In this document: positions 1 to 32,000 of the stretch, piece after piece
How the letters are laid out: each line of letters begins with the position of its first letter
Numbering within the stretch: position 1 is the stretch's first letter
NCBI GenBank assembly: GCA_028279745.1
Contig: JANQNC010000001.1
Location: 210,001 to 242,000, forward strand
Direction of reading: 5' to 3'
Source: Candidatus Nanoarchaeia archaeon
GTDB lineage: Archaea; Nanobdellota; Nanobdellia; Woesearchaeales; JANQNC01
DNA length: 32,000 nt
The notes under the pieces: generated by a model
The model's database searches: none
Told to the model about the DNA's origin: nothing
What the model saw: only the letters and a program-made list of their open reading frames with translations
Program-made: the position numbers and the translations under genes

Positions 1-1594
1 TAAACTTTTCAAATCCTTCACTTCCTCCTGAAGCTAACACAACATCATAACCCACCGTCTCAAGGTAATCTTTAGCCAGGTCTCTTATAAACTCTTCATC
101 ATCAACAAAAAGGATTGTGCCTTTGCCTGATCTTGCTTCAACAACATTTTCTAGTTTAGGCTTTTCTCTTTCAACTGCAGGAAAATATATATCAAAAGTT
201 GATCCCACACACATATAAGTAGTTACATCTATGTACCCCTTATGGTTTTCAACAATCCCCCAAACATTAGAAAGACCCAGTCCTGTGCCTTTCATGCTGT
301 CCATATCTTTAGTGGTGAATAAAGGATCAAAAATCTTTTTTAGATTTGTGTCAGATATGCCCGTTCCACTATCAGCAATAGACAACATAACATATTCACC
401 TTCAGGAATCTTATGATACTTTGTGACCATCGTTCTTCTAAGAGTCTTATCTTTAACATTCACCCATATCTTTCCTCCTTCAGGCATAGCATCTCTCGCG
501 TTTATTGCAATGTTTTGAATAACCTGCAACATCTGGGTGCTATCAGCATAAATATTCTTGGTAGAATCAAGACTGCTCTCAATCTCATAGTTTACAGTGG
601 ATGAAAAACCTTTTTTAGTTACGTCTATAGCTTCTTTAGTTATAGTATTCAAGTTTATGTTCTGAGGGTTATACTTTCCTTTTCTTGCAAAACCTAAAAT
701 CTTCCCCACAAGATCTTTGGCCCTACCCACACTTTGAAGAATATTTCCTGCCTGCTTTTCACACGATTCGGCAGAGAATCCGGTTTTAGTCTTGCCCCAG
801 ATCTGCATACGAATCAGATCTGCATAACCTGATATTGATGCTAACATGTTATTGAAATCATGAGCTATGCCCCCCGCCAAGTACCCTATAGATTCCATCT
901 TTTGAGCTTGAATGATCTGCTCTTGAAGACTTGCATTCTCTTCTTCCCTATGCCTTCTATCAATTGCAAGAGCGATATTGTTAGCTAAGATCTCATCTAC
1001 CAATGCTACCTCGCTTTTGTTAAATGAATTATATTTCTTCTTTGAGATAAGCAAAGCACCGATCCTCTCCTTCTTATGATTAAACAAAGGAGAGAGAAGC
1101 ATCTCACCAAACAAGTTTCCTGACATATACTTTAACAGAGGCTTCAAGAATCTTGAAGGAACATCCTTTTCTTGTAAGATCAGGTCAGATAAAACCTCAT
1201 CTGTTATTCTTGTTGACCTGTCCAAACTGTAAAATATGTCCGCTGCTTTCTTATTCTCATTAAAATCAAACTTGACAGATTTCATCGCAGTCTTTATCAA
1301 GTTTGGCCAAGGTGTTGAAGCTGCCTTAACATATAAACAATTTTCATCTTTGTCTAATATTCCTATGTTAGAACCATACAGATTAAGTCCTTTTAGAATT
1401 ATTTCTGCAACATCATCTAAATTTGTTTCTGGAGTATTAAGTGCTATTGAGACATCACTAGCAATCTTAAAATAACCGACCTTGCTCTGAAGCGCTTCTA
1501 TCTCTAGATTGATCTTATCCCTATTCTGATCTATCAAGAATTTTTTTACATCTTCTGGAACGTCTTCACGCTTCAGTATGTCGTCTAGTTCCAT
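1..1594 (-). CDS. hybrid sensor histidine kinase (N-terminal sensor region, possibly GAF-like; HisKA, HATPase_c, C-terminal receiver); 3' end cut by window edge
   Basis: Minus-strand frame reads through from the ATG at 1594-1592 to position 2 in the segments I translated. It is absent from the ORF track because it has no stop in the window. My translation gives MELDDILKREDVPEDVKKF at the N-terminus, an H-box GGIAHDFNNMLASISGYADL near 830-890, and HATPase boxes DSGTGISD and GTGLGLS near 250-370. A receiver start, ILFVDDEEFIRDLAKDYLETVGYDVV, follows near 40-115. I checked that these blocks share one frame. Confidence 0.85.
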   Translation of the reverse strand, partial: MELDDILKREDVPEDVKKFLIDQNRDKINLEIEALQSKVGYFKIASDVSIALNTPETNLDDVAEIILKGLNLYGSNIGILDKDENCLYVKAASTPWPNLIKTAMKSVKFDFNENKKAADIFYSLDRSTRITDEVLSDLILQEKDVPSRFLKPLLKYMSGNLFGEMLLSPLFNHKKERIGALLISKKKYNSFNKSEVALVDEILANNIALAIDRRHREEENASLQEQIIQAQKMESIGYLAGGIAHDFNNMLASISGYADLIRMQIWGKTKTGFSAESCEKQAGNILQSVGRAKDLVGKILGFARKGKYNPQNINLNTITKEAIDVTKKGFSSTVNYEIESSLDSTKNIYADSTQMLQVIQNIAINARDAMPEGGKIWVNVKDKTLRRTMVTKYHKIPEGEYVMLSIADSGTGISDTNLKKIFDPLFTTKDMDSMKGTGLGLSNVWGIVENHKGYIDVTTYMCVGSTFDIYFPAVEREKPKLENVVEARSGKGTILFVDDEEFIRDLAKDYLETVGYDVVLASGGSEGFEKF

Positions 1595-1750
1595 GTCTGT
1601 TTACCCCCAAACTTGCATAGGTAGAATATTTGTTTCATTTATAAATGTTTGCGTAGTTTCACTACTTTTTAGAAGTGATGATATAGAAGTAAAGAATGAT
1701 CAAATTAGGTTAAAAAAAAATGAAAATATAAAGAAAAAGAAAAGAAGAAA

Positions 1751-4700
1751 CTATTTCTTCTTAGGTTTCCTAGACTTGCCTTTGTACTTAGCGACAATCC
1801 TGTCAATGTCTGCTCCTCGTTGCAAGGAAGACGACAAGAATGCCAGCACCAAAAGTGCTAAACCAGTCATAACCATCCAGAACGCGAAGCTTCCAGACAA
1901 CTGATCCCACATTGATTGTGGTTCGGGTGTTTGTGGTTCGGGTTTTTCAAGCTGCTCAACAATATCTTCAGGAATTACTTCTGTAGGTTGTTGTATCGCT
2001 GCACCTGAAGGCGTTGGTGATGTGCAAGATCTTGAAGTCTGAGGAGTTACGCCATTATAGCAAACTTTACCTATGTTCTCCAAAATCTTCTTAGTACAGC
2101 TTCTTGTTTGAGCACCATTTACACAAGTACTCCAACTGCCACACTCCCAATGTTCAGGCTTGTCTTCACACGCAGTTCCGACAGTAGGGTTATTACCACT
2201 GCCTCCACCGCCGCCCCCACCGCCAGAGGTTGGGCAACTTGCTTCAATTGTTATGTTGTGGTCAGTCTTGCTTGTTTCACTGTTTGGATTAATAGCATAA
2301 TCAGATGCTTTTACGATCAACCTAACAGGTGTTTCGTTTGTTGCTTCTGGCGTATAAGGCGCTTCTCTTAATCCGTTACCGTAGTGAGTCAATGTTAAAT
2401 TTTTCTTAGTGCCGCCAGCAATCTTTAGTTGAGCAGTAATTGAAGAACTGTTAACTCCTGCCCATGCATCAGTCACAAAGAATGTAATTATTGACTCTTT
2501 GTCAACACACATGTCCGGCACATTAATGTTGCTAATTTCAGGAGGTGTGTTGTCTATTATTGGGTCAACAGTTTCAGACACTTTATTACCTGCATTATCT
2601 GTTACATTAGCAGTAACATCATAATCTCCATCACTCATATTCAGATTATTTGGACCTGTCTTGAACTTAGCCCACCATAACTCCGAAGTCGAGTTATATT
2701 TTGCAGACTTAGTGTAAGGCACGCCTGTGTCTTTGTTTGTTAAAGTTACTTTAACTTTATTCACACCTGAATAAGTTCCATCTAACGCTGTTGAACTCAC
2801 AGGGTCTTCAGTATCAACATACACATACACTTTACCGCTGTGCGCTCCAGTATCAGGAACTATTGAGTGGACAATTGGTGCGGTGTCGTCTATACCTATT
2901 GCCATGTAGTCTGTCTGGTCATAGCTTCCAACAAACTCCTGTTCAACTTCAATCTCGAAAACACCTTCATCTCCCTCATCAATCAAAGCAGATAAGATGT
3001 CATCAGCGCACTTGCTTTCAGCGTTGTTTATCGTTAATCCTGACAGAAGTATTCTTCCAAGTGTTGGGTTCCTGTTACTCTGGTAGTAAACATCGCATGA
3101 CTGATCTGTCGGAGGAGTGTTTGCCCCAATCAAAGCGACAGTTCTTATCAAACCTGACTTGTGCCAGGATGTATAGTTATTGTCAGGACCATTTGAAGGA
3201 TTTGAAAGTTCATCTCCCCAATTCTTGGGCTTTTTCATGTCTAGTGTTGAGTTAGGAACTTTTTCTGCTAAATCAACAACTACTGTTGTGAATACTTGCG
3301 ACTCATGAGTGGATCCCCACTCCCTCAGCTTAAGAGTAAGGTTGTACTCTCCAGTCTGAGTAAATGTCACATAGTCTGTAAACCTGTGTGTCTCATTTGC
3401 ATCAAGATACTCACCAGTTCTTATCCACTGGTTGATTGTAGAATCTGAGGACCTTATCTTTACTGATGCAGTCGGCAATGTTTCATCAGTCCTAATTGTG
3501 TATGTGATAGGAACTGTAACATTTGGTTCGTGATATGTCTCAACTATTGATGTAAAGACAATGTCGTGGAATCCGTAGTATAGTTCGTCAATTGTGTCCC
3601 ACACACCTGAACCACCAATTGCACTCCATAACGCAGTTATGTTATTCCACTTATCAGCATCATCAAGGTAAAGGTTTCTTGCGGTAAGCAAGATCATATC
3701 ATCATATCCAAGCTCAGCCATAGTTTCTGCCCAGTTATCTTCTTGATCTCCATCATCACAGAACTGGTTATACAGGTATCCAAAATCTTCCCCTTTTGCT
3801 TCTTTCCAGACACACCATGCTTCTCTTGCATCATCCATAAACGCATCTCGTTCATCTCCAAATAATGCATCTTCAAGATATAACATCAGAATATTATCAA
3901 ATAAGTCACTAACCCCATAACCAAACATTAACTCAGTTCCGTTATAAAATCTAACAACAACATTATACTTATCAGGGTCTAATGAGCTGGTGTCTATCCC
4001 ACCAAAGTAAATGTTAGGATTAACAAATGGATTTGGAGGAACTGGCCCAATCACAAAAGAGCTCGCAGACACAACACTCCCCCCATCATTAACTAAGGTT
4101 ACATTTGCAGAAGTTGCACCGACAGGAGCTTCTCCCCAGACAAACAACACATCAGACAGTGGAGCATCCGGCCCCAGATATAACATGTTTAAGGTCGCAT
4201 GATTCATAACATTAACAATACCCTGTAAATCAACCAAGGTGTCATTTATCTCATCTACCCTCAATATTAATGTGTTTAATGTATTATTTGTGTCATTAAG
4301 TGCAGACTGCAATGCAGTAATATCACCAAACAAAGTTGTTACATTATTCTGCAGCCCATCAGTAATGTCAAATAGTTGTGAAACATTATACTGATTCTCA
4401 ACTGTCGCTTGAAGCAGATCGGAAACGTTCTGTTCAAGATCATCAACTCTAAGCTCAAGAGCGATTAGCTCAGTCTCAATGTTATCAACCTTAAAATCGT
4501 TAAATATTGCGCTAACATCAAAACCTTGCAAGTTATTCACAACTGTCAGAGGGGTTCCGTTATAGAATTTAACTTGAAGGTTATATGTTTCAGCAGGCCA
4601 ACCTGATACATCCACACCGAAGAAATAAGTGTTGTTGTTATCAATTAAGTCACCCACAGTGGTTGTGTATGTGAACATCACAGGAGAGGTATCACTCGTG

Positions 4701-4933
4701 TTACGCACTAAAAGTTTAGCATCAGTTGCACCTGGCAAACCAAATATGTCAGTAGGAGCATCTCCAAATACCCAAAGAGTATCCGTCTCTTCGTTAAGCT
4801 GCACATTAATTGTGCCATGATTCATATCAATAACTCCTTTGCCCGTTATTCCACCATCCTGATAAAGTGAGATTAAACCCACAAACAATAAAAGAAAACC
4901 TAATAATGCTACCATTCCTCTACGTTCATCCAT
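1751..4933 (-). CDS. giant exported surface protein (N-terminal signal/anchor, duplicated beta-rich module, coiled-coil, Ig-like-looking repeats, Gly run, Cys-rich module, C-terminal TM anchor with Lys tail)
   Basis: 1060-aa ORF. N-terminal hydrophobic segment MVALLGFLLLFVGLISL. Many N-x-S/T sequons. Internal duplication ending YNLQVKFYNGTPL and YNVVVRFYNGTEL. C-terminus is FAFWMVMTGLALLVLAFLSS followed by KYKGKSRKPKKK. Confidence 0.8.
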   Translation of the reverse strand: MDERRGMVALLGFLLLFVGLISLYQDGGITGKGVIDMNHGTINVQLNEETDTLWVFGDAPTDIFGLPGATDAKLLVRNTSDTSPVMFTYTTTVGDLIDNNNTYFFGVDVSGWPAETYNLQVKFYNGTPLTVVNNLQGFDVSAIFNDFKVDNIETELIALELRVDDLEQNVSDLLQATVENQYNVSQLFDITDGLQNNVTTLFGDITALQSALNDTNNTLNTLILRVDEINDTLVDLQGIVNVMNHATLNMLYLGPDAPLSDVLFVWGEAPVGATSANVTLVNDGGSVVSASSFVIGPVPPNPFVNPNIYFGGIDTSSLDPDKYNVVVRFYNGTELMFGYGVSDLFDNILMLYLEDALFGDERDAFMDDAREAWCVWKEAKGEDFGYLYNQFCDDGDQEDNWAETMAELGYDDMILLTARNLYLDDADKWNNITALWSAIGGSGVWDTIDELYYGFHDIVFTSIVETYHEPNVTVPITYTIRTDETLPTASVKIRSSDSTINQWIRTGEYLDANETHRFTDYVTFTQTGEYNLTLKLREWGSTHESQVFTTVVVDLAEKVPNSTLDMKKPKNWGDELSNPSNGPDNNYTSWHKSGLIRTVALIGANTPPTDQSCDVYYQSNRNPTLGRILLSGLTINNAESKCADDILSALIDEGDEGVFEIEVEQEFVGSYDQTDYMAIGIDDTAPIVHSIVPDTGAHSGKVYVYVDTEDPVSSTALDGTYSGVNKVKVTLTNKDTGVPYTKSAKYNSTSELWWAKFKTGPNNLNMSDGDYDVTANVTDNAGNKVSETVDPIIDNTPPEISNINVPDMCVDKESIITFFVTDAWAGVNSSSITAQLKIAGGTKKNLTLTHYGNGLREAPYTPEATNETPVRLIVKASDYAINPNSETSKTDHNITIEASCPTSGGGGGGGGSGNNPTVGTACEDKPEHWECGSWSTCVNGAQTRSCTKKILENIGKVCYNGVTPQTSRSCTSPTPSGAAIQQPTEVIPEDIVEQLEKPEPQTPEPQSMWDQLSGSFAFWMVMTGLALLVLAFLSSSLQRGADIDRIVAKYKGKSRKPKKK

Positions 4934-5092
4934 TTTTCGACCCCTCGAATTTTTTTCTGTCTTAATATTAATAATAAAAACAGTTTACCCTCTGTTCTTG
5001 GATTTTCTCTTTATAAAGCTTTTGCTTATCGGAAGGTTTAAATAAACCAAACCTCAGAAGAGAGATAAAATCACACGAGGTGATAACTAAAA

Positions 5093-5425
5093 ATGAAAAA
5101 AATAATTTTGATGGCTTTATCTGTATTGATCATGATGGGGCTAAGCGGAATTGTTTTAGCACAGCCAATATGTGTGCCTGAACCTTGTTTCTTCGGACCT
5201 GGAAATGGACTTGGACCCGTACAGGATTTTTGCCCTGAAGGCGGACCAGGATGTGTATGCACTTCACCAGAACCAAATAACCCTCAACCCGTTGAGTGGT
5301 ACTGCTCAGATGAAGAACCCGAACCAATCGATGGAGAAGTTCCAGAGATAAGCACGGTCGGAATTATTGCAGTAATTGCAATAGTGGGCGGCGGAGCTGC
5401 ATGGCTAGCTAAAAAGAAAAATTAA
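5093..5425 (+). CDS. small exported Cys-rich protein with C-terminal TM anchor
   Basis: SD GAGGTGAT lies upstream of the ATG. Signal peptide MKKIILMALSVLIMMGLSGIVLAQP, Cys/Pro-rich core, then EVPEIS + VGIIAVIAIVGGGAAWLA + KKKN. Confidence 0.7.
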   Translation: MKKIILMALSVLIMMGLSGIVLAQPICVPEPCFFGPGNGLGPVQDFCPEGGPGCVCTSPEPNNPQPVEWYCSDEEPEPIDGEVPEISTVGIIAVIAIVGGGAAWLAKKKN

Positions 5426-5449
5426 GTTTATTCTTTTTATTTAATTTTT

Positions 5450-6118
5450 TTATAAGAAATCTATTAAGAATCTAATCAACGCTCCAAAACCAAACAGTAT
5501 AAAGACTATAAGAAGGACTAAGATTATTATATCAAACACCCGGTTTCTTGCTTTCTTAAGTTTTCTCATCATCTTCTTTCTCTTTCTAAGAATCTCGTCA
5601 TACTTTGTCTTGACCCTAAACAATCTAATTGCAGTTCTTAAACCCTTTAACTTTTTAGTTCCAAGATGAATAGAAGGAATTTCATTTTTGTTAATTACAA
5701 GATAAACTGCTCCCGAGAAAACAATGTGGCCTGCGTGCGCTGCACTTTGAACTCTTGCTGCAGTGTTAACAGCATCACCATAAACATCACTTCCTTTGAT
5801 AACAACTTCACCGGTGTGAATGCCCACTCTGATCTTGATAGGATTCTTTTTTCTTCTATTGAATTTTCTGAAATCATTCTGAAGCTCAATACCACAAAGT
5901 AAAGCATTGGTGGGACTTTTGAATGTTATCAAGAAAGCATCGCCGATCTTTTTGATTACGTTACCTTCATACTTCTTAAAGTTAGGTAAAGAAAGTTCAT
6001 CAAACACCTCCTGAAGCTTATGAACATTTTCTCTTGTTAATTTGCTAGTTGTCTTGGTGTAGTCAACAATATCAATAAACATAACCGCTAATGTTTCAGA
6101 ATGCTTCTTTTCTGCCAT
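5450..6118 (-). CDS. class III adenylate cyclase catalytic domain with C-terminal TM tail anchor
   Basis: Metal-binding Asp motifs MFIDIVDYT and KKIGDAFLITF. VGIHTGEVV, then the Asn/Arg pair in GDAVNTAARVQS. The Lys (IKKIGD) and Asp (SDVYGD) positions fit ATP specificity. C-terminal basic stretch RKRKKMMRKLKKARNR is followed by the hydrophobic helix IIILVLLIVFILFGFGALI. Confidence 0.8.
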   Translation of the reverse strand: MAEKKHSETLAVMFIDIVDYTKTTSKLTRENVHKLQEVFDELSLPNFKKYEGNVIKKIGDAFLITFKSPTNALLCGIELQNDFRKFNRRKKNPIKIRVGIHTGEVVIKGSDVYGDAVNTAARVQSAAHAGHIVFSGAVYLVINKNEIPSIHLGTKKLKGLRTAIRLFRVKTKYDEILRKRKKMMRKLKKARNRVFDIIILVLLIVFILFGFGALIRFLIDFL

Positions 6119-6226
6119 AGTAGTGTTTAGAATAGCTTAGATGTATATAAAACTAATTAATGGTATAAAAACAAAAAATCACAGCTAAACAAAACATTAA
6201 TAAATAATGATTTTAGATGTTTGACT

Positions 6227-6763
6227 ATGATAATCACAATATCAGGAATACCTGGATCAGGAAAAGACACTGTTGGTAAAAAGATAGCCGACAAATTAGG
6301 TTACAAATTTTATTCGATGGGTGACTTATGGGGTGAGCTGGCTATCAAAAAAGGAATGAACGTGGATGAGCTCAATGATCTTGCAGAAAAAGAAGGCTGG
6401 GTGGATAAAGAGACTGACGATTACCAGAAAGAGCTTGGTGAAAAAGAAGATAACTTTGTGATAGTTGGAAGGACAAGTTTTCATTTTATTCCTAAATCAG
6501 TTAAAGTTTTCTTAGATGTTGATATCAAAGTGGGTGCAGAAAGGATAATGGGTGATGAAAGACCTGATGAAAAATATAACAATGTTGAAGAGGCTGTTGA
6601 GCATTTAAAACAACGAGAAGCATCAGACGTAAGAAGATACAAAAAGTATTATGACTTAGATATTCTTGATAAAGATCAATATGACATTTGTGTAGATACT
6701 TCAGAACTTACACCAGATGAAGTTGTTGAAAAAGTTCTAGAATGTATCAAGGAAAGTTCTTAG
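6227..6763 (+). CDS. cmk: archaeal-type cytidylate (CMP) kinase
   Basis: P-loop MIITISGIPGSGKDTVGKKIA. Overall pattern matches the archaeal Cytidylate_kin2 family (EASDVRRYKKYYDLDILDKDQYDICVDTS). The track start is TTG at 6221; the ATG at 6227 is preferred. Confidence 0.85.
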   Translation: MIITISGIPGSGKDTVGKKIADKLGYKFYSMGDLWGELAIKKGMNVDELNDLAEKEGWVDKETDDYQKELGEKEDNFVIVGRTSFHFIPKSVKVFLDVDIKVGAERIMGDERPDEKYNNVEEAVEHLKQREASDVRRYKKYYDLDILDKDQYDICVDTSELTPDEVVEKVLECIKESS

Positions 6764-7733
6764 GATTGTCAAAAGCTATGGATGTTGCAAACTGAAATAT
6801 AGGCGTATAGAAATGATAGTTTCTATGTTCTTTACCTTTTATTGCATCTGTCAGATACCTGCCCTTCTTGAAAATGTTACCTGATCTTCCGATCTCTCTT
6901 CGGTTGTAAGGAGTTTTGGAATGAGCGTCAGAATTTGTTAAAGTCTTGCCATAATCTTGGAACAAAAGTTTGTCACTTTCACTCATCCAGATACAGTTGG
7001 AAGAAACTCTATCAACAGAATCCACATTAGGAAATAAATGATCTTGGATATATTTTCTTTCGTTTTCATTTGCTAACCTGAATCTTAGAATTCCATTAGG
7101 GCCATGAGGATCCCATATAGTATAAGGGTGAGCACCAAATACGGTTGCGTTGTGATCATCGTTTATCTCAAGATATTCATGTAAGTTCAAACCATGAACA
7201 ATCTTCTTTTCAAAACCTTGTTCAGGCATCAAACTTACAATGTCAACTCTACCTTTCACGCCAGGAACATATACATACATTTCGTAAGCACCAACAAAAC
7301 TGAGCTTCTTGTCTTTGAAGGTTACAGAAAACATTTTACCTTTATCTTCAAATTGGAAAAAGTTTCCAACTTCTGAATTTTTTAGAGAATCTTTAATGGT
7401 CCAGTAATCATGTTCTCTTTGGTCTCCTTTACCATGTGTAGTTATTGCAAGAAGTTCAACATTATTATCATGCATTACTTTAAAAGTGTCAATAAGATCA
7501 TCAAATCCGGAAATGTAAGGATGCGCATGTAGATCTGCGATGTATTCATCCTTTGCTATCAAAGGCTGTCTTCTTGTTACAGCACTAAATCTAGGAACTG
7601 AGCCAGGTTCTGTATCAATCAAATATTTTAGGCTGTTAAAAACCTGTTTAGGCTTCAATAAGTAAAGGCTTTCGCCAATTTCCTTGATTTTCATGTATTT
7701 CTTTTTATACAGCTTATATATAAAGCTTTCCAT
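6747..7733 (-). CDS. putative PHP-like metal-dependent phosphoesterase
   Basis: His-rich motifs spaced as in PHP domains: ADLHAHPY, AITTHG, GAHPYT, NSDAHS. The assignment is tentative. Confidence 0.5.
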   Translation of the reverse strand: MESFIYKLYKKKYMKIKEIGESLYLLKPKQVFNSLKYLIDTEPGSVPRFSAVTRRQPLIAKDEYIADLHAHPYISGFDDLIDTFKVMHDNNVELLAITTHGKGDQREHDYWTIKDSLKNSEVGNFFQFEDKGKMFSVTFKDKKLSFVGAYEMYVYVPGVKGRVDIVSLMPEQGFEKKIVHGLNLHEYLEINDDHNATVFGAHPYTIWDPHGPNGILRFRLANENERKYIQDHLFPNVDSVDRVSSNCIWMSESDKLLFQDYGKTLTNSDAHSKTPYNRREIGRSGNIFKKGRYLTDAIKGKEHRNYHFYTPIFQFATSIAFDNPKNFP

Positions 7734-7752
7734 TATGTTACCACTCGTAAGT

Positions 7753-7781
7753 GGTTAAAAAACGAAAGGTTTATATAGTAG
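7753..7781 (+). promoter_or_regulatory. BRE/TATA promoter block conserved with the paralog promoter at 15694-15722
   Basis: GGTTAAAAAACGAAAGGTTTATATAGTAG here versus GGTTAAAAAACGAAAGATTTAAATAGTAG on the minus strand at 15694-15722. The TATA (TTTATATA) lies about 37 nt upstream of the SD-led ATG at 7815. Confidence 0.6.
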
Positions 7782-7814
7782 ATATGCATCAATACATTAT
7801 AAAGAGGTGATATA

Positions 7815-8078
7815 ATGAAACCCGACTACAATCCCAAAAAAACAGAACAAACAGGCAATTCTTTGGATCTAACACTTGAAATATTAAATAACGAAATAAG
7901 TTTTAAGGAAAATATAACTGATGATGCAATCCTAAATATGCGTATTGATCTAGGAGATAATAACACAGATGTATTTGAATTCCTAGAATCCAAGTCATGC
8001 GGACAAAAAGTTCCGATGCTAAATTCAGGTTACTTTGCATACCTAAGAAAAAGACAGGAAACTAAGAATTACAAATAA
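7815..8078 (+). CDS. small conserved hypothetical protein, paralog A (DVFEFLES..CG family)
   Basis: SD AGAGGTGAT, then 3 nt, then ATG. Clear protein similarity to 15390-15662: YNPK..., L.(L/I)E(I/L), (M/L)(R/K)I(D/E)LG, (T/Y)DVF(E/Q)FLES..CG, Y(F/L).YLR. Confidence 0.65.
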   Translation: MKPDYNPKKTEQTGNSLDLTLEILNNEISFKENITDDAILNMRIDLGDNNTDVFEFLESKSCGQKVPMLNSGYFAYLRKRQETKNYK

Positions 8079-8243
8079 AGATAAGATAGTTCTAAATAAT
8101 TTTTTATTTTTAACCCATTCCACCGATAGATTTAAATATCATTTAATCAAAAAATAGCAGATAAACTTGTTATAATAGTGGGGGATTTATGATAGATGCG
8201 ACAAATACGCAGAGCTATTTGATTATAACACACGGAGGAAAAA

Positions 8244-8498
8244 ATGAGCTATAAAGGAAAAAAGATAAATGAAGTTGCGGAAAAAGCACAGACTTTGTTA
8301 TACAGCCTTGACACCACGGAAGCACTACAGAATGGGACCCTTGGCAATGTAGACTATCATCTTCATATGATGGCAGTTACAAAAACCTGGGATGATATGA
8401 AAGAACATGCCCATGGAATAAATAGCGCACTAAAAAAAAGTCCAGAACTGGCATCAAAGTACCAAGAGTTAACTGATTTTGTAGAATACTTCAAGTAA
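8244..8498 (+). CDS. hypothetical protein (84 aa)
   Basis: SD ACGGAGGA upstream of the ATG and a T-rich tract downstream. No recognisable motif. Confidence 0.5.
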   Translation: MSYKGKKINEVAEKAQTLLYSLDTTEALQNGTLGNVDYHLHMMAVTKTWDDMKEHAHGINSALKKSPELASKYQELTDFVEYFK

Positions 8499-8583
8499 TA
8501 AAAACATTTAAATATTCAATTTTTTTCTTTATTTCTATAATTATTTTATCAGTAATATTAAGTTACTAAAGGAGGAATCATAA

Positions 8584-9240
8584 ATGGCAAAAATAAAGAA
8601 AGGAGATTTTGTAGAACTAGACTACGATGGATACGTAAAAGAAGAAAACATAATGTTTGACACAACAGACGAGAAAAAGGCTAAGGAGAATAACATATAC
8701 AGTCAAAAATCAGAATATGGCAAGATAATCATATGCGTGGGAGAACACCAAATCCTAAAAGGCATAGACAAAACACTAGAAGGAAAAGAACCCGGAGAGT
8801 ATGAGATTGAGTTAACTCCAGAAGACGCATTTGGAAAAAAAGATTCAAAATTGCTGAAGCTGATACCTTCTTCTGCTTTCAAAAAAGCAGATATACAACC
8901 GATGGTGGGATTACAGGTTAACATAGACAACGCAATAGGAACAATAAGATCAGTAAACGGCGGAAGAATAATCGTGGATTTTAACCACCCACTAAGCGGA
9001 AAAGACATCAAATACTCATTAAAAATTGACAGGATAGTAGAAGATGACGTTGAAAAAGTAAATTCTATCATAAGTTTGGCGCTAGGAGTCAAGGATGCAA
9101 AAACTGAAATAAAAGACGGCAAAGCTGCTGTGAAGTTTAACAATGCATCAAAACTACCTGACGAGGTAAAAACAAAATTACCTGAAAAAATAACCGAATT
9201 AGTTGAAAACGTCAAAGAAGTCGAATTTAGCGAGCCATAA
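8584..9240 (+). CDS. FKBP-type peptidyl-prolyl cis-trans isomerase (archaeal long type with insert-in-flap and C-terminal domain)
   Basis: SD AAGGAGGA. MAKIKKGDFVELDYDGYVKE...FDTT, ILKGIDKTLEGKEPGE, GGRIIVDFNHPLSGKDIKYSLKI. These are typical SlyD/archaeal FKBP signatures. Confidence 0.85.
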   Translation: MAKIKKGDFVELDYDGYVKEENIMFDTTDEKKAKENNIYSQKSEYGKIIICVGEHQILKGIDKTLEGKEPGEYEIELTPEDAFGKKDSKLLKLIPSSAFKKADIQPMVGLQVNIDNAIGTIRSVNGGRIIVDFNHPLSGKDIKYSLKIDRIVEDDVEKVNSIISLALGVKDAKTEIKDGKAAVKFNNASKLPDEVKTKLPEKITELVENVKEVEFSEP

Positions 9241-9340
9241 AGTAAGATTTATATATGAGTGTGCCTACTTTAGAATAAATACTACTTTGAACTACATCAA
9301 AGTTAAACATAATCTCTAAATTGCGGGGTGTTGGGGAAAA

Positions 9341-10555
9341 TTGACAGACTTTATAGAAGATATTAAGAGAGAAGTAAATGAAGAGCTAGATAAGGCAACA
9401 GAAGAAGAAAAAGAAGTTATTGAAGAACAGAAAGAAGAAGAATTCTCATACAACGATGAAGAATCATTTTCAGATGTGCCAGAACAACCAAAAAGATCTC
9501 TAAAAAGTAATGATGTTGATAACGAATTAGCAAGCCTATTGTCAAAACATAAAGCAACAATCAAAGTAATAGGTTGTGGCGGTGGCGGAAACAACACAAT
9601 CAACAGAATAACTGAAGTTGGCGTGTTTGGAGCAGAAACAATAGCCATAAACACGGACGCACAAGATCTGTTGATTGCAACTGCAGATAAAAAAATTCTA
9701 ATCGGAAGAGATATTTCTAAAGGACTTGGAGCAGGATCCATACCAAAAATAGGAGAAGATGCAGCAAAAGAGTCAGAAAATGAAATTAAAGAATCACTAA
9801 AAGGAGCAGACCTAGTATTCGTAACATGTGGACTTGGAGGCGGAACCGGAACAGGTTCAGCACCAGTTGTAGCAGAGATAGCAAAAAAGTTAGGCGCTTT
9901 AACTGTAGGGATAGTAACTGTGCCATTCGCAATGGAAGGCAACAGAAGATACGAGAACGCTATTTACGGGTTAGAAAAACTAGAAAAAGTATTGGATACC
10001 ATGATCTTGATAACCAACGATAAATTACTGGAATTAGCACCAGATCTACCACTACAAACCTCATTCAAAGTAGCAGACGAGATATTAACAAACGCTGTAA
10101 AAGGCATTGCAGAACTAGTAACCAAGACAGGACTAGTGAACCTAGATTTTGCAGATATCAAGACAGTAATGGGCAACGGAGGTGTTGCGCTGATAGGAGT
10201 TGGAGAGTCAGACTCAGAATCAAGCGCGATGGAAGCTGTTGAAAAGGCTTTGAATAATCCTCTTCTTGAAGTAGACATAGAAGGCTCAAACGGAGCTTTG
10301 ATCAACGTAGCAGGAGGGCCAGATATGACCCTAGAAGAGGCAAAGATAATAGTAGAAACTGTTACAGAAAAGATGGACCAGAATGCAAGGGTAATATGGG
10401 GAGCCCAAATAGAGGACGATTTAGAAGGTATTATAAAGGTAATGTTAATTATCACAGGCGTAAGGAGCTCACAGATATTCGGGCCCGACAAAACCGTAAG
10501 TGATAAAAAGAGAAGCGAAATTGAGGATGAATTAGGAATCAAGTTCGTTGATTAA
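9341..10555 (+). CDS. ftsZ: cell division GTPase FtsZ
   Basis: [17 protein letters not shown] and the tubulin signature [22 protein letters not shown] start, since there is no in-frame ATG before the GTPase core. About 65 aa of acidic N-terminal extension. Confidence 0.95.
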
Positions 10556-10572
10556 AAAAAGGGGTTTAAAAA

Positions 10573-10761
10573 ATGATTCAGAAGTTAAAAAGTTTTACTA
10601 AAGAGTGCTGGAGAGTATTAAGGGTAACCAAAAAACCAGACAAGTACGAGTTCTCCACAATTGTGAAGGTGACATCAATAGGACTTACAATAATAGGACT
10701 GATAGGTATGATAATATACCTGATAACAGAAGGCATCAAGAATGCATTGAGGCCGATATGA
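10573..10761 (+). CDS. secE: protein translocase subunit SecE / Sec61-gamma
   Basis: 62 aa: ECWRVLRVTKKPDKYEF, then a single TM helix IGLTIIGLIGMIIYLI. Conserved position upstream of spt5. Confidence 0.85.
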   Translation: MIQKLKSFTKECWRVLRVTKKPDKYEFSTIVKVTSIGLTIIGLIGMIIYLITEGIKNALRPI

Positions 10762-10773
10762 GGAAATAAAAAA

Positions 10774-11523
10774 ATGACAGAAGATAATGAGAAACACGTA
10801 GAAAGCTTAGAAGAAGCGAAAAAAGAGATCAAAAAGATAGAAGAAGAGCAAGCAGAACCCGCAAATGTTGAAGAACATGAACTAACAGAATCAGAAAAAG
10901 ATTCAGTTTCAGAGCTAGATGAAGAGCTAAAAGAAACAAAAGAAGATTTAGAAAAAATGTCAGGCCTTCCAAAAATGAGAGGCGGAACATTAGAAAAAGA
11001 AGACGAAGAAGAAAAAGAAGACGAAGAAGTGAAAGAAGAAGAGAAAACCATCTCTGAAATAGAAACTCACATTTTCGCATTAAGAACAACAGCAAACAGA
11101 GAAGACCAGGTTATGGACTTTGTTTCAAGCAATGCAACCAAGAAAAAATTAGGAGTTTACTCCATAATAAGACCTCATGGCATGAGAGGATACATATTCT
11201 TAGAAGCAGGATCAAGAATAGAAGCAGAGCAAGCTGCTTACAACGTGCCATACGCAAGAGGAATATTACCAAATGAAGTTCAATACAACGAAATAGAAAA
11301 CATGTTAGAACAGGTCAAAAAAGAGATCAACATGCAGAAAAATGATATTGCAGAGATCATTTCTGGACCATTCAAGAGAGAACAGTGTAAGATTACAAGA
11401 ATAGACGCAGCAAAAGAAGAAGTTGTTGTTGAACTACTAGAATCTGCGGTCCCAATTCCGATTACTTTGAAAATAGATGCATTAAAAGTAATCAGAAGAG
11501 AAGACGAAGAAGATGAGGAATAA
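10774..11523 (+). CDS. spt5: transcription elongation factor Spt5 (archaeal NusG) with a long acidic N-terminal extension
   Basis: NGN domain (HIFALRTTANREDQVMDFV, GYIFLEA) and KOW (IAEIISGPFKREQCKITRID, AVPIPITL). About 95 aa of Glu/Lys-rich sequence precedes the NGN domain. Confidence 0.9.
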   Translation: MTEDNEKHVESLEEAKKEIKKIEEEQAEPANVEEHELTESEKDSVSELDEELKETKEDLEKMSGLPKMRGGTLEKEDEEEKEDEEVKEEEKTISEIETHIFALRTTANREDQVMDFVSSNATKKKLGVYSIIRPHGMRGYIFLEAGSRIEAEQAAYNVPYARGILPNEVQYNEIENMLEQVKKEINMQKNDIAEIISGPFKREQCKITRIDAAKEEVVVELLESAVPIPITLKIDALKVIRREDEEDEE

Positions 11524-11545
11524 TTTTCCCCATATTTTTTTCTTT

Positions 11546-11968
11546 TTACAAATATTGTAAAACTTCATCAGGATTATGAGTCAATAGACGATCTGCTAGT
11601 TTAACTTCAGGCTCAGCAACATTGTGAACCATCAAAAACTCATCAGTATCTTCTTCAATCATCATTCCTTCAAGAACTTTCAATTCTTCAGGTGTGAAAA
11701 TGTTCTTTTCAATACCATACGCAATAGCTCCAGGGTTCTCATACAAAGAACTTGGTTGCTTGACTGCATTCTTGTACCATGCTCTTGCTTCTTCCTTCAA
11801 AGGGTCTTCAACTGCAGACTCTAGCTCCTGTCTAGTAACTCTGCCTTCATTAAACAACTGTTGTGCTTCTTTATAATGTTGTTCAATCATAACACCAGGG
11901 TGTCCTGCACTTGACAGAACGATAATAAAATTTTTTGCTGTATAATCCTTGTCTCCATTCATTTTCAT
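11546..11968 (-). CDS. hypothetical protein (140 aa), translationally coupled to yjbQ
   Basis: Its start overlaps the yjbQ stop as ATGA at 11965-11968. No recognisable motif. Confidence 0.6.
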
Positions 11969-12381
11969 TCCTCCCCAATTATCTTCACCATAATCCTCTT
12001 TTTTCTTCTGCCGTCAAACTCCCCATAGAAAATCTGCTCCCAAGGGCCAAAGTCCAGTTTATTGTCTGTTATTGCAACAGTAACTTCTCTGCCCATTATA
12101 GTTCTCCAAATGTGAGCATAACCATTATCTTCACCAGTATCATTATGTCTGTATTCATCATCTTGTGGGGCTAGTTTTTCTAAGAAATCTTTGAAATCTT
12201 GCTTTAGCCCTGATTCCTCATCATTTATGAAAACAGAAGCAGTTATATGCATCGCATTAACTAAGCAAAATCCTTCTTTGATCTTGCTTTCTTTAACCAA
12301 CTCTTGTATTTTAGATGTTATGTTGATGAACTGAACTCGGTCTTCTGTGTCTAGTACTAGATGTTTTGTTAATGATTTCAT
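11965..12381 (-). CDS. yjbQ: YjbQ/UPF0047 family protein (secondary thiamine-phosphate synthase-like)
   Basis: [48 protein letters not shown] and [13 protein letters not shown] match the YjbQ family. The track ORF starts at TTG 12474. The ATG at 12381 (MKSLTKH) gives the family-typical length of about 138 aa. Confidence 0.8.
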
Positions 12382-12576
12382 CTTAGCTGGAAAAAAGGAG
12401 TCCTTTATATGTTTTTTCCCCAAATCATATATTAACTGTGCTCGCAAAACTCGCACTTTTCTAAAAATTCTCAAGAATCTAACCTTTAGGATTGGTTGAA
12501 TTTTAGGGGTATTTAAACAAAAAAATTAGGTTTAAATAACCTAAAGTTAGGAATTAGTTAAAAAAGAGGTGATAGT

Positions 12577-12672
12577 TTGAAGAAAGTTCTAAAGAGTAGT
12601 CTGGGGAATGTAGTCAGTTATAAGGATAAATCAGAGCTTCCTTTGTGGCTAAAACCTAAGAAGAATTGTTAA
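12577..12672 (+). CDS. candidate 31-aa small ORF (TTG start, strong SD)
   Basis: AGAGGTGAT, then 2 nt, then TTG. This is the same SD and nearly the same spacing as the gene at 7815. It reads (M)KKVLKSSLGNVVSYKDKSELPLWLKPKKNC. It is below the track size cutoff and its last 4 nt overlap the convergent proS end. Confidence 0.2.
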   Translation: MKKVLKSSLGNVVSYKDKSELPLWLKPKKNC

Positions 12673-14102
12673 TATGCTTTAGCAACATAGACCATACAAG
12701 TAGCATCTTTGTCGCATTGAACACATTTGCCTTTAGGTTTCTTATCAGAAATATTCCTGGTTGTAGCACCACCCGTCTTGTCTTTAATCCAATCTTCGCA
12801 ATCGTCTTGGTTACAGAAAGGAGCTAAAGCCATCTTCTTGTCTTGAATAACTTTCATAAGTTCATTCTCATCTTTAACTTCAACAACACTCTCTTCAAAC
12901 AACTTTTTAGAATTATCGTAAAGAGTTGTTTCTAAATCTTCAATCTCTTTAAGAACTGTCTCTTTAACATCTTCAATCTTAACAGTTTGTTTTTCACCTT
13001 TATCCCGTCTGACCATAACAACTTGATTGTTCTCTACATCTCTCGGACCAATCTCAATTCTGATTGGTGTGCCTTTCAGCTCTGCTTGGTTAAACTTCCA
13101 ACCAGGAGAATAAGAGTCACGGTCATCAATAAAAACTCTCAGATCCTTTAATGAATCCGCAATCTTTGTACATTCATCCAAAACAGTCTCTTTAGAATCT
13201 TCCCGGAATATCGGGATTATCACAACCTGTGTAGGGGCGATCTTTGGAGGTAATACTAAACCTTTATCATCGCCGTGAGTCATGATCATAATACCTAAAA
13301 CTCTTGTAGTGATAGCAAAAGTGTTTTGCCAAGCAAACTCTTTCTTGCCCTCTTTATCTAAAAAGTTAATATCAAATGCCTTTGCAAAATTTTGCCCATC
13401 ATGATGAAAATCAGGACCCTGTATAGCTTTTCCAGAAGGTAAAAACATCTCAATACTGACTGTGTATTCAGCACCTGCAAACTTTTCCTTTTCAGACTTT
13501 TTACCAGCAACCCCATACAAGCAACAGTACTCCTTCAAAATGTCTGTGTAAATGTCAATTATCTGATCTTTTTCAGCTTCAGCTTCTTCTTTAGTTGCAA
13601 AAACAGTGTGGCCTTCATTCCACAAGAACTCCCTAGTTCTCATAAAAGCAACTGGATGCTTGAATTCCCATCTAACAACATTGTTCCACTGATTAATCCT
13701 TAAAGGCAAATCTCTCCAAGATTTGATCCATTTAGAATAAGAAGGATACATTATAGTTTCAGAAGTAGGTCTAACTGCAAGCCTTTCACTTAGCTCAGTA
13801 TCTCCTGCTTGAGTTACCCATGCAACTTCAGGAGCAAAACCTTCAACATGCTCTTCTTCTTTTGCCAAAAACTTTTCAGGGATGAATAAAGGAAAGTAAG
13901 CATTCTTAAGTCCTATCTCTTTGAACTTTTTATCAGTTGCTTGTTGAATTATTTCCCACATAAAATAAGAATCAGGCCTGAAAACCATACAACCAGACAC
14001 ATCAGAATAGTCTGCTAATTCAGACTTTTGCATCAAGTCAGTGTACCATTTGCTTATGTCTTCATCCTTCTTGACTTCAATAACTTTATTGTCCTTAGCC
14101 AT
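12669..14102 (-). CDS. proS: prolyl-tRNA synthetase, archaeal/eukaryotic type
   Basis: Class II motifs (FRPDSYFMW, RPTSETIMYP, FMRTREFLWNEGHT, TTRVLG), a Cys cluster in the C-terminal domain, and the characteristic C-terminal Tyr (AKAY). Confidence 0.95.
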   Translation of the reverse strand: MAKDNKVIEVKKDEDISKWYTDLMQKSELADYSDVSGCMVFRPDSYFMWEIIQQATDKKFKEIGLKNAYFPLFIPEKFLAKEEEHVEGFAPEVAWVTQAGDTELSERLAVRPTSETIMYPSYSKWIKSWRDLPLRINQWNNVVRWEFKHPVAFMRTREFLWNEGHTVFATKEEAEAEKDQIIDIYTDILKEYCCLYGVAGKKSEKEKFAGAEYTVSIEMFLPSGKAIQGPDFHHDGQNFAKAFDINFLDKEGKKEFAWQNTFAITTRVLGIMIMTHGDDKGLVLPPKIAPTQVVIIPIFREDSKETVLDECTKIADSLKDLRVFIDDRDSYSPGWKFNQAELKGTPIRIEIGPRDVENNQVVMVRRDKGEKQTVKIEDVKETVLKEIEDLETTLYDNSKKLFEESVVEVKDENELMKVIQDKKMALAPFCNQDDCEDWIKDKTGGATTRNISDKKPKGKCVQCDKDATCMVYVAKAY

Positions 14103-14173
14103 TCATTCTACGATTAAAAAACGATATTTAAAGTTTTCTATTAGAGGACATAAACGTTATATACTACAGTTAA

Positions 14174-14971
14174 ATGTTTAAGAATATGAGTAATAGGGTG
14201 CTGTTTGAGAAACCAAGACTAAAAACGCTGAATGGTCTAGGGTACAAATGTTTTGACTTACATTATCACACTAGATATTCTGATGGAAAGAATGGAGTGA
14301 AAATAGCGATAAAGAAAGCAAACCGGCTTAGATTTGGGTTTGCAGTCACAGACCATGATGAGATAAGGGGTGCAGTAGAAGCACACAGAAGAAAAGAATG
14401 CACAATCATACCTGGGATAGAGGTAACATCAAGAGAGCTGTATGATTTATTAGTTTATTTCTATGATGTCAATGATCTAATAGAATTTTATGTAAAACAC
14501 ATCAGGAAAGAGAAACAAAATCCCGGACTACTAAGAATCAAAAGAACAAAACTAAGTTTTGTAAGTGTGTTAGAAGCAGCAGAAGACTACAATTGTTTAA
14601 TCGCTCCCGCACACCCATTCGCAATGAGACCAAAAACATCTTATGAAATATTTGAAGAACACCCAAGCTTACTGAAAAAATTTGATGCAATAGAGACAAT
14701 AAACGGCACGATGACCCAAAACCAAAACATAAAATGTTTCAACTGGGCGCAAAAACTTGACAAACCTATGATCGGAGGGAGCGATGCACACGCAGTTGCA
14801 CAGCTAGGTTCAATAATAAACGCTGTAAAAGAAGATTCAGTTGAAGGTGTATTGAATGCAATAAAGAAAGAGAAACACATATTAATCGGAAAAGGGTTAA
14901 ATGTAGCATCACTATATTATCATAATCTAGAGGTAATAAGAAAAAACATATTTAACGAGATAAAACGATGA
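14174..14971 (+). CDS. PHP-domain metal-dependent phosphoesterase
   Basis: Canonical PHP motifs DLHYHTRYSDG, AVTDHD, APAHPF, GGSDAHA. Confidence 0.8.
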   Translation: MFKNMSNRVLFEKPRLKTLNGLGYKCFDLHYHTRYSDGKNGVKIAIKKANRLRFGFAVTDHDEIRGAVEAHRRKECTIIPGIEVTSRELYDLLVYFYDVNDLIEFYVKHIRKEKQNPGLLRIKRTKLSFVSVLEAAEDYNCLIAPAHPFAMRPKTSYEIFEEHPSLLKKFDAIETINGTMTQNQNIKCFNWAQKLDKPMIGGSDAHAVAQLGSIINAVKEDSVEGVLNAIKKEKHILIGKGLNVASLYYHNLEVIRKNIFNEIKR

Positions 14972-15369
14972 TCAGGATCATAGCAGTTGGAAAGGTGAAA
15001 GAGAAAGGAATTCTTGATCTGATCAATGAGTACCTTAAAAGAATGCAAGGAAAAGTTGAAATTATCGAAGTAAGAGATCTAGGAAAAGAAAAAGAAGGAG
15101 AGAAGATAATGTCCTTGTGTGAAGGGAAGAAAATAATTGCGATGGACGAGACAGGGAAAGAATATACTTCAGAAGAGTTTTCTGATAAGATTGATGGGGA
15201 TATGGTTTTTGTAATTGGCGGGCCAGAAGGACTTTCTGATAACGTGAAGAAGAATGAAAAGATAGCACTTTCTAGAATGACATTCACACACGAGATGGCA
15301 AGATTATTCTTAGTAGAACAGATCTATAGAACTTTCCAGATAAAAAAAGGGACAAAGTATCATAAGTAA
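14968..15369 (+). CDS. rlmH: SPOUT methyltransferase RlmH/YbeA family (23S rRNA m3-pseudouridine methyltransferase-like)
   Basis: MIRIIAVGKVKEKG, VFVIGGPEGLS, LSRMTFTHEMARLFLVEQIYR. ATGA overlap with the upstream PHP gene. Confidence 0.85.
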   Translation: MIRIIAVGKVKEKGILDLINEYLKRMQGKVEIIEVRDLGKEKEGEKIMSLCEGKKIIAMDETGKEYTSEEFSDKIDGDMVFVIGGPEGLSDNVKKNEKIALSRMTFTHEMARLFLVEQIYRTFQIKKGTKYHK

Positions 15370-15389
15370 GGGCAAAAAATAAAAAAGAG

Positions 15390-15662
15390 TTATTTTTTAG
15401 TTGGCACTCCTGATTGTTTTGCAATCCTAAGATATCTTAGGTAATGCTCATCCATAAACGCTCCGCCACAAACGTCTGATTCTAAGAATTGGAATACATC
15501 GTAATTAGCAAGCCCCAATTCAATTTTTAGGTTTATTAGTGCATCTTTTGACAAGGCATTGTTCTTAAACTGATCTGCGTTTGTATTAATCTCTAGCTGC
15601 AATCTTGAAGGGTTCTTACTATTCTTCGGGTTATATCGCGGCATGTATTGGGGATTTGTCAT
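15390..15662 (-). CDS. small conserved hypothetical protein, paralog B of 7815-8078
   Basis: YDVFQFLESDVCGG and YLRYLR align with paralog A. The track start is GTG at 15671. The ATG at 15662 sits 5 nt after AGGTGA, so it is preferred. Confidence 0.65.
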   Translation of the reverse strand: MTNPQYMPRYNPKNSKNPSRLQLEINTNADQFKNNALSKDALINLKIELGLANYDVFQFLESDVCGGAFMDEHYLRYLRIAKQSGVPTKK

Positions 15663-15693
15663 AAATTTCACCTATACAAGGAGTATATGAGTA

Positions 15694-15722
15694 CTACTAT
15701 TTAAATCTTTCGTTTTTTAACC
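15694..15722 (-). promoter_or_regulatory. BRE/TATA promoter block conserved with 7753-7781
   Basis: The reverse complement reads GGTTAAAAAACGAAAGATTTAAATAGTAG. The further-upstream ATGTTACYACT is also shared with the paralog A upstream region. Confidence 0.6.
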
Positions 15723-15786
15723 CCTAAATAGTAGTAACATATAACTGAGAAAACCACTAAATGCAGATCAAAATAATATTTGGGCA

Positions 15787-16590
15787 CTATAAAGCAGCAA
15801 CAACTGCTTTAGCATCCTGCGACTTCTTCCTTAAGTTTTCATCTCTAAGAACTAACTTAACAACTTTACCATAATCTTGAGAACCCTTGCCTCTTTTATC
15901 ATAAGCAAATATAGACTTCTTTGCTACCGGCGCTTCCTTAATCTTTGTGTTAATCCTTATAGGTTCAGTTGCAATCGTGGGGAAAGTACTCTGGATCTTC
16001 TTAAAGGTTTTCTTGCAAATGTTGCTTCTAGCATCATACAAGGTAGGAACTATCTTAGTTACCCGAATGTCATGATCATAATATTCATTCAAACTGTCAA
16101 TGAAAGATATCATCTTCTCCAAAGCTTCATAACCCAAAGGGTCTGTTGATGCAGGAATTATCGCTTCATCACAGAATAATAGCGCGTTTCTGTTGAACAA
16201 GTTCAGAGAAGGCGGACAGTCAATGATAACATAATCATACCCTTTGATCGTCTCAAGCTTTTCCTTAAGGTAATGCTCTTTGCCTTTTTCACTCATCATG
16301 TAAATCTCAACTTCAGCAAGCTTCTTATCTGATTTTAGAATGTCAAAATTTTTACCAAGATGAACAATACACTCCTGTAATGAAATCTTTTCAGTCAGAA
16401 AATTAAAAATATCATTGTGGTTGTCAACATCTAAACAACTATTCACATTGCCTTGCGCATCCAAGTCTATAACTAAGACCTTTCTATCCTGCATAGCAAG
16501 TCCCGCAGCAATATTAACAGAAGTCGTTGTTTTTCCAACACCACCTTTATGATTAATAACACAAATCTTCCTCATACTATCAGTCCTCAT
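15787..16590 (-). CDS. ParA/MinD-family P-loop ATPase
   Basis: Deviant Walker A KICVINHKGGVGKTTTSVNIA, VLVIDLDAQGN, DYVIIDCPPSL. Confidence 0.85.
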   Translation of the reverse strand: MRTDSMRKICVINHKGGVGKTTTSVNIAAGLAMQDRKVLVIDLDAQGNVNSCLDVDNHNDIFNFLTEKISLQECIVHLGKNFDILKSDKKLAEVEIYMMSEKGKEHYLKEKLETIKGYDYVIIDCPPSLNLFNRNALLFCDEAIIPASTDPLGYEALEKMISFIDSLNEYYDHDIRVTKIVPTLYDARSNICKKTFKKIQSTFPTIATEPIRINTKIKEAPVAKKSIFAYDKRGKGSQDYGKVVKLVLRDENLRKKSQDAKAVVAAL

Positions 16591-16643
16591 TACTATTAAA
16601 TAGAAAAAAACAAAGAAGCAATATATAAAGTTTTGTATTTAAT

Positions 16644-16708
16644 AGACTCCTCAGCTTGATAGTTTCTGTCCTTGATGACAAAGTGACCAAATATCTTCAT
16701 CGGAGTCT
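16644..16708 (-). ncRNA. weak C/D-box sRNA-like candidate
   Basis: The minus strand reads AGACUCC-GAUGAAG...CAAG-CUGA-GGAGUCU. That is a 7-bp terminal stem enclosing a C-box-like GAUGA at the 5' end and a perfect D box CUGA at the 3' end, 65 nt in total. The C box lacks the usual RU prefix and the internal C'/D' boxes are not convincing. Confidence 0.25.
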
Positions 16709-16753
16709 GTATTAACAGTTTATTGCAAAAGAAGTTTATTAAAGTTTTGTTAA

Positions 16754-17710
16754 CTAATAAAAAATTGTTCTGACACGATGATAGGGTTTGTCATCAGGTG
16801 ATTTAGTTTGACCTTTAAGCCATAAATAATTGTCTATATCTTCAGAAGTTATTTTTGGGATGTTAGGTTTGATCTCATTTTTCATAAGCTCGATAGCCCA
16901 AACCATTCCTGCTCTAATTTCTATCTCTTCAGGACAGTCTTTCTTTAGCTCTATCTTATTGTCTACTTTTTCAGCAAGCTCATGAGAATATTTTAAAATT
17001 CCAAGCTTTCTTAGTGATTGAGGTATTTTATATTCCGCAAACGCAGTCAATTCGTCAATATTTGAAAAAAAACCTAATCCTTTGCTATCAAGACTTCTAG
17101 ATATGTCCCATATTGCCAGTTGAGCTTTTTTATGGAACATAACTTTCCTTCCATTGTAGACTGTAGAGTCATCATAATATTGAAAATCCGCAGTTATTAT
17201 CTCTAATAGTTTTAATGCGTCTTGGTCTGCACTCTTGACAAGATTAGAGCACTTTCCTTCATACTTCTCATTAATGACTCTGCCAACCTCTTTCAGGGCG
17301 TTTAATCTTTCATTAAAAAGAGGAATTTGAGTGTTGCCCCTTAAAATGTGAGATAAATCTTTTTCGGAAAGTGTTTCAAGATAGTTTGGATCCAGAATGC
17401 TGTATCCTTCTGAGACTGCTCGGTATAATGCAGCCATCTGTCCCCACGCACCATCTAACTTCTTGTCTTGATATTCAATAGTCCATTTCGGATCCCCCCA
17501 GTAACAGACATTAATAGAACAAAACACAAGATTGTAAGCAATGCTATCTTCATCATTTAGTTTAGGTCTTGTAAAAGGAGCCATATCCGTCCAAGGTTTG
17601 ATATCTTTCTCACTAAAGTTAGAAGAAACTTCTTTTAACTTTGTGGTGTCTATGTTGACCTGCTTTGATCTTTCTGCAACATATTTTATTCCTTCTAGCA
17701 CAGGATTCAT
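16754..17710 (-). CDS. queuosine-salvage family protein (DUF2419 / QNG1-like nucleoside-5'-phosphate glycosylase)
   Basis: From memory of human QNG1 (C9orf64): KVMFHKKAQLAIWD, LTAFAEYKIPQSLRKLGILKYS, EEIEIRAGMVWAIELM and the C-terminus YHRVRTIFY parallel the family blocks. The track ORF start at 17785 runs into the tRNA 3' flank. The ATG at 17710 (MNPVLEG) is preferred. Confidence 0.8.
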   Translation of the reverse strand: MNPVLEGIKYVAERSKQVNIDTTKLKEVSSNFSEKDIKPWTDMAPFTRPKLNDEDSIAYNLVFCSINVCYWGDPKWTIEYQDKKLDGAWGQMAALYRAVSEGYSILDPNYLETLSEKDLSHILRGNTQIPLFNERLNALKEVGRVINEKYEGKCSNLVKSADQDALKLLEIITADFQYYDDSTVYNGRKVMFHKKAQLAIWDISRSLDSKGLGFFSNIDELTAFAEYKIPQSLRKLGILKYSHELAEKVDNKIELKKDCPEEIEIRAGMVWAIELMKNEIKPNIPKITSEDIDNYLWLKGQTKSPDDKPYHRVRTIFY

Positions 17711-17757
17711 AAAGAAAAATAATATCAGATTATTTATAATAATTTTGAAAAATAAAA

Positions 17758-17876
17758 TGAGCCCGCGAGGACTTTCGACATTCATTGCGTTGAAAGCTAC
17801 GAACGCAGTGAGTGTGTTCGAACCCCGGTTTACCGGTCCGAAGCCGGTCGTACTGTCCAGGCTATACTACGGGCCC
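17758..17876 (-). tRNA. tRNA-Arg (anticodon UCG) with a 45-nt intron at position 59/60 in the T-loop; no encoded CCA
   Basis: The minus strand reads GGGCCCG-TA-GTAT-AGCCTGGACA-GTAC-G-ACCGG-CTTCGGA-CCGGT-AAAC-CGGGG-TTCGAA. The intron occupies 17816-17772, followed by T-CCTCG-CGGGCTC-A. All four stems pair, with one G-U each in the acceptor, D and T stems. A14, G15, G18G19 and U33 are present. The junctions fold as bulge-helix-bulge (see finding). Confidence 0.8.
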
Positions 17877-17900
17877 ATTTAATACAAAATTATCTAGTTT

Positions 17901-17910
17901 TATTTAAATA
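17901..17910 (-). promoter_or_regulatory. TATA box for the tRNA-Arg gene
   Basis: Palindromic TATTTAAATA, with 24 nt between it and tRNA position 1 (17876). This fits archaeal spacing. Confidence 0.55.
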
Positions 17911-17958
17911 ACTATCTGAATAAGAAAGAGAAAAGAAAAAAACGCGCAGAAATTAAAA

Positions 17959-18098
17959 ACACAAAAGAATGCAAAGCATTCTTTGTGTACAGAAAAACAA
18001 CGTTTTTCTTGTGTTTCTGGCGCAAAGAAAAGTGAAACTTTTCTTGCGCACGAAACTTCGTTTCGTTGCGCCCAGGAAAATCTTTGATTTTCCTTGGG
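17959..18098. other. array of five abutting stem-loops with one shared architecture
   Basis: H1 17959-17988, H2 17989-18012, H3 18020-18049, H4 18046-18071 (core 18050-18066), H5 18071-18098. Each has a 3-nt loop, a 7-9 bp A/T-rich upper stem, exactly one bulged nucleotide, and a 2-4 bp mostly G/C lower stem. I paired them base by base from the sequence. Confidence 0.75.
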
Positions 18099-18100
18099 AA

Positions 18101-18601
18101 TTATTGTCGTGCTCGCATTATGCCAAAGCCTGCAACACCAACAATAACAACAACAGCAATCAATAAACCATCCCCCAGCTCAGGGATTTCCTCCATTGGC
18201 TCTCCACCACATTCTGGAATCGGATCATAATAACAGCCCCCATCACAGCTATCTACAGTGCATGGATCGTCATCATCACACCAGTCTAAAATTTCATCAT
18301 ATGGACACTCTGCATTGCCTGAGTTCATAAAACAACCATGTTGGTATTCAACGTAAACCCACGTATCATCCCTAAACTCACAAACACTATAATCTTGTGT
18401 AGTACAATCGTGTATTTGAGTTGGTTCACCTTCAACACAGCTACCTTGACTACATGTAAAATTGCCTTCAACAATATCATCTGGACCTAAACAAAAGAAA
18501 GACTCAAGATCATCACAATCCTCATCTTGTTCACACTCGTGCTGTGCAAAAACAGCACCGACCACAAAAAGTAATAGTAAACTTAAAATTAGTTTCTTCA
18601 T
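18101..18601 (-). CDS. exported Cys-rich acidic protein with C-terminal TM anchor
   Basis: Signal peptide MKKLILSLLLLFVVGAVFAQ. Many Cys in a D/E-rich ectodomain. C-terminus is EEIPELG + DGLLIAVVVIVGVAGFGI + MRARQ. Confidence 0.7.
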   Translation of the reverse strand: MKKLILSLLLLFVVGAVFAQHECEQDEDCDDLESFFCLGPDDIVEGNFTCSQGSCVEGEPTQIHDCTTQDYSVCEFRDDTWVYVEYQHGCFMNSGNAECPYDEILDWCDDDDPCTVDSCDGGCYYDPIPECGGEPMEEIPELGDGLLIAVVVIVGVAGFGIMRARQ

Positions 18602-18682
18602 CTATAACCACCTCAAACTCTTTAATTAAATAAAATTAAGAATAACAGTATTTAAAACTTTTGAAAAATAATAAAAGAAAAA

Positions 18683-18964
18683 TCACTCTTTTCTTTTTAG
18701 AGTAATTTCGATTGTAGAAACTCTTACTTGTTTTCCTTCTTTGTTCTCAAACTCTTCAGAGTCAATCTTTATGTCTTTTACATCAACTTGGCCTTCAAGG
18801 AATCTTTTCACTGCAACTTCTGCAACATCAACTGCTCTGCTTATCAATTTTCCCCTAGCCTTAACAATCACTTCATCTGTCTGCTTTGTTGTGAATTGCA
18901 TAACTACTGCTGTTACATAATTCATAAAAGACTTCATACCAATAAAGATAGAGTTGTCTGCCAT
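18683..18964 (-). CDS. albA: DNA/RNA-binding protein Alba
   Basis: NSIFIGMKSFMNYVTAVVMQF, VIVKARGKLISRAVDVAEV and VSTIEITL are typical Alba blocks. 93 aa. Confidence 0.9.
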   Translation of the reverse strand: MADNSIFIGMKSFMNYVTAVVMQFTTKQTDEVIVKARGKLISRAVDVAEVAVKRFLEGQVDVKDIKIDSEEFENKEGKQVRVSTIEITLKRKE

Positions 18965-18986
18965 TTTTCTGTACCCCTGTTTTCAC

Positions 18987-19181
18987 TTAAATTTCTTTAG
19001 TGATCTTAACCAGCCTTGTTATGTAACCAGCTATACAGTTCACTAGTTTCTTTGAGTTAATCTCTGCCACTCTTGCCACTTTTTTCTTGTTCTCACTGAA
19101 ATCCTTGCCGAATTCAGGTCTGAACTCATTAAATAGCTTAAGTGATGTTCTCTTCACTAATGTCGTTTTTATACGTCCCAT
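18987..19181 (-). CDS. rps17e: 30S ribosomal protein eS17 (S17e)
   Basis: MGRIKTTLVKRTSLKLFNEF...FSENKKKV...SKKLVNCIAGYITRLVK. Confidence 0.9.
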   Translation of the reverse strand: MGRIKTTLVKRTSLKLFNEFRPEFGKDFSENKKKVARVAEINSKKLVNCIAGYITRLVKITKEI

Positions 19182-19223
19182 GCCCTTGAGGATTAAGCAG
19201 GGGTATATAAAGCTTGCTGTTTT

Positions 19224-20210
19224 CTATATATGCTTAAGGAACCAGTTATCAAAGTCTATGGCTAAACTCACCACCCCATCACTAGACACTTTTTTGTCTT
19301 GCAGAGCAAGGATCTGATCATTTATTCTTTTAACATCATAATCATTCCCAAGATATGTTGGAAGAATCTCTTTCAGTCTGTGAAGAACAGTTACAACCTT
19401 CTTATTCTTTTTAGTAAACTTCAGATCTTTAATCATCCGCACATACTTCCCAACATCATAAGCAGTTCTATCATCTACTTTTTTAGCAAGATTATCATCC
19501 AAAGGTTTTATCTTTGAAAAAATCTTAGCTTTGTCTTTAATAAAACCAAGGTCAAGAACCGGTTCTTTTAATCTTAAAAAGCTGACATGTCTTGAAAGAG
19601 TATCAACATTATCATAAAAACAACCTTTTTGTGAGAATCTAAAAGGCATATACTGAAAGTCATAAAGATACTGGATCAGATCTCCAAGATTATAGGTGTG
19701 TAATGTTGCTCCATTAATCTTCTTTTTCTCAACATAGCTACACCTGTACTTTCTCACTTCATCATCATCTACAATATTATACTGTTGATGGTTAATATCA
19801 AATTTATGATAGGTAGTATCAATCAATACATATCCATCTTTGTAATCAACAGCAGAACAAGCATGATTTACTTTGTCTCCTTCGTTGTCTTTTGATACAA
19901 ATGCAACCCTACTGTTAAAACCCAAAAATCTTGCCATAGTTACAAATAAAAAAGACTGTTCAATACAGTTACCTTTTTTCTCATTGAAAACATCCAAAGA
20001 ATTTCTTTGTCTTGGGTAATCAGAACTGTAAGCGATATTATCCTGAAAATAGTCAAATATTTTTTTCAGTTTATCGTGTAATTGGCCTTTGTTCATACTT
20101 TCTGCAATAGGGATAAGCTTATAGGGCATTATGAAAGGATCTGCATACTTTTTTTCAACTAAAGAGATAACATAGTCATTTTTCATACTACCATATATGC
20201 ATCTTATCAT
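19224..20210 (-). CDS. transglutaminase-like cysteine protease-fold protein with unknown C-terminal half
   Basis: Cys-His-Asp core in family order and spacing: KKGNCIEQSFLFVTMARFLG, VNHACSAV, GYVLIDTT. Confidence 0.75.
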   Translation of the reverse strand: MIRCIYGSMKNDYVISLVEKKYADPFIMPYKLIPIAESMNKGQLHDKLKKIFDYFQDNIAYSSDYPRQRNSLDVFNEKKGNCIEQSFLFVTMARFLGFNSRVAFVSKDNEGDKVNHACSAVDYKDGYVLIDTTYHKFDINHQQYNIVDDDEVRKYRCSYVEKKKINGATLHTYNLGDLIQYLYDFQYMPFRFSQKGCFYDNVDTLSRHVSFLRLKEPVLDLGFIKDKAKIFSKIKPLDDNLAKKVDDRTAYDVGKYVRMIKDLKFTKKNKKVVTVLHRLKEILPTYLGNDYDVKRINDQILALQDKKVSSDGVVSLAIDFDNWFLKHI

Positions 20211-20261
20211 TTAATAGAACTCACAAAGAAAAACCGAAAGAAATAACAAAAAGATCAGAAA

Positions 20262-22514
20262 TTAAGCAACAGCCCTGTATTCATCCTTAACCTTTATCCC
20301 TTTTGTAAGGATCTCTTTCAAGTTCTTAAGAGCTGATACTTCTGAAGGTTTTAATTTATAGTAATGATTTTCATTCTTTATCAATCTGTCAAGGTGTGCA
20401 TTTAATCTCTTGCTTTGTATATCCACAATATGTCTATTGTCATAAACTTTTTTGTATGCAAAGTCAAACTTCTCTTCAGTAAATGAGAAATTTGCAGTTG
20501 TTCTTCTCTCAAGAAGGGCATAATAACTATGTGTATTTTTCAACTGGTTCCAAGCACCAAGGCTTTGATAATAAAGAAGAACTTCAATCGTAAGCAGATC
20601 TTTCTGCTTCATAACATCTGCAACATAAGCTTCAGGCAACTCTTCTAGACTTTTTATTGTCTTAGAGTAATCAACATCATATTTGCTTTCAGGCAAATAA
20701 CCATTATATTTCTGACCGTTAAGAGTTTTATTAGTGTTAAACTCGACACGCGCATTGTGTCTTCTTATCACTGAACCTTCAAATCTCTTATCTATACTGT
20801 CAAAGAAGTCATTTCCGATATGGTCATATAGATAACTTAAGTTGTCAAGCACCCATTTGTCCCATATAACTCCATCCAGATCATACTGCAACATAACTTC
20901 TATAAACTCGTCGGGTTCCCCATTTTTACCCTCACACTTTATTTTATGCCTTACTAAGTGTTCAGTGTTTTCGATATCTGCATGACAATGTGCTACAGAC
21001 TCACTGCTTCTATAACAGTTAAGTACTGGTTTGAGTGATTCTTCAAGTCTTCTTTGAGTTTCTGTGTCAATCTCAAAATTACCTATGATATTGCTCTCTT
21101 CTTTTATCAGGTTGATCTTTTGTGCCATGAGCAGGTCACCACGACCAATCTCTTCTTTTCTAACCTTATCATCAAAGTATTTCCATAAGGCTAATCCAAT
21201 TACTGAATTATTAATCCTCTCTTGGTGATATCCTACAGGATTATGTTCTTCACTGTCAGAGCTGGCAGGTCGTACGATACCACACCATTTGCCACCCACA
21301 TCTCTAATGTCCTCCATGAAGAAACTTCCTGTTTCACTGTTTATATCAATTGTCTGATCACACAACCCCATCGATTCTTGCTTTTGTTCTGTCAGAATAT
21401 CAACTATCTCATCTAACATGCCTTTTCTCTTTTGCTCAGTAAGATTATCAACAATCTCTTCCAATACACTATCCCTATCAGGTAAATTAAAATCTTCCCC
21501 TTCTTTTTCTAACAGCTCTTTCTTTTTTCTATTCAAGTACTCTTCTACCATCTCTTTCTTATTTCTGCTTATATGATTTTTTAGCATGCCTATCAGTCTA
21601 GGAGCATTTTCCTCTTTTGCTTGTTTTAGACTATCATTAAAATAAAACATCTCAATATCGTTTGTTGGAGCCGGCAAGTTTTCCATGTAAATGTTGTCTT
21701 TCTCTGTGAAAACAGGCTTAACAACTCTAGCTTTTCTGCCGAAAAGGAACTTCATCTGTGCAGTCTCGTAATCACAACGGTCGTCCCTCTTCTTTCTCCT
21801 TCCACTAATATCATTAAATCCTGCGCTTTTAGGTATTATGTACTGCTTACGGAAGTAAGGTGTTGTGACGATGGTCTTATCTGAATCTGGATTTTTGACT
21901 TGAACCAGGATCTTAGAAAGCTTAGTGTATAAATGCCTTAAACCTTTATCATTAACAACATACTCAAATACTTTTATTTCAGCACCCGGTTTTGCTATCC
22001 CTTCATTCTCAAGCTGTGCACGATATGTTGTATTAACAAAGCTAAGAAACTTTTCATATTTTTCTCCCTTAAGTTCTATTTTTCTTTTCTCGTCCTTTTT
22101 AATCTCTTTAAAGTGTTCTACTGCCCCTTCAAGTGTCTTTGGCAAGACATCAGTTAGCTTCTCTTTGTCAAGCAGGTCATAAGCTCCCAACTTTATTGCT
22201 TCCTCTTTCCCCATCCCCCCTTTAAGTTTATCAGAGGCGGTCATCAAAATAACAGGTGTATTTATGTTTTTCTTACTGGTATATCTTAAGATATCAAAAC
22301 CACCTTGCTTTGGCATGACAACGTCACAAAGGATAACATCTACAGCTCTCTTATTTATCTGTTCGATTACCTTCTTTCCACTGCTGACTGGAATTATGTT
22401 ATAGTTAACATCAGAATTACTCTCTATTATTTGCGTAGCTAACTTAACCATATCAGGCTGATCATCAGCCACAATTATGTTGACAATATCTTTCTTCTCC
22501 ATTTTTTTAACCAT
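20262..22514 (-). CDS. response-regulator receiver domain fused to a large module ending in a PI3/PI4-kinase-like (type II PI4K-like) domain
   Basis: REC: IIVADDQPD, VDVILCDVVMPKQGG, PVILMTASD, AIKLGAYDLLDK. C-terminal blocks resemble type II PI4K as I recall it: TGSFFMED...GIVRPASSDSEEHNP...GYHQE (compare SGSYFVKD...AVFKPKNEEPYGHLNP...GYLSE), ADIENTEHLV (compare DRGNDNWLI) and YDLDGV (compare IDNGLAFP). The kinase assignment is an inference. Confidence 0.65.
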   Translation of the reverse strand: MVKKMEKKDIVNIIVADDQPDMVKLATQIIESNSDVNYNIIPVSSGKKVIEQINKRAVDVILCDVVMPKQGGFDILRYTSKKNINTPVILMTASDKLKGGMGKEEAIKLGAYDLLDKEKLTDVLPKTLEGAVEHFKEIKKDEKRKIELKGEKYEKFLSFVNTTYRAQLENEGIAKPGAEIKVFEYVVNDKGLRHLYTKLSKILVQVKNPDSDKTIVTTPYFRKQYIIPKSAGFNDISGRRKKRDDRCDYETAQMKFLFGRKARVVKPVFTEKDNIYMENLPAPTNDIEMFYFNDSLKQAKEENAPRLIGMLKNHISRNKKEMVEEYLNRKKKELLEKEGEDFNLPDRDSVLEEIVDNLTEQKRKGMLDEIVDILTEQKQESMGLCDQTIDINSETGSFFMEDIRDVGGKWCGIVRPASSDSEEHNPVGYHQERINNSVIGLALWKYFDDKVRKEEIGRGDLLMAQKINLIKEESNIIGNFEIDTETQRRLEESLKPVLNCYRSSESVAHCHADIENTEHLVRHKIKCEGKNGEPDEFIEVMLQYDLDGVIWDKWVLDNLSYLYDHIGNDFFDSIDKRFEGSVIRRHNARVEFNTNKTLNGQKYNGYLPESKYDVDYSKTIKSLEELPEAYVADVMKQKDLLTIEVLLYYQSLGAWNQLKNTHSYYALLERRTTANFSFTEEKFDFAYKKVYDNRHIVDIQSKRLNAHLDRLIKNENHYYKLKPSEVSALKNLKEILTKGIKVKDEYRAVA

Positions 22515-23451
22515 AACTTATCCTTGTAAGAGAGTGAACTGAAGACATAAGTGCTCTAAGCTGTCCCACCAGATCATAAATTATGCCCTGCTTTTCCTCG
22601 CTTTCGAAGAATGCGTCAATAGCCTTCATCACATCTTTCCTTTCATCAGAAACTGTGTAAGCTAGCATCTTGTCCTTTCCATAATAAGCTTTCATAGTGT
22701 CAAGATAGTTCTTCTCTATCTTTGAATAGATCGAGATTAAATCATCCTTGCCCCGCTTCTTAAGATCAAGCAGAGGGAAAATTCTTGAAAGACGCTTTAT
22801 AGAATCTGCGGTCTTTTCCAGATTGAATGCGAAGTTCCATGAACTCATCAATGCAACAAGATCCATCTTCATATTTTTCATGACAGACGGGTCAGTCATT
22901 GCAGACTTAACTGCTCGGAACACCAAGAATACTAATCTGTTAACATCATCATCTCTTTGGTCAAGATTTTCTGTTTCTTTACCTAAAAAAGAATTTTTAG
23001 TGTCAATAACCATCGACCTTATGATTATGTCTATTTTTCTAACAAGATTCACAATAGAAATATCTTTCATGTTAAGGAAATCTTTTGCAATTATCTTATC
23101 TCCACTTTCCTGCATTATTTCCAATGCAACTAAACCGTGAAGAATGTGTCTGATGCCTTTAGCTTTTTTCTTTATATCAGAACCAGAAATATAAAGTACA
23201 TTTACATTGTTAATGTATGATGAAATGATCTCTCTTTTTAGAAATTCTAAACTTTTTCCATCAGTGTTAATCTTTATCTCAACAGGATCTTTTTCAACTT
23301 TTGCAGAAGCAGGCGATAGTGTAAGTTTGTTTAACTCTTCAGAAACATAGATGATGTCGCCTTTGTTAAGGCTGTGCTTATCCATCCAGTCCCTTGGCAA
23401 AGAAAGGACGTAGGAAGATTTTCCAAATGCTATAATCTTTCTAGTTTCCAT
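22507..23451 (-). CDS. AbrB/SpoVT-domain + PhoU-domain regulator (archaeal phosphate-uptake-regulator type)
   Basis: N-terminus KIIAFGKSSYVLSLPRDWMDKHSLNKGDIIYV has a swapped-hairpin AbrB pattern. Two PhoU-like helical repeats follow (DDDVNRLVFLVFR...). Its stop overlaps the next gene's ATG by 8 nt. Confidence 0.8.
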   Translation of the reverse strand: METRKIIAFGKSSYVLSLPRDWMDKHSLNKGDIIYVSEELNKLTLSPASAKVEKDPVEIKINTDGKSLEFLKREIISSYINNVNVLYISGSDIKKKAKGIRHILHGLVALEIMQESGDKIIAKDFLNMKDISIVNLVRKIDIIIRSMVIDTKNSFLGKETENLDQRDDDVNRLVFLVFRAVKSAMTDPSVMKNMKMDLVALMSSWNFAFNLEKTADSIKRLSRIFPLLDLKKRGKDDLISIYSKIEKNYLDTMKAYYGKDKMLAYTVSDERKDVMKAIDAFFESEEKQGIIYDLVGQLRALMSSVHSLTRISYG

Positions 23452-23650
23452 ATTTTCACCATTTCTTTAGTTCGATTAATCACCCCGCAGGTAAGCAACG
23501 ACACCTTATTCTAACTATAAGTGTAAAATGTCTATTTACTCATCCCCCAAACATATACCCCCTATGCAGTATATAAAGAATAGAGAGTAACTATATATAT
23601 TTAAATCTTACTATACTATAGTAGAATACATATAATCAGGGGTGGTTGCT

Positions 23651-23800
23651 ATGAAAGATATATTTTATGAAATTGAGAAAGATCTGCTTCCAGACCGGTT
23701 AAAACAGGTGAAAACAGACGAATGGGACACTGAGAAAGGTATTGATGAAATAGATGAATGGGACACATCATGGGTAAAGGAAACCGATACCGGAAGCTAA
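23651..23800 (+). CDS. candidate small acidic Trp-rich protein (49 aa)
   Basis: Below the track cutoff. SD GGGGTGG lies 6 nt before the ATG. MKDIFYEIEKDLLPDRLKQVKTDEWDTEKGIDEIDEWDTSWVKETDTGS. It appears paralogous to the next ORF. Confidence 0.4.
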   Translation: MKDIFYEIEKDLLPDRLKQVKTDEWDTEKGIDEIDEWDTSWVKETDTGS

Positions 23801-23878
23801 AAACATATAGTGTATTTGTTGTATATAAGATAGACATATAAGCAAAGTTAGCTTATAAACTGATAGGGGGTGCATATT

Positions 23879-24034
23879 ATGAAAGATAAATTGTTCAAGA
23901 GATTGGATGAGGAAAATATCTTTTTAGATGATATGGACATATATACAGAAGAGGCCCGAGAAAAAGAAGTTGAAAATGATGAACTAGACTGCTGGGAAGC
24001 TGCCTGGATGCAGGGCTACGAAGAAGCAAGATAA
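23879..24034 (+). CDS. candidate small acidic Trp-rich protein (51 aa)
   Basis: SD GGGGGTG lies 6 nt before the ATG. MKDKLFKRLDEENIFLDDMDIYTEEAREKEVENDELDCWEAAWMQGYEEAR. A strong hairpin plus T-tract follows. Confidence 0.45.
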   Translation: MKDKLFKRLDEENIFLDDMDIYTEEAREKEVENDELDCWEAAWMQGYEEAR

Positions 24035-24060
24035 AACTCATTCCTCATAACTGCTGAGTC

Positions 24061-24100
24061 GGCTATCCTCTCGCGAGGATAGCCCCTCCGTGTTTTATTT
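24061..24100 (+). terminator. stem-loop plus T-tract terminator-like element
   Basis: Perfect 10-bp stem GGCTATCCTC / GAGGATAGCC with loop TCGC (24061-24084), then CCTCCGTGTTTTATTT. Confidence 0.55.
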
Positions 24101-24209
24101 AATATAGAGTGGAAAATGATTTTTTTAGATATATTAATTATTTTCTATATGGAAAATAAATGGGCTATGACAAGCTTTAAATAAGCAAATTCTCAGGAAT
24201 GGCTTTTAA

Positions 24210-24998
24210 ATGGAAAAAGTAATTTTTACAGATTTAGATGGCACATTGTTGGATCACGATACTTATTCTTATGCAGCAGCAAAAGATGCTTTGAAGATAG
24301 TGAAAAAGCAGAAAATTCCTTTGGTGTTTTGTACAAGTAAAACAAGAGCAGAAATTGAGCATTACAGAAAAAAGTTTGGCAACAAAGATCCATTCATAGT
24401 GGAAGATGGCGGAGCAATATTTATCCCAACAGGATACTTTGATTTTGAATTTAAGAATGATGGCAAAGTTGGCAAATACTATGTGATCGAGTTAGGGACT
24501 CACTATGACAGATTGTTAAGAGTTGCAGAAGCGATGGAGAAAAAGTTTAGTCTAATAAAAACATTTCACGATATGACTGTAAAAGAGACAGCAAAAGATA
24601 CAGGGATGACTGTTGCGCAATCAAGAAGAGCCAAAAAAAGAGAATATGATGTTGTGTTTAAAATTTTGAAAAAGGACGAGGTTGAGAAAGAGATTCTTAG
24701 AGAGATCAAGAAACACAAACTGAATTATGTTATTGGCGGAAGATACTACCATATTGTCGGAGATAATGACAAAGGAAAAGCTGTAAAAATATTACTTAAA
24801 TTATTTAGAAAGAAATTTGGAAAAGTAAAATCAATAGGATTGGGAGATTCACAAAATGATTTCTCAATGTTAGAAAGCGTTACAGTGCCTTACTTAGTCA
24901 AGAAAAAATCCGGAAGGTATTCTTCCAAAAAATACAATCACGCAGATGGAATAGGACCAAAAGGCTGGAATAGAGCAGTCAAAAAGGAGTTGGAATAA
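24210..24998 (+). CDS. HAD-IIB phosphatase of the mannosyl-3-phosphoglycerate phosphatase (MPGP/YedP) family
   Basis: VIFTDLDGTLLDHDTYSY, PLVFCTSKTRAEIE, IVEDGGAIF, GLGDSQND. A TATA (TTTAAATA) ends 27 nt upstream, which suggests a near-leaderless mRNA. Confidence 0.8.
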   Translation: MEKVIFTDLDGTLLDHDTYSYAAAKDALKIVKKQKIPLVFCTSKTRAEIEHYRKKFGNKDPFIVEDGGAIFIPTGYFDFEFKNDGKVGKYYVIELGTHYDRLLRVAEAMEKKFSLIKTFHDMTVKETAKDTGMTVAQSRRAKKREYDVVFKILKKDEVEKEILREIKKHKLNYVIGGRYYHIVGDNDKGKAVKILLKLFRKKFGKVKSIGLGDSQNDFSMLESVTVPYLVKKKSGRYSSKKYNHADGIGPKGWNRAVKKELE

Positions 24999-26242
24999 TG
25001 ATCGATAAGAAAAAAGCAGATGCAATCTACAGAAAAAGCATTCAAGTTCTGAAAACAGTGCAGTTACCAAACGGAGGATGTTTAGCGACACCACCAGGAG
25101 CAAGATACCCTTACGTTTATCCTAGAGATCACGCAATAATAATTTTAGGCATGATATCTGCAGGGATGATGAAAGAAGCAAAGAAAGGAATTGATTTCGT
25201 GATGAAATCAGAACTAGAATCAGGAGCATTTCCACAAAGACTTGATAAAAAAGGAAACGATGCATCATACAAACCGATACAGATAGACGGAACAGGATTA
25301 ATTCTATATGCATATGCAGAATATGTTAAAGCAACAAATGACACCAAGTTTGCAGAGAAACACTGGGACAGAGCAAAAAGAGCAGTACACTATATTGTAG
25401 AAAACTTCTATGGCGAAAAACAATTGATCTTCACACCAAACTCAATACACGAGTTCCCACCAACAGAAGAAGGATTAGAGATCTGGGCTAATTGTACTTG
25501 TCATGCGGCACTTGAAAAAATGTACGAGCTTGGTGAATTATTAAATCATAAACACAACGAATGGAAGGAATTAGCCATAACAGTAAAAGAAGGAATAATG
25601 AGATATATGTGGAACGATAGGATTGGAACTTTTATCAAAAATGTAAGAATAAAAGAATCAAGTTCTGCTTTAGTTGACACAGATGCATCAGAATATGCAG
25701 TTGCAGATTATGGAGTTTTACCTGATGACGATCCTCGGGTTAGGTCCACAGTTAAAGATATTGAAAAAGATCTGTGGAACAAAGACTTAGGAGGATTATG
25801 CAGATATCCAAAATATGAAGGAAGAAATAATGGTGGATGGGGCCCGTGGCCGCACTTTACATTAATGGTTGCAAGACATTTTATTCGGTTGAGTGATAAG
25901 AAACGAGCTGACAAGTACATGAAATGGGTGATAGACCACACTTATGGCAATCTGATTCCAGAACATTTAGCGACAAAAAAAGAATTCGAAGAATATGTAA
26001 CAGACTTTACACAAGCTGGTTTGTTAAGGAAGGATAGGATGATAATGATAGAGAATGTAAGAAAACATCCTATGTTTAAGAAAAAAGGAGTTGCTTATGT
26101 GATAATACCTTTAGCATGGCCACATGCAGAATTCATCAGAACGTATAATTTGTATAAAGAAGCTTTCATCAACGGGAAGAAAGTTAAGAAGAAGGCAGTT
26201 AAGAAAAAAGCTAAAAAGAAAGTAACTAAAAGAAAAAAATAG
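24998..26242 (+). CDS. GH15-like (alpha/alpha)6-barrel glycoside hydrolase, catalytic domain only, with poly-Lys C-terminal tail
   Basis: YPYVYPRDHAIIILG, IQIDGTGLILYAY, GGLCRYPKYEGRNNGGWGPWPHFTLMVARH. C-terminal KKVKKKAVKKKAKKKVTKRKK. Start overlaps the upstream stop (TAATG). Confidence 0.75.
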   Translation: MIDKKKADAIYRKSIQVLKTVQLPNGGCLATPPGARYPYVYPRDHAIIILGMISAGMMKEAKKGIDFVMKSELESGAFPQRLDKKGNDASYKPIQIDGTGLILYAYAEYVKATNDTKFAEKHWDRAKRAVHYIVENFYGEKQLIFTPNSIHEFPPTEEGLEIWANCTCHAALEKMYELGELLNHKHNEWKELAITVKEGIMRYMWNDRIGTFIKNVRIKESSSALVDTDASEYAVADYGVLPDDDPRVRSTVKDIEKDLWNKDLGGLCRYPKYEGRNNGGWGPWPHFTLMVARHFIRLSDKKRADKYMKWVIDHTYGNLIPEHLATKKEFEEYVTDFTQAGLLRKDRMIMIENVRKHPMFKKKGVAYVIIPLAWPHAEFIRTYNLYKEAFINGKKVKKKAVKKKAKKKVTKRKK

Positions 26243-26254
26243 ATTGATGACAAA

Positions 26255-27157
26255 ATGGAATTCAAGAAAAGAAAAGAACCTATACTGACACCAGATCCTT
26301 CTCTAAAACATGAAAGGTTTTGCGTGTATAACCCTTGTGCAGTAAAACATAAAGGTAAAATTTACATGATCTATAGAGCAGAAGGGAAATATGATGAATA
26401 TGTTTCTACATTATGTCTTGCTACAAGTACAGATGGAATCAACTTTAGAAAGTATAAGAAAAACCCAATCATAAAACCCACAAGAAAAGAAGAAAAAAGA
26501 GGTTGTGAAGATCCAAGAATCACAAAAATAGGAGATACTTTCTACTTAACGTATACTGCGTTTGAAAAAGCTAACCCTGGAGAGAAAGGGAAAATAAATT
26601 TATCACTAGCAACATCAAAAGATCTAATCCATTGGAAGAAAAAAGGAATTATAATCAAGAATTACAAATCAGGAATTATCCTGCCTGAGAAAGTTAATGA
26701 TGAGTACCTGATGTTCATTGGAGATACAAACATCAAAGTGGCAAGATCAAAGGATTTATTGAGGTGGAAGTTAGACAAAAAACCCTTGATGAGTGTTCGC
26801 TCAAAAAAGTTTGATTCTAAATTAGTTGAAACAGGACCTCCACTGATTTATGACAATAACAAAATACTATTCATTTACAATTCAGCAGATAAGTTGATCA
26901 GGTATCATGTTGGATATTGTGTTCTGGATAGGCTTAACCCCTGCAAGATATTTAAGAGGTGCTCTGAACCAATATTAAGTCCAACAGAACAATTTGAATT
27001 GTATGGAAAAGTAAATAATGTAGTGTTTGCAGAAGGACTAGTAGAACATAAAGGAAAATATTTCTTGTATCATGGTGGCGCAGACAAATGTGTTGGTGTT
27101 GCAATTGCAAACAAAAAAGACGTATTTAAACTAATCAGAAATTCTCAATCTTACTAA
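26255..27157 (+). CDS. GH130 family glycoside phosphorylase/hydrolase (DUF377)
   Basis: FCVYNPCAVKHKGKIYMIYRAEG, LATSTDGINF, GCEDPRITKIGDTFYLTYTAF, YHGGADKCVGVA. Confidence 0.85.
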   Translation: MEFKKRKEPILTPDPSLKHERFCVYNPCAVKHKGKIYMIYRAEGKYDEYVSTLCLATSTDGINFRKYKKNPIIKPTRKEEKRGCEDPRITKIGDTFYLTYTAFEKANPGEKGKINLSLATSKDLIHWKKKGIIIKNYKSGIILPEKVNDEYLMFIGDTNIKVARSKDLLRWKLDKKPLMSVRSKKFDSKLVETGPPLIYDNNKILFIYNSADKLIRYHVGYCVLDRLNPCKIFKRCSEPILSPTEQFELYGKVNNVVFAEGLVEHKGKYFLYHGGADKCVGVAIANKKDVFKLIRNSQSY

Positions 27158-27431
27158 CTTTTTTAGTAGTTAACATATAATACAAGGTGCAAACCACACC
27201 ATCCCCATTAGACTTCTTTTTAAAATCTCTAATCATCCTATCATCACGATCCTTAACGACATAAAACTCTTCCATGCCTTTGTAAAGAACCTGAAGAACT
27301 GCTTTTTGTTGATTGCTAGCTTTCATAGTTCTCAAAGCTGCATCCAAAGAGCCTTCTTTGTTTTCAGCCATGATCTCTTTAATCCTTTCCGTTGTATAGT
27401 TAGGCATAAGTTGAATGGCAAGAGAATTCAT
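27135..27431 (-). CDS. hypothetical protein (98 aa)
   Basis: ORF only. Its 3' end overlaps the convergent GH130 gene by 23 nt. No motif recognised. Confidence 0.4.
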   Translation of the reverse strand: MNSLAIQLMPNYTTERIKEIMAENKEGSLDAALRTMKASNQQKAVLQVLYKGMEEFYVVKDRDDRMIRDFKKKSNGDGVVCTLYYMLTTKKVSKIENF

Positions 27432-27442
27432 ATATAAAATTT

Positions 27443-27856
27443 ATGAACAAAAACTATTTAAATAGGAAAACTAGGTTATATATTATGGTATACACACCAC
27501 AAAAGCATCCGAAGCAAGCATTGATACTGATAACAGTTATTGCATCAGCAGGAATACTGGGCGGGTTATACATTTCAGAATACTTCTTAGGAATTGCACT
27601 GATGTTCTGGATGCAGTATACAGCAGTGTTAAGTTATTTACAATTTAAACACAAACACGAAAAAATAAAAGACGGAATAAATGTTTATTTACTAAATCCT
27701 ATTTTGAGATTCTTTATCTTTGAACTAATCGCATTTTGGGGACTAGCAATGTTGATATGGTGGGAAACAAAACTAGTCGGAATATTAGCACTGGCAGCAT
27801 GGTGGATATTCTCATTGAACTTCTATTTCTATTACAAAAAGAGAACTAGTAAGTAA
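27443..27856 (+). CDS. small integral membrane protein (about 4 TM helices)
   Basis: Hydrophobic segments ALILITVIASAGILGGLYI, FLGIALMFWMQYTAVL, FFIFELIAFWGLAMLIWW, GILALAAWWIFSLNFYF. Confidence 0.6.
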   Translation: MNKNYLNRKTRLYIMVYTPQKHPKQALILITVIASAGILGGLYISEYFLGIALMFWMQYTAVLSYLQFKHKHEKIKDGINVYLLNPILRFFIFELIAFWGLAMLIWWETKLVGILALAAWWIFSLNFYFYYKKRTSK

Positions 27857-28757
27857 GAGTCGCTTCTAAAAATCCGTAATCTTTTTTCATAGCAACACTT
27901 AGTGACTTATCCTCGTTAGTGTAACCAAGCCCACAAGTCAATACTTTTCTATTGCCCGCATTATCCATGCCTGCACGCAAAGCAAAGTTGCCAACTTTCT
28001 GTTCAATACCTGCTCTAATGCCTGGACTCCCCACTACAATAAAATTCAAATATTTAGCAAACGGTGCCAAAGCACTATAATAGCTAGAAGCTAATGTCAA
28101 GTCTCCTAGTTTATTATTTATTGTGTAACTAATGCCCGGTCTTAAATTTAATGCCTTAACATGCAAAGTAGACCAAGTCCTTGCCAAAACTCCCAGCCTT
28201 AATCTGTCATCATCAGTCAAAAGATTGCTTTTTTGGAATAAACCACTTAGCTCATAATCTAAAAACCTTCCTTGTCTTTTTTTATCATCACTCGTTTCAT
28301 GAATCCTCTTTGGAGTTATTGCTCCGCCAACTGAAAAGTTATCATTAATCTTGAAACCCGCAGCAATCTTTAACCAGTTCATAGTTTCGTTATAATCTGC
28401 ACCCTCTTTTATTATGTATTTTCTTCCTTCAAAAGAAAGATCCTTTATGTCTTGGCTAGAGTTCATCAACTGAAGACCCAAACCTAACCTGCCCAGTAGT
28501 GGAGTAGCAAAAGATAAAGTGTTATCATATCTATATGATTCACAATTACCTACAAGTTTTGTAAAAGTAAGAGCAGGTCTTTTTAGAAAAGGTATCTTTG
28601 CTTGATTCCAGTAGGTCGAGTTAGCATCATCACTTATAGTTATGCCCGCGTGACCCATAGCCATCTGCTTAGCACCAGTGCAAGCTTGATTCACAGATGT
28701 GTGTAAAAGTAAAGCAATCAGTGCAGTTGACAATGTTCGTTTTAGTTTTTTGATCAT
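27846..28757 (-). CDS. exported bacterial outer-membrane-like beta-barrel protein (FadL/TraF/PorV-like N-terminal motif)
   Basis: Signal peptide MIKKLKRTLSTALIALLLHTSVNQA. Then GAKQMAMGHAGITISDDANSTYWNQAKIPF, which resembles the G.R..GMGGA..A..D....NPA motif of these barrels. About 14 alternating amphipathic strands (RLGLGLQLMN, WLKIAAGFKIN, NFALRAGMDN, LTCGLGYTN...). C-terminus is LEATLTY, ending in an aromatic residue. Confidence 0.65.
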   Translation of the reverse strand: MIKKLKRTLSTALIALLLHTSVNQACTGAKQMAMGHAGITISDDANSTYWNQAKIPFLKRPALTFTKLVGNCESYRYDNTLSFATPLLGRLGLGLQLMNSSQDIKDLSFEGRKYIIKEGADYNETMNWLKIAAGFKINDNFSVGGAITPKRIHETSDDKKRQGRFLDYELSGLFQKSNLLTDDDRLRLGVLARTWSTLHVKALNLRPGISYTINNKLGDLTLASSYYSALAPFAKYLNFIVVGSPGIRAGIEQKVGNFALRAGMDNAGNRKVLTCGLGYTNEDKSLSVAMKKDYGFLEATLTY

Positions 28758-29854
28758 CTTTTTCTTACCATATATACTTTATCAGGAAGGTTTCCAAATT
28801 CAAACTTCTCTCTAGATGCTTTCATCTCGCAATGGGATTCTGTAGGCACTATGTATATTTGTACTCCCCCCATACTTGGCAATGGACGCATCACTTGAAC
28901 GATGTCTTTAGGCAGTACAAATCTGCTGTTCATCTTATCTATCAGAACAGGATTATACTCTCCGGTTATAGAACCTGTAAACTTATCTCTAGAAAACATT
29001 TCATGATACCATTTCATCCTGTTAAATGAATCATTAAGTGTTACAAATCTTTTGTCAGTTATCTTAATGCCTTTTTCTTCTCCAAAATAGAAATATTGGT
29101 CTCTCCATCTTAAAGAATTAAATAATCCTTCAGCAAAAGCTTCACAAAGATCTTCAGTCTCCTCATCGGTTCTTGTAACAATTGTTGTGTTCTTGTTTGC
29201 TAGTTCGCTAAAACCGCCAGTTCTGCAGCCGTCAACAATCATTACATTGCCTTTTGTTTTGAGATGTTTAAAGTGGTAATTAAATCCTTTAGGATTCCAA
29301 ACAATCAGGTCTTCTGGATCTCCGCTTGATCCCAGAGTAAGTATGTTGCTTGTTTTTTTCTTTTCATTATAATATCCATGGCCTGTGATGTACAAAAAGA
29401 ATTCGCTGTTAGAATCTAGTTTTTTCGCACCATCCAATAAGTATCTTAGATTTTTTGAAGTTGGCGGTCCGATTATACGGGGGACTGTCAAAACAGGATA
29501 CTTATGCATAACATTGTACACGATTGATGTTAAATCTCCCCCCGTCTCTGCTTTCTTTCCTTTCGCGACTTTTTCTATGTTTTCTTCATCTTGGTAGTTT
29601 GCATAAGGAACGCTAAGAACTTTTATGTCATTCTCATTAAACCCTATCCACCTGAAAAAATTGTATGAACGCAACACATTATCCATGTGATGATCTTCTT
29701 CAGCATGATTAACAATAACAGCCAAACCTTTCCTGCTTCCTGTGTTGTACTTTGAGTTTCTTGATGTTGCTTGGTATAAACCAGGAGCACATGATGAAAC
29801 TAAAGCTGCTAAACCTGCGCCGCCTGCTGTTGTTAGAAAGTTTCTTCTGTTCAT
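28754..29854 (-). CDS. Tat-signal lipoprotein, clan CD (legumain/gingipain/caspase-like) cysteine peptidase
   Basis: Twin-arginine signal MNRRNFLTTAGGAGLAALVSSC with a lipobox-like Cys. Catalytic dyad context FFLYITGHGYY and VMIVDGCRTGGF in clan CD order. ATGA overlap with the barrel gene. Confidence 0.7.
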   Translation of the reverse strand: MNRRNFLTTAGGAGLAALVSSCAPGLYQATSRNSKYNTGSRKGLAVIVNHAEEDHHMDNVLRSYNFFRWIGFNENDIKVLSVPYANYQDEENIEKVAKGKKAETGGDLTSIVYNVMHKYPVLTVPRIIGPPTSKNLRYLLDGAKKLDSNSEFFLYITGHGYYNEKKKTSNILTLGSSGDPEDLIVWNPKGFNYHFKHLKTKGNVMIVDGCRTGGFSELANKNTTIVTRTDEETEDLCEAFAEGLFNSLRWRDQYFYFGEEKGIKITDKRFVTLNDSFNRMKWYHEMFSRDKFTGSITGEYNPVLIDKMNSRFVLPKDIVQVMRPLPSMGGVQIYIVPTESHCEMKASREKFEFGNLPDKVYMVRKR

Positions 29855-29856
29855 TT

Positions 29857-30372
29857 CTATACCTCGATATTTAATTCATAACCCAACCTATTTGCGATTA
29901 GTAAAACAGCCTGGTCAACTGCTTTACTTCTTGAAGCATATCCTGGGAAACCTTTAACAACTTCCAGTTTTGGGTTATCTAACCCACATAATAATCTGGT
30001 TTCTGGCGTTATTAACATCCCAATGTATGTTTTGTTTTCTTTGAAGTGTTCTTTGAATCCTTCAAGATCTGCTTCTGAAAAGTTTCTTGCGTAATATTCT
30101 CCGAACTTTTCTATAGTTCCTTTTGAATGTGTGTGGAATTTAACAAAGTTATATTCTGGATTTTTTTCAAAAAATTCATTGACTATGGCCATTCTTTCAG
30201 GAGTTGAGCTTACGTGTCCTTCTGTTCCTTTTCCTGTGATAAATATTGTTTCAATAGGACAGTATTCTTCTTTGGGTCTGTATAATAAAACACCATTCAC
30301 TTCAGATTTTAGATTAGCAAGGCTAACCAATCTCTGTTCTAGTTCTTTTGGCAGTAATACTGTTCGTTTCAT
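29857..30372 (-). CDS. JAB/MPN-like (JAMM variant) protein
   Basis: Upstream Glu (SEVNGVLLY), FHTHS, and SEAD. These match the E...HxH...SxxD elements of JAMM, but the spacer between HxH and SxxD is longer than canonical. Confidence 0.5.
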   Translation of the reverse strand: MKRTVLLPKELEQRLVSLANLKSEVNGVLLYRPKEEYCPIETIFITGKGTEGHVSSTPERMAIVNEFFEKNPEYNFVKFHTHSKGTIEKFGEYYARNFSEADLEGFKEHFKENKTYIGMLITPETRLLCGLDNPKLEVVKGFPGYASRSKAVDQAVLLIANRLGYELNIEV

Positions 30373-30920
30373 CTTTCTACAGCTCCTTCTTTAACCATAC
30401 TGGAACCTTTCATATCAATAGCATCTAAAGGTATTAACAGTTCAGGAATCTCATATATCTCTCCTGACTTTTTGTTTTCCCAAGATGACCTGCAGTTCAC
30501 TTTGCCAGTTGGCTTGTATTCCTGAAGAAAGTTTTCAAGAATGTGAGAATTATTCCAATATTCAGGAATCTTTTCTGCTCTTCTTAGGCTTACAATCTCT
30601 CCAGCAAGCAGGTGGGGTGCTACAACACATCTTTTCGGGTTAACTGAAATTTCAGCCCAGTAAGATTTTTCTAACTCGCCCTGGCTTGGTTTACTTAAGT
30701 AAGCATAAACTGAATTAAGTATTGGGTTTCCATTCCAAATCTCCCCGTATTTTTCTGGCGCGGCTTGACCAAACTTTTCTAGAATCGCTAGCCCCAGTTT
30801 AGCACCTGCTTTCATTGAATCAGTTCCGTTTCTTAGCCATTCCTCAAGGCCTTCACGATAACTTCTGAACTCCAATCTAGGAAAATTTCCCATGTTTCTG
30901 TAAACTTTAACTTGAGTCAT
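30369..30920 (-). CDS. hypothetical protein (183 aa) of the operon
   Basis: The track start is GTG at 30929. The ATG at 30920 forms an ATGA overlap with the upstream stop and has GGGTGG 6 nt upstream, so it is preferred. No motif recognised. Two Cys (NPKRCVVAPH, VNCRSSW). Confidence 0.6.
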   Translation of the reverse strand: MTQVKVYRNMGNFPRLEFRSYREGLEEWLRNGTDSMKAGAKLGLAILEKFGQAAPEKYGEIWNGNPILNSVYAYLSKPSQGELEKSYWAEISVNPKRCVVAPHLLAGEIVSLRRAEKIPEYWNNSHILENFLQEYKPTGKVNCRSSWENKKSGEIYEIPELLIPLDAIDMKGSSMVKEGAVER

Positions 30921-31384
30921 CTTTTCCACCCTTGTTTAATTAAAGATTTGATGTATACGTTTAAGGTGTATATCCTCCTGTCGTCTTCAAAATCCATCTC
31001 TTCAAAAGTAAAGAGAGTATTATGACGGTTAAGAACCCCCACATATATTTCCTTAAGTGTGCAGTCATTATAAGGCCATCTAGGCATCTCTTCGTTCTGT
31101 TTAAGTTTTAATAATTCATCCAAATCCTCTTGAGTGTAAAGTATAATTGAATCAATACTTTTTCCCCTTAAAGAAAAGCCGATAGATCTTTGGTTGCCAT
31201 CCAACACAAGATATTTATCTGTCTGTTTATAGGGTGTTGTTACAATTGGAAAATTAAAAAATTTTAGGCATTCTTCAGGTGCAGAATCAGGGTTGTCGAT
31301 CATCTTGATAACATTATCTGAAGTATCGTTACGTATATCGTCAACAGGTACAAGCTGTTCTGCTATAAGTTTTGTTCTTTTCAT
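30917..31384 (-). CDS. ParB/sulfiredoxin-fold (ParB N-terminal domain-like) protein
   Basis: LVPVDDIRND ... FPIVTT ... YLVLDGNQRSIGF follows the ParB-N pattern (target-proximal Arg, then a hydrophobic-DGxxR box). 155 aa, with no HTH evident. Confidence 0.5.
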   Translation of the reverse strand: MKRTKLIAEQLVPVDDIRNDTSDNVIKMIDNPDSAPEECLKFFNFPIVTTPYKQTDKYLVLDGNQRSIGFSLRGKSIDSIILYTQEDLDELLKLKQNEEMPRWPYNDCTLKEIYVGVLNRHNTLFTFEEMDFEDDRRIYTLNVYIKSLIKQGWKR

Positions 31385-32000
31385 TTCCTTATCCTCACCA
31401 TCATTGCATAATCATAATCATCTAGGTTGATAAAAGAAAAATTCTCTTTAGGTACAAAGTTCAAATAATCAAGAACTCTCTGTTCTGTGTATCTTTGAGA
31501 CCACCAGCCTTCTTTTGTTGATGTAAAACAATCTTCTTTATTGGATGTTATTGTCCAACCAAAGTTTCTGTAAGTCTCTTCCTGTTTCTTTCTAGTTTCA
31601 TCAGTATCTATGTACATAGATCCGATTATTATCTCTCCATCAGGATTAAGCATCTCATGTGCTTGTTTGAATATACTTGTGAATTTGTCATTTTCTGTCA
31701 GATCATACCCCTGCGTGTAGTTTTTGATATCATACCCAAAAGGATAGAAGTTACCTGCAGTGAACCAGGTTGTGATTATCATATCATATTTTTTGTCTAA
31801 AGTTTTAAGATCTACAGCATCTAGTTGTGTTATGTTTACTTTACCTTCAAGACCCATATCACTGACAACTTCAGTTGAGATATCAATACAATCTTGAGCT
31901 ACATCTATTCCCTCATACGCTCTTATGGCATTTGATATATCTTGATGTTTGAATAATTCCTTAATCAGTCTTCCATCTCCAACACCAATATCAAGTATTG
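31381..32000 (-). CDS. class I SAM-dependent methyltransferase; 5' end beyond window
   Basis: The frame stays open upstream of the track Met to the window edge. My translation from 31998 is ILDIGVGDGRLIKELF (motif I), then YEGIDVAQ, LDAVDL, YDMIITTWF. No DPPY/NPPY or PCQ DNA-methyltransferase motif is visible. Confidence 0.8.
   Translation of the reverse strand, partial: ILDIGVGDGRLIKELFKHQDISNAIRAYEGIDVAQDCIDISTEVVSDMGLEGKVNITQLDAVDLKTLDKKYDMIITTWFTAGNFYPFGYDIKNYTQGYDLTENDKFTSIFKQAHEMLNPDGEIIIGSMYIDTDETRKKQEETYRNFGWTITSNKEDCFTSTKEGWWSQRYTEQRVLDYLNFVPKENFSFINLDDYDYAMMVRIRK

Follow-up and report, generated by a model that had tools for sequence, protein, structure and literature searches.

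Six minus-strand open reading frames, referred to below as g1 to g6 in the order of their reading direction, extend from position 27846 to beyond position 32000 of the 32,000-nt stretch of DNA that was analysed (the window). The six frames, the four ATGA start/stop overlaps between them (31381-31384, 30917-30920, 30369-30372 and 28754-28757) and the 2-nt gap at the g4/g5 junction (29855-29856) were all recovered as set out in the preliminary description of this locus, and they bear out the operon-like packing proposed there; the g2/g3 and g5/g6 overlaps hinge on the start codons chosen for g3 and g6. Gaps of at most 2 nt are found at all five junctions of the block, compared with ∼5 of 21 same-strand junctions elsewhere in the window (Fisher p=0.004). 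Because other 4-nt overlaps occur in this compact genome (e.g., 11965-11968 and 14968-14971), tight packing is enriched in the block, not unique to it. The codon-position GC of all six frames resembles that of the ProRS gene, the GC content of the block (0.34-0.37) matches the rest of the window, and frames of 155-366 codons are very unlikely to occur by chance at 35% GC. The Shine-Dalgarno-like motifs and the overlaps are consistent with a single transcript and translational coupling, and on these sequence features the six-gene string is most likely co-transcribed. Its downstream boundary is a convergent gene outside the block (27443..27856, plus strand), which encodes a putative 137-aa membrane protein with a strongly hydrophobic segment (KD19 2.28) and which shares 11 nt with g6 where their 3' ends meet. 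The surrounding context is archaeal, as had been proposed: the window carries S17e, Spt5 and an archaeal ProRS, and relatives are labelled Woesearchaeota/Nanoarchaeia.

The first gene, g1 (31381..32000, minus strand, 205 codons visible), is, by its sequence, a class-I SAM-dependent methyltransferase. Its frame is open to 31998 and methyltransferase motif I (ILDIGVGDG) lies at the window edge, indicating that g1 runs off the window and that the block continues beyond it, as had been suspected. The assignment agrees with the earlier one and is supported by two Pfam families scoring above their cut-off of 27 bits, Methyltransf_31 (1e-8, 35.4 bits) and Methyltransf_25 (8.8e-8, 33.2 bits). Matches to specific families were weak (CpaM, 1e-6; the PADLOC mad2 methyltransferase domain, 3.7e-10; a PHROG tRNA methyltransferase, 1.6e-4), and no hydrophobic segment was detected in the visible protein.

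The next two genes are orphans. g2 (30917..31384, minus strand), with a GGTGAGG motif upstream of its ATG, encodes a 155-aa protein predicted to be cytosolic. It has no Pfam match even at E<=10 and no sequence match in the PDB. JGI metagenomes and phages yielded no relatives, and an exhaustive phmmer search against 1.84 billion representatives returned the protein itself and short repeat-type matches but no real homologue. The label "ParB-like" that g2 had been given is not upheld by these searches; the one family match is a weak NCBIfam hit to SerK, a ParB/Srx-fold kinase (E=0.0033), confined to 43 residues (42-84) that contain LVLDGNQR. g3 (30369..30920, minus strand) encodes another predicted cytosolic protein, of 183 aa, or of 186 aa when counted from GTG 30929, where its longest frame begins. 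ATG 30920 is preceded by a Shine-Dalgarno-like GGGTGG motif 6-11 nt upstream, and an independent gene call also starts g3 there. Among 5.8 billion proteins its sole match was itself, and Pfam, NCBIfam, PADLOC and PHROG gave none.

The product of g4 (29857..30372, minus strand) is a predicted divergent JAMM/MPN+ metallopeptidase, as judged from its modelled fold and catalytic motif. It has no match to Pfam JAB even at E<=10 and none in NCBIfam, and a search of PDB sequences with the family profile found nothing. The AlphaFold model (pLDDT 92.1) nevertheless returned the JAMM/MPN fold in a Foldseek search of the PDB: every one of the 50 listed top matches was a JAMM/MPN-domain protein (best E 2.6e-7), including Sst2/AMSH, BRCC36, Rpn11 and archaeal JAMM1 (E ∼1e-7 to 1e-5, probability 1.0). 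Across the 23 homologues that make up the family, the window's own protein included, H80 and H82 are invariant, and E24, S99 and D102 are each kept in at least 90% of sequences. The identification of g4 as a JAB protein in the preliminary description is therefore supported by both modelled structure and conservation. Those homologues that carry a taxon label are assigned to Woesearchaeota or Nanoarchaeia, except one labelled Patescibacteria; the family appears to be small and, as far as taxon labels tell, restricted to DPANN archaea.

The last two genes encode predicted exported proteins. g5 (28754..29854, minus strand, 366 residues) has the sequence features of a Tat-signal lipoprotein, a lipobox among them, together with a His/Cys dyad of caspase-like (clan CD) type. 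The export signal is recognized by TAT_signal (E=8.6e-4) and, above its cut-off, by TIGR01409, and the N-terminus reads MNRRNFL...LVSSC22. The putative catalytic motifs FFLYITG-H159-G and VMIVDG-C210-RTGG occur in the canonical order, each after a hydrophobic strand, in this single sequence. Peptidase_C14 was the only Pfam family matched (E=0.002-0.005), C25 gave no match, and no relatives were found in plasmids, JGI metagenomes or IMG/VR. The earlier assignment of a Tat lipoprotein with a clan-CD-like dyad stands, with weak support; the Peptidase_C14 score of 17.1-18.1 bits falls below the gathering cut-off of 21.4. Such a protein would act in the cell envelope as a membrane-anchored cysteine peptidase.

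For g6 (27846..28757, minus strand), an independent gene call prefers TTG 28733 (295 aa) as the start over ATG 28757 (303 aa). The overlapping ATG is nevertheless favoured by the invariance of M1 and K4 of this longer version across the four homologues. The protein carries a Sec signal, and its model is that of a PorV/FadL-type beta-barrel. All four family members match NCBIfam PorV/PorQ; for g6 the match (E=9e-14) scores 51.8 bits, where the cut-off is 90, and is limited to the N-terminal half of the NCBIfam model. AlphaFold predicted 14 strands preceded by an N-terminal segment (pLDDT 73.5, pTM 0.73), and the top Foldseek match was PorV (6h3i_F, E=1.2e-10, TM 0.69), followed by FadL/TodX (FadL ∼1e-8 to 1e-7). 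These results agree with the bacterial outer-membrane-type barrel recognized earlier. The strand faces show hydrophobic alternation, at a level reached by 93 of 2000 shuffles, and a C-terminal aromatic residue is present in three of the four family members, g6 included. Behind the signal peptide lies an A-C-T-G-x-K-Q...YWNQA block that is invariant in the family; its cysteine comes directly after that peptide, a position that points to a lipid anchor or to a disulfide. A search of 5.8 billion proteins yielded just three homologues. That an archaeon encodes a barrel of this type is the surprising part of the block: archaea are not known to possess an outer membrane, BAM machinery or T9SS, and no outer-membrane, BAM or other T9SS gene was found in the window. 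In the cell envelope, g6 might serve as a hydrophobic-ligand or anchoring barrel.

Comparison with related loci bears on whether the six genes belong together. It covered 10 loci with a g4 homologue (eight from a genome scan and two metagenomic contigs) and two independent contexts of g6 homologues (four contigs). None of the other block genes was detected at any of them (tblastn E<=0.1, phmmer --max). The neighbours of the g4 homologues all differ (Dus, mTERF, Toprim, UPP synthase, nitroreductase, PPDK_N, Fic and others), and all-vs-all clustering revealed no neighbour family common to the loci. One g6 homologue lies in another DPANN MAG, where it adjoins a cytosolic TIM-barrel protein and ribosomal genes; the other context is a virus-like contig with YopX, PD-(D/E)XK and many small ORFs. 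No g5-like gene, nor any other peptidase gene, stands beside the g6 homologues in either context (L014/L015 and L016/L017). PADLOC matched only the methyltransferase domain of g1 (mad2) and gave nothing at E<=1 for the other five proteins, in agreement with the earlier statement that the block corresponds to no described defence system.

We therefore consider, with a probability of roughly 0.6, that the block is a real gene string in a tiny symbiotic (DPANN, Woesearchaeota/Nanoarchaeia-like) archaeon, formed by the strain-specific juxtaposition of unrelated modules rather than a conserved system of several proteins, because its genes were never found together at the other loci examined. The preliminary description had presented the six genes as one system, but their order did not recur wherever it could be sought, at the 10 g4 loci and in the two g6 contexts, and g2 and g3 are orphans; a lack of co-occurrence in other genomes is an outcome that the description itself had named as refuting its reading. 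Under strain-specific juxtaposition, the four cytosolic and two exported proteins would act independently, and the start/stop overlaps would reflect general genome compaction and translational coupling in one mRNA rather than a shared pathway. The enzyme g4 would then be a zinc (iso)peptidase working on its own, present in DPANN archaea in a variety of genomic settings. Some observations pull the other way. Five consecutive junctions of at most 2 nt (p ∼0.004) are what would be expected of a stoichiometrically coupled complex, the co-occurrence evidence rests on g4 and g6 homologues, the search with g5 having covered close relatives, and a unifying E1 or ubiquitin-like gene may lie upstream of 32000.

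An improbable alternative is that all six genes, with further ones upstream of the window, form a new lineage-restricted system such as a modification-and-processing pathway; the methyltransferase, the orphans and the JAMM protein would mature a product or protein that the peptidase and barrel then handle at the surface. Translational-coupling-type overlaps that run unbroken across five junctions fit such a system, as do the peptide-modification-like contexts of some g4 homologues: a RamC_N-JAB fusion in Nanosalina, locus L010, where a nitroreductase and an alpha/alpha-toroid protein flank the homologue, and locus L013, where a PPDK_N protein overlaps it. No gene pair recurs in the 12 comparison contexts, however, and with two orphan members such a system would be confined to one known genome. 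In the 12 kb of downstream sequence there is no precursor peptide, E1 or ubiquitin-like gene, and no PADLOC or NCBIfam system signature was found. An origin as part of a mobile or conflict island, whether an integrated element or a defence/counter-defence locus, would account for the two consecutive orphans, for a methyltransferase whose domain resembles PADLOC mad2, and for a barrel gene common to a virus-like contig with YopX, PD-(D/E)XK and many small ORFs; in L014, moreover, the g6 homologue adjoins a Schlafen/AlbA_2 ATPase and a type IIG-like restriction-modification gene. We nevertheless regard an island as highly improbable, since no integrase, tRNA gene or compositional shift was found in or beside the block (GC 0.34-0.37), PHROG matched a generic methyltransferase only, g1, g4 and g5 have no relatives in IMG/VR, and the downstream flanks are ordinary sugar-metabolism genes.

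A narrower alternative, unlikely but compatible with strain-specific juxtaposition for g1-g4, is that g5 and g6 alone constitute a two-protein surface module analogous to PorU-PorV of bacterial type IX secretion, with g1-g4 as unrelated passengers. By this analogy, the barrel would serve the clan-CD peptidase as an anchor or partner on the cell surface or in a host-cell membrane, and the peptidase would process or attach surface proteins. The order of a peptidase gene followed by a PorV-like barrel gene mirrors porU-porV, a resemblance suggestive of a functional link for this pair at least; in sequence and predicted fold g6 belongs to the PorV family, g5 combines a clan-CD dyad with an export signal, and the two genes share an ATGA overlap. 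The bacterial precedent is found in Porphyromonas and Flavobacterium, where porU, encoding a gingipain-like cysteine peptidase of 128 kDa, adjoins porV, and PorV has been proposed as the anchor of PorU (PMC5445135). The analogy is weakened by the absence of the pairing from L014/L015 and L016/L017, by the lack of any similarity of g5 to family C25/PorU, only the sub-threshold C14 match being seen, by its 366 residues against the 128 kDa of PorU, and by the absence of another T9SS gene from the window. Archaea, in addition, have no known outer membrane or BAM to insert the barrel. More speculatively still, a small family of 14-stranded PorV/FadL-type barrels, whose members carry a signal peptide and, at the N-terminus, an invariant Cys, may be maintained in DPANN archaea and a virus-like element, the one studied here being translationally coupled to a Tat-exported clan-CD lipoprotein peptidase, and might work at the symbiont-host interface; we hold this to be a rather unlikely proposal. 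If it were true, g6 could insert into or dock onto the host envelope, where it could anchor the peptidase or import lipids or other hydrophobic nutrients. The general view is that DPANN archaea cannot make lipids themselves.

The products of g4, g5 and g6 can be placed beside characterized counterparts. The predicted fold of g4 and its E...HxH...SxxD signature are those of JAMM/MPN+ proteases (the HvJAMM1/PfJAMM1 desampylases, Rpn11 and AMSH/Sst2), and its small, single-domain build recalls the archaeal JAMM1 proteins, but the 16 residues between its HxH and SxxD elements form an atypically long spacer compared with the ∼7-10 residues of canonical JAMM proteins. SAMP/UbaA and prokaryotic Ub-like operons pair a JAMM protein with a ubiquitin-like or E1 partner, whereas no such gene was found near g4 in 11 loci (the window and the 10 related ones). 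The putative dyad of g5 follows the scheme of Peptidase_C14 caspases and metacaspases, with His-Gly and Asp-x-Cys after hydrophobic strands in the canonical order; it differs in scoring below the Pfam C14 threshold and in being, by its signal, Tat-exported and lipid-anchored, unlike the cytosolic caspases and metacaspases. The model of g6 has in common with PorV/PorQ and FadL/TodX the 14 strands, the N-terminal pre-barrel segment, the signal peptide and the C-terminal aromatic residue. It is shorter than those barrels (303 aa versus ∼345-400), scores below the curated PorV/PorQ cut-off and is encoded in archaeal genomes; its family is tiny (four members). As a pair, g5-g6 departs from the Bacteroidota T9SS in lacking a CTD-cargo system, in not being kept at other g6 loci, and in a peptidase that resembles C14 rather than C25/PorU and is one third of the size of PorU. 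What g5-g6 and Bacteroidota porU-porV have in common is the arrangement itself: reading along one strand, a clan-CD-type peptidase gene is followed directly by a gene for a PorV-family barrel.

The six minus-strand genes (g1 to g6) described between 27846 and the window edge were all recovered in the ORF list at exactly the positions claimed: the barrel gene g6 at 27846-28757, the lipoprotein gene g5 at 28754-29854, the JAMM/JAB gene g4 at 29857-30372, the orphan g3 at 30369-30920 (to 30929 with a GTG start), g2 at 30917-31384 and the methyltransferase gene g1 from 31381 to beyond 32000. ATGA was found on the minus strand at all four proposed start/stop junctions, and the proposed 2-nt spacing between g4 and g5 was verified. 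The g1 frame is open up to the edge, where its methyltransferase motif I (ILDIGVGDG) is located, so that g1, and possibly the operon too, extends upstream, as had been suggested. The start codons of g2-g5 are preceded by GGTG/GGAG/GAGG-type motifs, 6-14 nt upstream. The overlap status of two junctions hinges on start-codon choice: for g3, both an independent gene call and the placing of the ribosome-binding motif speak for ATG 30920; for g6, ATG 28757 is backed by M1 and K4, both invariant in the homologue alignment, and the gene call on Logan, an independent assembly, uses a TTG 24 nt downstream.

Gaps of ≤2 nt occur at 5/5 junctions of the block vs approximately 5 of 21 same-strand junctions elsewhere in the window (Fisher p=0.004), and 4-nt overlaps outside the block are present at 413-416, 11965-11968 and 14968-14971. 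The tight packing is therefore enriched, not unique. A gene for a 137-aa multi-pass membrane protein (27443-27856, plus strand) is convergent with g6, their 3' ends overlapping by 11 nt, and beside it a 98-aa ORF of unknown function (27135-27431, minus strand) overlaps the end of a GH130 gene by 23 nt. This crowding leaves no room for a conventional terminator 3' of g6.

The archaeal context noted in the preliminary description is secure: the window encodes S17e, Spt5-NGN/KOW, an FKBP26-type chaperone, an archaeal/eukaryotic-type ProRS and FtsZ. Within the block the GC content stays level at 0.34-0.37, and the window contains neither tRNA genes nor Rfam matches. A 12.8 kb Logan contig ending inside g1 is 100% identical to 18811-31621, which physically links the block to S17e. 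In a second MAG, the g6 homologue is present in two assemblies, 4-7 kb from L21e, Rpb4, eIF2-gamma and S6e. Because independent assemblies agree and archaeal markers are linked in both genomes, misassembly or contamination was rejected as the origin of the bacterial-type genes.

The gene combination was compared across ten g4 loci, comprising eight DPANN loci from a genome scan and two metagenomic contigs that hold the closest g4 relatives (59% and 57% identity). By tblastn and phmmer --max, g1, g2, g3, g5 and g6 were undetectable in all ten, and an all-versus-all comparison of neighbours revealed no common family except g4. These neighbours include Dus, mTERF, a Toprim protein, UPP synthase, nitroreductase, PPDK_N and Fic, with no consistent theme across the ten loci. 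No g5-like or other exported partner adjoins the g6 homologue in the second MAG or in a virus-like contig, and PADLOC matched the block to no system. With g2 and g3 being orphans, the block genes were found together nowhere else within reach of these tools, which runs against the proposed six-gene system.

The methyltransferase label of g1 is correct (class-I SAM methyltransferase, Methyltransf_31 and Methyltransf_25 above cut-offs); NCBIfam, PADLOC and PHROG comparisons assigned no specific subfamily, PHROGs gave nothing on the block beyond a generic methyltransferase match, and the IMG/VR scan contained no g1 relatives. The 'ParB-like' label of g2 is unproven. Pfam gave no match even at E≤10, and the sole lead is that 43 residues match SerK, a kinase of the ParB/Srx fold (E=0.003). 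When 1.84 billion representatives were searched exhaustively with HMMER, g2 matched only itself, apart from short multi-copy stretches in long repetitive proteins that were judged spurious; PDB sequences gave noise only, and no relatives were found in the JGI metagenome scan or, by tblastn, in phages. No homologue of g3 was detected among 5.8 billion proteins. None of g1-g4 has hydrophobic segments.

The JAB label of g4 was upheld by structure prediction. The AlphaFold model (pLDDT 92.1) matches JAMM/MPN proteins exclusively among the best 50 fold matches listed, including Sst2/AMSH, BRCC36, Rpn11, CSN5, Pyrococcus JAMM1 and the Caldiarchaeum Rpn11 homologue. In the 23-member family, H80-x-H82 is invariant and E24 and S99-x-x-D102 nearly so. 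Curated sequence models miss g4, and its family profile gave only noise against PDB sequences; judged by its modelled fold, g4 thus belongs to a divergent JAMM family that only fold and motif reveal. Relatives are labelled Woesearchaeota, Nanoarchaeia and Nanosalina, and none was found in the IMG/VR scan. In Candidatus Nanosalina sp. J07AB43 (GL982576.1; L011:6158-7825), the JAMM domain is fused at the C-terminus of a 555-aa protein whose middle part, residues 211-304, matches RamC_N (E=4e-9), the domain with which class III lanthipeptide synthetases begin. The fusion may be a hint that the family acts in peptide processing. In another locus (L010:9157-12123), the g4 homologue is tightly placed between an upstream nitroreductase and an overlapping downstream alpha/alpha-toroid (prenyltransferase/TED-like) protein, and in a third (L013:3987-5866) a PPDK_N-domain protein overlaps its stop codon; these flanking enzymes are reminiscent of peptide or metabolite modification. 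A family of JAMM metallopeptidases in DPANN archaea, invisible to current sequence models and found only through structure prediction, bears on the distribution of ubiquitin-like or other isopeptide chemistry in reduced archaea.

The truly unexpected item is the maintenance of a PorV/FadL-type barrel family in DPANN archaea. Barrels of this type count as a hallmark of diderm bacteria and organelles, and no outer membrane is known from archaea. Consistent with the bacterial-type barrel first proposed, g6 (E=9e-14) and all three of its homologues match the NCBIfam PorV/PorQ family. The g6 model, based on four sequences, has 14 strands (pLDDT 73.5, pTM 0.73), and its best PDB fold match is PorV of the T9SS translocon (E=1.2e-10, TM 0.69), followed by FadL and TodX. 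The profile finds PorV weakly among PDB sequences (E=0.17), a fold search of BFVD gave nothing convincing, and membrane embedding is only weakly supported by strand-face analysis.

One homologue (46% identity) lies downstream of cytosolic proteins in the second DPANN MAG, from the same sample (GCA_028279725.1, JANQNE010000011.1). There (L014:10001-17329), behind the barrel gene, come a gene for a 1074-aa protein combining Schlafen/AlbA_2 with HATPase_c_4 and a gene of type IIG-like N6-methyltransferase/restriction kind, surroundings that are defence-island-like. A homologue with 34% identity (L016:8521-9459, JGI 3300022538, Ga0247413_1265861; also L017) is on a 25.7 kb contig where dozens of ORFs of 50-120 aa accompany two YopX genes and a PD-(D/E)XK protein. 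From this gene content the contig looks viral or mobile; PHROGs gave no informative matches for its large ORFs. A weak relative on a 47 kb IMG/VR viral contig (L018:10001-10381, IMGVR_UViG_3300025767_000034; 30% identity) matches the N-terminal half of the barrel, residues 28-156. The 'lipid-trapping' porin PopA was set aside as a precedent, since the source mentions DPANN only for a possible Altiarchaeales relative of PopA's different, 16-strand family (PMC12228718). No description of a PorV/FadL-type barrel family in DPANN archaea was found in the searchable literature. Bacterial outer-membrane-type barrels are thus encoded in at least two DPANN genomes beside archaeal marker genes; if they are expressed and inserted into a membrane, testable questions follow on how the envelope of episymbiotic archaea is built and how these archaea make contact with their hosts.

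The g5 protein carries the Tat lipoprotein signature noted earlier, a twin-arginine signal and lipobox at the N-terminus (MNRRNFL...LVSSC22). Its assignment to clan CD was partly sustained: the His and Cys motifs are present (FFLYITG-H159-G and VMIVDG-C210-RTGG), but the sole family match, Peptidase_C14, is slightly below threshold. PDB sequences gave noise only, and no relatives were found in the JGI metagenome scan, the IMG/VR scan or, by tblastn, plasmids.

Several other minus-strand genes were recorded in the window. At 16754-17785 this archaeal genome encodes a strong match to PF10343 (E=2.8e-78), the family of queuosine salvage proteins; archaea are generally described as users of archaeosine, not queuosine. 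In this reduced genome, a class III adenylate/guanylate cyclase catalytic domain stands alone in the protein encoded at 5450-6118 (PF00211, E=5e-23). Another tightly coupled pair is found at 20262-23451, where an upstream 314-aa MazE/AbrB-like + PhoU-like protein overlaps by 8 nt a protein of 750 aa whose only recognised domain is a response-regulator receiver at the N-terminus. The gene at 1751-4933 encodes a possible large surface protein of 1060 aa, in which nothing was recognised apart from a bacterial Ig-like domain (Big_3_2) scoring below threshold.

Taken together, the block is best read, with a probability of about 0.6, as a string of unrelated modules, probably co-transcribed and specific to this strain, within a compact DPANN genome. 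Two of its genes are orphans and the other parts belong to known superfamilies, as new or divergent members; their arrangement does not amount to a system of a new kind. A true six-gene system has little support, as it would be confined to one genome; the block is of small importance as a 'system', and to pursue it as a new pathway would be to follow a false lead. A mobile island likewise has little in its favour, the visible part lacking boundaries, an integrase or a compositional signal. A defence-system reading was rejected because a PADLOC signature is absent.

The most attractive partial alternative to a string of unrelated modules is that g5 and g6 might act as a PorU-PorV-like surface pair. 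In its favour, the peptidase-barrel adjacency parallels that of Bacteroidota, in which porU, encoding a gingipain-like cysteine peptidase, adjoins porV, and PorV has been put forward as the anchor of PorU (PMC5445135). Three points argue against it: the pairing is not kept across the g6 family, g5 is C14-like and not, as PorU, C25-like, and the host is an archaeon with no known outer membrane.

Follow-up and report, generated by a model that had tools for sequence, protein, structure and literature searches.

We identified, in a Candidatus Nanoarchaeia archaeon, a 303-amino-acid protein of the bacterial FadL/PorV superfamily, exported through Sec and forming a monomeric beta-barrel of 14 strands, that carries the hatch motif of that family. 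Its gene lies in the 32,000-nucleotide stretch of DNA analysed here (hereafter the window). Beta-barrel outer-membrane proteins and the BAM machinery are regarded as hallmarks of diderm bacteria and the organelles descended from them, and archaea are not known to have such proteins. No description of this barrel family in archaea was found in the literature; its presence there is a real finding and apparently an undescribed one. The explanation we favour, at a probability of roughly 55%, is that a bacterial-derived subfamily of FadL/PorV barrels is carried by DPANN archaea as a stand-alone component and acts in a non-cytoplasmic membrane.

A 14-stranded barrel of the FadL/PorV superfamily

The barrel gene occupies 27846..28757 on the reverse strand, and its start overlaps the stop of a peptidase gene in an ATGA, seen in the sequence aaaagATGAtcaaa. 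The first-pass annotation had described this 303-residue ORF, its coupling to the peptidase ORF, a signal peptide, an N-terminal motif, about 14 strands and a C-terminal aromatic residue; coordinates and overlap were verified, and all of the protein features are present in the sequence or in the AF2 model. The public gene call begins at a TTG 8 codons downstream and yields 295 residues. We prefer the ATG start as the more plausible one, since it provides the signal peptide with its basic n-region, KKLKR. By direct reading, the signal peptide (residues 1-26; 28680..28757, reverse strand; MIKKLKRTLSTALIALLLHTSVNQA/C) ends in Ala-Cys. Ala25 and Cys26 are invariant in 22 of 22 aligned homologues and near-universal among the best 60 matches. 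The residue at -2 to the cysteine is often E, D, K or Q, and a canonical lipobox was rejected because this position is so frequently charged.

The hatch (plug) motif TGAKQMAMGHAGITISDDANSTYWNQAKIPF follows at residues 27-57 (28587..28679, reverse strand). It aligns with ARAAGLGDQGVATSSDVFSQQWNPAKYAF of PorV and NNPAAMAF of a Pseudomonas aeruginosa FadL homologue, and residues 33-66 of the T9SS_OM_PorV model correspond to barrel residues 27-60. These alignments show that the plug or first-strand motif noted in the first-pass annotation is the hatch motif of the FadL/PorV family. The NPA motif of FadL and PorV is replaced by NQA in the window barrel and the core archaeal clade, whereas bacterial members have NPA. 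The barrel body (residues 62-302; 27852..28574, reverse strand) comprises 14 antiparallel strands by DSSP of the AF2 model, in which hydrophobic and polar residues alternate so that one face is hydrophobic and the other polar. The last strand, alternating hydrophobic, ends in Tyr (FLEATLTY). Phe or Tyr is the last residue in most homologues; in a 19-leaf clade of the family Phe comes last in all 15 C-termini read, besides P0002 (an extension) and P0016 (ending FE), a count that leaves out L015 and L017. The aromatic last residue of the window barrel is what the C-terminal beta-signal of BAM-targeted outer-membrane proteins would predict.

Structure prediction from a 4-sequence alignment gave the 14 strands preceded by an N-terminal segment of ~60 residues (pLDDT 73.5, pTM 0.73); pLDDT fell below 50 over residues 2-48, and the hatch region is modelled at low confidence. 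Foldseek comparison with the PDB returned PorV (6h3i_F) as the best match (E=1.2e-10, TMq 0.69), with FadL/TodX structures at ranks 2-12. From this fold match the barrel is predicted to be closed, with 14 antiparallel strands. A family profile built from 79 sequences, the window barrel among them, matched the same PorV chain nearly end to end (E=1.5e-17) and the P. aeruginosa FadL homologue 3dwo at E=1.4e-5; the hatch peptide, compared with the PDB as a single sequence, gave no match, and the broad profile alone succeeded. The strands, the fold match and the profile homology together uphold the earlier claim of an outer-membrane-type barrel. Searches against the PorV and FadL family models, suggested by the first-pass annotation, gave matches that all fell below the curated cut-offs: PorV_fam (NF033709) E=9e-14 and 51.8 bits (cut-off 90), the T9SS PorV equivalog (NF033710) 30.8 bits (cut-off 250; the alignment covers the hatch only), Toluene_X (PF03349) 16.7 bits (cut-off 29.7) and Pfam PorV 13.6 bits (cut-off 27). 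PorV_fam matches 19 of 22 barrel relatives (best E=2.9e-24) and Toluene_X 7 of 22. An IMG/VR match to the barrel was spurious, falling within a tail-fibre-like ORF.

PorV (LptO) of the Bacteroidota T9SS (6h3i chain F; NF033710/NF033709) is therefore the best match by both fold and sequence profile. It is likewise a 14-stranded FadL-type barrel, and its N-terminal motif, G-A-[RK]-x-x-[AG]-x-G ... D-D ... W-N-[PQ]-A, aligns with that of the window barrel. The window barrel differs in being ~100 residues shorter with short loops, in its invariant cysteine at the mature N-terminus, which PorV lacks in the alignment, in having NQA for NPA, and in its archaeal genome, with no T9SS genes or CTD cargo detected in the window. 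FadL, TodX and OmpP1 (PDB 1t1l, 3dwo, 3bs0) have the superfamily fold and an NPA-type hatch in common with it but are longer (~420 against ~277 mature residues). Closer in length are short, uncharacterised bacterial barrels of the 'PorV/PorQ family' ('ACVGARP...YWNPAGL'; 280-320 residues), which have the invariant Ala-Cys after the signal peptide, the strand layout and the C-terminal Phe of the window family and are 25-30% identical to the window barrel.

An archaeal gene with bacterial relatives

The window carries ribosomal protein S17e (18987..19181, reverse strand), Spt5-NGN/KOW, an archaeal/eukaryal-type ProRS C-domain and FtsZ. A Logan contig of 12,811 bp that was assembled independently is 100% identical to window positions 18811-31621 and holds S17e, the barrel and the peptidase together. 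The barrel family as a whole is overwhelmingly bacterial (493 representatives, mostly with bacterial-type motifs), and this might suggest that an assembly error joined bacterial DNA to archaeal DNA, or that the gene arrived by recent transfer and is now decaying. That reading is effectively refuted: the second assembly matches the window without a difference over the suspected junction, the barrel and peptidase genes have a GC content of 0.37 against 0.36 for the surrounding genome, the barrel ORF is intact, orthologues flanked by archaeal markers occur on at least six other archaeal contigs, and dN/dS is 0.25 in one close homologue pair. The archaeal markers and the identical second assembly thus place the barrel in an archaeal, non-chimeric contig, settling a concern raised in the first-pass annotation.

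Beyond the window, six or more archaeal contexts and one mobile-element-like contig contain close homologues. One homologue lies on a 240-kb contig also assigned to Candidatus Nanoarchaeia archaeon, adjoining L21e, Rpb4, eIF2-gamma and S6e; others lie on a 206-kb contig with Taw1/Wyosine_form, between FEN1 and PolB/CDC48, beside a ThrRS with an archaeal editing domain and Mre11/Rad50, beside a TFIIS-type Zn ribbon, and beside OapB. The contexts of three more (P0011/L099, P0013/L101 and P0016/L102) are ambiguous and may be archaeal or of other origin. Relatives at or below 30% identity occur in diderm bacterial contexts with MMPL, LolA-like, DUF1302 and RlmN genes. Of two contigs examined that encode short bacterial barrels, one (L019) shows this same diderm context; the other (L022), of high GC, gave TPR matches only and is presumed bacterial.

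The window barrel belongs to a distinct subfamily with the signature A-C-T-G-A-K/R-Q ... Y-W-N-Q, whose members occur mostly in DPANN-type (Nanoarchaeia-like) genomes. It separates from the short bacterial barrels with 89% neighbour-joining bootstrap (19 leaves plus P0014 and P0022). For the archaeal barrels alone, strict monophyly is weakly supported (34-40%): the bacterial sequence P0014 is placed as sister to the archaeal subfamily or inside it, the latter in 29% of bootstrap replicates. The dN/dS of ~0.25 between L017 and L015 points to purifying selection on the barrel in the one close pair tested. Most likely, the subfamily was acquired from diderm bacteria and later spread among these archaea; restriction-modification, toxin-antitoxin and IS genes surround several of its homologues, and one is on the mobile-element-like contig.

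The neighbouring peptidase and the question of a sorting pair

The peptidase gene (28754..29854, reverse strand) encodes a putative caspase-like (clan CD, C14-like) cysteine peptidase of 366 residues with a Tat signal, NRRNFLT, and a lipobox-like VSSC (29789..29854, reverse strand). The match to the Tat model TIGR01409 passes its cut-off (18.1 bits; cut-off 16.7), Pfam TAT_signal falls just under threshold (E=8.6e-4), and VSSC at residues 19-22 (Cys22) reads as a lipobox; the protein is predicted from these motifs to be a Tat-exported lipoprotein. A putative catalytic segment, FFLYITGHG (His159) ... NVMIVDGCRTG (Cys210), lies at 29216..29401 (reverse strand). Its arrangement, strand-GHG, ~50 residues and strand-D-x-C-x-x-G, resembles the metacaspase motifs 'SGHG' and 'DSCHSG' of the caspase/metacaspase family (C14, PF00656). 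Peptidase_C14 is the sole Pfam family match, and its alignment centres on the stretch with the His and Cys residues (E=0.0047 for the whole protein; E=0.002 and 18.3 bits for the core, below the cut-off of 21.4; 17.1 bits for the 120-residue segment alone), and caspase_w_EACC1 matches residues 150-223 at E=0.094. The strict motif pair (hydrophobic run-GHG, 30-70 residues, hydrophobic run-DxCxxG) is otherwise absent from 1,327 ORF segments of at least 150 residues in the window and fetched loci (446 k residues). The dyad motifs reported in the first-pass annotation, ITGHG and VDGCRTG, are present. A single-sequence AF2 model was unusable as a fold (pLDDT 33), neither the full-length protein nor its core had a clan-CD match among PDB sequences, and neither Pfam nor NCBIfam gave any Peptidase_C25/PorU-type match even at E<=10. 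We consider a clan-CD (caspase-like) identity weakly supported.

PADLOC gave nothing for the peptidase, and tblastn against plasmids returned noise only. In a search of 5.8 billion proteins it matched itself alone; the search was word-indexed and misses distant relatives, so 'orphan' here means lacking a close homologue. Four co-directional, tightly packed ORFs of 171, 186, 155 and 158 residues lie upstream of the peptidase (29857..31857, reverse strand), overlapping by 4-13 nt or standing 2 nt apart, and probably belong to one operon together with the peptidase and barrel genes. They had no Pfam, NCBIfam or PADLOC match of note; in this six-gene block even weak family matches were obtained for the barrel and peptidase alone. 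With tblastn, the peptidase and the four ORFs gave self matches only across all fetched loci (100+). No detectable peptidase homologue adjoins any other barrel homologue in these loci, and the pairing is therefore private to the window genome. The barrel is accordingly a stand-alone accessory gene without a conserved partner. The peptidase is co-oriented with and translationally coupled to it here, yet the pairing is lineage-specific, and it does not define a PorU/PorV-like sorting module; within this single lineage, the two proteins could nonetheless be functionally linked, as their ATGA coupling may indicate.

The first-pass annotation had proposed such a module, in which the barrel would bind C-terminal signals and the clan-CD peptidase would cleave them and attach cargo to the cell surface. 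PorV is indeed the nearest solved relative of the barrel, its neighbour is exported and coupled to it and has a clan-CD-like dyad, and the window encodes surface proteins with a common C-terminal motif. PorU, however, is a C25-family T9SS sortase of ~1,100 residues with its own CTD, to which the 366-residue peptidase with its Tat/lipobox N-terminus has no similarity. The three surface proteins had no NCBIfam match at E<=0.01, and Pfam assigned none of them to a T9SS CTD family; as read, they end in a motif, a TM helix and a basic tail, which would be an archaeosortase/exosortase-type anchor layout. With no C25 signal and no CTD cargo signal, the sorting-pair proposal is not supported. The pairing is also missing from all other barrel loci, the barrel's score is far too low for the T9SS PorV equivalog, the 32-kb window contains no other T9SS gene, and the wider short-barrel family is spread across non-Bacteroidota bacterial contexts. 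We therefore regard a sorting pair as very improbable. The other suggestion, a pore-forming effector activated by the peptidase, has gene adjacency as its sole evidence and is not supported.

Possible membrane site and role of the barrel

In the explanation we favour, the barrel would be exported, cleaved between Ala and Cys, and folded into a lipid bilayer other than the cytoplasmic membrane. This would most plausibly be the outer membrane of a bacterium that the archaeon partners with or preys on, or else a vesicle or second membrane of its own. In that bilayer the protein may behave as FadL and PorV do, docking lipids or other hydrophobic molecules or conducting them through a hatch-gated passage. 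The more specific proposal, that Nanoarchaeia-type DPANN place the barrel in a partner's, a prey's or their own outer membrane for the uptake of lipids or other hydrophobic molecules, is a tentative one. We know of no archaeon with a BAM machinery, and of no route by which an unfolded monomeric barrel could be delivered into a foreign outer membrane from outside; both points count against the favoured explanation, as do the sub-cut-off scores, the low-confidence hatch model, the change from NPA to NQA and the weak archaeal monophyly. M23 and M15 peptidoglycan peptidases lie near two archaeal barrel homologues; this bacteria-directed context, seen at 2 of ~9 loci only, was counted in its favour. 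Peptidoglycan hydrolases and predatory traits have been reported in Woesearchaeota/Nanoarchaeota (PMC9723730, PMC12352652).

The membrane might instead be the archaeon's own, if these DPANN archaea are themselves diderm and use the barrel as a genuine outer-membrane protein that lets nutrients or lipids cross their second membrane. Maintenance of the subfamily in several archaeal genomes, the purifying selection in the one pair tested, the hydrophobic barrel exterior, the conserved C-terminal aromatic residue and the presence of tandem barrel paralogues on one contig would all fit. Among the archaeal loci read, however, there was no BamA/Omp85 or other outer-membrane protein family, and the gene is patchy and often found in variable islands, unlike a core envelope component. 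The outer membrane of Ignicoccus, the one well-described archaeal case, is to our knowledge without beta-barrel porins. We consider this reading quite unlikely.

A role tied to mobile elements is a minor possibility. The barrel would then be viral or plasmid cargo (a 'moron') moved between DPANN genomes and serving the element, for example in superinfection exclusion, vesicle or virion membrane function or receptor masking, and not host nutrition. The 25.6-kb contig that encodes one homologue (P0004) also carries two YopX genes, a PD-(D/E)XK exonuclease and tiny ORFs by the dozen, several other homologues lie among restriction-modification, toxin-antitoxin and IS genes, and the poorly matched six-gene block of the window would be in keeping with such cargo. 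Against this, neither the P0004 contig nor the window block yielded an identifiable capsid, terminase or integrase, housekeeping genes (ThrRS, TFS, FEN1/PolB) flank several copies, and a BFVD viral fold search gave no convincing structural match.

Bacteria-directed peptidoglycan hydrolases in the same lineages are already indicated by published genomics (PMC9723730, PMC12352652). The present analysis adds a PorV/FadL-type subfamily embedded between archaeal housekeeping genes on at least seven independent DPANN-type contigs. These ultra-small archaea generally depend on partners for lipids, and the subfamily raises the questions of how such a barrel folds without BAM, which membrane it occupies and whether it is used on bacterial hosts. 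If the barrel does serve uptake of hydrophobic molecules in a partner's, a prey's or the archaeon's own outer membrane, it would give Archaea their first functional family of beta-barrel outer-membrane proteins and would provide molecular evidence for archaeon-bacterium cell-surface interactions.

The gene pair and its archaeal setting

The barrel gene (27846-28757, minus strand; 303 amino acids) and the neighbouring peptidase gene (28754-29854, minus strand; 366 amino acids) are both present and coupled through an ATGA, as the first-pass annotation described, with the stop codon of the peptidase overlapping the start codon of the barrel. They are the final two genes in a tightly packed, co-directional block of six running from 31857 to 27846. 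Because of the ATGA overlap, the gene arrangement makes co-expression of the two likely in this one genome. The archaeal nature of the window DNA is marked by genes for ribosomal protein S17e (18987-19181, minus strand), for Spt5-NGN/KOW and for a ProRS whose C-terminal domain is of archaeal/eukaryal type; FtsZ is encoded as well. A separately assembled public contig of 12.8 kb (Logan contig L005) is 100% identical to positions 18811-31621 and links S17e, barrel and peptidase. The GC content is 0.37 for the two genes and 0.36 for the window. Given this identity and the matching GC content, it is very unlikely that positions 27.4-28.0 kb hold a chimeric junction, and the pair resides in an archaeal contig.

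Upstream of the peptidase (29857-31857, minus strand) come four closely spaced ORFs, 171, 186, 155 and 158 amino acids long, none of which gave a significant match in a family search. By eye, an H-x-H...S-x-x-D pattern of JAB type is visible in the 171-residue protein; the 155-residue protein has a weak ParB/Srx-like match (SerK, E=0.0033), and the 158-residue protein resembles the C-terminal portion of a SAM methyltransferase. A sugar-metabolism trio (24210-27157, plus strand) adjoins the block, comprising a HAD phosphatase (S6PP/Hydrolase_3), a GH15-like glucoamylase-family protein and a GH130 mannoside phosphorylase. Within 20262-23451 (minus strand), an AbrB/MazE-PhoU fusion protein precedes a 750-residue protein that begins with a receiver domain and is unassigned over a large stretch. 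The AbrB-PhoU architecture recurs at another locus (L097, 16599-17588), some 6 kb away from the barrel homologue there, which is probably a coincidence.

Fold and family of the barrel

AlphaFold2 modelling with four homologues as input placed 14 strands after an N-terminal segment of about 60 residues (pLDDT 73.5, pTM 0.73). [quoted passage not shown] Matches to curated models were all sub-threshold and all pointed in the same direction: NCBIfam PorV_fam over residues 27-192 (E=9e-14, 51.8 bits, cut-off 90), NCBIfam T9SS PorV over the hatch, the N-terminal plug segment, only (E=1.6e-7, 30.8 bits, cut-off 250) and Pfam Toluene_X (E=0.0028, 16.7 bits, cut-off 29.7). A word-indexed search found only three further close relatives; an exhaustive profile search of 1.84 billion representatives yielded 493 relatives at E<=1e-3, 17 of them at E<=1e-30. 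A 79-sequence family profile that includes the window barrel matched PorV over almost its full length (E=1.5e-17) and a P. aeruginosa FadL homologue (E=1.4e-5). The fold match, the strand count and the family profile bear out the initial call of an outer-membrane-type barrel, and the N-terminal motif pointed out there is indeed the hatch motif of FadL/PorV. The amphipathic strands and aromatic end noted there were likewise recovered, the strands alternating in their hydrophobic faces and the C-terminus being aromatic. The protein is exported, carries a hatch and has 14 strands with a membrane-type exterior.

Where the hatch motif of PorV/FadL has WNPA, the bacterial relatives have YWNPA and the archaeal-type clade has YWNQA. 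An Ala-Cys pair closing the signal peptide (residues 25-26, nucleotides 28680-28685, minus strand) is invariant across the short-barrel family, in its archaeal as well as its bacterial members (alignments A2/A4); PorV lacks this cysteine. A canonical lipobox at this site was ruled out, as residue -2 is frequently charged (E/D/K/Q).

The peptidase and the proposed PorV/PorU-like pairing

The peptidase starts with a Tat signal (TIGR01409 above cut-off; Pfam TAT_signal E=8.6e-4) that closes with VSSC. Its motifs FFLYITGHG (His159) and NVMIVDGCRTG (Cys210), set 51 residues apart and with a hydrophobic stretch before each, follow the clan-CD pattern, nearest to C14, as judged against metacaspase motifs; the pair occurred in 0 of 1,327 background ORF segments. 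Peptidase_C14 was the sole Pfam family to match (E=0.0047 for the whole protein, 0.002 for the core; below the curated threshold), its signal being carried by the 120-residue His-Cys segment alone, and an NCBIfam caspase model matched the same segment weakly and sub-threshold. The residues of the putative catalytic dyad are present in the GHG and DGC motifs with C14 as the best family, but the C14 and caspase scores stay below thresholds and PDB sequence searches with the peptidase returned no clan-CD chain. Judged from its sequence, the peptidase probably belongs to clan CD.

A PorV/PorU-like pair that processes and attaches surface proteins had been proposed from this arrangement. In the more than 100 loci with barrel relatives, no homologue was detectable for the peptidase or for any of the four ORFs upstream of it, and the genes next to the barrels are unrelated ones; the peptidase showed no similarity to C25/PorU. 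The three secreted surface proteins in the window (1751-4933, minus strand; 5093-5425, plus strand; 18101-18601, minus strand) matched no NCBIfam model at E<=0.01 and no Pfam family of the T9SS C-terminal cargo signal. They end in an acidic Pro/Glu-rich segment, a transmembrane helix and a basic tail. The shared C-terminal motif noticed earlier does exist as E[IV]PE[IL] in the terminal segment of the two small Cys-rich proteins, but the layout looks like the archaeosortase/exosortase type, a candidate sorting signal other than the T9SS one. Since the partner has no detectable counterpart at those loci, no T9SS cargo signal was found on the surface proteins of the window, their ends have an archaeosortase-type layout and the barrel scores far below the PorV equivalog cut-off (30.8 versus 250 bits), the evidence speaks against a PorV/PorU-like pair, and the functional model built on it is not supported.

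Distribution, origin and possible function

Those of the closest relatives whose genomic surroundings could be read all fall into the groups that follow. Clearly archaeal contexts belong to P0002, on a 240-kb 'Candidatus Nanoarchaeia archaeon' contig with L21e, Rpb4, eIF2-gamma, S6e and SepF; the copy on a 206-kb contig (L017) with Taw1 (Wyosine_form) and DUF134; P0009, flanked by FEN1 and PolB/CDC48; P0008, adjoining a ThrRS with archaeal editing domain and Mre11/Rad50; P0006, near a TFIIS-type Zn ribbon and a PF1765-like gene; and P0018 (ENA ERZ1426824), adjoining an OapB/GTPase pair. Close homologues are maintained in several archaeal genomes. ERZ1426824 carries tandem 315-residue ORFs (367-1314 and 1325-2272), the first of which is P0018. 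Contexts were ambiguous for three homologues.

Relatives at <=30% identity carry the signature ACVGARP...YWNPAGL. Two of their contexts were examined: L019 is diderm bacterial (MMPL, LolA-like, DUF1302, RlmN), and L022, with high GC and only TPR matches, is presumed bacterial. The archaeal-type signature ACTGAKQ...YWNQ occurs in one bacterial sequence, P0014 (L103, 3398-4285), on a contig of 39% GC next to RNase Y, HU, YmdB and ClpP.

Copies often adjoin defence or mobilome genes (L001 11627-17329; L095 2420-5980; L102 3227-3589 and 8765-9845; L099 3738-5206), including Schlafen/AlbA_2-HATPase, MmeI-like and Eco57I-like RM, IS240, IS200/605, PIN and HEPN-MNT. RM, TA and IS genes surround several copies, and their frequent adjacency in archaeal contigs suggests that the barrel gene is located in variable genomic islands. 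P0004, a barrel homologue with 34% identity, lies at 8521-9459 of L003 (JGI Ga0247413_1265861, 25.6 kb, GC 28.6%), a contig arranged in two divergent gene blocks. Besides dozens of tiny ORFs, this contig has two YopX genes and encodes a PD-(D/E)XK exonuclease. It looks virus- or plasmid-like; no capsid or terminase was recognised on it. It may be a vehicle that spreads the barrel among DPANN archaea.

In a crude neighbour-joining tree, the archaeal-context sequences belonged to a group of 19 leaves whose sister was P0014. Grouping of these leaves with P0014 and P0022 had 89% bootstrap support; strict archaeal monophyly had only 40%. P0014 is sister to, or within, the archaeal group and could represent a donor lineage or a back-transfer. 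The dN/dS ratio between two archaeal-type copies was 0.25. Bacterial-to-DPANN transfer, then diversification and further spread, is the most economical reading.

The barrel would sit in a membrane distinct from the cytoplasmic one and serve there, in the manner of FadL/PorV, as a docking barrel or gated conduit for hydrophobic molecules. Candidate sites, both of which we favour without ranking, are the outer membrane of a bacterial partner and a second archaeal membrane or vesicle. Two main difficulties face such a mechanism: BAM machinery is not known from archaea, and no route is known by which the protein could be delivered into the outer membrane of another cell. A 1,847-residue secreted protein (L017, 15106-20649, minus strand), encoded 4 kb from one barrel copy, contains an M23 domain at residues 888-951, and a Peptidase_M15_3 gene (L097, 9353-9877, minus strand) lies directly upstream of another. 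Because archaea lack murein, these neighbours hint at interactions with bacteria. Peptidoglycan hydrolases have been reported in Woesearchaeota/Nanoarchaeota (PMC12352652, PMC9723730), and together with the M23 and M15 neighbours they lend circumstantial support to a bacteria-directed biology of the barrel-bearing archaea. A full-text literature search turned up no account of PorV/FadL-type barrels from an archaeon; one paper (PMC12228718) goes no further than mentioning a possible distant PopA-like relative in Altiarchaeales. The barrel is a new, archaeal-resident form of a known superfamily.
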